Origin: Cyanidioschyzon merolae | Taxonomy: Eukaryota | Assembly (NCBI GenBank): GCA_000091205.1 | Contig: AP006502.2 | Length of the DNA: 64,000 bases | Strand: one strand, 5' to 3' | Part shown: piece by piece, positions 1 to 64,000 of the stretch | Numbering within the stretch: the first letter of the stretch is position 1 | Layout of the letters: each line of letters opens with the position of its first letter | Notes under the pieces: model-generated | Told to the model about the DNA's origin: nothing | Seen by the model: the letters and a program-made list of their open reading frames with translations, nothing else | Database searches by the model: none | Translations under genes and position numbers: made by a program

Positions 1-2352
1 AAGTGTTTTTCGCAGTATAGAACGGAAGCGTTCAAAGAGCGTTCAAGAAATAAAAATAAAAAACTAAAAAAAGAAAAGTTATGAAAAAGCAAGTCCACGA
101 TCCTGGAGGCGCATTGGCGCCGGCTGCCAGAAAAAAAAAACAAAAAAACCGTACGGAATCCAGAAGAAAAGGAAGAGAGGAAGGACCGAAAGTGGGAGGC
201 CCTACGTTGAAGGCGGCAAGAAAGACAACTGTACGACGAGATGGTGGTGAAAGCCATTCATCTTGGACATATCAAGGATCCCTACAGGGGAAAGCTGCGA
301 GACGCTATCAAAAAGCGTGTCGACTCGTACTCCAAGAGTATTGTCAATGCGTCGTCGGGACTGATGTATTTGGCGAGGAAGATGTACGAAGACGTGAAGC
401 ACATGGAAACGGTCGAGATTCCAGACAAGTTTTTCGACAAGACGTTTATTCGTCACCTGATGCTTGGCACAGAGAAAGCGCGGATGGAAAATGAGCGGTT
501 GCATGTTCTCCACGAAAAACATCCCTTTTACAGCTTCAAGGGTACTCGAAACAAGGGTGACTGGGGTGTTTACGACTGCGGGTCGATGAAGTACATCACG
601 AATCTGAAGAACCATTTGACAACGAACCTCGAACGTTGCATGATACGCGCCGTATTTGCACTGTTCCCTGGCATCTCTCGCAGGAGGATATGGGCGATTG
701 TCAACGGCATCACGAATGATCGCAGGCATGAAGGTGAGGTCGAATTCGTCGACAGGAAGGCGTCAAAAGAGAGCACGAATGAAGCTTCTGTAATCCGTGC
801 GGTTATACAAGAGCACCGTGCAATCTTGGGGTTGGCAAATCCAACAGACAACATATCAGAGCTGAACAAAAGATAAGGAAAGATACTATCGCCTCGTCCG
901 GCGGTATATCGTGCTTCTGGACCGAGAGCTCGAACGCAAGGCAGAGATGAAGCTGAGCGAAGAGACAAATGACGAGTGGGAGAGATGGAAGGCGTTCCTA
1001 ATGGGTAAGCGCCTCAGCGTCGTTCCAATGTGCAACATCAAGTCACATTTTGCGAAAGTCGACCCCAACGCACATTACAGCAAAATGAAGGAGATCTGTC
1101 CGGAGGTCGATGTAAAGAAGACAGAGTTCACCGGTGAAAACCGGGAGACGTGCTGGAAGAATATCTTCGATTTCAAACGCCTCAAAGTCAGCAAACAAAA
1201 GGTATTTACTGGGTTGATCGAAACCGATGGAGTAGCCTTGTGTGTACACTATCGGCGGTTGAAGAGAGATCGTCCAGTTCCGCCCTCGGCTTCGCCCGTG
1301 ACGAAGGATGGAGATGAGAAGAAGGCGGATCCTGTGATGCAGGAGGTGTAGGATAACGCCTTTATGGTTGGCGCGGCGAAGCATGAAGAAAACAAGAAGG
1401 CGGGCCCTGAGACACAGAAAGTGCAGGATAACGATCTTGTCGTTGGCGCGGGCCCCGGGAATACGAATATCATAATTATCGCAGCACCGAAGCGTGCGGA
1501 AGATGGTACTGACAGCAACTTGCGTCAGAAAGACATGCGTCTTTTGAGGTTCTCGAGAGCGATATACTATCGAGAATCGGGTATAACGAATGCAAGGAAG
1601 AAAATTGGGACGTGGAATGCAGGAATGAAGGATCGCCTGGAAGCTTTGAGCGAGGTGACGAGCCGCGGAGCGGACTTTACAGCTTTTCGGAAATTCGTGG
1701 AAGATCGTGTTGCCCATTGAGATGCGCTGTGGGAGGAGTATACCAAGCCCGGTGGGCTCGTCTGCGATTGAATCTATACAGTGGGAGGCAGCGGGCGTTT
1801 GCCAATTTTTTCAATCAGCTGAGCGCCCTCAAGGAGGATGAAAATCAGAGGCTCGTAGTAGCGTACGGAGCAGGGCGATGGAAGACCCAAAAAGGGACTA
1901 CGCCAGCTCCAACGACAAGAACGTACAAGGAGTGTGCACGGCGTTTCGTTACGATACCAGTAGATGAGTTCCGAACATCGTATACACACCAAGAGTTGGG
2001 GTGTACACTTCAGAGAGTCGAGATGGAAAAGTGTCAGCGGAGCCCTGAGGAAATAGCAAAGTACGCACCGCTAACAGAAGAGCGAATGGAAAGAAGAGCG
2101 AAAGTTCGTGGACTACTTGCATTAGTGAGTACAACTCCCAACGGCATGAAACGCATGGAGTTTGTGAACCGTGACTTAAATGCCGCTATCAGTATAAGGA
2201 AATGTGCGGTGCTGGAGAACTGAACTCCAGAGTTGACACGAGAGAAAACTTTATTGGACAACCTCTCAAAGTGGAACTATATGAGAAACAGTTGGAAGCA
2301 GTAGTGGGTGGCCGGTCCAAGAAAACTGAGAGGCGTCTGCACGTCAGTTCAA
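1..2352 (+). mobile_element. TnpB/Fanzor-like transposon-associated element, copy 1. The left side runs off the window edge. The right end is inferred where homology to copy 2 stops, just after ...GTCTGCACGTCAGT.
   Basis: Homologous along its whole length to 24311..26553 at nucleotide and protein level. About 240 bp upstream of the first ATG are conserved in both copies. Confidence 0.6.
241..2223 (+). pseudogene. Fanzor/TnpB-like RuvC nuclease gene, decayed. Segments: ORF1 241..876, middle region 911..1351, RuvC region 1364..1720 and 1612..2223. Disrupted by an in-frame TGA and a 1-nt deletion at ~1715-1745, and by a premature stop plus frameshift at ~2219 before the conserved C-terminal tail.
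   Basis: Paralogous to the intact 309-aa ORF of copy 2. The RuvC-I-like motif here reads [16 protein letters not shown] where copy 2 has VVDADPGN. The C-terminal NRDLNAAISIRK matches the D-x-NAA-x-NI RuvC-III signature of TnpB/OrfB_IS605. A Cys/His cluster sits between them. A putative 36-nt GT..AG intron lies at 1346..1381. Confidence 0.6.
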
Positions 2353-2441
2353 GACGCTATGTCTAGGGCGCGGTTGCCGCCACTACTGTACACCGCTGGC
2401 GACAACGTTTTTCTTTCGAAAGGCGTTTGTTGTTGGCGGTG

Positions 2442-3773
2442 ATGGCGACTCTCACCCGAGCGTCTGTCCGCGTGCCCGTAGCGCAACAGGCGGAAGTTCT
2501 CAGAGCCAGCGAAAAAGATAAGCAAGTACGGAATGAGCTCGCACGGGCGCTGCAAAATATATGGCAAGGCGGCAGTATAGTCCTGGGCCGTTTCCTTCAC
2601 ATCCAGCGATTAAACCAACGCTGGTCGCGTGCACAGCGGGCCCCAAGTCGTGTGCCGTTGTCAACCGGGCAAGCGCAAGGAACGTCACGTTCTAGCACAC
2701 TGGGGAGTCTCCAGCAGCCGTGGGAGCCGCTTGGAGCACCACCGACAGCGTTTCGCTTTCTGAGTGACCTCGTCTTCTACTGGAGCACAGTGGGAATCGG
2801 TCGCCAAACACCCGGAGAAGAGTTTTGTGACCTTTTCGAGTGCACCATAGCTACCGGTGATCGCATCCAAGTGGCAACCCTATCTTGGAAACAGCGACTA
2901 TTGGAAACATTGCTCTATGCCACCATCGACTCTTTTCAGCTGCTTCTGTACTGGCTCCGGGTAGCACTGCGTCGAGTCGCCCGGTTCTTGGAGCGTGACT
3001 GGTACTCGCAATGTCTCTTGAGTCGCGAGAGACGCTGCCGAGTAGCCAGTACCTTACGTTTCGTAGACACTTGCTGCGCACGTCTGCAATTGCTACAAAG
3101 CTCCGATCGCCATGCACTGGCACTCACGATACAGTGGCTCATGCGTGTGCATCTTGCACTGTTCTATTTGTATGGGCGCTACTATGACCCAGCGAAGAGG
3201 CTTGCTGGTGTGCGTCTCGTGCATATTGGGCGGTCAAGGGCGTATTCACCTCGATATGATGCTCTAGGTCTTTTGCTCATCGTGCAGCTCGTCCTCGAAC
3301 CCATTGATGTGTTGATGCAGCGTCCAGCATGGAAGCGAAAGCTCCGCGTGCTTTTCAAATGGGCACTTGAGCTGTTTCGCAAAATGTATGCCAGTGTATC
3401 CACCTCGAAGCGAATCGCAGGTGATGGCGTCTCGCAGGCTCGGCCTCAGATGGTGACCGCTGTGCACACCACAGATCGATTCTCGGGCGAAGAAACCGGG
3501 CTTCCTGGCTCCAGAACGACAGATCAACAGCGGTCATGGTCTGTGGTATCGCCCAAATTCGAGCCTGTACCCACTGCAAGGCGAGCGCGAAACGAGTCGC
3601 GACACCGCTGCGTGCTCTGCTTGGATCAGTGCCAGGACCCCACATGTACTGCCTGTGGACACGTCTTCTGTTGGATCTGCATCCTGGACTGGGTGCGTCA
3701 GCAAAACTCTTGTCCAGTTTGTCGTCGAGAGGCACAGTTGAATGACTTACGTTGCCTCTACAGCCTCGGATGA
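2442..3773 (+). CDS. PEX10: Peroxisome biogenesis factor 10 (RING-type E3 peroxin). The ORF is open from 2427 (TTG); the first ATG is at 2442.
   Basis: The C-terminal C3HC4 RING CVLCLDQCQDPTCTACGHVFCWICILDWVRQQNSCPVCR closely resembles the PEX10 RING [25 protein letters not shown]...CPLCR. The N-terminal part is consistent with a Pex2/Pex12-type domain. Confidence 0.75.
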   Translation: MATLTRASVRVPVAQQAEVLRASEKDKQVRNELARALQNIWQGGSIVLGRFLHIQRLNQRWSRAQRAPSRVPLSTGQAQGTSRSSTLGSLQQPWEPLGAPPTAFRFLSDLVFYWSTVGIGRQTPGEEFCDLFECTIATGDRIQVATLSWKQRLLETLLYATIDSFQLLLYWLRVALRRVARFLERDWYSQCLLSRERRCRVASTLRFVDTCCARLQLLQSSDRHALALTIQWLMRVHLALFYLYGRYYDPAKRLAGVRLVHIGRSRAYSPRYDALGLLLIVQLVLEPIDVLMQRPAWKRKLRVLFKWALELFRKMYASVSTSKRIAGDGVSQARPQMVTAVHTTDRFSGEETGLPGSRTTDQQRSWSVVSPKFEPVPTARRARNESRHRCVLCLDQCQDPTCTACGHVFCWICILDWVRQQNSCPVCRREAQLNDLRCLYSLG

Positions 3774-4419
3774 ATTCATTGTATGCCTAAGCGTTCCGTG
3801 CTCGTCGGATCGCTGAAAACGCCCTAATATGACAGTGTCTAACCTGACGGTGATTGCACCCATGCCAGAATTGAGTGGAACAGGTCTTCCAATGTGGACG
3901 TAAACACGTACGAGAGGATCGATTCCAGTTGTCACCAACGCAAGCCATTGCAGGCGTTTTCTGCGACTGCTTCCTTTCTCTCTCTTGTATCGGGTATCAA
4001 GTACGTCGGTCTCCCACTGTCCCTCGAGCTACGTTGCCAGAAGTCGAAGGATGCTGGTAGCAAAATTAAATGAAGTCCCGATTACGCAGTTTCCGGTCGT
4101 TGTTGGCGCAATTCATGTACATGCGGGAGCTTCGATCTAAGCGCCGCATATTATTTTCATCTTCTTTGCGTGCTACCTCGGAACGCGCTTCGCCTGGATT
4201 TCGTCGGGTGTAACTAAGCGTGGACCACAGCGCTCCTCTAGGACTCGCCAAGTCAAGCGCAAAAGTGTACCTGATTGTTCAGCGCATTCTCTTGACGGGC
4301 ACAGAAGGCTGGCCTCGATGCCCGCTATGTTTCCGCGTCTGATGCCGTTCCGGAGATTGCAGGCTTCTGCAGAACAATTGCCGCAGCACGTACTCTGTCC
4401 GCTGTAGGTGCAAGCGCAC

Positions 4420-4620
4420 ACTCTTCCATTCAGCTGAGGTTTTGTGGAAGTCCATCGTATGCATGATGGGGCAAGTCGATCCATTCCGATCCTTTTATGC
4501 TCTTTCCAAAGCGATGACGCACGCTCCAGTGAACGCGATCATTGCGATGACTGAGGCCGAGTCTGGTTCGCTTTTCAATGAAACTAGTATCGTCGAAATT
4601 CTCTAAAGGCATACCCCGTG
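4420..4620 (-). repeat. Dispersed repeat family R, degenerate copy in inverted orientation.
   Basis: The plus strand at ~4490-4580 aligns to the reverse complement of 12070-12160 (...gatgacgcacgctccagtgaacgcgatcattgcgatgactgag...). It encodes a short peptide MTHAPVNAIIAMTE, matching the THAPLEAI-AMT motif of the other copies. Confidence 0.5.
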
Positions 4621-7188
4621 GAATGCATTACTCTGCTGCTCTCGGATGCCATTTGGTTGGCGATCTTATCGAAAACAGGTTTTCTTTGAACGACATCGAT
4701 TATTTGACTTGACGAATTCACGAAATGATCGGCATGAATTTGTGAGCAAGTCGTCGTGAGACAGCACCGAGATTTTTCCATTCCCGCCAAGGAAGCAGCG
4801 CGAATTGCGGCGTCTATGGGTCGCCCTGAAACAGGTAAATCAAAAAGATGAAGATTGCGTGATATGAACGTGCAACGTACAGGGAAAGGAAAGGAATAGA
4901 CTCTTGAACGCGAGAGTTGCATAATAATAACGGTCATGTCATGAAATCTGGTTCGAGAGCGAAGCGAATTAACTAGTGTCTGCTAAAGTAACAAATTCAA
5001 GCTGCGAGCAGTCGAAAAAGTCGCTCCGAAAGGACGCCGGAGAATCCTACAACCATCCATGAATCCGTATGCCCCAGTTGCGGCAGTCGGAATGACGAGA
5101 GTGTGTATCAGAAATGTTCGGAGAATACGTCGAATGGCAGAAACAGGGCGAGCACTTCAGTGTAACAATCTAACCCGACACGCTTACAGATGACGCGACG
5201 ACAATGGCCAAACTTGGTCTGATGCGCGCTTTCGTATTCATGGATATTCTACTCGAACCCTCTTTGCAATCCTTTTCCACCTCATGCGCGTCGGTACGCC
5301 GGCAAGCGTCCAGGCTGTGGAACGCATGCTCCCATTTTAGGTTCAAGCAGCATGCTTTGGGATGAAAACGCCCCCGTGAATCCATGATGAGCAGTAGAAT
5401 AGAAAACTGAATAAAGGGAATGGCTTTGGCTGCAGACCGAACGTCCGCTTGAAGAAACCCACATGGAATTGGTATACAGGCCCACGAAACGGAATTTTAT
5501 AGTGCAAAATCAAATATTCGAATCAGACTTCTCCCACGGCGTCGCTGCAGCAGTCTGTAATCAGGGACGAAACCACGGCAACTCCCCAGATCCGTCTGAG
5601 CTTCGACATCCCCACAAGAGGCTTGCCTTCCGAGACGGAATTTCGATCTATCCAGCATCGTCATATGCGCCGCCGCCGCTATGGCCGCTATCGCCTGCAG
5701 AGACATGATGGCGTTGTGGTGCTGTGAACTGCTTCAGCACGGAAAAACTGAATGGAATCATCCGGAAGCGAAAACAAGTTGCTACGTTCGTGCCGAGAGC
5801 GCCACTTGCAGTTTGAATACAGGCAACGCTTCTGATGATGTTTTGCTTGCGGCAACATGTGCCATAACCCCGGTACCACTGCAACGTGGGAGAAATGCTT
5901 CAAACTTGGACCCTTTCGAGACACGATCTCCGAACCCGTTTCGCCAGTTGAAAGTGGCTGTGCATCTTTTGGGCTCGAAGAAACATAGAGAGTCAAGAAG
6001 CTGCACTCTCCGTCGGCAAAGAGACGAACAAGACATGCATACGAGATCATAGACGTTGCATAGTCTGCAACATTGCTGCCTTCGTTGGGCCCAAGAGGCG
6101 AATCGCTGTATGGTCCGACACCGCAGTTGCCATTCGTTCAACGTTCTCTGCTAATGTTCTGGACGCTGCTCATTCGCTGTCTCTTTTAACCTGAGGCTCA
6201 CTCTAGAATAGGAACTGTACACGTGAGTTTCGAATACGAGGGGTATCCATCCGCAATCGCTCCCAAGGTTCTACAAGACAACTGGCAAGAAGAACCTAAT
6301 ACGTAACGTTCTTCCGGACAGCGTTCTTGCTCGGTGCAGTCAACGCCCGCTGTGCTACTATACTCTGTGACACGCAACGAATAAATAAATAGGCCTGAAA
6401 AGGCGATTTCTATTCTGGTGTCGTATGCAAGAACACGAGGCTCGTCTCGCAGCTGAGTATACCTCAGTGAACGATAGTCTCGCTGACGTCGATTCCAAGG
6501 ACAGCTTCACAACGGAGACGCCGTCTAGGTGCACAGGAAAAGCTTGTCCAGTGAGCCCATGGTGACAAGCTCCCCAGTTCGTCGTGGAATCAGTGACCAG
6601 CTGCGCTATGAAATAACCAGTCAGCAGCAAAGAGCCAAAGCGGTTACAAGTCCAGAGCCGAGTGCTCGAAATTGCTTGACAGGGTGCTCTCTCGTGCCTC
6701 TGCCTTCAAACGGCTCCTGCAGTCACTTAAAGTTAAGGAAGCAGACTGAGTGAGCTCCAAAAGCCGTGCGTGAGGCTCAGGGAACCGAAAGTACCCCATC
6801 AACCGAGACGCACCTCGTGCGCTACAGGCACCGGCTGTAGGAAAAGAAAACTTCGTTGAGCAACGTGCCTGCGCTAGGCAGTCAAGCGAGCAGGGAACTT
6901 TGCCGTCTCCACCTCTACCGCAGCCGCCGTACAGCAGCTTGCTCTATATGAACGCTACAAGATAGCTAGCGCGGAGTACCCATGCGCCAAGGTTGCCGCA
7001 GTGCCCCTCAAGGTCACCACCGGACTGCTCCGAGATGCCGGAGCAGCACGGGATTTCTTGCAGGCGCGCAGCGTACACGTTATCGCGTTGCTACCACTCC
7101 AGGGAAGGCTGTTTCAGGGCGGACTTGTAGACGGACCAGCACAGCTTTGAACTTGACAATCCCGTGAAGCAAAGGTGCGTTTGCGCCG

Positions 7189-7854
7189 ATGGGCACCAGG
7201 AAAGAATTGAGCCTCAGCGAACGCAAAGTCGTGGTAAACGTTTACGACATTGTCGACCTGGCAAGCACAAACGACCGGCTCTACCGGCTTGGACTCGGGG
7301 TATACCACACTGGTGTCGTTCTGGGAAGAAGGGAATATGCGTACGGTTTTAAGTGGGGCCCCGGGACGGGAGTTTTCTATACGACACCTCGCTGTGCGCC
7401 AAACGCGCGCTACCGTCAGAGCCTAGAGTTCGGGCCGATTATCGTAACAGCAACGGAGGCGAGAGAGCGCTTCCGAAGAGTTTGTGAAGAGTTTACTGGT
7501 TCGAGCTATCATCTATTGGACAAGAACTGCAACACATTCACCGCTCGAGTTGTTTATGATCTCACGGGCCAGAAACTACCGTCCTGGATCAACCGAACCG
7601 CCCGTTGGGCATCGGTTTTCCGGTGCTTGCTTCCTCCAGAGCTAGCGCAACCGCAGTCCGTGCCGAGTGCAGAGATGCTGCCCTCAAGTCATGCACTGGA
7701 ATATCGATCCATGTTATCTGGTCCTCCGGGGACGGAGGAATGCTCCGATGGGGACGCGCACAGCGGAAGCACGCTGTCGCGGGCGAGCACGCCCCCGAAG
7801 GAGGACTCGCAACCCTTGCCTCCTCGAGTTGAGCTGAACGAGATCCTCCAATAA
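7189..7854 (+). CDS. PPPDE/DeSI-family desumoylating isopeptidase (DUF862).
   Basis: ATG start. VVVNVYDIVDL...GVYHTGVVLGRREYAYGF matches the PPPDE signature (VxLNVYDL...GxxHxGVEV..xEYxFG), followed by a conserved Cys-containing core. Confidence 0.7.
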   Translation: MGTRKELSLSERKVVVNVYDIVDLASTNDRLYRLGLGVYHTGVVLGRREYAYGFKWGPGTGVFYTTPRCAPNARYRQSLEFGPIIVTATEARERFRRVCEEFTGSSYHLLDKNCNTFTARVVYDLTGQKLPSWINRTARWASVFRCLLPPELAQPQSVPSAEMLPSSHALEYRSMLSGPPGTEECSDGDAHSGSTLSRASTPPKEDSQPLPPRVELNEILQ

Positions 7855-10800
7855 GGAGACAATCGCACGCTGCAATATCTACAAGTAAGTCAGAAAGGCT
7901 GATGGATTTCAAATTTTTACTTTCCTGCACGAAGACTATATGAAAAACGTGCTCACCACTGCCGAGGAATGTCTTGAGAGAAGCTGTTTCGCGAAGCGCG
8001 CAGTAGGTGCTCGAAACGGGCTGTTGATGTCTTGTAGATGAAACCGGCAGCACATGGATCCGTTTTTGCAGGTCTCCGGAGAGTATCTGTGCAGTGCCAG
8101 TGCGCTAGTGCATCGTGCACACGGATACTCGTCGCTGTGTGATATATTCAGACTTGTGTGCTTCCACGAATCGCATCCTACTTATGTGTGCTCCGATTCT
8201 GTTCTCTGCCCGAGCTTGCACGATCGCACGTGCAAGCACTTGGCAGGGACACGTTTACAGCGAGTACACAAACTTGGTCTCGTTTGTGCGGAAGCGATCT
8301 CGGTAACTTCTGAGCGCGGCGCTCGAGTGCATAGAGGTCTGTTGCGCCGAGCAAGTGCTGCAGTCTCGAGGACAGCGCCCCCGGACTAGCACGGTCGTTC
8401 AAATAGCTGGTGTGTCGGCGAGTGTTGGTAGAGGACAGGTGACGCTTGCATGCCATGTTCGCCGCATTACACTTGGGAACTTGAAACGACGACACAGGTA
8501 CGTTGTTCTGCGGTCACGATCCCGATACGCTGATATAGGCCTGCTGGTTTTCCAAGTCTTTTTCAAAAGCATGTGCTCTAGAGCACGCTCCTTACCAGTA
8601 ACCGAACGGGAATCCCGGGGAGAGCCGCAAACGTTTCTGTTTTCTTCACTGTAAAGTCATGACCTCGTTATAATCAGAGCGTTAAATTTTGGAACATCTG
8701 TACCAGCACATTTTCTTGATTCGAATCGTTTCTCTTACAAGTATTCAACAGAAAGAATGTTTCATGTATGTTGGGGAAATGTGGCGGTAAGACCCGATGC
8801 TCGCACCGTCAGCTTGCGAGGAAATGGTCTCATGTGTTCAACTCACTCATTCTGGGGTCAGCAGGTAGATGAACTACCCTATTTGTTGTCACCACACAGA
8901 ACGTCTTGCGCTGAATAGCTAATTTCCCAAACCCTGTTTGTAAGGCAGTATCCTCGCCAATTCATTTTACTCTGGATGCTCTCCGAGAAATCGTGTTGAA
9001 AAAGCTACTGAATGTGAACATGGCATATTGTTGAGACGAACTCTGATAAAGAGACACGAATGGGCGAAGAAAGTATGCAAGCATCTCTGCAACTCCTTCG
9101 TGCAATGAAAAATACTCCACTGATATCGCACTGAAACACGAACGTGTAGTATATGAAGGACTCGTGCTCGTATCATTCTATCAGAACATATTTGGTACAA
9201 ATACTAGTCCTGGATACGGACGCCCAAAGAGGGGCAAAGCGCTATTCATAAAAAGATGAGATGAAGGACCCCATCCAGAACAGCACAGCTTCCTACTCGA
9301 TGGCGCCTCGCCCAGCTTTCCTCGCTTTGGTGTATCTCGTGAGGAACTATTCCTTGGGGTTCCAGGCGCAGGGCCCCCCGTCGTCCATATTTTTCAGTAA
9401 TCCTTCCATCAAACCTTTCGACGACAACACTGCCTATGTTCGGGACGAAATGTGCAATACGACCTTGTCGTAGAATCATTGATTTGCAGAAACACGTCCC
9501 AACATATCTCGACCTGTCGCCGCGCCACATCGTTGATCGGAATTTCCACTGCGCTCGTACCAGAAAGCCTCAAAACAACCACAAAGATTAGAAGCATATG
9601 CGGCCAATGACGAACGCTTCATGGGGTGCACTCTCTGGGTATTCTACCCATCGTAATCTCGCATTGGTGTTCCCGAAAACTGGGGACGTATGTAATGTAC
9701 TCATGGGCCAATTGATGAAGGCAAAAGACGAGCTGGAGCCGGAAGAAATCAAAGCGGTAGCGAGCTCCGAAGTGATGTCGCAAGAAGAGCGAGAATCACA
9801 TCAGATCGTCCAAGCAGCACGCGTTAATCTCGGCCTCGGACGGGCAGACGTCGCATCCAAAGGACAGTCGAACTGCCACAGATACCCAGCTTGCATCTTG
9901 CGCTATTACGTTTTCCTGAACAGAGCTTACCAGAGAGCAATGCAGACTCCCACCCCGAATCCGAATGCCTTAGCCTCCGAAAGCGTCTGTTCGTTGTCAT
10001 TCCCGTATGTCAGATAAAGGTCTATTCCGTCACCGTTTACAGTCGTGCACTGAACTGTATGGCCTTCTCAGAAAGCGACGGCCCGTCTCTGCGTAGAAGC
10101 ATGAAGGATTCGACCAATTGCGCGATGAGCAGCAGCAGAACACCTTCAAAGAATCTCATAGTTACAGAGGAAGTTGAAAGCTGTTCACACGTAAAATGGA
10201 TCGATGAAAAGTCAGTCTGTATGTAATTGATGAAAGCTTGGCCTGAATTGAGCGACGAGTTTCATTTTCAAACATTCAAGGTAGATGAAGAGGTGAAATC
10301 CGTTTCGGATATGGATCACGGATTGAAGGGCATCATGGCCGTCGCCATACCTTCAAGTCAAATGGATGGAGATACAGGGCAGAACTGAAAGCAGATGAAT
10401 TAACAAGACTGTTCCATTGCTCAGCGTCATAGAGATTTGGGGTTGATGGACACAAAGAGACGTACCAACATTTAGAATCAGGGCGTCCGGACCGTCCTCG
10501 ACGAATTGAGCACTGTCTAGAGCAGCAAAATGCGCCGCACGCTGCATTTAGAGCGCACATGATTTTCCAAATGGTCTAAGCGAATGAGCTTTGGCAGGAG
10601 TACTTGCGACCACGTCTGTGTAGCCAGCATTTTGGGTTGTATGGAGATATCACGTGTTCCTGAACATGTTCAATGATTTAGAGAATGATGTGACCCATAC
10701 GCGCCGTCTTTCGGTAGTAGGCTCAGGCTCTGAATGTACAGACGCGTGCGGCAGCCGTACGCCTTCTCCTTCGACGACAGCATACAAAGAGTGCAAAAAT

Positions 10801-11989
10801 CGATTTTGTGCGATTCTAATCGATAATTCCAGTTGCGACTTTAGCGTACAGTGGGCACTCGTGCCCGCTGATACAAGCGGGGAAGTAGAGAATGAAACAG
10901 AGGCGAATACAAGAGATGATGCTCGGTACGCTGACCAGACGTCAAATGGCGAGGGAATCGAAGGCAAGAGACAGGGTGTGATGTGATCTCACCAGCAACC
11001 GAGCGGAAAAGCACTCTCTGTAGCCGCATTTTAGCAGCTCGATCAATGTCCGGAAATACCTCGTGCTTCTTGAGCATCTAGCGGCGCTGCGTCTAGCAAA
11101 GTTTCAAGGGAGTCTTTTCGCACTCTATTCGGCATTGTGCTAAAACGTTGAAGTGCTCGAAGTGAACTATCAGTTCCCAAGCGAGATCGCATTCGAATCC
11201 CGCCCGAAGCAGGGTCCTGATACATGGCGGTTCAATAATCCAGAACGGCTGGGGCGCCTTTTACGTACACCGGGCACAATTTTTACGTGCTGTTGGCATA
11301 CGACTATGATGTTCCACGACTTGAAATTACTGAGTATATTCTTAATCGCTCGTAAAAGCACATGGTTCGTTAACGAAGGTGAGCCCCTTCCCCAGGGCTC
11401 GCCCGTGCAGGACAAACACGCGCGAGCGAACGCCACGCTCTACTCAGTTCAAAATGGAGTACTGAACTGCTCGCTCTTTTCCTGCAATTGGATCTTTTCC
11501 AGAACTATTTTCTGAATGAGCAGCCCCAAAATTCGAAGTACAGCAATGAGCGCCTACGGATTTACAGCTAGTTCAAGGAAGCTCCGTCGTTGGTTCCTAC
11601 TGGTTCCTTTGAAGCTCTGCCACTGGAATTCGGTGCTTCAACGAAAGTAAGATGATCGATTCGCCACTACCTCGAGCACGAGCTCCCAATACAATCGACA
11701 TTAGCATTCAATTCACACGCTCTAGCCTAGACTACTGCACTTTCCTTGCACATCCCATGCTCAAATCTACGATTCTTCTTGAATCTTCGACCATTCTGTG
11801 CCAAAGCAGCTCGTGGGCACTGCGCTTGGCACCGCTGGATTGAATACCAAAAAATCAAGTACTTTCATTGGGGACTTCTTCACAGGCGCATTCCGAAACT
11901 GCACTGAATATGCGACGCCAAATAATCGATTCCACTTAAAGGACAAATCCATCGCTGTTTGTGAGCATTCAGAGAACCGCATTCGACAG

Positions 11990-12350
11990 CAGCATGGCAT
12001 CAAGTACGGATTGTATGCTCCCTGAGGCCCCCATCTCTCCTGTTTGAATGGAAAAGTGTCTTCGACTCCGACTTGAGTCATCGGAGCGATCGCTTCCAGT
12101 GGAGCATGCGTCACGGCTTTGCATATAGGCGTATACACAGACAGAGAATTCTCGAGTTGTTTTGCAGCCTGGATTTTCCTTCCGGTGTATTCTTCATCAA
12201 GGACAAGACGGTACTCCGCAAATCATCTAGTAACTTGAATAGGATGCGCTTGCGTGTGCAGCAGGCAGCGTACCCGCCGAAAGGATCGCGCTGCTGTTGC
12301 CCGTGATCGTTGGTAACCGCAACAGGCGCGGAATCGGAGGCCAGCATCGA
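11990..12350 (-). repeat. Dispersed repeat family R copy. Minus-strand ORFs 12111..12347 and 11767..12138 carry the conserved THAPLEAIAPMTQV and GK-x-LQ segments.
   Basis: About 300 nt align at roughly 65-75% identity with 30040..30350 and with the 46830..47050 / 49550..49770 segments. Contains a GCGATCGC palindrome. Confidence 0.55.
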
Positions 12351-12966
12351 GCGGAGCCTCCTGTACCCGCCACAGGCACATGTGCCGGGCGATGGAGCAG
12401 GCGTTCACGCGCATCAGGGACGTCCCCGGAGGACGGATGTGCTCGACATGTGGGAACACCAAACACAGTCAAGTGTCACCGCTGCGATGAGCGCACCGAT
12501 GCTATATCAAGTGAAGATCCTGATGGCAAGCGACCAAAATTTGTCGGCGCTGCCTGAGCATGAATTGCGTCGTTAACAGCTGGAAGCAAAGAAATCGGTA
12601 CATGAACGCTGCCATCGCCATGCCCGGTTTTGTGACAAGTCAGCTTCAGGAACTAGAGAGTCCGACGTTTTGAGCCAGAGATACGAGAGCGAAACGGGTA
12701 ACAGTCGCAGCAGAAGCGAGTACAGGCGAGTGTTGATGACAGTGCGCGGAGACTCCAACCTCTTGTGTGCAGGCCCGAGTTAAGGACGTGAACCTGTCCC
12801 ACCATAGTCCGGTAGGGGTAGAGCACGGACGCAAGGACGTGCGTTCGTGGCAAGCAGGTTGGGCGTCTCGTCGAACGGTGCAAGTCTGCCGCGCGGAACG
12901 AGTGCGACCATTTCCAAGCGCCTCTTCCTTGCCGTTTCCCGCGAACGTCGTACGCGGGACGGCTGC

Positions 12967-12971
12967 CAAAA
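12967..12971 (-). terminator. Pol III oligo-T terminator (T5) immediately downstream of tRNA-Pro.
   Basis: ctgTTTTTgg on the tRNA strand, 14 nt after the discriminator base. Confidence 0.5.
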
Positions 12972-12984
12972 ACAGAATCGAACA

Positions 12985-13071
12985 GGGACTCACGGGGACT
13001 TGAACCCCGGACCTCTCGCACGTTCTTCGGTAACTCCCGAAGCGAGCATTCTACCCCTGAACTATGAGTCC
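12985..13071 (-). tRNA. tRNA-Pro (anticodon CGG) with a 15-nt intron 3' of anticodon position 37.
   Basis: The reverse complement folds as a cloverleaf. Acceptor GGACTCA/TGAGTCC, D arm GTTC-AGGGGTA-GAAT, anticodon stem CTCGC/GCGAG, T arm CGGGG-TTCAAGT-CCCCG, discriminator C. The loop is TTCGGG + intron AGTTACCGAAGAACG + T. The intron CCGAAG pairs with the anticodon-loop CTTCGG. A run of T5 follows the 3' end. Confidence 0.8.
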
Positions 13072-13807
13072 CGTTTGTTGCTGGCGCCTGCGATCCACCT
13101 GCATCAGCACATCGCGACCGCCGAACTGTAGCAATTATTTGCGATATTCTATATATAAATGGTTGCGCTACGAGCGATGGCGATTGCGCGCGATTTTTTG
13201 CGACACATGTGTATATTAAGGACAGATTCATGGGTGATGCTTACGGTATTTCACCTCAACGGGGTTCCACTCGCAGATGCGTGGAATCAAGAGTGGTTTC
13301 GTGCTTAACAGCAACCACGTTCGAAGCGCGTTCATTAGAAGAAATAGAAAACCCAAGGGAAAGAATCGTCATCGAAGCGGCGGATCGAAGAGGGTCGGTG
13401 TCGTCGGGGTTTGACAAGGAAACGAAATAATCCTCTCCTCGCCGACCATCGAGCAAGGGAGAGCTACTGACGAAGAAAAAGAATAGTGGGGATTGGCGAG
13501 CAAAACTTGTTCGCCGTAGAGGACGATGATGAGACTAGAGTGGCACAGAGGGCAAGTGTTTGAGAAATCCCTGGACTGATGCATTGTACCAGAGGCATTA
13601 AAGTCAAGGAGTTCATGAACAGTTACTTGAACGCCGAACGCAATATTACACGATGTAAGATGCTGAAGACGAGAACCGTGGAGCTGACGCGAGCATTTTT
13701 GGGGCGCAACCTCTCAGGCTCGAAGTGTACAAAGAGAAACTGAAAACGATTGCAGGACGCTGGTCGAAAAAGGCTGGCAGCCGTCTGCGGGCGGATATCA
13801 ATTTACC

Positions 13808-16348
13808 CTATGGTCGCGATATGTCTTCGCTCCGCGAAGCAAACAGGCACGGATCAACTGGCGGGTTACTGGAAAGCGCGTCCGCGAACGGATACCAGTT
13901 GCGCATGGCCGCTCTGGTTTCCTCAGAGACGTTCTCGGTTACCGCCACCGCCCAGGCCTCTTCAAAGTCGGACAGAAAAGGATGGACGCCTGCTTCGCAG
14001 AGTCGCAACACCCCGCGCTCTAAATATGCCTTATCGCCCGTTGCGGTGGCGAGCGCGGTGACGCTGGCCAAGTCAGTAGCCCCGCGTCGTTCAAAGAACT
14101 CGTGGCAAACTTTCTCAACATTGTTTCCGTGCAAAGTTTTCACGACCGCATCAAGTTCTGCTTGCGCAAGCTTCGCTGCAGACGACGACCCCCTGATGGA
14201 ACGTGACAGACGTACAAGCAGACGAATCGCCATCGGCGACAGCGTCTCGACCGTAGTGCTGCCCCGCAAAGCCGCAACGACCGCTCGGGCAGCGAGCGCA
14301 TAACGAGCACTCTCCACAGCGACTTGGAAAATGATATCCAAGAGCTCTTCTGATAGCTCGGAAGGCTGCGTGGCCTTGAGTATTAACGGAAGCGTCAGCT
14401 TTTCCGCCTCCTCCAGAGGTGCCGCGCGGCTGATGAGCATTGTTCCGTCGGGGTCGGTCTCCATCCAACCGGGAGTGCGCGGACGGCGAGATGCTCGTTT
14501 CGCTGTGGAGGTCTCATTGGTGGACGCGCTTGTGGTAATGGCACCCGCATGAACGCGGAGCCGTTCCAGACGTGCTGTAATGTCCGCGCGATTGCGATGC
14601 AACGCAAGGTAGCAACGTGCAGCGCCGCGCACTGCGCGTTGGTAGTACTCATGCTGATGAAGACGATCTTCCCAGCGAATGAGATCCACATAGGCTGCGA
14701 TCGTGGATTTCCGTAGACAGTACGCATGAAAGTCGTACTCATCTTCGCGAAAGTCTGTGAAATGCCGCAGAACTGCCGTGTAGTATTTCAGCGCACGATC
14801 GATGCGGCCTTGTGCAAGCGCTGCATCCGCGTAAGCTAGTTCGAACCACATGACCTGCAAATTGTACAGCGCTTGAACAGGAGGTGCCTCTCCATCATGT
14901 GTGAACATCAAAATCAGCTCCATGGCACGATCAGGTATGCCGGCTAGCAATGCGTACTCAGCTGCGAGTGAGTTCAGTGCGCGATCACGCACGTCCAGGG
15001 ATCGTGCTCGCTCTGCTGCCTCGTAAGCGCGGCGATATGCTCCAACAGACCGCCAGATCCGCGCTATCGCGGCTCTGCATTCAGGCGAGTCGGTGAACTG
15101 TTCTAGAAAGGCGATAGCGCGTTCAGGGTCGCGCGATACCCGCATACAGTGTTCTGCGGCGAAAATCGCGGTCGCCTCATTATGAACCGCAGCTGGGACG
15201 TTACCGATCAGTTCGAGAAATACCTCGTCGATGACGCGCTTCTTCGCATCATCCTTGTAAAAATTTTCTAGGATGCGAGCGAAACTAGGAACCTGGGCGA
15301 TTTCCAGAAAATGATGCATGAGCTCTTTGACTCTTTTTCGGAATTCATCGCAGGATCCCTCCAGGTGGCGAAGCGCTCCTAGCGCGCAACCTAGCACAGG
15401 CGCCTCGTCAGGGGTGAAGCACTCTTCGCCGGCGCTGTCGCAAAGTTCCCTCGGGACTGCATCATACAGAGCCACAACATCCCGGCCCGTCGTATCGTTT
15501 CGCACAATACCCTCGAGGTACTCCGCATTACTCGGATTTCGGCGCAAGAGTTGCCAGTAACACCTGTGGGCTCGCTCATGATCCCCGATCCGCTCCGCTA
15601 TACGCGCAGCGGTGTGGAGCGCGAACGTACGATCGAGGATTTTTCCCTCCTGAATGCAAGTCTCGGCGTACTTGAGGGCTTCCTCACGCATATCCGCCTC
15701 TTCCAGCAATCTCAGGCGGTACTCGTACGCAAGCGAGGCTTCGGAGATGTTTGATCCCTCTGTGCCGAGCTGGTATTTGGCTGCGATGCGTTCCCATGCA
15801 TCCAGAACCCGTAACGCTTCCTCGTGACGGCCCAGCAGGTGGTTTGCAACGGCAAGTCCCAGCCAGTTTAGACGCAGCGTCGGCCGCTGCTGAAGCATTT
15901 GCTCGCGAGTTCGGAGGAGCCCCTCAAAGTCCCGAATGTGCGCCTGAAGCGGAGATAGTTCGCGCAGCAGTTGCGCATTATTAGGGTCCAACCGGAGCGC
16001 CTGCTGGTACGCCTTGGCTGCCTCCTTGTACTCTCGGTCGTGTCTGTGAAGAAGTCCTAAAATATGCCACGCAACTTGGGACCGAATATCTTGCCGGAGG
16101 CCGCGCCTGGCGAGCTCGTAGGCCTCGTCGCGTTGATCCAACGCTCGCAAGATGAGACCTTTCATCGCGAGTGTCTCTCCGTGGTCGGGCACTGCACGCA
16201 AGATCTGGTCAGCGATCTTGTTTGCCTTTTTGTACTGCTTGATTTCATAAAGTCGAAACATTTGTTTGAACAGCGACTGCTCCTTTGTGGGCAGCGACGG
16301 CTTCCGCCCCTGCGCTGACCCAGCACCCGCGGCAGACACCGGAGCCAT
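13808..16348 (-). CDS. NAA15: N-alpha-acetyltransferase 15, NatA auxiliary subunit (TPR protein).
   Basis: 846-aa uninterrupted ORF with ATG start. The N-terminus KEQSLFKQMFRLYEIKQYKKANKIADQIL...GETLAMKGLILRALDQRDEAYELARRGLRQDIRSQVAWHILGLL is highly similar to NAA15/Nat1. Confidence 0.85.
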   Translation of the reverse strand: MAPVSAAGAGSAQGRKPSLPTKEQSLFKQMFRLYEIKQYKKANKIADQILRAVPDHGETLAMKGLILRALDQRDEAYELARRGLRQDIRSQVAWHILGLLHRHDREYKEAAKAYQQALRLDPNNAQLLRELSPLQAHIRDFEGLLRTREQMLQQRPTLRLNWLGLAVANHLLGRHEEALRVLDAWERIAAKYQLGTEGSNISEASLAYEYRLRLLEEADMREEALKYAETCIQEGKILDRTFALHTAARIAERIGDHERAHRCYWQLLRRNPSNAEYLEGIVRNDTTGRDVVALYDAVPRELCDSAGEECFTPDEAPVLGCALGALRHLEGSCDEFRKRVKELMHHFLEIAQVPSFARILENFYKDDAKKRVIDEVFLELIGNVPAAVHNEATAIFAAEHCMRVSRDPERAIAFLEQFTDSPECRAAIARIWRSVGAYRRAYEAAERARSLDVRDRALNSLAAEYALLAGIPDRAMELILMFTHDGEAPPVQALYNLQVMWFELAYADAALAQGRIDRALKYYTAVLRHFTDFREDEYDFHAYCLRKSTIAAYVDLIRWEDRLHQHEYYQRAVRGAARCYLALHRNRADITARLERLRVHAGAITTSASTNETSTAKRASRRPRTPGWMETDPDGTMLISRAAPLEEAEKLTLPLILKATQPSELSEELLDIIFQVAVESARYALAARAVVAALRGSTTVETLSPMAIRLLVRLSRSIRGSSSAAKLAQAELDAVVKTLHGNNVEKVCHEFFERRGATDLASVTALATATGDKAYLERGVLRLCEAGVHPFLSDFEEAWAVAVTENVSEETRAAMRNWYPFADALSSNPPVDPCLFASRSEDISRP

Positions 16349-16545
16349 CCGCTGTGAGTGTCGTGCTCGTACTCCAACAGTTGATCACGTCCTCTGTAAG
16401 TAATACTCAAGATTCTTCCCCGAAGAAAATCATGAACAGAGCGCTGATCACTGGACGTTAGAAACTTGATCTTGTCAGTAAGCAGGGACGTGCGTAGAGC
16501 CTATCGCGCTCTGCTAGGGTACGGAATTCTCGGCAGACGCCCCGA

Positions 16546-16700
16546 TCAGATGATGGCGTCGATACCCTGAGACACCCACATGTCCATATTGTCGCATTTA
16601 TTGTTCGAGGCCAGGCCGCCGTCGATGCTTGTACCATGGGCGAAGACCGCCTCAGCGGTATCGCGAATTCGGTGATCCCCGGTTCGTGTAAGAGAGACGC
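16546..16700 (-). CDS. Possible 3' exon or fragment of a short-chain dehydrogenase/reductase-like gene (uncertain).
   Basis: The minus-strand translation ...TAEAVFAHGTSIDGGLASNNK...* resembles an SDR C-terminus (G-x-x-hxVDGG). No continuous upstream ORF, so either intron-containing or degenerate. Confidence 0.25.
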
Positions 16701-18087
16701 TGTACGCCCGCAATGCTCGTCATCCGCAGCCTCGATGTTTACGCGCTGTGAAACCGCTGTCCATCACCAATGATCGTAGGCGATTCGCAGATAGGTCGCT
16801 GTGCGTGTGGATCCGCTGCACTCGGCCCGAGTTGATGCGCTCGTCCCGACCACCCCAGGTCGATAGCTTCAAGGGCTGCAGCGCAGTCCAGTGGCTTTTG
16901 GTTGTTGTTGGAACGGGCCGTTTCAGCGCTACGCTGCGATGTAATCGAGCACCACTGCATAGCGAGACGCGAGGCAATACGGGCTCCTTGCATGAAAAGG
17001 TTTAGGCGCATGGGTATAGCGATCTCCGTTTGTGGACCTGTGCATACACCCATGGATTCATGGAAGCAGGTATGAATGAGGTGCCGGCCGCGACCTATGC
17101 GGAGGAGCAAAAATTTTTGCGCACTGGTCTGGGCTCTGCGGTCGTTTCGCTGCATGTATTTCGTCGTGTTGCAGTGGTAGCATGCAACGCGCCGTTTCTT
17201 TTAAAGCTCGTCAAACTCAGTATAAGTCGAAATTGTTCCAACAGAATCGCCTCAAGTCGCCGTGCATTCCGGCCGTTTGTATCGAATGCCAGTACGATAT
17301 ATGTACGCGTCGTCCGTGAGCATTTGCATCCAAGCCACAGATGGATTGTGCTTCAGGCTTGGCATTGGATTACGCAGCAAGATAGCACACGAGAAGCCAT
17401 TTCAGCTGCTAGGAATCGACCGAGCCCCGCAGCTCGTCAAGTGCTTGCATTTCGCGTGCGCAATGAGCCATCATAAAAGGTGCCGAGATATCTGGCGCAT
17501 AGGCAGCCTCGCATGCCCAGTAGCGACATTGAAAAAATACCAGCGGGCCTGTGATCACCTCCCAGATGCCTTCCAGACTCGTATTCGCGGCCGCAACATC
17601 AGTGGCCTCCGCGAACAGAAAATGGAACAAGCGCAAAACAGTTCGATGACCGGGCTCCCATACAGCCTCGCAGAATCACGTCCATGCGGAGGAGCACCTG
17701 CCACAAGAGCATTTCGCCACAGGGGCAGCTCACATTCGACTTGCAGTGCTATTTGAGCCATTTGGGGGTCGTTGAGCCCCAACACCTCCGTGCATCGAGA
17801 CCCAGGTTTGAGCAGTTGCACTGGCAACTGAACGTCGACGCGGCGATCGGCGCCAGCGGATGCCACGGGATGCGACGCGCCCGCAGATGCGCATCTGCGA
17901 GAGGCGGTGCACTCGGCTTGAAACCCCGCAGTCTACATATGCAACAACCTCTCCTCCATGTTGTGCTTGATTCGGGGACAGCATACATTCTGGAACCGCA
18001 CCTCAGTGTGCCCAGAACTTTACTGTAGCACAGGACTCTGTGAAACGCTCACAGTACAATCCTCGACTCAGAGGGCTCGTTCGAAAT

Positions 18088-19500
18088 ATGGCGCCGGCTC
18101 TCTCGGTAGTCGCAGTTTGGCGAGCAGTCGAGTTTCTGTTGCGCTTGAATTATCAGCGTTTCGAGGGAGCGCTGTCTGAACGATACGCATGCTTGGAGGC
18201 TGCTGCGTCAGTAATCGAAATACGTACTGTGGCTCTTCGTTCGCTCGATGGGTCGTACGCGAAAACCTCGTCCGAGGTAAGCCCAAGAGCACCGGAGAGG
18301 ACGCGGCTTCTGCAGGTACGCATCTTTGAACACGCCGCTCGATCGATGCAGCAACGGCTTCGAACTGGAGACCGTGCCCGTGACACTCTCGGAGTGGTGC
18401 TGCTGGTGCACGGCCTATCGCCTTCGGGAAACCGGGATGCGCGCATGGAGGCGGTTGCGCGAGCTTTGGCGAGTCTGGGGTTTACTGCAGTTATCCCCGA
18501 CTTTGTCGAGTTTCGAGAGTGTCGTATGGGCCAGCAAACACTCGATGAAATCGCTTGGGCAGTCGTCGCCGTTGCGAAGGCTTTCCATCAGGAATCTATT
18601 AGTTTGTTCGCGGCATGCGTCGCGGCAGGTTATACGCTTTGCGCTGTTTTGGGTAGTGGCGAACACATCCGACAACGGGTTCGAACGATCATGTGCATTG
18701 GCCCGTACGCCGAAGTTGAAGCGATGGTCTGGTGCGCCATGTCCAGCGACTCTGCCGATGACTACGGTCGGAATGCGATCTTCTACAATTTTCTTCAGTA
18801 TTCTTCGCTGATCTCGGAAATCGAGCATGCAGGTAACGCAGCCAACGGACATGGATGGATGTCGCAGCTACTCCATGCGCTTCGTCTCGCTTTGGAAGAC
18901 TCGCATTTCCTCCGAGGGAGCACGGAGGCAGCGATGCTACCCAAGTATTTCAAAGAGCTGCGGGATCGGGTACCACATAGTTTCGACACTGCAAACGACG
19001 CTTCTGAAGATGCTTCGAGTACGAGGACAAGTCACGTTCAGAGAGTTTTCGAACGGTTCCAACTTGACAAAGAGTTTCGAGAGCTGCACACGAAGGCGAT
19101 GCTCTCGCATCCGGCAGTGCAAAAGTTGATCGCGTCCTGCCAACCGATACGAGTCGTTTCCCGGGAACCTATCGATTTTCCCATCCTTCTTTTGCACGGC
19201 GAATGTGATAATATTGTTCCCTGTCGGGAAAGCCGCAGGCTTTTCTGCGCTATGATGCACAACAAGCTCTGTACGGTGAAGCCCCTTATTGAGATAACCT
19301 CGCTCCTCAATCACGGCGACCGCCAGCGTCTGAACTGGTTCACAGACACGCCGCAAATTATCCGCCTTATTCGTCTGTTTGCGCAGTTTTTCACCTGGGC
19401 TGCACAGCCGCGAATTTCTGTTCCGCAGTCGCATTCGAGCTCTGCGAAGAACCGTACAGAGTCACGTTTGCTGCAACCGCGCATCATCCGATCGCGTTGA
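18088..19500 (+). CDS. Putative alpha/beta-hydrolase-fold protein. The ORF is open from 18040 (GTG); the first ATG is at 18088.
   Basis: 486-aa ORF. VLLVHGLSPSGNRD...GFTAVIPDF and LLLHGECDNIVP are reminiscent of alpha/beta hydrolases. No canonical GxSxG motif was seen. Confidence 0.4.
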   Translation: MAPALSVVAVWRAVEFLLRLNYQRFEGALSERYACLEAAASVIEIRTVALRSLDGSYAKTSSEVSPRAPERTRLLQVRIFEHAARSMQQRLRTGDRARDTLGVVLLVHGLSPSGNRDARMEAVARALASLGFTAVIPDFVEFRECRMGQQTLDEIAWAVVAVAKAFHQESISLFAACVAAGYTLCAVLGSGEHIRQRVRTIMCIGPYAEVEAMVWCAMSSDSADDYGRNAIFYNFLQYSSLISEIEHAGNAANGHGWMSQLLHALRLALEDSHFLRGSTEAAMLPKYFKELRDRVPHSFDTANDASEDASSTRTSHVQRVFERFQLDKEFRELHTKAMLSHPAVQKLIASCQPIRVVSREPIDFPILLLHGECDNIVPCRESRRLFCAMMHNKLCTVKPLIEITSLLNHGDRQRLNWFTDTPQIIRLIRLFAQFFTWAAQPRISVPQSHSSSAKNRTESRLLQPRIIRSR

Positions 19501-20660
19501 AGCGCAGCGTCGCTTTCCCACGGCGAATCGCTCCTCTTGCATAATGAAGAACTGCACGACACAGAATGCTTTCGCACAGAACAGCTTCTGGAAAACCGAC
19601 TCCATGCGATGGAGTCAGACACTTTCGTTATTCCCTAAAATACAGGGTTTGCAACTATGTCATGCGTTATCCATCCGAGCTCGTTTCTGGGTCATGGAGC
19701 CGAATCCTGCCCGTGTATTCACCACATACCCGAGACAAGTGCCGTCAGCGCTAGCTCCCGGATGCTAACGAACCACGGATTGTTGGCGCGTTTCATTGCT
19801 CACAAAGGAAGCCCGTCAGCAGATGATGCCCGATGCGTATCGAAAGCGCCTCGTCCATCCCGGCCTGTGTCGAAATCGATTCGCATATTGTGCCATTAGC
19901 AGAGCAGTTTCCGCTGCCCACTTCCCCGACAAACATGCTCCGTAATGAGGCAGATGTGCGTGCATCGCTAGCGACTCGAGCGCGTCTCGCAGCTTTCGCT
20001 GTCCACACATCAACAAGGCGCCCCAGCACCGGGGCTGCTCCGCAGGTCACCACAGGGCTCTGCGGTCGCTTGTGGAACCCTTGTTCTGAACCTCGCTTCC
20101 ATTGAAACCACAGCGAGCACCCGAAAATACCCAAAACATTTCACAAATGAATAGAGGTCCGCGGCGATAGTGTCACCGCCAGGTCGCTACGAGTAGAAGC
20201 GGCTACGCTGCAACACAAGCGAGACTCCGTCGAGAGCTGCACGCCACGGCCCTGAGGAAATAGTCGGAGACAGACGCCACTAACAGGCACTTCGAATACT
20301 GGAAATCTTGTCGATCCATGCCACATTTACGCCTAGAAAACATCAGAAGCAGTTAACGAGTGAGCACATGGTATGTAACCGGTGCTTGGTGCTTGCACGC
20401 GTTTCGCCTGTATGTTGCAGTGAAGCGCGGCAACGCCGTGCGTGCATCCAACTGCTAATTCTGATCAGTCTCTATGAGACGCTTCCAGGCGAGGCCTATG
20501 TTGCATCCCGTAGGGCGCCCCGCTGGATGCCATGAATGCCGACGCGTGAACGTCCCTGAATCCAGCCCGAGGGCTTCGTCTGCACCTACCGTTTTGATCC
20601 AGAAGAACCCTGGACACATTCTCGAGTGCGGCATCGGAACCAAGATCCGACTGCGCCGCG

Positions 20661-21119
20661 TCAGAATACTATAGAACACTGGGCTGCTCGCTCTGTTCCT
20701 GCCTTGCGATATGTTTCCAAACCTTTTCGATATACAGTCTCGACATTCACATTGTGGTAAGCGCGGATGACGGATTCATGTGCAATGCTAGGATTCATGG
20801 TCATGTTTTCGAAGTGGCTGATTCGGCGCTTTGCAGCTGGGATTCGTTCTGTAACCAGAATCGTGATGAGCCGCAAACCCATCGAACACGAGTTCCTAAA
20901 ATAACCGATATCGTTCGCCAATACATATGTTTGTGCATCCATGCTCCTGCTCTCCGCATATATAGCATGCTCGGATACAGCATTCTTCAACTGTTCGATC
21001 TTTCCGTTCCGTGGTAACTTTTGGGAAGCAGGTAGCAGTGCGCAACATTGTGTAGAGGTGAAAGTATACTCGACTTGGTCGCTGGACGACATCCGCACAA
21101 GCGTATCTGGAAAGTTCAT
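20661..21119 (-). CDS. Hypothetical protein (152 aa, ATG start), no recognisable domain.
   Basis: ORF only. Confidence 0.2.
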   Translation of the reverse strand: MNFPDTLVRMSSSDQVEYTFTSTQCCALLPASQKLPRNGKIEQLKNAVSEHAIYAESRSMDAQTYVLANDIGYFRNSCSMGLRLITILVTERIPAAKRRISHFENMTMNPSIAHESVIRAYHNVNVETVYRKGLETYRKAGTERAAQCSIVF

Positions 21120-22146
21120 TCACTGACCTTGTCACGGCACATGAAAGACTCCTTTCGAAAGTCAAATATGCCTCTCTTCGGCGCCAGCGACGAACCGGCA
21201 TTCGGCAGAAGCATTGTACCGCTAGGGCACGATGCTCTTAAAGGATTTCGCCTTCCCCATTTCCATGAAACATGGTCTTGGACTCGGAGCCCAGTCGTCT
21301 CTCCCATCGCTGCTAGTGTAGAATGCGCCACTGTTTAGAAGAAGAGTGCGTTGATGGATGGAAGTTTCTTGACTTTTCATGCAGCATGGATATTCAGTGT
21401 GGTACTTGTGCCATCATGCACATCAACGTGTCCCGCAGATCCTCTATCGACTGGAAGAAAGTGCGCTTGTAAATGCAGCGGATAGCGTACTCGGGGCAGG
21501 TATCGCGCCGAAGAAGCCTGTGAGCTTCGGTATGGAACCGGGCACGGAAACGGTGCAGGACACCGAGGCGAGCCTTCTGTGCCCGTCATAGGCGTGCGCC
21601 GAATGATAAACCAAAAGCTCGCGTGCCACAGGGCGACTCTCTCAGAGAATAGGGTGCGATGGACCTAAATGAGTACCTGACTATATTCAAGTGTGATAGC
21701 TGCGAATAACGCACCGAGGCTGCATGCATAGGAGATGACAATGGAAAGCGATGCCTAGATATCAACTACTGTCTGTGCATCAAATGCAGCGACAAAAGCC
21801 GGAAGCAGCGAAATCAGGAACTGAACGCAGCCACCAACAACGTTCGAATCGTGACAACGGAGCTGAAGACAAGGGCAGACCGACGAACGTAAAGCCGGAG
21901 ATAAGACAAAGGAAAACGAAGCCGTCCCAGATAAAGCTCGCAAAGGCTGGTCGTCATGACATGAGGAAAAGACCCAAACTTTACGGTGTACGCTCGTGTT
22001 CGCAAAGTGGGCCCGCTCCATTTCATTCTGATAGGGGTGCAAGCGACCTCTGGTCCAGACCTGAGGCAGATGCGCGCGATTGCCAGACTGCGTCTCATGA
22101 ACGCAGCGTATTGACTGTGGACGTCAGCGCACGTCAAGCTCCGCTC

Positions 22147-23769
22147 TTAAGACGGAGAACGCTCCCAGCTCTGGCTGGGTATTCGGTCCGAACGCAGATA
22201 GAAGACGCTCGTCACGTACCGCTCGTGATACCTTCGCGTGAGGACGTACTTGTGCACATGGCGCACATTTGCGGATACCCCGCTGGGAACTATGTACAAA
22301 TGGTTCAGGGTCACTGTAACAGGTCTTGGAGGGAACAAATCAACCTCGCCCCGCTCTCGTCGCAACTGTTCTTCTATGAATTCGTTTGGAGTCATCTCAA
22401 TTGGCAAGCGAGGAGCCGTTTCCTCGCCAAGCAGGACAGGCAGCGGCGGTGGCTCACGATGAAAGCCCGACTCGATACCTGGAATTGCGTTATCATAGCT
22501 GCCAACAGGGCTCTGTTCCCGCCGGAAGACCTCGCTCGCGCGCTTCGTTCCAGGCAAGAAATCATCCTGTACCAGAAACTCGCCAAAGAAAGGTTCCACC
22601 CGAATGAAGTTGTTCACATTACCGTGGGCATCCCGAGCGACCATTTGCTCGGGCGCATACCGCCACTCGCCGTCTACAACATACTTGTACTGATAGTCAC
22701 CAGGTTCTAGATTAAGGAGAATGTAAAAGGCGTTCCCGCTCCGATGCAGTGGATGACGCCGCTTCCACCCGTCAAAGGAGCCCGCGACTTCCACACCCGC
22801 AACGGCGCCGTGGTGCCAGTTGAATGCCACTGGAACCAGGTTCCGCTGCGGGACTTCTAGGAGCTCCATTTCAGCCAGCTTGGTTTCGGTATCCTCGAGC
22901 TGTGGTGTGTGCACGACGCCGTGGTCCACAGAGCGCCTTGGTGGCACCTCGGCGCCTCCGTGCTCTCTCGAATCACTGCCTAACGCAGGAGGAAGTTGCA
23001 TGGCGCTCGGCAGAGGAGGCGGCCCCGAGGCAGACGCTTTCGCTTGGAGGGCGTTTTCACTCATTCCAGAGGTTTCTGGCACAGCCCAGCCCGGAGCGGC
23101 TCTTGGTACCCCACCACTAAAGTAGGACTCCATGCCCAGGCTTGCGGGACTGTGCGGGCTGAGCCTCGGGCTTATTGCCGCAGGCGCGGCGCCTACGGAG
23201 GCCGCAGCAGCGAGTGCCGCAGCACTCCGCTCCGACAGCGCTGCTGAGCCCCGTGTGAGGACTCGCGAGGCCGCGGCGGGTGCCCCTGGACCACCCTCTC
23301 GAGAGAACGAGTGTCCCATAACGCCAGCAACGGCAACTCCAACGTTGCCAAAACCGTTGTTGCTGCGGGACGCACCCGTGCCTCCAAGGAACAACGTTGT
23401 CAGTCGCGCGCGATTGGCGTCTTGGTAGGAACGTTCAAAGGAGTCGGATGCCGGCAGGTGATTCCCTTTTCGATGACAAAACGTTTCCATGAACCATGGA
23501 TCCCAGTTTGCGGAATGGGTATTCGTAATCGAAAAAAAAGGTTCATCATGCGGCAACAACCTGCATGTTCCATGAACCAGATATCCTCTCGGATACACTG
23601 GTCGTTTCGTGCGCTCTATCGTGTGCCAGTTGTCTGCCTGGCTGCACTCGCAATAGCAGTCATACCGCTGGAGCAGATGCAGCACGGAGACAGAACCGCT
23701 TTTCCATACCACTGAGGGCTTCGACTCGATGCTTGGTTCATCCGAGACCGGGTCGGAGTACATAATCAT
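22147..23769 (-). CDS. AMPK/SNF1 kinase beta subunit (CBM48 glycogen-binding domain plus ASC domain). The ORF is open from 23784 (TTG); the first ATG is at 23769.
   Basis: VPVAFNWHHGAVAGVEVAGSFDGWKRRHPLHRSGNAFYILLNLEPGDYQYKYVVDGEWRYAPEQ matches the AMPK-beta GBD. C-terminal ...TLNHLYIVPSGVSANVRHVHKYVLTRRYHERYVTSVFY matches the ASC domain. A long Ala/Pro-rich linker separates them. Confidence 0.8.
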   Translation of the reverse strand: MIMYSDPVSDEPSIESKPSVVWKSGSVSVLHLLQRYDCYCECSQADNWHTIERTKRPVYPRGYLVHGTCRLLPHDEPFFSITNTHSANWDPWFMETFCHRKGNHLPASDSFERSYQDANRARLTTLFLGGTGASRSNNGFGNVGVAVAGVMGHSFSREGGPGAPAAASRVLTRGSAALSERSAAALAAAASVGAAPAAISPRLSPHSPASLGMESYFSGGVPRAAPGWAVPETSGMSENALQAKASASGPPPLPSAMQLPPALGSDSREHGGAEVPPRRSVDHGVVHTPQLEDTETKLAEMELLEVPQRNLVPVAFNWHHGAVAGVEVAGSFDGWKRRHPLHRSGNAFYILLNLEPGDYQYKYVVDGEWRYAPEQMVARDAHGNVNNFIRVEPFFGEFLVQDDFLPGTKRASEVFRREQSPVGSYDNAIPGIESGFHREPPPLPVLLGEETAPRLPIEMTPNEFIEEQLRRERGEVDLFPPRPVTVTLNHLYIVPSGVSANVRHVHKYVLTRRYHERYVTSVFYLRSDRIPSQSWERSPS

Positions 23770-24310
23770 TCTGGGGGTCAGCAAGCTGCTCAGAGAGGCT
23801 TACTTTCTGCGACTGCGCGAATCGACATGCAAGGAGACCACTGCGACCAGGGCGATGCCCAGACCCAGCATACCCAATTCGTGTCCCAGAATAGATTGCG
23901 TTGCGGACGGCTGCCCTGATCTCACGAAAGGACCCACCACTGGGAGGCGCATGAAGCACGAGTCTGGCGGACTTGTCCGGCTCGCGGGACCTTCCGCCTA
24001 AAGGATGAATTTTCGACAATATGGAAACCGCTCTCCCCTTTTAACGTGTTTCGCAGAGAAGGAAAGAAATTTTTATCCAGTTGCAAGGTTAGAGGTTAGT
24101 CTCTGTCCATGTTTGTGTATAGCGCGGTTGATACGCGCACCTTGAGATCCAGCAGGCGTGAGATCCGACGTGCATCTCGCCCTTGAAGGGAAACGCGATC
24201 CTAATCAATAGCACGTTGGTATGACGTACAGGTTGTATTTGCATTGCATGTATCTCATTTTATAGTCTTTCAATTCAATGCTTTTTCAACCATCACGTTG
24301 GTATATTCAT

Positions 24311-26553
24311 GTGATTTCTCGCGGTTTCTAACTGAAGCGTTCAAAGTGCTCTCGTGCTAAAAAATAAAAAAAGAAATTCATGGAAATAGAAGTGGAGGAC
24401 CCTTGAGGCCTTATGTCGTCGGCTGCCGGAAAAAACGGAAAAGAGTCCCGAGCCACGTGGAGCATGGGAAGATGTAGAAGCAAAAGAATGAGGTCCGACG
24501 CCAAAGGCTGCGAGAAAGACGAAATTACGACGAGATGTCGGTGAAAGCCTGTCTCCCTAAACATATCAAGGATCCGTACAAGGAAAAGTTGCGAGAGGCC
24601 ATCAGAAACCGTGTCGCGTCGTACTTGACCAATGCTCGTCACGCATCTTTAGGATTGATGTATATGGCGAAGGAGATGTATCGCGACGTGATGGAAATCA
24701 AAATATTCGAGCTTCCGGACGAATGTTCCGACAAGACCTTTATTCGTCATCTGATGCTTGGCACAGAGGAAACGTCGAGAAGAAACGAGCGAGTGCATGC
24801 CCTCCACGAAAAATATCCCTTCTACATCTTCCACGGTACTCGATACAGGATAAGAGTGATATTTACGAAATCGGGGCGAAGAAATACCTCACGAACCTGA
24901 AGAACCATTTGACAATGAACCTCGAACGTTTCATGATACGTGCCGTGCTTGCATTCTACCCGGGCATGTCTCGGCAATGAATATGAGCGATTATCAATGG
25001 CATAACGAACAATCGCAAGCATGAACAGGAGATCGAATTCGTCGACAAGAAGACACCATGCAGGAAAAGGTGTAAAACTTCTGTAATCCGTGCGGCGATT
25101 CAAGAGCGCCGTCCGGTACTGGGGCTGCTCAACCCATCAGAAAAAGTAGCAGATATGGGAAAAACATTATTCTCTCATCCTGCGCTATTTCGTGTTTTTG
25201 GACCGAGAACTCGAACGCAAGGCCGAGATGAAGCTCCGTGTGGGAAAAAACGAAGAGTCGGAGAAACGGAAGGCTGCGCTTCTGAGGAAGCGCTCCAACG
25301 CCGTTGCGCAATGCGGCGTCAAGTCACACATTTTGACAATCGACTCCAGAGCCCTTTTCCGCATCACGAAGGAGATAAGTCCGGAGTTCGATATAAGCAG
25401 GGACGAATTTATGGATGAAAACCGAGTAACTCGTTGGAAGAATATCTTCGATTTCAAACTCCTCAGAACGAGCGCGCAAAAAGTATTCACGGGAACGATC
25501 GAAAGCGATGGGGTATCCACGTGTGTTCACTACGGGCACCTGAAAGTGTATGATCCTTTTCCATCTTCCATATGACCCTCGGCGAAGCATGAAGAGAAGA
25601 AGGAGGCAGATCTTGCGAGGCAGAAAGTGCAGAAGAACGACTTTGTGGTTGACGCGGACCCCGGAAACACGAACATCATAACCATCGCAGTACCCAAGCG
25701 TGCGGAAGATGACATTCACGGTAGCTTACGTCGGAAAAACATGCGTCTTTTGAGGTTCTCGACAGCAAGATACTATCGAGAATCCGGTATGATGAATGCG
25801 AGGAAGAAAATCGAGACATGGAATGCAGGAGTGAAGGATCACCTGGAAGCTATGCGCAAGGTGACGAGCTGCGGAGCAGACTTTCGAGCTTTTCGGGAGT
25901 TCATGGAAACTCGTGCTGCCCATAACGAGAAGCTTTCGAACGAATATGCCAGGCCCCGGTGGGCTCGTCTGCGAATGAACCTGCTCTGTGGGAAGCAGCG
26001 TGCATTCGCCAAATTCTTGAATCAGTTGAGCCCCCTCAAAGAAAACAAGATCCAAAGGCTCGTAAAGGCATATAGAGCACGACGCGAGGCGTCAGGAGAA
26101 GGCAGCACACCAGCGCCATCGACGAGAACGTACAAGGAATGCGCACACCGTTTTGTCACAATACCGATAGACGAGTTCCGAGCGTCATACGTCCACCATG
26201 ATCTGGGGTGCACAATCCAGAGAGTCGAGATGGAAAGGTGCCAGCGAATTCGTGAGGATATCAAAAACTTCGGAGCGCTGACGGAACAACAAATGGAAAG
26301 GAGGGCACAAGTTCGGGGATTTCTTGCAGTGGTGAGTTCCATCTCGGGCAAAAAACGCATGGAGTTCGTGCACCAAAACATAAACGCCGCTTTCAATATC
26401 AGGAGATGTGCAGTGATGGAGAAGAGATCTCCGCATCTGGCGCGAGCCAACTTTATGGGGCAGCCTCTCAGGGTTAAAGTGTACGAGGAGAAGTTGAAGC
26501 CAGTAACAGGCGGCCGGTCCAAAAAGCCTGGGAGGCGTCTCCACGTCAGTGTA
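24311..26553 (+). mobile_element. TnpB/Fanzor-like transposon-associated element, copy 2. Both ends are inferred from where homology to copy 1 stops.
   Basis: Collinear with 1..2352. The conserved upstream block ...gaagcgttcaaag... begins near 24311. The conserved 3' block ...GGCGGCCGGTCCAAAAAGCCTGGGAGGCGTCTCCACGTCAGT ends at ~26553. Confidence 0.65.
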
Positions 26554-26556
26554 TAG
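24535..26556 (+). pseudogene. Fanzor/TnpB-like nuclease gene, copy 2. The N-terminal region is disrupted by a 1-nt deletion at ~24890 and two in-frame TGA codons at ~24972-24980. The downstream half is intact.
   Basis: ORF1 homolog is split across frames (24535..24900 and 24723..24980). The middle region 25192..25575 and the RuvC region 25627..26556 are open. Putative introns at 25116..25149 and 25546..25587. Confidence 0.6.
25627..26556 (+). CDS. Longest intact ORF of the Fanzor/TnpB-like gene: the RuvC nuclease half (309 aa; open in frame from ~25588).
   Basis: RuvC-I-like FVVDADPGNTNIITIAV, a Cys/His cluster (KECAHRF...HHDLGCTIQRVEMERCQR), and a C-terminal MEFVHQNINAAFNIRR motif. This last motif has N where copy 1 has the Asp of R-D-L-NAA. 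C-terminal tail GGRSKKPGRRLHVSV. Confidence 0.65.
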   Translation: MQKNDFVVDADPGNTNIITIAVPKRAEDDIHGSLRRKNMRLLRFSTARYYRESGMMNARKKIETWNAGVKDHLEAMRKVTSCGADFRAFREFMETRAAHNEKLSNEYARPRWARLRMNLLCGKQRAFAKFLNQLSPLKENKIQRLVKAYRARREASGEGSTPAPSTRTYKECAHRFVTIPIDEFRASYVHHDLGCTIQRVEMERCQRIREDIKNFGALTEQQMERRAQVRGFLAVVSSISGKKRMEFVHQNINAAFNIRRCAVMEKRSPHLARANFMGQPLRVKVYEEKLKPVTGGRSKKPGRRLHVSV

Positions 26557-27383
26557 ACATGTACGCTATCGACATGATGTATGTACGCATGTATGCCCGA
26601 TATGCCGGCGGCTTACGACTCATGCAGCGTAGTGTGCGTTGCAGGGACAGAAAAAGCGACGATGGATGAGATCTGACCAAAAGAGAGATATAATCCTTTG
26701 GACGAAAAGCGTCTTGCACGGCGGTGTGCCTAAGACATCGAATCCACTCCAGCAAGGGCTATCACGAGCAGGGATAAATACGGCTTTGCTTTGCGCGTGT
26801 CGCATCTATCGCGCTGACGCTCGTGTGGTCATGACGGTCACTGCTTGCATGCGATGTCGGCTTCTGACTCGATATGTTTACGGACGGGAGCGTGGTATCG
26901 TGCGTAAACGGCACGAGAACCCCGCGCAGCTGATATAGACGGCTGCAGCGCTGGCGAGATATGCGCACGCATGCCGTCGATGCGTGTCACCGGTCGCATT
27001 CACCGGCGATCGACGACCTACACTCTCAGTGGCGTTGCGCCAGTGCGCCGTCGGTGCAAAGCACGGCCGACGCACGTCTGCGCAGGGTATGCGCTGTCCG
27101 CATGCACACGCAAGCGAAGTGATACGCTTCGGGAGACCCCAGCTGCCCAGGATGCATCCCGTGGAATGTCCAGGAATACGCAGCAAATCGGAACGAATGC
27201 CTCCATTTGACATGGAACGACAAACGTTTGTTTGCCTTTTGGGAGACAAGAAACGCCCAGCATCCTCATCGCAAAGATGCAGTCAGGAAACTGTTTTCTG
27301 GGCGGAAACTGGCTCTGCGTACCAAGGCTGCACATGGGAACACACTGCGTTGAGTTCCGCAACAAGATGCTGGCTGGTGGCGG

Positions 27384-28214
27384 TCATGAGGCCTTTGCGA
27401 GTCGCTTCGCGCGAGACAGCATGCGTTTCTGCTGCCGCGCAGCGCGTCGAGCCTTCAGTGATGCTGCGCGTTCGCGCTGGCGGGCCTCCTTTGCAGCAGA
27501 CTGCGCCTGCAAGCGCGCTTGCCATGCGCGCGCGCGTTTCACTCGTTCTTTCTGTTGCCGCTTCAGCGCGCGTTTCAAGAGCCTAGGATCATCCTTCACT
27601 TTGCAACCCGCTGCGCGCTTGATTGCCTTCTCCAACTGATGCGCCACACGAGCTTCCTGTGTCTCGGTTGCCAACTGCTTCTGCTCGCTGACTGCTTGCT
27701 TGACTTGGGCCAGAGTCACTTTTCTCGAATGACCCCTAGGCCCTTCTTCGTCCATCGTCCGCGAGAAGCTAATGCGTTTCTCTTGTGCATCACTGGTGTT
27801 AGCACTGGTTTGTGCACGAGGCTCAGCGTCAGATAACGCAGTTTGCGCGCCTCGAGGCATAGTTCTTGAGTTTGGTGGCATGCAGTCCGCTGAAGGCTGC
27901 TCGATACCGGCATTGGCGCTGTTTCTCTCAGCCCTGTTTACGCTCATCGCAAGTTCCGATGGGGAAAGCTTGATCGAACGCCTCCTTTCTTCACCAGATA
28001 CTCTAGTCTCCCCGTGACTACCACGCAGCTGGGCATTTCTTCGCTGTGCTGCTGGATCCTTGCGAGAGCTCGTTCCGACGGCGAGCGCGTCACGTCCGTC
28101 AACGTCGTGTCCGTAGCGTGTCCTCGCTGGGATTGTGCTGGCAACTTCCTTCCAGATCCACTCGTCTAGTTTGAGCACGTCAGCCCCATCAAGAGGGCTG
28201 GCGCTTGCTGCCAT
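27384..28214 (-). CDS. SURF6/Rrp14-like nucleolar protein (Lys/Arg-rich). The ORF is open from 28232 (GTG); the first ATG is at 28214.
   Basis: The C-terminus DDPRLLKRALKRQQKERVKRARAWQARLQ...RQQKRMLSRAKR resembles the SURF6 C-terminal domain (DDPKLLKKALKRKEK...W..R...KQ.KR). Confidence 0.5.
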   Translation of the reverse strand: MAASASPLDGADVLKLDEWIWKEVASTIPARTRYGHDVDGRDALAVGTSSRKDPAAQRRNAQLRGSHGETRVSGEERRRSIKLSPSELAMSVNRAERNSANAGIEQPSADCMPPNSRTMPRGAQTALSDAEPRAQTSANTSDAQEKRISFSRTMDEEGPRGHSRKVTLAQVKQAVSEQKQLATETQEARVAHQLEKAIKRAAGCKVKDDPRLLKRALKRQQKERVKRARAWQARLQAQSAAKEARQRERAASLKARRAARQQKRMLSRAKRLAKAS

Positions 28215-30039
28215 GCTGGGAACGACTGACACTTATGGCGCCTCCACAGAACACTAAACCAGTTTTTGCTAAACGCTGTGAGAAATCCGTATCGCCTTCG
28301 TCTCCGAGCTTCCACGGCTCGAAACTTCGTCAGCGCTGTAAGTTACGTCCACTTCGTGCGGCCCTCTTCGCGAGTGCTTGTGCGTCTCACGCACAAGAAA
28401 GAGGTGTACGGAAGCAGATGCGTATATCCGACAAGACTCTTTCAGAAGAGAGTTGTTCAGGAGCTGATAAACTAAGCTTCAAAGCTTTGCTGCTGCTTCC
28501 TTTCCAGTACACGCCACGAAAGAAGTGTCTCAGAGGAGTCTGTCGAAAGATGGCAGGACTCGTACCGACTGGCGTGGTGGAGCGGGATCCCGGGGCACGG
28601 CCCCCAGCGAGTCGGTATTGCGCGATCCGGCAACACAGGCGGACGCACAACAGACGCGCTTCACACATGTACATGACTGGAAGGGTGTTCAGGGAACCCG
28701 TCGATGATCACGCGACTGAGATCAATGGCTCAGAAGACAACAACCGAGGCGTTCTATACAAACATCCAGATGAACTCAGAGGTGCACTCACTGGTTGGGA
28801 CAGGCTGAACCTGCATTCGCTATACTAGGGGATTACCAAGCCCGCAGCGGGGTCCGCTAGACCGCCTCGACAGCTACCTGGGTTTATGCGCTCTAGTCAC
28901 GACACTTTGATCGAGACCTTTTCGAGCAGAGCGCATCTCGGATGCGGTTCAAATGATTCACCGATACCCGACTCGTCAACGCATTTCAGAGTCTGCAGGG
29001 ACGGCACGGCACCCGTACGGTCGCATCGCCTTGAGTGAGCTCGAATGCAGATCAGTATGGCTATCGGGACAGGAGCGAGCGATTTGCTTCGCCATTCGCT
29101 TGGTAAGCGGCATCGCCGATCAGAACGCGATATGCATATCGAGTTCTCGCATCATCGAATCAAGATGCTCGCTATGATTTCGTCGGGGAATATGGCGATT
29201 TGCGGCAGGTGCCACCAGCGTCGTGTTGGAAAAAGATGAACGAGTACGTATCCATTTGTTCGATGTGAGGCACCTTGTGTTCTAGATCACTCGTCCACAC
29301 TTATTCTGAGGTTATTTTGAATCCAAAAACGAGTTGCAAGCGATGTCATTCGGCGCGGTTGCATCTACTAGACCATCCATAAATCTTTGTGGGTATTGCA
29401 TTTCCGGGGTGTCCGCCGCAGACGCAAGTACGCCGCTTTGATTCGTCCGCTCGAACACGGTGATCCATCGATCTGTGAGCTAGACACCACAAGTCGATTG
29501 ACATATGACTCCAGACGGTACGTGGTTAGGATGGAACGCTGGGCTATTCGCTCTGTTCCTGGCTCGTGATTTTTTCCGTATTTGTCTGATGCACAGCCTT
29601 GGAATGCGAGATACAGCAATAAAAACTTTCGGACGCTCATGCAATCCATGGATGCTCAGCTGTCTTTTCGGCATGACTCCGCCAATTCTTTACCACTAGA
29701 TTTCGATACAGTACCGGAATCATGATGATGCGCAATGCCCTGCAACCAAGATTTGTAAAATGAGCCATATCATTATCCAGTGCTTACGTAAGAGTCTCCA
29801 AACTTCTCCATGCCTAATAGGTCGCTCGCTAAAATCACGCATTCTTCAAGTTTTCGATCTTTCTCTTTCAAGGCAACTCGCGGGAGCAGCTAGGCTCGCC
29901 ACTGGATTGAGGAGAAAAAACTCAACTCTATCTTTTGGCGACTGCTTGACGCGCTCAAGTTGCGTGCAAACTGTACTTGTCCGACAGAGTAATCGATTCT
30001 GTTCGAAAGATAAATCCTCCACGCTTCGTGGCCATCGAC

Positions 30040-30350
30040 GAAACGGGATGCCTTACCAGAATGATACCTCTCAGGTGATATTCGCCCACAGGCTCCGGTC
30101 TCTTCTGTTTGTAATGAAAAGGGTATTGGACTGGGACTTCAGTCATCGCAGTGATCGTCTCGAGAGGAGCGTGCGTCCCCGTTTCGCGTGACAACAACAG
30201 AGACGGATCATAAATTTCTTGACTTGTTCTCCAGTCTGGAGTTGCTTTCCGGCACTTGCTTCATCATGGACCACACCGTGTCCTATACATCCTCGATCAA
30301 ACGGAACAGGGTGCTTCTGCGGGTGAAGTGAGCAGAGTACTAGCAAGGAA
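30040..30350 (-). repeat. Dispersed repeat family R copy.
   Basis: Aligns to 11990..12350 (tgtttgtaatgaaaagggtattggactgggacttcagtcatcgcagtgatcg... and ...ttgttctccagtctggagttgctttccggcacttgcttcatcatggacc...). Minus-strand ORFs encode THAPLETITAMTEV and a GKQLQ segment. Confidence 0.55.
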
Positions 30351-31189
30351 CATCACCCAGAAGAAGCTCTTGATCGAATGTAACTGGCCAGGTGCCGAAA
30401 AAAAAAGCAGAATATCGAGGGCGGCTTAGTGTAACGGCCGAGAGCATTCGCTAAGCGAAGAGGCAAGCGGTCACGTGCCACAGGATAGCCCTCAAAGAAG
30501 GAGCCATTAAGGGCATATGCGAACACCTGATCACATCCAACTGGCACCTCTACCGAGAGCTTACCCAGATTGAACATTAGAAGAAGAATCACATTGTCGG
30601 TGAAGTGTAGATCGCCACTACCGCCAGTACATGAAATGCGACAACAACAGTCCGAAGCAGCAAAACCAGGATCTGAACACTGGAAACAACATTCTTCCAT
30701 AGCGGATAGCCGAACTGGAGGAACAGGAGCGATCGGTGAACGCTACGTAGCAGATACGAGAGAGGAAACTGAAGCCGTCGCAGAACAAGCCCGCATATGC
30801 TCGTCTTGATGGTCGCTGGATGCTACATAAACTATAGAGTACAAGACCGTGTCAGAGGTCCCGTTTCATTTTTTGTTCTGACAGGAGTGGAACCCGCTCT
30901 TGAGGGATGCCCCGGTTCCCAGTTACCGCGTTGCCGTGCTTTCCGCCTCGATGGAGTGCCCCGCGGGTTGCCGTCCGGCCGCCGTACGTGTTCGTGCGCA
31001 CGCAAATGGCCCCCGCCAGGATCGTCGCGCGATGCGCATGCATCGACGCGTGCGTGCATCTCGGCCTCGGGACGCATCCCGAGTGCTACCAGAGATTCCA
31101 TTTCCATTGAGCATTTTGTTGCATACGCTGACACAACACGAACGTGTATCTGTTGGGTGTAATACTGAACAGCTATTTCGCTTTGAAAC

Positions 31190-32392
31190 ATGCCGTGCAG
31201 CTGTGCGTCTGGTTGCCAAAAGTCAAAGAATGGTGGCTCTACTCCGTCCATTCGGGACCACGTGGCGGACTACTACGGCAAAACGCTTCAGTCAAGCGCC
31301 GACCTAAAGACGAGCGCTTGCAAGCTTGCCGCGGCTGTCCCGGAGAGCCATCGCAAAATCCTGGCGGATATCGCTGACGAGGTCCTGGAAAAGTTCTACG
31401 GTTGCGGGTCTACGCTCCCCGCTGATGGATCTCTCGAGGGCGCAACAGTCCTAGATCTGGGCTGCGGCACAGGTCGCGACGTGTACCTCGCTTCAAAGCT
31501 GGTTGGCGAGCATGGTAAAGTCATTGGGGTGGACATGCTCGATAATCAGCTTGAAGTCGCCCGGAAATATGTAGAATATCATGCAGAAAAGTTTTTCGGT
31601 AGTCCGAGTCGGTCGAATGTGCGCTTTCTCAAGGGTTTCATCGAGAACCTAGCCACTGCGGAACCGGAAGGTGTTCCGGACTCCTCGGTAGATATCGTGA
31701 TAAGCAACTGTGTTTGTAACCTATCGACGAATAAGCTGGCGTTATTCAAGGAGATCCACCGTGTCCTTCGCGACGGAGGTGAGTTGTACTTTTCCGATGT
31801 CTATGCGGATCGCAGGCTGAGCGAAGCTGCCCAACAGGATCCGATCTTGTACGGAGAGTGCCTTGGCGGTGCGCTCTACTTGGAAGACTTCCGTCGCCTC
31901 GTGGCTGAGGCAGGGTTCCGCGACGTGCGTTTAGTTTCGGTTGGTCCCGTCGATGTAAGTGATCCGCAGCTACGGAAGCTCGTACCGGACGTGCAATTCT
32001 ATTCGTGCACGTTTCGATGTTTCAAGGTCGCGACACTGGAGGCAACCCGAGAAGACTACGGCCAGTCAGCCACATACTTGGGCGGGATTGGAGAAGAATT
32101 CAAGCTCGATCGCTTTTTCACGTTCCCCAAAGAGAAACCTGTGCGTGTGGACCGCAACACCGCTGAGATCATCCGCCACAGTCGCCTTCATCAGTGGTTC
32201 TCTGTGAGCGCAGAGCAACAGCACATGGGATTGTTCAAAGCAAACGATTCTTACGCGTTGTTGCACGCACCACTGAGTATGCAGGTTGAGCAGCTTGTCT
32301 GTGAAGTGAAGAAAGGATCCACCGATACCTGCTCGGAACAAGCCTCTGCAAATGGTGCCTCTTGCTGTGCGACAGGGCGACGATGCTGCTGA
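31190..32392 (+). CDS. AS3MT: Arsenite S-adenosylmethionine methyltransferase (AS3MT/ArsM family).
   Basis: ATG start. [30 protein letters not shown]...[12 protein letters not shown]...[10 protein letters not shown]...[10 protein letters not shown] is near-collinear with AS3MT motifs, including the conserved Cys residues and a Cys-rich C-terminus. Confidence 0.85.
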
Positions 32393-32943
32393 CCAGCGCA
32401 CAAACCGATCGCGATGTCACCGGGCAGGTAATGCCAAAACACCTCACATGTCGTAGTTTACGGAAAGGAAAATTCTCCAGCGATGCATCGAGATGAAGAC
32501 TCGGCATCGCAGCGGTAGCTCTGAAGCCAAACTTGTAAACGCTGACTTGCAGCACGCTGAACATATTGCAAATTTGGTGCCATGGACACCACCGTATGAA
32601 TACTTAAGGATGCGGTTTCGGCCCCACAGCGCACAAAGCTCACAAAGACGTCACCCCATATAACCACCAGCACAGATCGCAATCGATCCCGATCGCGTAT
32701 CGACTTGTGCGTTGAGGGAACACGAGCGAGCGCGTAGACGGTAGTGCACCCGCGGAAGCTGCGCGATTGGCCCCGCGCAGCTGGATCGCCAGCGGCGGCT
32801 GGCCGGCGCGCCGAGCCCTCCACTCCAGCGGCCTGCGAGATACTGGATGCTGCCGGAGCGACTACCCTGTCTGTAAAAGTGCGCTGCGTACCAGCGCTCG
32901 CAACAAAGCAAGCGTTTGTGCACAGTCTCGCACGAGGGTGCTC

Positions 32944-35900
32944 ATGCGTTTGTACACCCACGGGATGAAGGGTCAGCTTTATAGGTGCGAATCCGTGGAA
33001 CGAGAACACGCAGGCAAATGGAAGGCTGGGTGGCAACAGCTTCCGGGGCTTCTCGGCTTCATCCAGAGTACAAGCCGCCCGCATTGTAGCTCCCGTTGGC
33101 GGCGTGGACTGAAAGATCCGCGAAGATCCATCCGCTATGTTGGAACCGTAAGCACTGTTCGGCGGAGGCTCTTGTTGAGTACCGGTGGGGGCTCAGGTTC
33201 CGACGAGCAGGATCCAGGCCCCGAACCCGAGCAGCATAAAAAGAACCCGCTCAGGCAAGTTCTTGGCTATGCGGATACACGTGTTTTTAAGGATCCGTCG
33301 GGAAAGAAGATTGTGCACGGTGTTCGCGTACCCGAAACGGGCGAGTTCCTTCGTGTTCGCTATCCAGCACACGTGGAAATACCCGCGGTAGGCGAGCGAA
33401 TGTTGCTTCTCGGGCGCTTCTCTTCCGATGAGAACGGCACGGAGATTTTTGAGGTTCTCGACGTGCGGTTTGTATCTGACATGGAGGGCCCGTCGCGCCC
33501 CGTTTCGAATAACCGTCATGTTTGGGATTTTCGCCAAAACGGCCACGGCTTGCTTTCCCCGTACGCTCTGGTAGGAATGGAAAGGAACACGTCTGGCCCC
33601 GCCAGCAACGCCGACCAACAGAAAACCTCTAAGACACCTAACCCCGAAACAGCCAGCAATCCAGAAGGGCCTGCATCGAATCCTCCGGAGCGTCCTCGTG
33701 ACGAAAGCGAGCGCAAGTCCAGCGAGCCGTCAGCATCTCAGCCGTCCGACATCGCAGAACGTGTCAGCGCGCAAGCCGTTGAAGCAGAGCGTCCGTCGCA
33801 GAGCAGCCTCGTTCTGCATGGAGACACTGCAGGCAGCTCATCTGACACCAAAGCAAGCAATGTAGCAAGTAGCGAGCTCCCGCCAGCGCAAGAATCCCGG
33901 GAAGTCGAGCGTTCGACAATAGAGGGTACGATCAAGAGCATCCTCTACAGGAACGCGCAAAATGAATTCGTTGTATGCGTACTATCCACCGGTGAGAAAA
34001 TTATTGGATCTTGCGCAGAGGACGTGGACTTTCTCCTCAAACCGGGCGCACGCGTTCGCCTCCGAGGTGCATGGGTTACGCATCCAGTCTATGGCAAGCA
34101 GTTTCAAGCCGGAAAAATACGTGAGAGTGCGTTCATCGCCGAAAGCGAGCAAGACCAGGGACGTGTGTCGCTAGTGGCACTCAAATCGTATCTGGCATCC
34201 GGTGTTGTGAAAGGCGTGGGCGTTAAGATGGCCGAACGCATCATCAATCGCTTTGGTGAAAGCACACTCCACGTGCTGGACACTGACCCTGCCAACATGC
34301 TGACACAGGTCGAGGGAATCGGTCGCGTCCGAGCAGAGCAGATTGCGACTGCGTGGAGAGCCCAGGCGCCGTTGCGCGCCCTGATGCTCTTTCTGAGACC
34401 GTACGGCATCGGGCCTGCGATATGTAATCGCATTGCTCGTGCGTATGAGGGTGACCCCGATCCCATTGGCCGCATTCGACTGAACCCGTACCGACTTGTG
34501 GAGGACGTGCGTGGTGTCGGTTTCAGAACGGCGGACCAGATCGCTGCAGGCTTAGGTATAGATCCCGAGTCACCTGAACGGTACGCAGCTGGCCTCCTTA
34601 ACGTGCTTCAAACGGCAGAAAACCTTGAGGGCCATAGTTTTCTCCTGAAGAGCGATGCTTTTGACCGCGTACTCAGACTTCTTTTTGGAACCAACGCTGC
34701 TGCTTCCGATGATACGAACCTTGCGGAAAGGCAAGCGCGATTCTCACAAGCGGTTGAGGACCTGAAACGTCGTCAGGCGCTGGTTGTGAATAATATCGGT
34801 GGCGACGAGGAGCCTCACCTGCTGACACCGAGGATGGACAGAGCTGAGCGTGGGATCATAGAGCACTTGAGGCGGCTCTTCTTCCACTCGAGGAAGCCGA
34901 TCGACTCCAGCGAATCCGCACGGCGCGCAGTCGAAGGACACGTCAACCGCGAGCACATCCTTCGGTGGATTAACGTGAACTATCCGACGCTATCGGCGGC
35001 ACAGCGCGAAGCGGTCTGTGTTGCCGCCGAGCAGCCTATCATGATTCTCTCAGGTGGACCTGGTGTCGGCAAAACGCATACCGCTACGGCCATTGTGCAC
35101 ATGTGGCGTACGCTGCTCGGAATTGAGAACGTCCAGCTGACTGCCCCCACGGGCCGAGCTGCGAACCGCCTGGGCACTGCGGCCAATGTTTGGGGTAACG
35201 CGCGCTGTGCCACCATTCATCGGTGCCTTGAATGCGATAGGCAAGGGAGGTTTCTTCGAAACGAACACAATCAGCTCAATACGAAGGCAGTGATTGTCGA
35301 TGAATGCTCCATGATGGATGCCCTGCTGGCACATGCGCTCCTCCAGGCGATTCCGAACGGAGCACGCCTGGTCCTCATCGGTGACGCAGACCAGCTGCCA
35401 AGTGTAGGTCCAGGCCGTGTCTTTGCGGATCTTTGCGAAAGTAATGCGTTTCCCACGATATACCTTCAGGAAATCTTTCGACAGGCCCTCAAATCGATGA
35501 TTGTTCGTGTTGCGCACGAAGCCCGGAACGGCCGCTACCTCTCGATGCCCCGAGCAAAGACTCCCGCAGAGGCGCTAGAGCTTGGGCGGAAAACCGACCT
35601 GGTCTTTCTGGAAGCAGCTGATCCAGTGATAGGTCTGCAGTTCCTACTCGAGCTGTGCTGTGGTCGAGATAACGAGCCAGAGGGCGAACGCAAGCCCGTG
35701 CTCCCCTTTGACCCGCTCAAGGAGATCCAGGTCCTGTCGCCCGGACACCGTGGCGTCATAGGCGTGCGTAACCTGAACCTTGAACTGCAGAAACGCCTGA
35801 ATCCCACTCGACTGCCGCTCTCAAAGCAAGCACGGACGTCGGAAGTGTTTCTCCGCATCGGTGATCGGGTCGTGCAAAATATGAACAACTACGACAAGGG

Positions 35901-36309
35901 CGTTTTTAACGGAGAGGTCGGCACTGTGATGCACGTCCCCGACCTCGACGCGATCGACAGCGACAACGATCAGAGTAGCCAGCTTCTGGTGGAATTTCAG
36001 AACCACGACGACTGGGTCGCCTACGACTATCCCATGGAAGCCGCCGATCAGCTGCAGCTCGCCTGGGCCATGTCCGTGCATAAGGCCCAAGGCGGCGGCT
36101 ACCCGTGCGTTGTGATACCCATCTTTATGACACATTCGGCCCTGTTGACTCGGAACCTCTTCTACACGGCTATCACGCGAGCTCAAGAGTTATGTGTGGT
36201 TATCGGGAACCTGACGGCCATTCGGATGGCAATTCGTAATGAAATCACTACAAAGCGCAACACGAGCCTCCTGCAACGCCTTGATGAACTGGAACTCGAC
36301 GCGAAATAG
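32944..36309 (+). CDS. RecD2-type SF1B DNA helicase (bacterial-like architecture) with a long low-complexity N-terminal extension. The ORF is open from 32767 (TTG); the first ATG is at 32944.
   Basis: Tandem HhH region (KGVGVKMAERIINRFGESTLHVLDTDPANMLTQVEGIGRVRAEQIATAW...), Walker A GGPGVGKTH, motif II LVLIGDADQLPSVGPG, and C-terminal SVHKAQGGGYPCVVIP...YTAITRAQE. Confidence 0.8.
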   Translation: MRLYTHGMKGQLYRCESVEREHAGKWKAGWQQLPGLLGFIQSTSRPHCSSRWRRGLKDPRRSIRYVGTVSTVRRRLLLSTGGGSGSDEQDPGPEPEQHKKNPLRQVLGYADTRVFKDPSGKKIVHGVRVPETGEFLRVRYPAHVEIPAVGERMLLLGRFSSDENGTEIFEVLDVRFVSDMEGPSRPVSNNRHVWDFRQNGHGLLSPYALVGMERNTSGPASNADQQKTSKTPNPETASNPEGPASNPPERPRDESERKSSEPSASQPSDIAERVSAQAVEAERPSQSSLVLHGDTAGSSSDTKASNVASSELPPAQESREVERSTIEGTIKSILYRNAQNEFVVCVLSTGEKIIGSCAEDVDFLLKPGARVRLRGAWVTHPVYGKQFQAGKIRESAFIAESEQDQGRVSLVALKSYLASGVVKGVGVKMAERIINRFGESTLHVLDTDPANMLTQVEGIGRVRAEQIATAWRAQAPLRALMLFLRPYGIGPAICNRIARAYEGDPDPIGRIRLNPYRLVEDVRGVGFRTADQIAAGLGIDPESPERYAAGLLNVLQTAENLEGHSFLLKSDAFDRVLRLLFGTNAAASDDTNLAERQARFSQAVEDLKRRQALVVNNIGGDEEPHLLTPRMDRAERGIIEHLRRLFFHSRKPIDSSESARRAVEGHVNREHILRWINVNYPTLSAAQREAVCVAAEQPIMILSGGPGVGKTHTATAIVHMWRTLLGIENVQLTAPTGRAANRLGTAANVWGNARCATIHRCLECDRQGRFLRNEHNQLNTKAVIVDECSMMDALLAHALLQAIPNGARLVLIGDADQLPSVGPGRVFADLCESNAFPTIYLQEIFRQALKSMIVRVAHEARNGRYLSMPRAKTPAEALELGRKTDLVFLEAADPVIGLQFLLELCCGRDNEPEGERKPVLPFDPLKEIQVLSPGHRGVIGVRNLNLELQKRLNPTRLPLSKQARTSEVFLRIGDRVVQNMNNYDKGVFNGEVGTVMHVPDLDAIDSDNDQSSQLLVEFQNHDDWVAYDYPMEAADQLQLAWAMSVHKAQGGGYPCVVIPIFMTHSALLTRNLFYTAITRAQELCVVIGNLTAIRMAIRNEITTKRNTSLLQRLDELELDAK

Positions 36310-36751
36310 ACCACACAGCGAAGATCTCCGATTTAAAAGATAAAATCCTTGATGAGCTTGATCACGAGTCCAAGAGCGGTTTCTATGACGTCGATGGCAT
36401 ACCGGCAGGCTGGGAGCACACAGCGGTCCCGTTGATGCACGAACACCACAGGCGCCGCGGAACGTCTCGCCGCACAACGTCGAGCGCGCGTTCTACCGGC
36501 AACATGAAACACCTGACGAACGTCAAAGGAAATCATGCGCTGGTGCTGCGGCTCGGCAGCTGGATCTGTACCAGTGGTGGTGCCGCGTAGCACGCCGTAC
36601 GCGGTCCACGACTGGTGGCGAGCGTGCGGAAGCGAGCGAGCGTTAAACCGCCCAAAGGACTGCGTCTGCGTAACGCCTCCAGGGGCACTAGACCTCACGC
36701 CCACAATTACCAAGTTTCAGCAGTCCCGTTTATGAAAGTCAGCGCGTACCC

Positions 36752-37558
36752 CTAGAACCGCTTCTTCTTCTTGGGTTTGTCCATGGACCAGGGTTGCAGA
36801 CCTATCTTGGGGTAGTGGTCCTCGGCGCGACTAAAAATGCGCAAAACCGCCCGCACAACGTCGTCCAAACGTGCCTCTTTTCCCGTTACAGGTATGGTCA
36901 CTTTCTCCGCAACCTCGTTACCGGGGAGGTTTTTAGAGGCCTCGCTCAGTGCCTGCAGGTTCGTGATGACGTCGTTGAGCTCCTTGACATCCTTCATCAA
37001 CTCGTCCCGGATCAACCGCGTGCGCTCCAGAAGCGCGTCGAGATCCTCGATAGAGCACCCACTCTCTAGGCAAATCTGCGCCTGCTTCCGAACGGTCAAA
37101 CGCTCCTGATCGTCGACAGACATGCGCAGTGCAGCGGAGGCGAGTGTGAATCGGGACGACGTTCCACGGCGCGTGAGCTGCGACAGCGCACAAGTTGTAG
37201 CGTTCACCCTCGGGCGCACGAACGTCAGTCCTGTACTAGGAGTCAGTTGGAAGCACAACATAGTTCCCAGCAGCGGAGCCACAACGACAGCGTTATACGA
37301 AGCGCCTGCTCTGACGACGTCGACGATCATGTACGAGATCCGAGGGCGTCGTCTCGGGGCGAGAGGCGACGCGAGTCGCGCGCACACCACCGCCGCCGCG
37401 GCGCTGCAGCGGCAGGCAGCACAGCGCGCTCCGTATCTGCGTGCCGCTGCGGCGCTGCGATGCCGCTGCAGGCACCACCAGCGTGTGCCAGGCGGATCAG
37501 CAGCGGCGCCCTGCGCAACGTGTCTTCCATATGGTGCGTTCGCCCGGGTACGATCCAT
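36752..37558 (-). CDS. Hypothetical protein (268 aa, ATG start). Ala/Arg-rich N-terminus, coiled-coil-like C-terminus ending KPKKKKRF.
   Basis: ORF with a plausible ATG start. No domain recognised. Confidence 0.3.
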   Translation of the reverse strand: MDRTRANAPYGRHVAQGAAADPPGTRWWCLQRHRSAAAARRYGARCAACRCSAAAAVVCARLASPLAPRRRPRISYMIVDVVRAGASYNAVVVAPLLGTMLCFQLTPSTGLTFVRPRVNATTCALSQLTRRGTSSRFTLASAALRMSVDDQERLTVRKQAQICLESGCSIEDLDALLERTRLIRDELMKDVKELNDVITNLQALSEASKNLPGNEVAEKVTIPVTGKEARLDDVVRAVLRIFSRAEDHYPKIGLQPWSMDKPKKKKRF

Positions 37559-38534
37559 GCGTCTAGCGAGTATCCCTTGTACTCAGATTTTCTGGATGTT
37601 GTCAGCGATGAGAGACGCTTTTCTTATTTAGATAGTTCTACGTTCCGCAAGGCACGGATCTGTGGTCTCGTCGGAACTGGGGAAAACGCTGTGTTCAAGC
37701 AGATAGATCGTGTGTCGGTCTTCTGTTAGCCTCTCGTTGGGCATGTGATCGAATCCTGATCGCGCGCGCGCGCGTGCTTAACAGGTAGGCCCAAACCTGT
37801 GGAGATGCGTTGACCGGTGACCGACACAGGCTTGTGTTCAGCTGCTGGACGATGTGGCAGCATGGGCGCTCTTTCGACTGGGAAAAGAGGGATGCGTGTC
37901 GGAGGAACGCAGTCTCGTGTAGATACACCCGTTGCTTCTGGAGGCTGCAGTATAGTCCAGCGCCGCGTGCTGGTCGTTTTCGTGGACGGGGCTGTACGGG
38001 GCTCGGAAATTGTCCACCAGTCGCTGTGTTTGTGCGATCGTGCGCATTTGCTAGGGAAGGAAGCGGATCATCGGGGGCACGGGCCGTGTCGATCGCGAGT
38101 CGATTTCAGGACATGCGAACACCCGCCCAGAACTTTCATGAATAAACCAGTCTTCATGTGCGAGCTCGGAGCGTCTAGCAGACACCCGGCCTCTATTCAG
38201 ATCGGGGCACGAGCCGTGTCGAAGTGATGCAGGGCTGCAGTCTCGTTCCGCTGACCCGCACCACGACCCGCGAGCAGCATCCATCACGGGAGCGCTTCTC
38301 AAGCCGACGCCTCCAGAGGTACGGCAGGCACTCGTCGCTCAATAGAACGTACGAAACGACCGATCCGTCTGAGAAGAAGTATGGGGAATGGAACTTGGGT
38401 GCATCGCAATGGGGGCGTTTTCGGAATGCCAGCAGCCATTCCTGCGATCTGCGAGACGCGAGCGCAATGATCTCGCAGCGCGCAGCGCATTGGGCGAGCG
38501 CTGCAGTTCGTGAATCCGAGTCGCTCGAAGCGTC

Positions 38535-39509
38535 TTGGGCGAAGCACTTGCCACGGAACCTATGCGAGCGACTTTTAAGTCAACCGCCTTTCTGCAAGTC
38601 TACGGTGGTGGTACGACTCCCTGCAGTAATCGTCACAGGCTGAGGCGACAGACTTGGACTTTGGGCCGACGGCGATCTGGCTACAAGTGCGCCTCCGTTG
38701 CAGCGCTCTCGCTCACACAGCGGACTGAGTACTCTCGGAGAGAACTTCTTCGAGCTTTTTCATTGTTGCCGGCAACCGCTGTCTTTGCCTATACGGCAGC
38801 GATGACCGTGCAGCAGGCAGCTGCAGCTGTCGCGCCGTCGACGACTGGTGCACCGGCAACCGCACCCAAGACGGGTGCTGAGATACCAGTCGCACCGTTG
38901 CCGTATCCATATAATGCCCTTGAGCCGGTCATTGACGCCAAGACGATGCGTCTGCACCATGATAAGCATTTTGCGGGATACGTGAGCAAGACGAATGCGG
39001 CGCTCAACGAGGAGCAGCGGAGGACGTTTCCGGCGATCCTGAGCCGGCTCTCGACGATATCGGATCGGGCGTTGCGCGAGACTGTGCGGAACCAGGGTGG
39101 CGGCGCCATAAACCACCGTATTTTCTTTCAGACCATGCGCGCACCGGTAGCGGATGCCCAGAAGAATGTTCCGGACGGTGCCCTTGGTGATGCTATAGCG
39201 CGGCAGTTTGGATCGTTTGAAGCTTTCCAGAAGGAATTCAGCCGGGCCGCGAAATCGTTGTTTGGTTCCGGTTGGATTTGGCTGTTCGAGCTTGGCAACT
39301 CAACGCGCCGAGAGTTGCGGATTGGGACCTTTGCGAACCAGGACTCGCCGCTCATGCAGGGCAATTTGCCGCTGCTCGGTCTCGATGTCTGGGAGCACGC
39401 CTACTATTTACGCTACGGACCCGATCGAGGTGCTTACGTCGATGCCTGGTGGCGAGTCGTGAACTGGCCTGCTGTGGCCAGAATCTTCGAGTCCCGTCAG
39501 CTGCCGTAG
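38535..39509 (+). CDS. Fe/Mn-family superoxide dismutase with a ~130-aa N-terminal extension. The ORF is open from 38535 (non-ATG). Internal ATGs, for example at ~38562, may be the true start. Possible targeting presequence.
   Basis: PYPYNALEPVIDAKTMRLHHDKHFAGYV, FGSGWIWL and DVWEHAYYLRYGPDRGAYVDAWWRVVNW are canonical Fe/Mn-SOD motifs. Confidence 0.8.
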   Translation: MGEALATEPMRATFKSTAFLQVYGGGTTPCSNRHRLRRQTWTLGRRRSGYKCASVAALSLTQRTEYSRRELLRAFSLLPATAVFAYTAAMTVQQAAAAVAPSTTGAPATAPKTGAEIPVAPLPYPYNALEPVIDAKTMRLHHDKHFAGYVSKTNAALNEEQRRTFPAILSRLSTISDRALRETVRNQGGGAINHRIFFQTMRAPVADAQKNVPDGALGDAIARQFGSFEAFQKEFSRAAKSLFGSGWIWLFELGNSTRRELRIGTFANQDSPLMQGNLPLLGLDVWEHAYYLRYGPDRGAYVDAWWRVVNWPAVARIFESRQLP

Positions 39510-42500
39510 CGCGGCGACGAGTTGGCGCTCGAAGCGCGTGGGACTTTGATTGACTTGTTCACGAGGAAACGCTTACGGCTACACAGCGGGGCTAGCAATG
39601 AAAGACGCCCAGCGGTCAGCCGCGTAGGTGGTCGTCTTCGTGCAGCAGCTACGAAAGACGGCTTGCTGGTCGAGTGTGCCAAAGCGCACCGTGCAAGAAC
39701 GCCGGAACGACGAAGCAACTGCAGGGCGGCAAGATATAGCGTCCTGAGGTGCACCGGCGCTCGTCAAGCCGGTGCCAACGAGCGCAATCTTCAATAAGGC
39801 CCCCGTATAGCACCCGCGCAAACTTTCGCTAAGCGCTTCGAGAATATGAGAGATGTTTGGGCTTGCGCTGCTGCACAGCGGCTCGATGCGGAACGCGTTC
39901 TGTGCGCAACGAACATCGCCTCGCTGCACACGGAAAGAACAACGAATCCAAAAGATGTAGCGAACTGAACGTGATCCATGCGAATATTAACAAACTAAAA
40001 TGATGCTAGATGGATGACACAGCGCGCAGAGGCTGCATCGCCAGGGCCGTTGCGCGCTACGTATCCGGGTAGCGAGGTCCGGGGAAATCGAAACGATGTC
40101 TTCCGTCCCTGGAAGCGTACGGGGTATAACCCGCCGCTGGGGCGCGGCTTATACCCAGTTGGACATCAAAAGGGACGCGTCCGATGAGATAACTCGGGCG
40201 AACACGCGGACGCTTGGTTCACTTGCCACTTCTGATGAACACCAGCCTATGTAGGCATTTTCTGCTACTGCTTCCGATGGATCTCTCTGATTTCAGGTCT
40301 TAAATGCGCAGATCTGCCACATGCCTCCAGCTCTGTAGTCAACCGTCGAAGGGTACTGGCGGCGGCTTTGAGGTCCCGATTTCGCAGCTTCCGGCTCTTG
40401 GCGACGCATTTGATGCATAGACGGGCGTGCCGATCGACACTTTGCTCCGATTTATCAATTGCTTTGTATACAGCTTCAATGCACCTTTCGCAGCGTTCAC
40501 AGTGAGCTTTGGTCAGGTGTTTTCATATGTCCATGACGCTGCTTCTTCCTGCTCCGAGCGTTCGCAAGTCGTGCATGAACGCGTGCTTCTCTGCTCGATC
40601 TATGCCTTTGCCGGGCACAGAATGCTCCGCTCGGTACCGTTTGCAATTCGGCATTCGGTGATGTCGCCGAAGATCACGAGCTTCGTCTGGGCATTCCCGT
40701 CGGCGAGTATGCTGTTCGCTGCACGCTCGGGCGTGTGCCTCTTCACTCGATAACTCAAGATCCGCTACCTCGTACGCGCTTCGTTTTCCGCGCACGCTTC
40801 CCATAGGACATGACGATGAGCGTGACGGACTCTGAGGCACCTGAACCACTCGTGGGCATCGTGTCCATACGTTCCACCGGCGTACAACAATGCGGACAAG
40901 GCTTCTGGGGCTCCCTTCTGCTTCGCGCACTCATCGGGCCACTCTGTCATTCGTTTATCTCCGCAAACACGAAGATGAGAGGCGCGCGAATACACCTCAC
41001 CATTGTTGGGGCAAGTCGGACGACTGGAAACTCGTTGCTCAAACCCGTTGCCGATAACCGCAAGTGGTCGGATTACTCTTCGGATCTCACGCAAAAGCAA
41101 GCGTAGAGGTTCTCTCTCCCTTCAGTCAGGCTTGTGCAGATCACATTGAAAGAAAACCAGTTCGCGAGACAATGCATCCGTATTGCTCGTTGTTCCTCCG
41201 TAAATTTCCTGTTCTGAGCAGGGGCACGTCTGGCCTCAGACAGATCCTTAAGCCTGCGGGATCTTCGCAGTTGCTGACGATGGATACGCTTGCGCTGGTG
41301 GTCTCGGCGGAGGACACGACGTCTCCTCGTGGTCGTGGTACTGACCTCTCGTTGCTCCGTTTCTCCTTCCCATTCGTAATTTCCCTCGCCTTTTGCCGCC
41401 AATTGTTCTTACAGCGGTTCGTGAGCGCCTTCGAATGTACTAGCGAAAGGTGCATAGTTCGCTTCATACCGTCCTTGGTCTTCATTCGCTGCGCATCTTT
41501 TTCGACACGCATGCTCCCCGATGGACGCCTCTGTCCTGCCGTTGGACGGGCAAACCCGTCCACAACGAATGAAAAAACAGAAAGATCGAGAACATGAAGA
41601 ATTTGTATTTAAAGACCGCTAAAATGAATCAATGAAGAAGCGTCAAGGCTTGTACGCGTGCATTGAATAATGGAGTCGAATACGTTGCGAACCCGCGGTC
41701 GCGGGCCTCGTGTGTCATCTTGATGACGGTTGCGTAACGAATTCCAATCGAAGAGCGTGTAAAGAACTACTCGGAAAAGTCGCTCAAGACTCCAAAAATC
41801 GGCCTATGAACCTATAAGCGCTCGTCACCAAACTTGCAGTGTCGAGCCTCTGCACCTAGGAAAAGTTCGGAGAAGCATCGCAAAGCACGAACGTAGCGTC
41901 CAGTTCGGCGCCCGTATACCCAATTGGACACGACTCAGATCTGTCAGGTTTGATCCATGAAATCCAATCTTCAACGCTTTCTCACGGTACACGCCAAGGC
42001 GTCAAGCTGGTACCGCGGGCATCGCGCGCGGTAGCCCAGCGCCCTGCACCGCGGCACGCCAGCGAGGCGCTGGTGGCAGTGCGCTGCTGCCTACGTGAGG
42101 CGGCGGCTGCACCGCTGCACCCGTTGGGCTGCGCGATCGGCATTGCAGCGAGCGCCCATTATCGGTGCGGACGCGCGCGCGCGCACACGCATTCGCCAGG
42201 GTGCCACGAGCCGGTGTTACCGAGTACCGGTGCGGCGACTCGACGCTTGTACTGAAGCCTTCGTATAGGCGCGCGAAGTGAACCAGGCCGATTCAGCCCA
42301 TATATCGCGTAACCTTGGCCTCGGTCACTGCTTTTTTTCGGTCTCTAGGGGCAGTGGTGAGAGCGGAAATACGACGTTCGCGGGCTGCTCGCAAGCGTTC
42401 GAGCGTTTGCGCTGCGTGCCTCGCCCAGCAAAGCGCGCACACCAAGCCGTGAGCACCGCCCCTCGGAGGTGATCATTAGCACTGCGCTTCCAATTCTACG

Positions 42501-42797
42501 CAATTTGGTTTGAAAGCGTGCGAATTGAGGCGAAAAGAGCGACACTCGAGGTAACCAGTGACTTGTTATTCTAGGGACCGCGCGACGGAACCGACGCAAC
42601 TCTTGCAGCGAACTCGTGCCGAACGGCTTTAATTGCGGACGTGCTACGCACGCAACGACTGGGGACGCTCTCCTTTCAGTTGGTGGATAAATTCGAGTGC
42701 TGAGCGACTGGGTTTTGTCACATTGTTTGTGAACTCGTCGACGTGTGCGTTCAAGTGGCGAGACACGAAGCTACCTCTGCACATACGCACGCATACC

Positions 42798-44168
42798 ATG
42801 CGGCAATTCATACCAGTGATTCACGGCTCGTTGGACTGGATTGCTTTGGAGGCATGCTCGCTCGCCTCACTGAAACCGGTCACATTACCACATCAGCGGC
42901 ATCGTGAGCCGGCTGCAGCGGTTGAACTGCATCCAAGCGCCGCAAAATTGTACAACTATTGCAGATTCAATGGAATCCCCGGTAAGCAGCTGGATTCCGT
43001 ACCAGAAGGCGCAAGCGTCGCTGAAGAGGCCCATGTCGCTGTATACTTGCAGCCGATAACGCCAGTGACGGGCGAGAGGCATCGTGCCCGTGCACCGCTT
43101 CTTGTGGACTCGCCGCACTCTGGAAGAATCTATCCGGTCGACTTTGAATTCTATCCGGAATTCACCAAGCTCCGCCGAGGCGAGGACGCCTACGTCGACC
43201 GTCTGGTCGCGCCTGCGTTGCACAGTGGCGCTACCGTAATCGCTGCTCTCTTCCCTCGAACCTATATTGACGTGAATCGGCACGAGAACGACATCGATGT
43301 GGAGCTGCTAGCCTCGCCATGGCCGTACCCAGTGAGGCCTTCCGAGAAAACCGCTCGTGGTCTGGGTTTGTTGCGGCGCTATGTGATTCCCGGCGAGCCG
43401 GTTTACGCCCCCGGGAAGCGTTTAACAGTCGAACAAGTTCACCATCGTATTGTATCTTATTTTGAGCCCTATCTGACCCTAGTCGCGAACGCGATAGATG
43501 CTCTCCACTCCGAGTTCGGTGTTGTCTACCATCTAGACGTACACTCGATGAAATCCAGGGGAAATGCCATGACGCCGGATGGTGCTGGCGCTTCGCGTCC
43601 CGATGTTGTGGTCGGTGACCTGCGCGGCCTGGCATGCGAACCAGAATTTACGCAGTTTGTCGTACAAGCGCTCGAGGCCGAGGGCCTTAGCGTCAGTGTC
43701 AATAAGCCGTATGCTGGTGCCGGCATTCTACGGCGATTTGGAGCACCTCAGGATGGAGTACACTGTCTGCAAATAGAACTGAATCGAGCGCTCTATCTGG
43801 ACGAGGAGCAGGTGGAATGCCTGAGCGATGGCCGATTTGAGCGGCTGCAGAGCGCGCTCGCTCGCGTCTTTGCACGCGTTGCTGACTGGACGCTGAAGCG
43901 TGCCGCAGAGGAAATGGGCAAGCCGATCTCAGAGCAGGACACGGAAGCGGACTTTGTGCGCCGCGTACTTCCGTCCGTCGCGCGGCGCTTGCGCAGCTCG
44001 GGAATGCGCGTCTCGGCGAGCCTTCTGGAGCCACTGCTGCTTGGCGATGCCGACGGGGGTCATGAGTCGGACCCTGACTCCAATGACAGTCTCGACAGTG
44101 ATTACGAGCAAGAACCGGAGATTTCGGAGAAGCAATCCCCAAAAGGCTTGTACTGCATCCCTTCCTGA
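42798..44168 (+). CDS. N-formylglutamate amidohydrolase (FGase) family protein with an acidic C-terminal tail. The ORF is open from 42633 (TTG); the first ATG is at 42798.
   Basis: LLVDSPHSGRIYP, YIDVNRHENDID and VVYHLDVHSM are characteristic of the FGase/HutG-like family. Confidence 0.65.
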   Translation: MRQFIPVIHGSLDWIALEACSLASLKPVTLPHQRHREPAAAVELHPSAAKLYNYCRFNGIPGKQLDSVPEGASVAEEAHVAVYLQPITPVTGERHRARAPLLVDSPHSGRIYPVDFEFYPEFTKLRRGEDAYVDRLVAPALHSGATVIAALFPRTYIDVNRHENDIDVELLASPWPYPVRPSEKTARGLGLLRRYVIPGEPVYAPGKRLTVEQVHHRIVSYFEPYLTLVANAIDALHSEFGVVYHLDVHSMKSRGNAMTPDGAGASRPDVVVGDLRGLACEPEFTQFVVQALEAEGLSVSVNKPYAGAGILRRFGAPQDGVHCLQIELNRALYLDEEQVECLSDGRFERLQSALARVFARVADWTLKRAAEEMGKPISEQDTEADFVRRVLPSVARRLRSSGMRVSASLLEPLLLGDADGGHESDPDSNDSLDSDYEQEPEISEKQSPKGLYCIPS

Positions 44169-44726
44169 CGGCGGACGCTTCGCTTCCACTGTTGAAGCGC
44201 CGGATACAGGCATCGTGGTGGACACCTACCGGTGCCGGTGTTTGACGTGGATGGCGCAGCGGCAGCTCTGGAAGTCGTCGTACACGGGACTGCTGCCGCG
44301 CTCGCACCAGGGCGCTGTCCGACGAGTGCACCGCGTCTGCTGGAAGTGGCGGGCTACTCGCTTTGCGCCGGGCGCTCATCGTAAACGCGTGCTTACAAAC
44401 AAACAAAAGAACGATACAGACGTGCCTTTTACCTCTCTGTCCGACGTACCGAGCAGTTGGACCAGCGCATTCGCACGCAACCTGAGACCTGCCTTGATAA
44501 AAGCCGTGTCGCACGCAGGTCTGCGAAGTTCCAGCACGGAGCTATCCCGATGCTATCGTTCCATGTGCTGGTACTGGAAGCTGTTTGTGGCAGCAACCAG
44601 AACGTCTCGGGTGCCAGTGTATATGTGGTAGTCTGGTCAGGGGTTTCGCGCGGAGGTACTTATTCAAAGTGCCTCCTTAACCCACGAATGACCACATGAC
44701 GACTATTCGGAAAACGAGCGCAAGCC

Positions 44727-44915
44727 TCAAAGCGTCTGGGCGTTGGGACCACGCTTCCTCCCTGGCCCCGTGGCGACGTTCACAAAACGGCGGTTGTACT
44801 TTGCTCTCAGGTTCGCTCTTCCGCGGGGCTTTTTAGGTTTCTCCTGCTTCGCCACTTTCGGGGTTTGTGCCTTGACCTTACCCGCACGCGCCAGTGATCC
44901 GTGAACCTTACCCAT
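44727..44915 (-). CDS. RPS30: 40S ribosomal protein eS30 (Fau-like).
   Basis: [60 protein letters not shown] has near-full-length identity to eS30. ATG start. Confidence 0.85.
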
Positions 44916-44984
44916 TTTGTAGCGAGTTCCAGTGCGCTAACCAACTATACTCGAGTGCCACAAAACCTGCGCGATAGCGCAACG

Positions 44985-45225
44985 GGTGCGCTTCCGCTGG
45001 TCCAGTAGCGCGGCGCGGCGTATTTGCCTAAATTCAACAAGTCAATTGACTTAAGGATCTGTTTTCGGCAGTGAGCGCTGGTGCAGCGCAGAAGCGCAGC
45101 GTATTTTCCCTAAATTCAACAAGTCAAATGACTTAAGGATCTGTTTTCGGCAGTGAGCGCTGGTGCAGCGCAGAAGCGCAGCGTATTTTCCCTAAATTCA
45201 ACAAGTCAATTGTCTTAGACAAGCC
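44985..45225. repeat. Tandem repeat of about 2.6 units of ~82 bp. Each unit carries the 14-nt perfect palindrome AAGTCAATTGACTT.
   Basis: The unit cgtattttccctaaattcaacaagtcaattgacttaaggatctgttttcggcagtgagcgctggtgcagcgcagaagcgcag is repeated at 45019, 45101 and 45183 (the last partial). It lies 70-310 bp upstream of the eS30 start codon. Confidence 0.8.
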
Positions 45226-46209
45226 TGATGGTGCGCGACGTTCTCCGAATCGACGTCTCGGTAGGCGCACCTCCAGATCCGGCAGGCAGAGGACACGATG
45301 AGCATGCCGATTTCAAAGGGAAATACGCGACCCTGAACAATTGTCGATTTGCCGGGAACCAGCAGACATCGCGTTCGAAACATACACTGTTGCTGGTGCC
45401 GCGTTCCATGCAAGACGACGGCATGGCATGACAGCATCAAGCGTGCATCTCGAACGGACGCGGTGTATTTGCGTTAGAGGCATGGCATAGACTTCGACCT
45501 CGATGGTGTTCCACGCCCAGGTACGTGTCGTCAAATGCATTTTCGTGGTTTATATCAAACGCGTTCGTAGTGCGTTCATTTGAAGAAATCAATATAATCC
45601 AACGGATCTGGTAAGGACATTGGAAGTCGAGGATCCTCGAGGGCCGGGGGCCTCAGGCCTCAGGCACCGGAAAAGCAGAACGAAAAATCCTCTCCTCGCC
45701 GACCAACGAGCGAAGAAAAGCAAGCGATGAAGGAGAAGAAGATGGGTGGTAATGGTCCAAAAAAGGTGTCCACCGGACTGGGCGATGATGAGACTGTCGT
45801 GGCACAGCGGGCACAAGTTCTAGCGATCCTCGCCATGACGAGTTCAGCCAGAGGCAATAAACACAGGAAGGTCGTGAGCCGCGACTTCAATGCCGTCATC
45901 AATATAAGATGATATGTAGTGCTGAGGACGAAAACTGCGGAGCTGACGCGTGCGAGCTTTGTGGGCCAGCCTTCTCGGCTCGAAGTGTGCCTGGATACAC
46001 TGAAGCCGATAGCATCGGGTCGGTCAGAAAAGTCTGGGAGGCATGTGCACATGGGCAGATATATTTACCTCCCATGGCCAGAGCGCGTTTCCCGTTATAA
46101 TGGCCGTGTGTATGAAGGACTGTTTTCTTAGGGCTCGAATGGATACCGAATTCGTAGGGCCCTATCGTTCGCATGCGTGTCTGAACTAGCCCTCAACACC
46201 TGTATCAGC

Positions 46210-47410
46210 TTAAAATCGGATATTGTATTGCTCGCTCAGCGTCTGTCTTGCGATTTTTTCCTAGATGCATTCGATGTACAGCCTCGACAATCAGATTGCC
46301 GGAATAAACGGCCAAGCATGTATAGTACGTGATAGGATGCCCGGTTGCTTTTTCGAAGTGCCCCCGTTGACGCTGTGCCGCTGGCGTTCGTTACGTACCC
46401 GGAGACTCGCGATGATGTGCGACGCGTTCCGATCAGTGATTCCCAAAATCAACCGGTTCCATGATCAGGTTCATATGCACAAGACTGCGTGATACTCCGC
46501 TCCTGACATGTTGGACGCGCTTACCACGCATGCGTCTCTTTTTCGATATTGTCTGTTTCACGACAACTCGTGGGTGCAGCAACTCGTGCCGCTGGATTGA
46601 CGACGACGACGACGACGACGACGACGAAATAAAAAACTCCATGTCGTCCCTTGGCGACCATACAGAAGCTCATGCACAAAGTTGTACGGATTTGATGGTG
46701 TCCAAATCATCGACTCCGATTGAAAGACAGGTCTGCCTCTGCTTTGTGGCCGCCGCCGCCGCCGAGCCGGCACATGACTGACGCAAAATACCTCCCAGGG
46801 CGTGCGCTTCCACAGGATGCCGTCTCTTCCGTTTGCATAGAATCGGGTGCTGGGCTCGCACTCGAGCCATCGCAACGATCGCTTCCAGTGGAGCGTACGC
46901 CAGCGTCTTGCACGAAACGGGCGTAGATGGACCTGAGGAACTCGACTTGCTCTCCAGCGTGGATATTCCCTCCTGGACTCGTTTCGTGATGGACAATATC
47001 GCGTTCCACCAATCCTCTATCGAATGGAACGGCGAGCGCTTTCATGCGTAGCGGGCAGCGTTCTCGAACAGAACATCGCGCGGCAGGCGCCCGTGAACGT
47101 AGAACGCGACCCCAGGGTCGGCAAACGAGGATGGGATCGAGGCGAGCCTCCTGTTGCCGTCAAGGCCACGTGGGGAGCGATGAACCGAGCGTTCACGCGT
47201 CACGAGGCAGCGATCGGAGTGGCAGCTGTGGTGGTGAACAGGTGGCAGCACCTGACCACAGGCACGTGTCACTGGTGCGAGGGGCGCACAGCGACGCTGC
47301 ATACAAAGAAGACGGAACTGGCAAGCGCGGTATCGATTGCAACTACCGTCTACGTATGGAAAGCGTTGACATTAGCCGACTGCGGCGTCGTCGGGGCTTG
47401 AACGTCGCTG
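46210..47410 (+). repeat. 1.2-kb direct repeat, copy A (about 98-99% identical to 48918..50197). Contains (GAC)9, a (GCC)5 run and a copy of dispersed family R at ~46830-47050.
   Basis: Identical ORFs appear in both copies (e.g. 46265..46492 = start of 48972..49499, and 46670..46996 = 49388..49714). Homology starts at ttaaaatcggatattg and ends at ...cggggcttgaacgt. Confidence 0.85.
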
Positions 47411-48176
47411 CCTCGCCCTCGATCGCCGACCTCAGCGAGCAAGCATGTGCGTCCGGATGCAGCCGTGTCCACTCGCCGCGCTGCGACACGCTTCGATGCC
47501 AAACCGGGTACTGTGCCCCATTAGAGCCCAATCAGCAACGCACCCAAAATCTCGCGGATGCTGCGCCCTGTAGGCTGGAGTCGGCCACAATGCAACGCAC
47601 CAACCTGGATGCGCTCGAGCATACGTGCACCCTTGGTGGCGTGCATCGGAAACGTCCACTGCGTATTTAGACAAACCTCAAATTCTGAGCATCGAGACAG
47701 GCCGAGAACTGCCAAAACATCGTAACTTGCAATGAAAGAAACTGTAATCTCTCGGCTGGCTGCCACCGCCAATCATCGCGCATTCCGGGATAATCTCATA
47801 GGCTGGTTCCCCGATGCTTCTCAAAGAATCCGAGCCAGGTACCAAGTGCGGCTGGCGCCAGATGCTCCATGGCCGGGGCGTCTTCATCGCACAGCGTGTA
47901 TGCAGCGACCGCACCGGCGCTATAGGCGCCATTGCTGTCGCTCTCGGCAGGCACTAGGCACACACGATAGGACGTATGAAACGACCAGAATATCCGAGAT
48001 GAAATATAGGTCATGTAACATGGAGGTAGGGGTTTGACAGATACCTCACCTCGCACTGAAAAAAAAAGCCAAAAAGAAAAGAAAAACGTGCATAATCGGA
48101 GAACGCTGGCCTATGGAAACGTTTCGTCCATGAAAAAACATCATTTGCCAGCGGACGCAGACGCCACAGACGTCCG

Positions 48177-48842
48177 ATGTTTCCTGCTTTGATTCGTGGT
48201 GCAGCGCGCTTCTCAGAACGTCTTCGGGGTGACTTGAGAAAAAAGATGCAGCACCAAGCCCCGAAGCCGCTGATTCTCATCGATATGGACAACACGATTG
48301 TATCATTTGACGACGCGTTCGTGAAACGCTGGAAGGAATTGGATCCACACGCCGACGAGGCCCTGATTCGGAAACGGCAGCACTTTGAACTCGAAGAAAA
48401 CCTGCCACCCGAAGCTCGGGCAATAGCGGAGAAAATCATGGGGGAGCCCGGGTTCTATGCCTCGTTTCGACCACTGGAAGGAGCTATCGTGGCCCTGCGC
48501 GCGATGATCGACCGGTCCTGGGAGGTCCGGCTGTGCTCGGCCCCGCACCCGCTACAGTGGGAAGACTGCGTGCGAGACAAGTACAGCTGGGTCCGCGAGC
48601 ACCTGGGTAGCGATTGGCTGCACCGCATTATGATCGTGCGTGATAAGACCTGTGTTCGTGGTTCTGTGTTAATCGACGACAAACCCAGTATATCGGGGTT
48701 CTATCCCGATCCCGAGTGGCTCCACGTCGTTTTCGATCAGCCGTACAACCGCGACGTGGAGGCGCGAGCGCGCCTGAGTCACTGGTCCCAATGGGAAGAA
48801 GTGCTTACACCGATCCTGAAGGCTCAAGGGTTTTCTGTTTAA
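48177..48842 (+). CDS. 5'(3')-deoxyribonucleotidase (NT5C family, HAD superfamily).
   Basis: ATG start. LILIDMDNTIVSFDDAF (DxDx[T/V] HAD motif I), EHLGSDWLHRIMIVRDKTCVRGSVLIDDKP and SHWSQWEEVL are collinear with cytosolic and mitochondrial dNT-1/dNT-2. Confidence 0.8.
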   Translation: MFPALIRGAARFSERLRGDLRKKMQHQAPKPLILIDMDNTIVSFDDAFVKRWKELDPHADEALIRKRQHFELEENLPPEARAIAEKIMGEPGFYASFRPLEGAIVALRAMIDRSWEVRLCSAPHPLQWEDCVRDKYSWVREHLGSDWLHRIMIVRDKTCVRGSVLIDDKPSISGFYPDPEWLHVVFDQPYNRDVEARARLSHWSQWEEVLTPILKAQGFSV

Positions 48843-48917
48843 AGAAACGGAGATGAATGGGCCCAGCTGGCAACGTTTGACCGGTGAGCGAGCCGGCTCT
48901 CCAGCTAGATGCCAGAT

Positions 48918-49303
48918 TAAAATCGGATATTGTATTGCTCGCTCAGCGTCTGTCTTGCGATTTTTTCCTAGATGCATTCGATGTACAGCCTCGACAATCA
49001 GATTGCCGGAATAAACGGCCAAGCATGTATAGTACGTGATAGGATGCCCGGTTGCTTTTTCGAAGTGCCCCCGTTGACGCTGTGGCGCTGGCGTTCGTTA
49101 CGTACCCGGAGACTCGCGATGATGTGCGACGCGTTCCGATCAGTGATCCCAATATCAACCGATATCATGATCAGGTTCATATGCACAAGCCTGCGTGATA
49201 CTCCGCTCCTGACATGTTGGACGCGCTTACCACGCATGCGTCTCTTTTTCGATATTGTCTGTTTCACGACAACTCGTGGGTGCAGCAACTCGTGCCGCTG
49301 GAT

Positions 49304-49345
<42 letters not shown>

Positions 49346-50197
49346 AATAAAAAACTCCATGTCGTCCCTTGGCGACCATACAGAAGCTCATGCACAAAGT
49401 TGTACGGATTTGATGGTGTCCAAATCATCGACTCCGATTGAAAGACAGGTCTGCCTCTGCTTTGTGGCCGCCGCCGCCGCCGAGCCGGCACATGACTGAC
49501 GCAAAATACCTCCCAGGGCGTGCGCTTCCACAGGATGCCGTCTCTTCCGTTTGCATAGAATCGGGTGCTGGGCTCGCACTCGAGCCATCGCAACGATCGC
49601 TTCCAGTGGAGCGTACGCCAGCGTCTTGCACGAAACGGGCGTAGATGGACCTGAGGAACTCGACTTGCTCTCCAGCGTGGATATTCCCTCCTGGACTCGT
49701 TTCGTGATGGACAATATCGCGTTCCACCAATCCTCTATCGAATGGAACGGCTAGCGTTTTCATGCGTAGCGGGCAGCGTTCTCGAACAGAACATCGCGCG
49801 GCAGGCGCCCGTGAACGTAGAACGCGACCCCAGGGTCGGCAAACGAGGATGGGATCGAGGCGAGCCTCCTGTTGCCGTCAAGGCCACGTGGGGAGCGATG
49901 AACCGAGCGTTCACGCGTCACGAGGCAGCGATCGGAGTGGCAGCTGTGGTGGTGAACAGTTGGCAGCATCTGACCACAGGCACGTGTCACTGGTGCGAGG
50001 GGCGCACAGCGACGCTGCATACAAAGAAGACGGAGGCGGCCTCTGACCGCAGGCACGTGTCACTGGTGCGAGAGGCGCACAGCGACGCTGCATACAAAGA
50101 AGACAGAACTGGCAAGCGCGGTATCGATTGCAACTACCGTCTACGTATGGAAAGCGTTCACATTAGCCGACTGCGGCGTCGTCGGGGCTTGAACGTT
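48918..50197 (+). repeat. 1.2-kb direct repeat, copy B. Carries an expanded (GAC)13 and an internal ~60-bp tandem duplication at ~49990-50060.
   Basis: Near-identical to 46210..47410. The GAC microsatellite is longer (49304..49345 versus 46599..46626). Confidence 0.85.
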
Positions 50198-51390
50198 GCC
50201 ATCAACACGCTTACAATGCGAACAATGGAACTAGAGCGGAGGGAATGACCAGCGTATTTCGTACGGGAACTAGGAGACAGGAGACGGAAGCAGTTGCAGA
50301 AATACCCCGCAAAGGCTTTTACTGATAATAATGGGAGAATACCCAATTGTAGCGTGTACGTCCTTGTTAGCTTACCAGTTCCATTTCATTCTGGTATGGA
50401 TGGAGACGGATACCCGTGGCGTCATGAAATGACGCCAGCGACCCCAACAGCATCTGCTGTGCAATCATGGCAGGTTGAATACAGGTTTACCGCTCGGTTT
50501 GGCCAGCTGGCTCCGATGCTGACGTACACCGTTGGCCATTCTTCGCGTGATGTCGAGCCTGAAGAGGCAACACATGAGGCGCCCCTTCTGCTCAGCAGGA
50601 CGCCTACGGGCGTCTGATGCGCGCGCACCAGGGAGAAAGCGCCGCCCACAACGGCGGCGATGGAAGCATGCGCTTCGCTTTCGCAATCGAATATGCTTAT
50701 AAGCAAACGGGAACGCAGCATCGGTATCGCCACATCAGTGCACGCGTTCGTTGTCACTGCAGAGACGCACCCGGCGCTGGTGGAATCGCAGGCTCAAAAC
50801 TCCGTTCGACATGCCCTGGAAACGTTTTTGCCAACGTGGATTTGCTTCGATACGGATGCACGCTGCCAGTCCACATGCAGGAGCTATCGCGCCGGGCATA
50901 ACTTGCACGACGAAGTGACACCAGCGTCGATTGCCAGTGATCAAGTCGCATCACTGGCATCCATCGGCTGCCGCCAAAAGACGAACCCAGAGGGTCCATC
51001 CGGCAAGAGACACGTATTTGATGCCGCAGCTCTGGACAAACGCCCTTCTTCGCCGTTCAGTGCTTGCATTGCGAATCTTACAGCGGGGTATCACTGAAAA
51101 CCTCGAAACAGGCGAATAGATTTAAGATGGAGTCCTCGACAATCAGCTACGCGAACAAACACTCGTACAGCACTGGAAGGCCCTTGCACTGCTGCTTCCT
51201 GTCATTTCGTGCGATGCCGGTTGCAGCGTCCACGGCCAGCGAAGCAAACGCCAGAGATACCCGCATCTTCATGCGTTCGGTGTGATCGAGAGCGTCGTCC
51301 GACAGCCAGCATGGAGCATTGAACCTTGGCGTTGCGTGGCAGTGCGTCCAAGGTCCATTCCTGCGCAATTACCAACGACCCGGAAGACCA

Positions 51391-52260
51391 TTACGTTATC
51401 GTACAGGTTGAGCAACCAACACGCCCATTCACCGCTGCTGTGTTTGGCGCATTTGTCTCTGCAACGTGTGCACTTCGTTGCGATCGAGTCGAACGAGTCC
51501 CCGAGGTCGAAGCGCGCCCCGCCTGCCGAGACGCTACCTGTCTGTGACTGCGTCGATGACGCCGTTCCGCTTCCGCGCCTGCTGCTTCCGAGCCAGGCAC
51601 CCGGTTTCGCGACGTGTTGTGCGAACTCCATAAATACGAGACAAAATTCGAGCCTAGCGGGTGCTGCGGCGACGATGGAGGCTGGGACCGAGAGCCCGAC
51701 TCCGTGGCCGGTCGAGTGACAACGTGTACCGTCTGACATAAGCCCACCTGAAAGCCGCACTCGAGAAGCGTGTCGGTATCCTCGAGCACGTTGCCGAGAT
51801 ACAGAATACGCAAGTCCGACGCGGTTGAGCACGGTGGCTGGTGGAGCACTCGGAGCTGTTCGAGGAGCTCTTTTGGCTGTAAAGCTAGGAGCGCCTCTTT
51901 CACTTGACCTATTGTCGCATAAACAGGGAAAGATACCGAAAACGCATCGCCATTCACGCAGAGGAAACGAACCTTGGTCGTCTCTAGTGCAAAAGTCCCC
52001 GGTTGCAGAACTTGCTCCGAACTCAAGCGCGCAGGCACCGTAGCTGTCACTTGTGCCTGCTCCGCTGCGTCCTGATCCTTGTCAGAGCTCGGCTCGCTCT
52101 CCATGCCGCCAGAGCCGCAACGTCCGGCGCGCTTCGCAGCGTTCCCTGTACCAAGCGAGGTATCCGAGGTGAGCGACGCGCAACTGGTGTTTTCCGCAGC
52201 AGGTCGGCGCCCTTGGTTTTCCGCGCTACGCGGCGTCTCTATTTCAAGAGCAACCTCCAT
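51391..52260 (-). CDS. Ubiquitin-like-domain protein (UBL3/MUB-like fold) with low-complexity Arg/Ser-rich C-terminus. ATG start.
   Basis: VRFLCVNGDAFSVSFPVYATIGQVKEALL...LRILYLGNVLEDTDTLLECGF...TVHVVTRP resembles a beta-grasp UBL domain. Confidence 0.4.
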   Translation of the reverse strand: MEVALEIETPRSAENQGRRPAAENTSCASLTSDTSLGTGNAAKRAGRCGSGGMESEPSSDKDQDAAEQAQVTATVPARLSSEQVLQPGTFALETTKVRFLCVNGDAFSVSFPVYATIGQVKEALLALQPKELLEQLRVLHQPPCSTASDLRILYLGNVLEDTDTLLECGFQVGLCQTVHVVTRPATESGSRSQPPSSPQHPLGSNFVSYLWSSHNTSRNRVPGSEAAGAEAERRHRRSHRQVASRQAGRASTSGTRSTRSQRSAHVAETNAPNTAAVNGRVGCSTCTIT

Positions 52261-55204
52261 ATACGACCCGCAAACTCGAACTAAGTACCGAACTGAAGTG
52301 GCGACGACGCAACGCCGACTCCGGTCCAGCGTCTGCAGCGTTCACAGGCCGCTGGCAAAACGCGGTCTGCTGGATGATGAGGCCTTACAGTCTTCTATCT
52401 GGCTCGTAAGCGAAATTAAAGACCGGAACAGTCTCTAAAGCGAGCAGCTTTGTAACATGCCTACAGCAACAGATAGGTCTGCGAGTCAAGATGATCAGCG
52501 TATCGGTTCGAGAGCGTTTGCGAGAGGCGCTCCCGTTGCTGTTCATGTACGCACTTGGGATGAATTGTCCAGGTTGGTAACAGCCACAAACAGTCGCGCT
52601 CACGGTAAACTAGGACCCATCCTCGGCATCAGTAGCACCGGTTCTTCGAATCCTCGGTTTCTTTGACAGAAACCGGTCGACGCTTCGTCTCACCGGGAGC
52701 AGAAGGCTCTGTTGGGATAACGGTAGCACATGCTTTGGCGTACAGAAGCAGTATGCCGCCCGACTCTTCCCGGGGGACAGAAAGGACCACGAGCGGAAAC
52801 AAGTGACCCACGGAAAACCTCGCGTCTTCAAGGTGAAACTGAATGCTTTCTTCCAAGAAAGCTATCGCGAACGGATACAGCCCCTCGTCTCGCTTATACC
52901 GGCATCCTCAGCCATGGACTGTAAGGGGAAGCAGTCGCGCTCGCGAACTCCCGAATTCTGAGGGTTCTCGCTCGCGACCCGTGACCCTGATCACGCGAGC
53001 TTTTATTTCCTTTCTTACTGACAACGAAGGGAACGTATTTGAATAAGGTCAAAGATTGCACGAGCTAAGCGGCTGAAAGCGCGTTCCCATCCCCGAATAG
53101 GAACTTTTTTCCCAGTTGCTTGGTCGTCACTACGGAGACTAGCAGAAACGTCCTCGAGAAACCCATCAGCTCGAGTGTCACGTCGCGTGTTGATAAATGC
53201 AATCGTCTCTGACCCGGAATTCCGGAATGACAAATCGAAATCGAAGAACAGCGAGGGTCAACGAATATGGATTACGTTGGAATGACACAGATGCTTGCAG
53301 AGCGTTCCATAACGATGGTCGCGATGGAGACGAATAACATCCAGAAGAACTTCGAGTCTCGTGTCGCTCATGACATCCAGCTGATGCACAAAGTGTAAAT
53401 GAAGGGCGTCTCGGGAGAGAAACATTGTCTGTGCCGAACCCGCTCGATGTTTTGTAAGTCTCGACGTTCCCTTCCCCCGCGAGTGATCGAGATAGGAATC
53501 CGGAGCTGAAATTGGCAGCCGAGATCGCGGAATACCTGAGGATACAGCTTCTCGAAAGCTTCTCTCTGAAAAAAGCGCCTGTCCGAGACGCGTTTTGGCC
53601 CTTCCTCTGGACATCAGATACTTGGAAGAGGGTGGAAACGCTTCGAGTACCCTGCGAGAATAGGATGCACAAGGTAGAACAGATAAACGCCGCCCCAAGA
53701 CGTTCTCTCTCCCGCCGACGAGGCGTAGCCTCGCAATTGGTTACGTTCCTTTTCGTCACGTGAGCGTCATGGGCAATCTACGATGCCATGGCATCGTGGG
53801 CATGAAAGGAAATGAACGGAAAGCGAATGAGGAATTGCAGCGGAAGTTTCACACGAAAACTTCCACATCAAAGCTGCCGAGACCGTAAACAGTCAATTCG
53901 GTTTCCGTTCTCTCTCTGGTGGATACGGTGTCAGCGTCCAACTGAAAGTATCGCCGAATACTTTGGGCGAAAGGGAGACGAAGAAAGGTGTCTGCCTCTG
54001 AAAGACAACGAAAGACTCGTGCGCGTGGACCCGGGTTTGCCAGAGGTTGTCACCTTCGTGGACTCGAGTACAGCGTGAGAAACGCGTGATTACGGCAGCA
54101 GAAGATGCAAGCGCGAGGCGAGGTTCACATACAACGCGAGGAAATCACACAGAAAAAGAACCAGCGTACAGGTGAATCGTCAGCTTGTCACCTCATTCAC
54201 GGGACGACGGACTTGGCTTACAAAACCTTTCTAAGAAGGTACTTGAGCGTTCTCCCTGAATGACTGAAACACAGAGCTCGTTCTGGATACCAGCGACTGA
54301 GACGCTGCCCGTCACCTGTTCTAACATAAAGCAGTCCATGGGATCTACACCCGCCTCTGGTGCCGAGCGGTGAAGAGAAGCCCATCGGGTTCGGAAACAT
54401 GGATGCGGGAGCTACGCACCCAAAGGCCTGTCGCAGGTGCGGTACGTCGAAAGCGACCAAACAGAAGTTCATGGAAATGCGGTATGGTTGTCTGGTACAC
54501 ATCAATGAATGCCGGTCGCCGATAACGTGTTCGTGTTGCGGAATTCGCCTCACGATCATGAAAAAGACGTCGACGACGACGACGAGGGTCATCACTAGCG
54601 AAGAAACGAAATTAAAAGAAAAGAGGTCGCCTCTCGCTCGGATCCACAAAGTACTGCACTAATTGCCTCTAAAATGCGGATCCAGGGCAAACGCTCCCAG
54701 CTGAAGCACATCATGGAACCGTTTCCACAACGGGTGCCTCAACATCCGGGAGCTATTGAAGATCAGATTCAAAGCGGCCAACAACCTGCACCGTTTCCTC
54801 GCACGATAGAAAATGATTATCACGACTCGTAGACAAGAAACCCCGTAGCATCCTTCCAGAGCAAACGTCTCGAGGCAAGAGAAAGACGATCTTGTCCTGG
54901 ATCTCGTGAACAAACAGCGTTATATTCTGATACAATCCTTCACGAGAAAATGGTATAAAAAGGGTATCCCACAATGTTTACGCATGCCTGTACGCTTCAC
55001 GATAGGCGCGTACGCACCAACACATGAACACAGCCACGGACGCCATCGGGTGAACGCGTCCCGCTCTGCGCATCTCTGCCGAGGCGCTCGCTCGCGACGT
55101 CAGCAGGGCATCCATTCGTTCCATATTCGACCTCTGGTGCCTTTAGAGTATCACTGCGATAAGTTTCTGGACGCTCTGAAAACAGTTGTACGGAGTTTCT
55201 AGTC

Positions 55205-56686
55205 ATGAGCAGCGTGTTCAGTCCAATTCACGAGGGTAATACCTATTTTTTGCTGATCCATGGAAAGTTCTTGCGCAGCGAGTCGGGTAAGACAATTACC
55301 GGACAGACACCATTCGATGGAACGCCAACGTACACCATCCAGGCAGCAACCAAGGAGGAAATCGATAGGGCGTACGAGAGCGCAGCTCAAGCGCAGCGCG
55401 AATGGCGTCGGGTGCCGCTCTGGAAACGAGCGGAAGTTGTGCATAAAGCGGCAACCATTCTGCGTGAGCACGTAGACGAAATCGCTACGGTCATTTTGCG
55501 CGAGGTCGGCAAGAACCGCAAGTCCGCGGTCAGTGAGGTGCTTCGGACCGCGGACCTCTGCGACTACACGGCCGAGGAGGGCTTGCGTATGGAAGGGCAA
55601 CTCCTGGTCGGAGACTCGTACCCCGGGCAACCGCGCAACAAGCTGTGTCTGGTTCAGAGGGTGCCGCTCGGGGTGGTGCTTGCGCAGGGACCATTCAACT
55701 ACCCCTGCAATCTGACAGGTTCCAAGGTCGCGCCCGCGCTTATGGCTGGAAACTCTTGTGTGGTGAAGGGTCCCACGCAGGGTGCAGTGTCTGCGCTGTA
55801 CTTGACTGCAGCGTTCCACTTTGCGGGAGCCCCGCCTGGAGTTGTGAATTTCGTTTCCGGCCGCGGCTCCGAAATCGGTGATTATCTCGTCCAGCACCCG
55901 CTCTGTAATTGTATCTCGTTCACTGGTGGTAACATTGGGCTCGAGGTTGCGAAGAAAGCACACATGATCCCGATGCAAATGGAACTGGGCGGCAAAGATG
56001 CGGCTATCGTCTGCGATGATGCAGATCTCGATCTAGCTGCGAAATGTATTGTTTCGGGCGCGTTCTCCTATTCGGGCCAGCGGTGCACGGCTGTGAAGCT
56101 CGTCCTCGCGGTTGAGTCGATTGCAGAGGAGCTCATTTCAAAAGTCGTGGAACGCACCCGGGCACTGACAGTGGGGCATCCCGAGGATAATTGTGAGGTA
56201 ACAGCGGTTATCAACAAGGCAGCAGCGGACTACGCGGAGAGTCTCGCCATGGACGCGAAGGAGAAGGGTGCCAAGTTCCTCCTAGAGTACCGACGAGAAG
56301 CCAACTTGATCTATCCTCTGGTTGTGGACCATGTGAATGAATCGATGAAATTGGCATGGGAGGAGCCTTTTGCGCCAGTGCTGCCCATCATGCGCGTCAA
56401 AGATGAGAAGGCTGCAGTCGCGTTTGCAAACCGTCTTCGCTACGGTCTTCAGGGTTGTGTCTTCACGCGTGATGTGAATCGCGCGATATCGCTTTCTTCC
56501 AGTATTACTGCCGGCACGATCCAAGTGAACGGTGCGCCAGCTCGAGGTCCAGATCATTTTCTGTTCCTTGGTCACAAGGACTCGGGGATTAATGCGCAGG
56601 GTGCCAAATGGAGCATCGAAGCAATGACGAAACTCAAATCAATTGTAATCAATCTCCCGGAGGAGGCGTATATGGTGGCCAACTGA
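55205..56686 (+). CDS. gapN: NADP-dependent non-phosphorylating glyceraldehyde-3-phosphate dehydrogenase (GapN, ALDH11 family).
   Basis: ATG start. FNYPCNLTGSKVAPALMAGNSCVVKGPTQGAVSA, catalytic region ELGGKDAAIVCDDADL and SGQRCTAVK. Full-length (493 aa). Confidence 0.85.
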   Translation: MSSVFSPIHEGNTYFLLIHGKFLRSESGKTITGQTPFDGTPTYTIQAATKEEIDRAYESAAQAQREWRRVPLWKRAEVVHKAATILREHVDEIATVILREVGKNRKSAVSEVLRTADLCDYTAEEGLRMEGQLLVGDSYPGQPRNKLCLVQRVPLGVVLAQGPFNYPCNLTGSKVAPALMAGNSCVVKGPTQGAVSALYLTAAFHFAGAPPGVVNFVSGRGSEIGDYLVQHPLCNCISFTGGNIGLEVAKKAHMIPMQMELGGKDAAIVCDDADLDLAAKCIVSGAFSYSGQRCTAVKLVLAVESIAEELISKVVERTRALTVGHPEDNCEVTAVINKAAADYAESLAMDAKEKGAKFLLEYRREANLIYPLVVDHVNESMKLAWEEPFAPVLPIMRVKDEKAAVAFANRLRYGLQGCVFTRDVNRAISLSSSITAGTIQVNGAPARGPDHFLFLGHKDSGINAQGAKWSIEAMTKLKSIVINLPEEAYMVAN

Positions 56687-57492
56687 GACCCTTTTGTATG
56701 GTACGTGGCATCGAAGCACAGGTCGCGGCGGATGCCGAGATGCTCCTCGCGGCATCGAGGCGTTACGACGACCGCGAATACTGAGCACGATACGCCTTTT
56801 GTGATGATGTATCGTCCGCTCTGTGTGCAGCGTTACGCGAATATGATGTGTGGTGTTCTTTATGACTCGCAGGGGGACCAATGGTGATGACTGGTGATCG
56901 TCACATTCATGAATGGGAAACTGCCGCCATCGGGCGGGTTGCGTAAACGCAGGTATCCATGCACGCCGCTGCATGCCCGCTCTTGTGACGTGCTCGAGCC
57001 AGATGGGTATCACCACACGATGAATGTCGATGATGCCACAAATCCGGTTCAGCATACTCGCTCTTGTGACGTGCTCGAGCCAGATGGGTATCACCACACG
57101 ATGAATGTCGATGATGCCACAAATCCGGTTCAAGGAGCATGGATTCCCGTCCACGGCATTTTGGGATGCAGTGATCAGTATGTGTTGGTCGACGAGGCGA
57201 TCCCTTGCTCGCTCCTGGAAACGACTTGCAGGAACGAGAAGCGCAGTGGGATACCACAACACTTTGGTGTGGCGTGTATAAAACCGATATGGGTGGCGAC
57301 CTTGGAACGTTTTGGATGCCACCACCAATGACCTCCAGTGGTACCGAGACAGTCGTAACCGCGTCTACGCAGGGAAACTTCCGATGAACGGCAGCGTAAA
57401 CAGCCATGGAAGGAACGAATCGCGCATTGAATGAGCGTACTTCAAAACAGGAAAAAGAGCCCAGCGCTTGTTTCCATTTGGGATGCTGATTT

Positions 57493-58692
57493 CTATGAGA
57501 CTTGTGGCTCAGCGTCTATGGGCGAGTTGGATGTTCCGCTACGGTCGACGTCCGCATCGACAAGTTGCGCGGATGGGCAGTTTTCCACATGCGTCGCGAT
57601 ATGGTCGACAACAGGGCGACCATGTCGCCACAGCCACGCCCCGAAATCATTGCGGCTCCATGCCACAATCCGATTATGAGCGGGTATCCATGGAGCATCG
57701 AATTCGACTGCGTAGCGGTCCCAAGAGACCTGGTTCAGTGCAGACGCCATGCGACGCTCAATGTCCTCGCGATCGCTTCCGCCCGAGTGCTGCACGTTCT
57801 TCTTCTTCTTCTTCGTTTTCTGGTCCCATGTGCAGAGGATCACCAGCCACGCGCCACAGAAATAGACGAAGCTTCGCAATAGGTAGAGCACTCGTGCACC
57901 ACTAGAAAAAGGCGATACAAGCACTGATGCACCCGCGACGTCCGGTTTCAGTTGCAAAGTCTCCGGACGCGACGAAGCGCTAATCGCTTCAGGCCGGAGC
58001 TGCCAGATACGCACATGCGGCGCCTGGTGAATGCAAGTCGCCTCATAGGTTGTAACTGGCACTCGATATCGACGCTCATCGGGCAAAACCAAGGATGTGC
58101 CGGCATTCACCATGAGGTCGTAACTCAGGTTCGCCACAAGTAGGCGAACGCTGAAAGCAGCCATCGCTCTGAGTGCTGCCCGATGTTGCGCCATTCGGAG
58201 TAGGAGAGGTTCCTGTTCCTCGTCCAGTAGAAAGAGTTCGCGACCGGTTTGCCCTGCGAAGACGCCAGCTAAAAAGTGGCTCCATCGGGGGCAGTATCGC
58301 AACAAACCATAGCTGCTCACGCCTAAATGAGGTGTGGCAATACAGATGAGGGTGTGCGGCTCCAGACCCGCGACCTTCGTAGTTCCTTCGGTGTCATCGA
58401 ACAGCGTCTCGAGGGCGCTCCGCACATACAGTCCGCCGAGGCTAAAACCGACGAGCGAGATCCACTGAAGCCGCGACCGATAGTCAGCAACAACGTGCTC
58501 TATTTCCGCAGCGACACGCTTGCCACCTGAACTGATCCCGTCGGTGGTGCGACGCCAGTTGCACTGCACGGTGTGCACCAGCAAGCCACGCTGCTGCAGT
58601 GCGTGCGCGAGGTACGTAAGGTCGCCGGGTGCTCCCTGCAGTCCGTGCACTAGAAAGCAAACATGTTTGCTCGATGTGTTTGACGTTTCCAT
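57493..58692 (-). CDS. DUF676-family putative serine esterase/lipase. The ORF is open from 58995 (GTG); in-frame ATGs are at 58866 and 58692.
   Basis: HVCFLVHGLQGAPGDLTYL and the nucleophile elbow ISLVGFSLGGLYVR (GxSxG) are typical of DUF676/FAM135-like lipases. A poly-Lys stretch KTKKKKKN lies near the C-terminal third. Confidence 0.65.
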   Translation of the reverse strand: METSNTSSKHVCFLVHGLQGAPGDLTYLAHALQQRGLLVHTVQCNWRRTTDGISSGGKRVAAEIEHVVADYRSRLQWISLVGFSLGGLYVRSALETLFDDTEGTTKVAGLEPHTLICIATPHLGVSSYGLLRYCPRWSHFLAGVFAGQTGRELFLLDEEQEPLLLRMAQHRAALRAMAAFSVRLLVANLSYDLMVNAGTSLVLPDERRYRVPVTTYEATCIHQAPHVRIWQLRPEAISASSRPETLQLKPDVAGASVLVSPFSSGARVLYLLRSFVYFCGAWLVILCTWDQKTKKKKKNVQHSGGSDREDIERRMASALNQVSWDRYAVEFDAPWIPAHNRIVAWSRNDFGAWLWRHGRPVVDHIATHVENCPSAQLVDADVDRSGTSNSPIDAEPQVS

Positions 58693-59165
58693 TTGGAGCT
58701 GGAGTTTTGAAGCCGCGTCCCGAGGCGGCGCGCGCCGCTGCGTGTTTACAGCCCGACCTGAACGGGGCAACGGCGTTCGTCTGGACGTGAGGGCAAGGTT
58801 GCTATTGTGGCAGCGTTGCGCCTTGTCGATGCCAAGTAACAGGACGTGTACTTCGCCAGCAAACATAAGCTGGCCTTTGCGGTTGATGCCTGTTTTCGTC
58901 GTCGGCCAACAGGTCGGACTAGTCAGGACTGCAACGAGCCGCGCGCATAACGCTTTGCTACGGTTGCAGCCATGCCCGCTCCGAAAGGTGTCCACGTATC
59001 AGCGTCCAAACGCTCTTCTGACGCAATAAGGCGATGCTTTCGGCAACATGGGCTCTCGAATAGCAACCTTCGGTGCACTTTACTGGAAAACACCCATACG
59101 GATTGTGCCCAACGAGTTACAGCATTGGAGCGTTTACTCCACGTAGCGCGCGTCGGCTTCGTACG

Positions 59166-59190
59166 CGCACACACAAACACACACACACAT
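59166..59190. repeat. (CA)n microsatellite.
   Basis: gcacacacaaacacacacacacat. Confidence 0.7.
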
Positions 59191-59720
59191 GGATAGGGTC
59201 ACTGCTCATGGACACTTGGCTCGGTTTGTGCTTCGTGTCCAAGCTAGTCGTCGTTGCGTCCAGTCAAGTCGCCGAAGAGAAATCAGTATACCTGTCGCGT
59301 GCCGGTATCAGGCGCTGAAGCCTCTGTCCTGACTTTTTGCAAAATGCATCAGCAGCATCATGTCGCTCGTATTCGAGGAGCGGCGGAAAAAGCACATGCT
59401 CATTGCAAGGAATGCAGTGGTCTCCAGTACGGACCTCGAATAAGACCAGCACTCGGAACGCCACTCCAACGAGTGTCCACGCACGAAAGCGATCTCCAGT
59501 CAGTGCTGTATCGTTCGTATCTCGCACAGTCTTTGAACTTGCACGTGGTCGTTTGCGCTGTGGGTCAAGGGCGCTCAGCTGCCGTAGTCCTTGCGTGCAG
59601 TCGGTACCTCACTGATATCCGATACTGTTATTGCTGGATCAAATTGCCGACGACGCGTTTTGTCGCAAGCACTTCTGAAGCACCGGCTTGACCGGTGCAT
59701 CGTTGAAACACATTTTCCAT

Positions 59721-60326
59721 TCAGTCGTTTCGCGCCTCTGCAGAAGGACTCGTGGCATCGTGGTCGGCACTGCTCGCTGTACATTCGCGTGCAGACTGGT
59801 CGGTTGCATGCCAGCCGCGGTTGTAGCGTGTGAACAGCTCATCCAACTCTGCAAGTCGTTTCGGCCCGATACTGCGCTCCTCGAGGCACATTCCAGCCTC
59901 AGGTCCACCGTAAACCTGGAAGTAAGGCAGTGACGTCACGCCTAATGACCGGCAGAGCTTCTTGTTCTCATCGAACTGCACCGCATAACAGCGGATGTAC
60001 TTGGACGCTTGTTGTTGGCTTGCAAGCTCCAAAAAGCGTGGGTACACGTTGGCACACGCGTGACACCAGCTCGCTTTAAACATAACTATTGAGGCTCGTC
60101 CTGCCTCGGTGTCGGCAGTTACCCATTCCACAAAGTGCGCGTGATCTGGGACAAGCCGCACCGGTTCCGACGCGGACGCGGCGCTGGGATCAATGCACGC
60201 GCGCCAGTGCAGAGACCATCTGCGTGACTCTACAGGATGGCTAAGAACGCATAGACGATCAGCAGAACGACCACATCGCCGATAATTCAGGTTCCAACCC
60301 GTAGTGATAAACGCCGCACAACTCAT
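59721..60326 (-). CDS. Thioredoxin-fold protein with non-canonical WCHAC active-site motif. The ORF is open from 60338 (GTG); the first ATG is at 60326.
   Basis: IVMFKASWCHACANVYPRFLELAS...LGVTSLPYFQVYGG follows the thioredoxin pattern (WCGPC replaced by WCHAC). Confidence 0.55.
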   Translation of the reverse strand: MSCAAFITTGWNLNYRRCGRSADRLCVLSHPVESRRWSLHWRACIDPSAASASEPVRLVPDHAHFVEWVTADTEAGRASIVMFKASWCHACANVYPRFLELASQQQASKYIRCYAVQFDENKKLCRSLGVTSLPYFQVYGGPEAGMCLEERSIGPKRLAELDELFTRYNRGWHATDQSARECTASSADHDATSPSAEARND

Positions 60327-60829
60327 GCAACCCTCCACAGCTCACACGTCAACGGATAACAGAAGTACAACAACAGCGTATTTCGTTAGCGAGAGCCGAG
60401 AGCCGGCGCTGCGGTTCCAGCGCGAAACAGTGCACATCGAGTGTCTGTACATGTTAGTTCCAAACGATACAATAAGGAAAGTAATGCTTATTATATGACA
60501 CCTGCACAGATTGCCCTGCGTCTGTGCGGCGCTGCGCGGCAGCAGCAACAGCACCGGGCGCACGCAAAAACGCATCATCTGGGATCAGGCACTGATGCTG
60601 TTTCTAGCCGCCGCCATGCATCCTGTGGCCCTATGTCCGTGATGGGCAGTTTCAGAAAAAAAGGCGGGAAAGCGTCCGCACGCGAGGCACGCACATGCAT
60701 AGACAGCGGATCGACTGTTGCGGGACACGCGCTGCACACACTGCTGTGTACCTTGTTTACTGAACGCAATCTACCGTCTGCGTTCGGATTGTTCGCGGTC
60801 GTCGTTGCTACAGAGCAATCCAAACTGCT

Positions 60830-63580
60830 ATGTTAGACGCGAAACCTGGCGTGGAGCAGTGGGTGCGGCGTCTGGCAGCGCAAGCAGCGCTAGATGAAAG
60901 AACTGTAGACGAAGCGCTGCAACTGGTTGAACAAGTTCGTTTCCCTGAAGACGAGGCCAGCTGGGCAGCATGTGCGCTTCTAGTGGCGGTACAGAGTCCT
61001 GAGACGGCTGGACACGTGCTCGGGGCGTTTCTCCGCTGTGCCGACGTTACACCGCAACCTAGTCCGAAAGGCAGAGGTAACTGTATTAGCGACTTTTTCG
61101 AGCGGGCGAAGATGATCTCACCCACTGCTCAGCGCATGGAGCAGCTCCTCGTGGTTATTGCGAACGTCCACCGCAAGTTTGTGGAACTTTATCAAGGCGA
61201 CATTTTCGACGAGGAACGGGCCTGGATATGTTTTCTCACGGCTCTCGCGCTGTTGGCGTCACGAGGCGGCCCGCTGGGCGAGCTTCCTGACCTCGTGAGT
61301 GCCTACCATCTAATGGTCGCTGTCATCCGCCGGTTGCAACTGAAGATGCTTAAGCAGCCAGATATCCTCGAGGAAGATGTCGAGCGATACTTGGCACGAC
61401 TCGAAACGACGATGATCCCATGGGATGACACGAGCGGCATGCAGGACCTCTACAACAGCGTCTTTGTCGGCCGCCTCGGGTTTGACGGCCGCATTCTACT
61501 GCAAGCACACCATCTGGGACAAATGTTGTGCGAAATGCATAAGTTTCCTGCCAAGGACGCAGCACCCACTTTGGTTCAGAGAGTGAGACCGGAGCGGTGC
61601 GTCCCGCGCTTCTCACGCGTTATCAGCGAAACGCTATCATCGCTTCGTGCAAAACGGCAGCGTATGGAGTCGACACCATTATCGTCGTCGTCGTCATCGT
61701 CGTCGTCGATGGCGGTGAAACCATCTCTGCACGCCGAACAGGTGCCACCTGCCCGTGGCGCATCGGCTGAGGATGAGCAGCATTCATCTACGGCACCAGG
61801 TCCGAAAAGCACCGCTTTGATATATAATGATGCTGAAACGCCGATGCCCTCTACTCAGTGCGTATACCCGGATCAAAAGGACTCCGCCGATGCTGTTTTT
61901 GATGAGCTGGCAGCGGCCGCGGCGCTCCAGAACCTGGCTCGCCCGCGAGAAGCAGATTCCGCGGGCGGCAAAGTTGCTGCTGCCCTTCGGACACCGCAGC
62001 GAGCTGCACTCTCTACGCAGAACCCCAACCGAGTGCCGCCACCCTCGCCACGTCGCACCCCGATTCGGGGCGGTATTGCCTCTGTTCGTTGGGTGCGCGC
62101 TATAACCGCCCTTGCTTCTCGAGTTTGTGATAATCTCCGGGAAACTTACGGTGGACTTGGAGTCGACCCCTTGGGTTTCGCGAATTCGGCAACTGGGTAT
62201 CTGCTCCAGAGCTTTACGGAGCGATTTCATCCCGAAACTGCAGAGCAGCGTATCGGGGAAGTCATGGCAGTGTACTGGTACGCACTGGAAAGCATTTTGA
62301 ACGCTGAGACGCAACGCATGAACGGCTCGACAGACTTTGTGCCGAAACTACTTGCGCTGCAACCTTTTCACAAGGCGCTGCTCCTGTGTGCCGTCGAGAC
62401 GGTGTGCGCATCATACGGCATCCGAGACGAAATCCACTTTGAGCACCTGCTGGAGTCGCTGAAGCTCTCGCCGTTCGATTTCATCAAAATCATTGGCGCC
62501 TACGTGCTCAATGTGGAGAATCTCCCGCCCCAGGCGAAACGTCGTCTTGCAGCCTGCCAGGAGTGCGTGCTCTGCGTGCTGGCCTGGCAGTCGGACTCGT
62601 TACTCGTACGCGCACTTCGCACGGGCGACATGAGCTCCATACCAACAGCGGCATTGGATTTGTTCTTTGACAAGCTGCTGATGCAAGCGGATTATCGCAT
62701 CCTGAACGTCTGTGCTCGCCTCGGCATCTGCGAAGAAGCGTTTGAAAATCGGGTGTGGTCGATTTTCAAACTGGCGCTCACGGAGCAATGGGAGCTCTTC
62801 ATCGGGCGCCATCTTGATACAGTTCTACTTTGCTGCTTCTATGGAGCAGCGAAGACGCAGCGTTCCCTGCAGTTCAAATTTGTGGATATCATTCGAGCGT
62901 ATCGGGCAGTTGTTGCGGACTCTGAATGCATCCGACTGAGTGACTCGCTGCAGACAGTGTATCGGGATCTTGCCTTGGACGATGGTGGACGTGGCGACAT
63001 TATTGCCTTTTACAACCTTATTTTTGTTCCACATATGAAGCGCTACCTGTTGGGACAAACTACTCCAGAGGGTCCAGCCGCTGCTCTCTCAATGAGCAGT
63101 ACACCCGAAAGGCGCCGTGAATCCGAATCTGAACTCGATGCACATCATGTGAATGCTCCGCACGCGTCACCCGTATCTTCTCCTGGCTTGGGACCGCGTA
63201 TCGTGGACAAGATCATTTCGTCGCCGCTGCGTCTACCACGAATACGTAGCCAGTCCGGAGTGGTTAGCCTTCGCGCGAGTCCCGCAACGAGCCCGCGAAA
63301 TACATTCCCAGTTTGGACGCTGCCGACGTATTCTCCGCAGTCTACGCTAACGCCCCTTGCGTCCTCGCGACGAGCGGCGCTTCTGGCAGCGAGATTGCCT
63401 CCGAACGCGTCGCCACAGTTCCAGGCCCCACGGCCCGAGGGCAGCCCCAGCACTCGAACCCAAGCGGCGGCGGCAGAGGCGGAAACGCAGGCGGAGGCAG
63501 CGCCTGCGTCACCGCACCAGCCGTTGGCCGAGCAGCGCATCACATCCCCGCCTGGACGCCGGAAACTTGTCTTTTTCTAA
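60830..63580 (+). CDS. RBR: Retinoblastoma-related pocket protein (RB/RBR family), 916 aa.
   Basis: ATG start. The pocket-B-like region NRVWSIFKLALTEQWELFIGRHLDTVLLCCFYGAAKTQRSLQFKFVDIIRAYRAV...IIAFYNLIFVPHMKRYLL parallels human RB1 pocket B (...[21 protein letters not shown]...KFKIIVTAYKDL...IIVFYNSVFMQRLK). The C-terminus has many S/T-P CDK-type sites. A (TCG)n-encoded poly-Ser run lies at 61681..61709. Confidence 0.75.
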   Translation: MLDAKPGVEQWVRRLAAQAALDERTVDEALQLVEQVRFPEDEASWAACALLVAVQSPETAGHVLGAFLRCADVTPQPSPKGRGNCISDFFERAKMISPTAQRMEQLLVVIANVHRKFVELYQGDIFDEERAWICFLTALALLASRGGPLGELPDLVSAYHLMVAVIRRLQLKMLKQPDILEEDVERYLARLETTMIPWDDTSGMQDLYNSVFVGRLGFDGRILLQAHHLGQMLCEMHKFPAKDAAPTLVQRVRPERCVPRFSRVISETLSSLRAKRQRMESTPLSSSSSSSSSMAVKPSLHAEQVPPARGASAEDEQHSSTAPGPKSTALIYNDAETPMPSTQCVYPDQKDSADAVFDELAAAAALQNLARPREADSAGGKVAAALRTPQRAALSTQNPNRVPPPSPRRTPIRGGIASVRWVRAITALASRVCDNLRETYGGLGVDPLGFANSATGYLLQSFTERFHPETAEQRIGEVMAVYWYALESILNAETQRMNGSTDFVPKLLALQPFHKALLLCAVETVCASYGIRDEIHFEHLLESLKLSPFDFIKIIGAYVLNVENLPPQAKRRLAACQECVLCVLAWQSDSLLVRALRTGDMSSIPTAALDLFFDKLLMQADYRILNVCARLGICEEAFENRVWSIFKLALTEQWELFIGRHLDTVLLCCFYGAAKTQRSLQFKFVDIIRAYRAVVADSECIRLSDSLQTVYRDLALDDGGRGDIIAFYNLIFVPHMKRYLLGQTTPEGPAAALSMSSTPERRRESESELDAHHVNAPHASPVSSPGLGPRIVDKIISSPLRLPRIRSQSGVVSLRASPATSPRNTFPVWTLPTYSPQSTLTPLASSRRAALLAARLPPNASPQFQAPRPEGSPSTRTQAAAAEAETQAEAAPASPHQPLAEQRITSPPGRRKLVFF

Positions 63581-64000
63581 ACAAACGCACGGTGCTGATC
63601 AATGAACGCACTCCTCCTCTGAACGATGCGTTTGCGAATATGTCCTGCAGCGCAGCACGATCGCTGAACAACCCTTGACTGGACAGTGCCAGGACCGATT
63701 CCGTTGCGTGTTCGTGCGGGCGCTTCACGCCAGTCACGTTCCGTGACGCAGTTCCTCGAGATCCGGCACCGTCGTGCGTTACGTACTAGTGCAGTAGCAA
63801 GTGAAGCAGAGTGAAGCAATGCGCCCACAGCGACCGTACAGAACACTTTGCTAGCTGGACGAACGTTACGCATGCGCCTCTCGCATCAGAGGAGGCCACT
63901 GCATTGACCGATGTTACGAGCCAATGCGCTCCGAGAAGCGCATTTGAGCACCATGCGTTGACCAGGGGCGTCTGACACACCACCCCTCCGTGTTACGAAG

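Follow-up and report, generated by a model that had tools for sequence, protein, structure and literature searches.

The two near-identical 1.2-kb direct repeats on either side of a 5'(3')-deoxyribonucleotidase gene of Cyanidioschyzon merolae are young members of a dispersed repeat family, which we call R. Judged by its sequence, R is a Cyanidioschyzon-specific, non-coding interspersed repeat, and the two repeats (A and B) are its copies around an ordinary nucleotidase gene. The explanation we favour, and regard as probable, is that A and B are R copies in both spacers around the ancestral single-copy gene CMT031C, that they owe their identity to recent copying, most likely by ectopic gene conversion, and that they act as recombination substrates. 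All coordinates refer to the window, a stretch of 64,000 nucleotides from chromosome 20 of C. merolae 10D, which was compared with contigs from metagenomes and from a related lineage.

Using a repeat finder, blastn and global alignment, A was delimited to positions 46206-47408 (1203 bp) and B to positions 48913-50199 (1287 bp), which gives a start-to-start distance of 2707-2718 bp. The aligned copies show 13 mismatches, together with gaps of 12, 73 and 1 bp; identity is 98.9% without gaps, and 97.9% by BLAST with gaps. The length and identity of this match far exceed chance, and the near-identity claimed in the initial annotation is real by all three methods. The reported difference in (GAC) unit number, 9 versus 13, was recovered by Tandem Repeats Finder as (GAC)9.7 at 46599..46627 in A and (GAC)13.7 at 49305..49345 in B (both + strand); across the young R copies of relatives, the unit number varies from 6 to 13. 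An internal tandem duplication is likewise present in B as described, but its size is 73 bp and not ~60 bp. It consists of two units with 93% identity at 49962..50107 (+ strand; 49962-50104 by Tandem Repeats Finder), and the unit is present once in A (47244-47316). In metagenome relatives the duplication is carried by the copy in the A position, next to the element T described below, and not by B.

The sequence on either side of A bears no relation to that around B, in line with the initial annotation, but R itself runs past 50199 in B. When a family HMM was used, R homology was found to outrun the identical stretch, covering 46202-47412 at A and 48908-50409 at B, the latter extending ~210 bp beyond 50199. 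Copy B (48908..50409, + strand) is full length; its segment 48913-50199 is near-identical to A, and 50200-50409 is a tail absent from A. An HMM of the tail made from the old copies alone gave a match at 50201-50408 (E = 1e-27) and none after 47408. The 5' end of copy A (46192..47412, + strand) is natural; its 3' end is truncated near R position 1203, with homology stopping at 47412, so that A is without the final ~210-300 bp of R. Upstream of 46206 there is a stretch of 14-15 bp, ACACCTGTATCAGC, which is common to A, to the Z-linked copy R' (see below) and to one old copy; since it also occurs at R' and at the old copy, it is part of the R element. The first ~14 nt of B are unlike those of A and R'. 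B starts ~70 bp 3' of the stop codon of the nucleotidase gene, and from its position the 3' end of the gene probably lies inside B.

The 1.2-kb unit had been presented as a private pair. It belongs instead to a dispersed family of ~1.4-1.5 kb with at least seven copies in the window, although only three copies (A, B and R') are near-identical. Apart from A and B, nhmmer and the family HMM detected five older copies that share the 5' end and roughly the 3' end. Full-length copies are located at 3848..5183 (- strand, inverted), 11444..12829 (+ strand, HMM positions 8-1402), 20655..22049 (+ strand) and 29516..30899 (+ strand, ending ~300 bp upstream of an arsenite methyltransferase gene), and the copy at 40141..41934 (- strand, inverted) carries internal insertions. 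The HMM alignments begin at model positions 2-8, and full copies finish at 1399-1404. The older copies are ~60-70% identical, A and B being the only young members in the window, and the mean pairwise mismatch between B and four old copies is ~0.41 versus ~0.68 in the flanks. More R copies were found on other contigs. The initial annotation had proposed to look for further copies and had reasoned that a common genome-wide repeat would make the pair unremarkable; the five old copies in the window and the others on contigs bear this out in part. Several dispersed copies with shared termini, together with absence from the orthologous sites of a related lineage, characterise interspersed repeats, and R displays both.

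No ORF common to the copies was found among six-frame ORFs or by translated comparison, and neither a 3-base periodicity nor a favoured frame was seen. Pfam searches of the ORFs inside the repeats returned noise only. As to an RNA gene or a SINE, R had no Rfam match at E <= 1, and no tRNA was found in or beside A and B. The ends of the old copies loosely resemble TG...CA, and no target-site duplication is recognisable in these diverged copies; for R, neither target-site duplications nor terminal inverted repeats are established. Presumably R is a mobile element that has decayed or is non-autonomous.

The gene between the repeats is indeed a 5'(3')-deoxyribonucleotidase of the NT5C/HAD family, as had been annotated. 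The ORF at 48177..48842 (+ strand; CMT031C, BAM83061.1) matches Pfam NT5C (PF06941) with E = 1e-21 and 77.9 bits (cut-off 24.8), and its catalytic DxDxT motif reads D-M-D-N-T at residues 36-40 of the translation. According to tblastn, the window holds one NT5C only. Its nearest homologues are found in other red algae (47-76% identity), and an origin by horizontal gene transfer was rejected on this ground. In a related cyanidiophyte lineage (contigs L021-L024) the order SOD-FGase-S30-NT5C-UBL3-ALDH-RB is preserved. The S30-NT5C and NT5C-UBL3 spacers, which in the window span 3.3 kb and 2.5 kb, measure ~1.0 kb and ~0.9 kb there, and these contigs have no R homology. Because the relative has the S30-NT5C-UBL3 order with short, R-free spacers, the gene has kept its ancestral place, and both repeats were inserted in one lineage only. 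As far as can be read from sequence, CMT031C is a red-algal gene that was inherited vertically and has stayed at its ancestral locus.

Several other elements surround the gene. At 45453..46100 (+ strand), ~90 bp upstream of A, lies T (~650 bp), which derives by internal deletion from a putative decayed TnpB/Fanzor-like element. Its segments 45453-45748, 45801-46064 and 45487-46091 match 24223-24490, 26295-26558 and 13243-13827, respectively, and the ORF at 45727-45912 of T contains the motif ...SRDFNAVINIR. The 2.3-kb repeat has no Pfam, PDB or NCBIfam match, and its designation as Fanzor/TnpB-like is based on a RuvC-III-like motif and on the elements described in PMC3627910. R gave no cross-match with the TnpB/Fanzor-like copies at 6-2388 and 24223-26558; the adjacent T alone matches them. 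Between A and the gene lies a spacer (47409..47899, + strand) devoid of R homology. Its part from ~47706 to 47899 shares homology with the 5' region of GLTP, and the rest matches nothing else examined; the homology to the region upstream of the chromosome-19 GLTP gene in relatives covers 47706-48160. Most likely, this spacer is what is left of the original intergenic DNA between S30 and NT5C. It is followed by U (47900..48176, + strand), a ~280-bp element that abuts the NT5C start codon on the 5' side and whose conserved core is present upstream of other genes too. A search for RNA structure in the U core yielded no convincing consensus fold. In metagenomes, the alternative upstream contexts of NT5C start at U or within U, not at A.

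The third near-identical copy, R', lies inverted beside the PRPP-synthetase gene in metagenome relatives; in 10D this gene is 64 annotated genes from the nucleotidase locus. PRPP synthetase (BAM83125) and RNase PH (BAM83126) have consecutive accessions, so their genes are adjacent in 10D. The arrangements PRPPs-tail_R'-R and RNasePH-T-R 5' end are present on contigs. Because there are contigs whose PRPP-synthetase protein is exactly that of 10D, we infer that 10D has R' as well. Compared with A and B, R' is ~98% identical up to R position ~1173, after which its tail is 80% identical to that of B. With its core at 98% and its tail at 80% identity, R' is a mosaic, which points to ectopic conversion. 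The T-R pairs fit the mosaic pattern, with homogenised R and diverged adjoining T: the T beside R' and the T beside A match with 184 bits over 590 bp, a level typical of old copies, while the R next to them reaches 363 bits over 386 bp. The two R copies on contig L001 differ at 11 sites (A and B in 10D at 12), whereas same-position copies across genomes differ at 15-24 sites, with the phasing taken from metagenome assembly. This suggests, as far as that phasing holds, that a copy shares its SNPs with the other copies of its genome and not with those in its position elsewhere.

There is no such mosaic signal at the 3' edge of A, where tail and end HMMs from the old copies find no R past 47412. 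A diverged R tail after 47408, which had been considered from similarity by eye, was not significant and not supported by these HMMs, and was rejected. As the HMMs find no R past 47408 in A, the A/B boundary is no evidence for conversion over simple truncation. Also, the identity of A and R' begins exactly at the 5' terminus of the element, which is compatible with fresh transposition as well.

In the favoured explanation, the near-identity of A and B would result from recent copying among a few R copies (A, B and R') and not from duplication of the gene region. Ectopic (non-allelic) gene conversion, confined to the segment common to the three copies, would be the likeliest homogenising mechanism. 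Copies so long and so nearly identical would lend themselves to homologous recombination: a crossover of B with the inverted R' would generate the ~64-gene inversion haplotype of environmental relatives, and exchange between A and B could delete or tandemly amplify the nucleotidase gene.

Contigs from metagenome relatives contain junctions of this type. NT5C-R-tail_R'-PRPPs was found in five samples (L001, L002, L003, L005, L011) and the reciprocal junction, Z-R-tail_B followed by 62 bp of unique UBL3-side sequence, in L029, while the 10D-type order NT5C-B-UBL3 is present in L006, L007 and L027. Both reciprocal junctions expected of a B x R' inversion are thus seen on metagenome contigs, which is suggestive. 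In L009, NT5C-R is followed by the upstream spacer again, the join expected of tandem amplification. Most metagenome contigs end at R. Since assemblers may misroute through a 1.2-kb repeat with 98% identity, the junctions of the inversion, like the join in L009 and the phasing of the SNPs, are suggestive rather than proof; we take the junctions to represent real chromosomes and not assembly paths. Among the contigs found via S30 or UBL3, all of which break at repeats, none had S30 linked directly to UBL3 with NT5C deleted, and strain 10D gave no evidence of NT5C amplification. That the repeats serve as recombination substrates, the premise of the deletion or amplification put forward in the initial annotation, is plausible in view of the inversion junctions and the tandem join in relatives. 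More tentatively, and with slightly less than even confidence, we propose that the network of A, B and R' under conversion drives natural structural polymorphism, i.e. a ~64-gene inversion on chromosome 20 and relocation or extra copies of NT5C, with junctions in R or in the U core.

Pure recent transposition would account for the data differently: A, B and R' would be fresh insertions of an R subfamily that is active or was so until recently, A would have been truncated at or after insertion, and no conversion would be involved. The exact 5' terminus shared by A and the Z-linked copy, at which identity begins, the sister lineage without R at either site and the difference of only ~1% between young copies are in its favour. 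However, copies of one master should share their tails, and those of B and R' are 80% identical as opposed to 98% in the cores. The divergent first ~14 nt of B, the location of two of the three known young copies 1.5 kb apart in the same orientation, and SNPs that go with the genome rather than with the position (subject to the assembly phasing) also speak against this reading, which we consider unlikely. Less probable still is a local segmental duplication, in which unequal exchange would have doubled a ~2.7-kb unit in tandem (upstream spacer, NT5C and the initial 1.2 kb of R), with later loss of one gene copy. The 2707-2718 bp spacing and the tandem-array-like L009 contig would agree with it, but L009 is possibly a chimeric assembly path. 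Instead of a whole unit repeated head-to-tail, 10D has R alone in duplicate, with a single NT5C and unrelated upstream flanks. A is preceded by T and begins with the 5' terminus of R itself, not with the spacer 3' of NT5C, and a later deletion would need an endpoint exactly at the element boundary. The view in the initial annotation that a simple tandem duplication does not fit is thus upheld.

It is very improbable that a mobile element (an LTR retrotransposon, a TRIM/LARD or a composite transposon) has A and B as its terminal repeats and the nucleotidase as cargo. Although 1.2-kb direct repeats do enclose a 1.5-kb segment, and identical NT5C proteins are encoded beside differing upstream genes in metagenomes, the S30-NT5C-UBL3 position is kept in a lineage without R, which contradicts this reading, and the alternative contexts begin at or inside U rather than at A. 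A and B differ in length and edges, A being truncated, and are not complete, co-terminal LTRs; there is no evident target-site duplication, and the segment they enclose holds a host gene alone, without retroelement content and without a reverse transcriptase, integrase or transposase. The genome paper also reports no LTR retrotransposons in C. merolae (PMC1955436). The annotation had already dismissed an LTR pair, with which we agree. It had named misassembly as a possible cause as well, in the form of a repeat collapsed or wrongly duplicated in the reference. The general risk of misassembly at repeats is the sole ground for it, and we judge it hardly credible: the reference is described as finished and gap-free (PMC1955436), and A and B are separated by 13 SNPs and three indels. 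Moreover, the layout T-A-spacer-NT5C-R was assembled independently from other samples (L001/L028/L045 and L030).

Near-identical repeat copies at the kb scale are commonly homogenised by ectopic conversion, and they give rise to inversions when inverted and to deletions or duplications when direct. Rearrangements at dispersed repeats and concerted evolution are familiar from the delta/solo-LTR and Ty elements of yeast, and non-allelic homologous recombination from human segmental duplications, e.g. the F8 int22h inversion. As in F8 int22h, an R copy adjoining a gene and a distant inverted copy would lead to a large inversion; unlike in the yeast and human cases, the R events are deduced from metagenome contigs rather than from pedigrees or experiments, and R is no LTR. 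Leishmania forms extrachromosomal amplicons where genes are flanked by direct or inverted repeats. The direct repeats A and B around a single gene resemble this arrangement, but here nothing indicates circular or linear amplicons, or a changed copy number in 10D, R is a TE-like family and not a genome-wide amplification system, and the red alga is unrelated. In C. merolae itself, a ~3.2-kb interspersed element with ~253 copies and a WSV486-like truncated ORF has been described (Nozaki et al. 2007, PMC1955436), as have the Fanzor1 element CMe-1A and its short relative TE-N2_CMe (Bao & Jurka 2013, PMC3627910). R is similar to the described C. merolae repeats in being dispersed, old, diverged and intergenic, and T, which lies next to copy A, is a CMe-1A-like derivative. 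Unlike CMe-1A and TE-N2_CMe, R has no detectable sequence in common with the TnpB/Fanzor-like copies of the window, and it is ~1.4-1.5 kb long without an ORF.

As a dispersed repeat serving as a recombination substrate, the A/B pair is an ordinary kind of feature of modest population-genomic interest, and what is known of how such repeats behave is unchanged by the findings on A, B and R'. The interest comes mainly from the wild relatives, which have apparently rearranged their chromosomes at these copies. C. merolae is a model alga prized for its finished, repeat-poor genome and its efficient homologous recombination, and the R density in the window, about one copy per 9 kb, is above what the usual description of "0.7% transposons" suggests. 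Since a gene between 1.2-kb direct repeats is a natural substrate for pop-out or amplification, those who engineer or resequence this locus should expect instability. If the inversion haplotype is true, R copies would mark natural breakpoints and could be used as markers of population structure and recombination in the Cyanidiales. If the conversion network is true, the 'simplest' eukaryotic genome would be structurally dynamic in the wild through recombination between dispersed repeats.

The nucleotidase gene is flanked by near-identical direct repeats, as the initial annotation had proposed. Repeat finder, blastn and global alignment agree on a copy A at 46206-47408 (1203 bp) and a copy B at 48913-50199 (1287 bp), with 98.9% identity once gaps are left out; 13 positions are mismatched, and the three gaps measure 12, 73 and 1 bp. 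Tandem Repeats Finder confirmed that the 12-bp gap reflects (GAC)9 versus (GAC)13. The largest of the three gaps is due to a tandem duplication at 49962-50107 in B. This too had been noticed before, although its size is 73 bp and not ~60 bp. An assembly artefact is very unlikely, because the C. merolae genome was published as finished and gap-free (PMC1955436) and the order T-A-spacer-NT5C-R, where T is a short element and R the repeat, is reproduced in independent metagenome contigs (L001/L028/L045 and L030). Two minisatellite-like tandem repeats are also present: 82 bp x2.5 at 45013-45217, between the S30 gene and T, where many metagenome contigs stop nearby, and 81 bp x2 at 56971-57132.

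With the region as query, nhmmer, copy alignment and a family HMM yielded five further copies in the 64-kb window. On these matches, A and B belong to a dispersed family, R, in which they are the two young members. The 1.2-kb unit is thus not a private duplication. The additional copies reach only about 60-70% identity with A/B and with one another. These old copies, each found by nhmmer and the family HMM, are located at 11444-12829, 20655-22049 and 29516-30899 on the plus strand and at 5183-3848 and 41934-40141 on the minus strand. All five share their 5' end with A, and full copies have a common 3' end, at about position 50409 in B. B extends ~210 bp past the segment common with A, and a tail HMM trained on the old copies alone matches 50201-50408 (E = 1e-27). 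The same HMM found no tail after 47408, downstream of A, whose last homologous base was placed at ~47412 by an end HMM. With a tail in B and none past A, A is a 3'-truncated copy.

Judged from its sequence, R looks non-coding. No ORF common to the copies was found, substitutions among them lack three-base periodicity, translated comparisons favoured no frame, and R gave no Pfam, Rfam or tRNA matches. The copy alignment established neither target-site duplications nor terminal repeats by which the element could be placed in a class. One old copy (29516-30899) ends ~300 bp upstream of an arsenite methyltransferase (ArsM/Cyt19) gene at 31190-32392, of which 372-, 376- and 400-aa variants occur among metagenome protein clusters.

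R is distinct from the repeats described in C. merolae, namely a 253-copy WSV486-like element (PMC1955436) and the Fanzor1 element CMe-1A with TE-N2_CMe (PMC3627910). Decayed TnpB/Fanzor-like repeats at 6-2388 (motif NRDLNAAISIRKC at 2143-2242) and 24223-26558 (ORF 25627-26556) probably belong to the published CMe-1A/TE-N2_CMe family; Pfam, PDB and NCBIfam gave no matches confirming their identity. T, an internally deleted derivative of ~600-650 bp, is found at 13243-13827 and 45453-46100. Neither T nor the longer copies share sequence with R. The sole tRNA gene of the window, tRNA-Pro(CGG) at 12984-13072 (-), lies between the old R copy at 11444-12829 and the first T. T stands upstream of R in the same orientation three times (window 45453-46100 before 46192; L031 1244-695 before 386-1; L005 2450-1866 before 1313-1), with spacers of ~90, 300 and 540 bp that cannot be aligned. 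This repeated pairing suggests that one of the elements prefers the other as a site of insertion.

The ORF between the repeats (48177-48842) is a 5'(3')-deoxyribonucleotidase, as had been annotated: it matches Pfam NT5C (E = 1e-21) and contains the HAD motif DMDNT. Exact protein look-ups assigned the window to chromosome 20 of strain 10D and the gene to CMT031C (BAM83061.1), which is neighboured by ribosomal protein S30 (BAM83060) and the UBL3-like protein CMT032C (BAM83062). Its closest homologues are from other red algae, which argues against recent horizontal transfer. Contigs of a related cyanidiophyte encode an NT5C homologue with 76% protein identity in the same gene order, SOD-FGase-S30(-)-NT5C(+)-UBL3(-)-ALDH...RB. 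There, the S30-NT5C spacer is ~1.0 kb (3.3 kb in the window) and the NT5C-UBL3 spacer ~0.9 kb (2.5 kb in the window), and no homology to R, T or U, a small element upstream of NT5C, was detectable in the contigs carrying S30-NT5C-UBL3. The added length in 10D corresponds to about T plus A on the upstream side and B on the downstream side. The kept gene order and the short, R-free spacers of the relative thus show A and B to be lineage-specific insertions, one in each spacer flanking an unmoved gene. An LTR element or composite transposon carrying NT5C is excluded, since the repeats were inserted around a gene at its ancestral locus. A simple tandem duplication is argued against because only R is repeated and A begins at the natural 5' end of R, where it adjoins T and not the NT5C 3' spacer. 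The initial annotation had likewise found that neither a simple tandem duplication nor an LTR pair fits.

Metagenome contigs of wild Cyanidioschyzon, ~98-99% identical to 10D, reveal a third young copy, R', inverted relative to B. Its tail adjoins the gene for PRPP synthetase (BAM83125) and its 5' end the upstream region of RNase PH (BAM83126); these genes are neighbours in 10D, 64 annotated genes from CMT031C. R' is a mosaic: as far as R position ~1173 it matches A/B at ~98% identity, and from there its tail is only 80% identical to that of B, though by the family HMM still clearly R-derived. Ectopic gene conversion yields just such a pattern, in which the core is homogeneous and the homologous edges have diverged. 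It would homogenise A, B and R' and would be limited to the segment common to all three, since A stops at position 1203. In agreement with conversion, the two copies within a genome differ at fewer sites (12 in 10D, 11 on L001) than same-position copies across genomes (15-24 sites), although SNP phasing in the metagenome contigs is unreliable. Also in line with it, which copy carries the 73-bp duplication varies between genomes, and so does the copy with a given (GAC)n length. The edges of the three copies differ in further ways. The first 14-15 nt of the element (ACACCTGTATCAGC) are common to A and R' and differ in B. A and R' each lie downstream of a T, and these two T elements score 184 bits over 590 bp against each other, only an old-level similarity, where the R sequences next to them reach 363 bits over 386 bp. 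Pure recent transposition could also account for the near-identity, given that identity between A and R' begins exactly at the terminus, as in a fresh insertion. The diverged edges speak against it, while the A/B boundary is explained equally well by truncation as by conversion. Because of the phasing, this truncation and the identity from the terminus, we hold the overall explanation, in which conversion homogenises the copies, with moderate confidence and regard transposition alone as rather unlikely. The near-identity of A and B is due to recent copying among three family members, probably by conversion.

It had been suggested that the pair could mediate deletion or amplification of the gene. 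Contigs crossing R fall into five classes: T/upstream spacer (10D window, L001, L030); NT5C/B tail-UBL3 (10D window, L006, L007, L027); NT5C/R' tail-PRPP synthetase (L001, L002, L003, L005, L011, five samples); RNase PH side/B tail with 62 unique bp of the UBL3 side (L029); and NT5C/upstream spacer (L009). Of the adjacencies involved, NT5C-UBL3 is ancestral and PRPP synthetase-RNase PH is that of 10D. A crossover of B with the inverted R' would invert ~64 genes and create two reciprocal junctions, and these are exactly what the third and fourth classes show. The main evidence for such a haplotype is L001 (Ga0078972_1000863, 123 kb), which is collinear with window 38163-50034 at 98-99% and then runs on into genes located 64 genes away in 10D (PRPP synthetase, ATP sulfurylase, CNNM). 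The L009 join is that expected of tandem amplification by exchange between A and B. As a 1.2-kb repeat with 98% identity can be mis-threaded when short reads are assembled, the contigs support the inversion in wild relatives short of proof, and L009 is a weak sign of amplification. No NT5C deletion product was found, and contigs reached via S30 and UBL3 end at the repeats. The repeats are plausible recombination substrates, the best evidence being for B with the distant R' and not for A with B.

The identical nucleotidase protein also occurs behind other upstream neighbours: chromosome-19 GLTP (L004 8318-8550), an ABC transporter (L008 3347-3470) and an inverted old T-R pair (L005 2450-2520; also L009, L010). 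For L004 and L005, the change of neighbour occurs within a ~37-bp stretch identical among U copies. Such contexts may reflect true translocations, additional copies of the gene or joins made in assembly. U itself (~280 bp, 47900-48176) lies directly upstream of NT5C and contains a 35-nt core, CGATAGNNCGNAYGAAACRACCAGNNTATCCGARA, at 47965-47999, which recurs at 23587-23621 (-) directly upstream of an AMPK-beta ORF (2 occurrences versus 0 expected in the window). Related copies precede several unrelated genes; in relatives (L041 14627-14903 and 6007-6445; L001 16423-16681) U stands before the genes for ribosomal L12 and ATP sulfurylase and next to GLTP. The core has no convincing RNA fold, and U may be a common promoter module or a small repeat.

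The feature is largely explained: an ordinary, ancestral nucleotidase gene has, in the spacer on each side, one copy of a dispersed non-coding repeat, an arrangement of a well-known kind. In wild relatives, structural variation probably has breakpoints at A and B. The relevance is modest, chiefly for engineering the C. merolae genome and for Cyanidiales population genomics.
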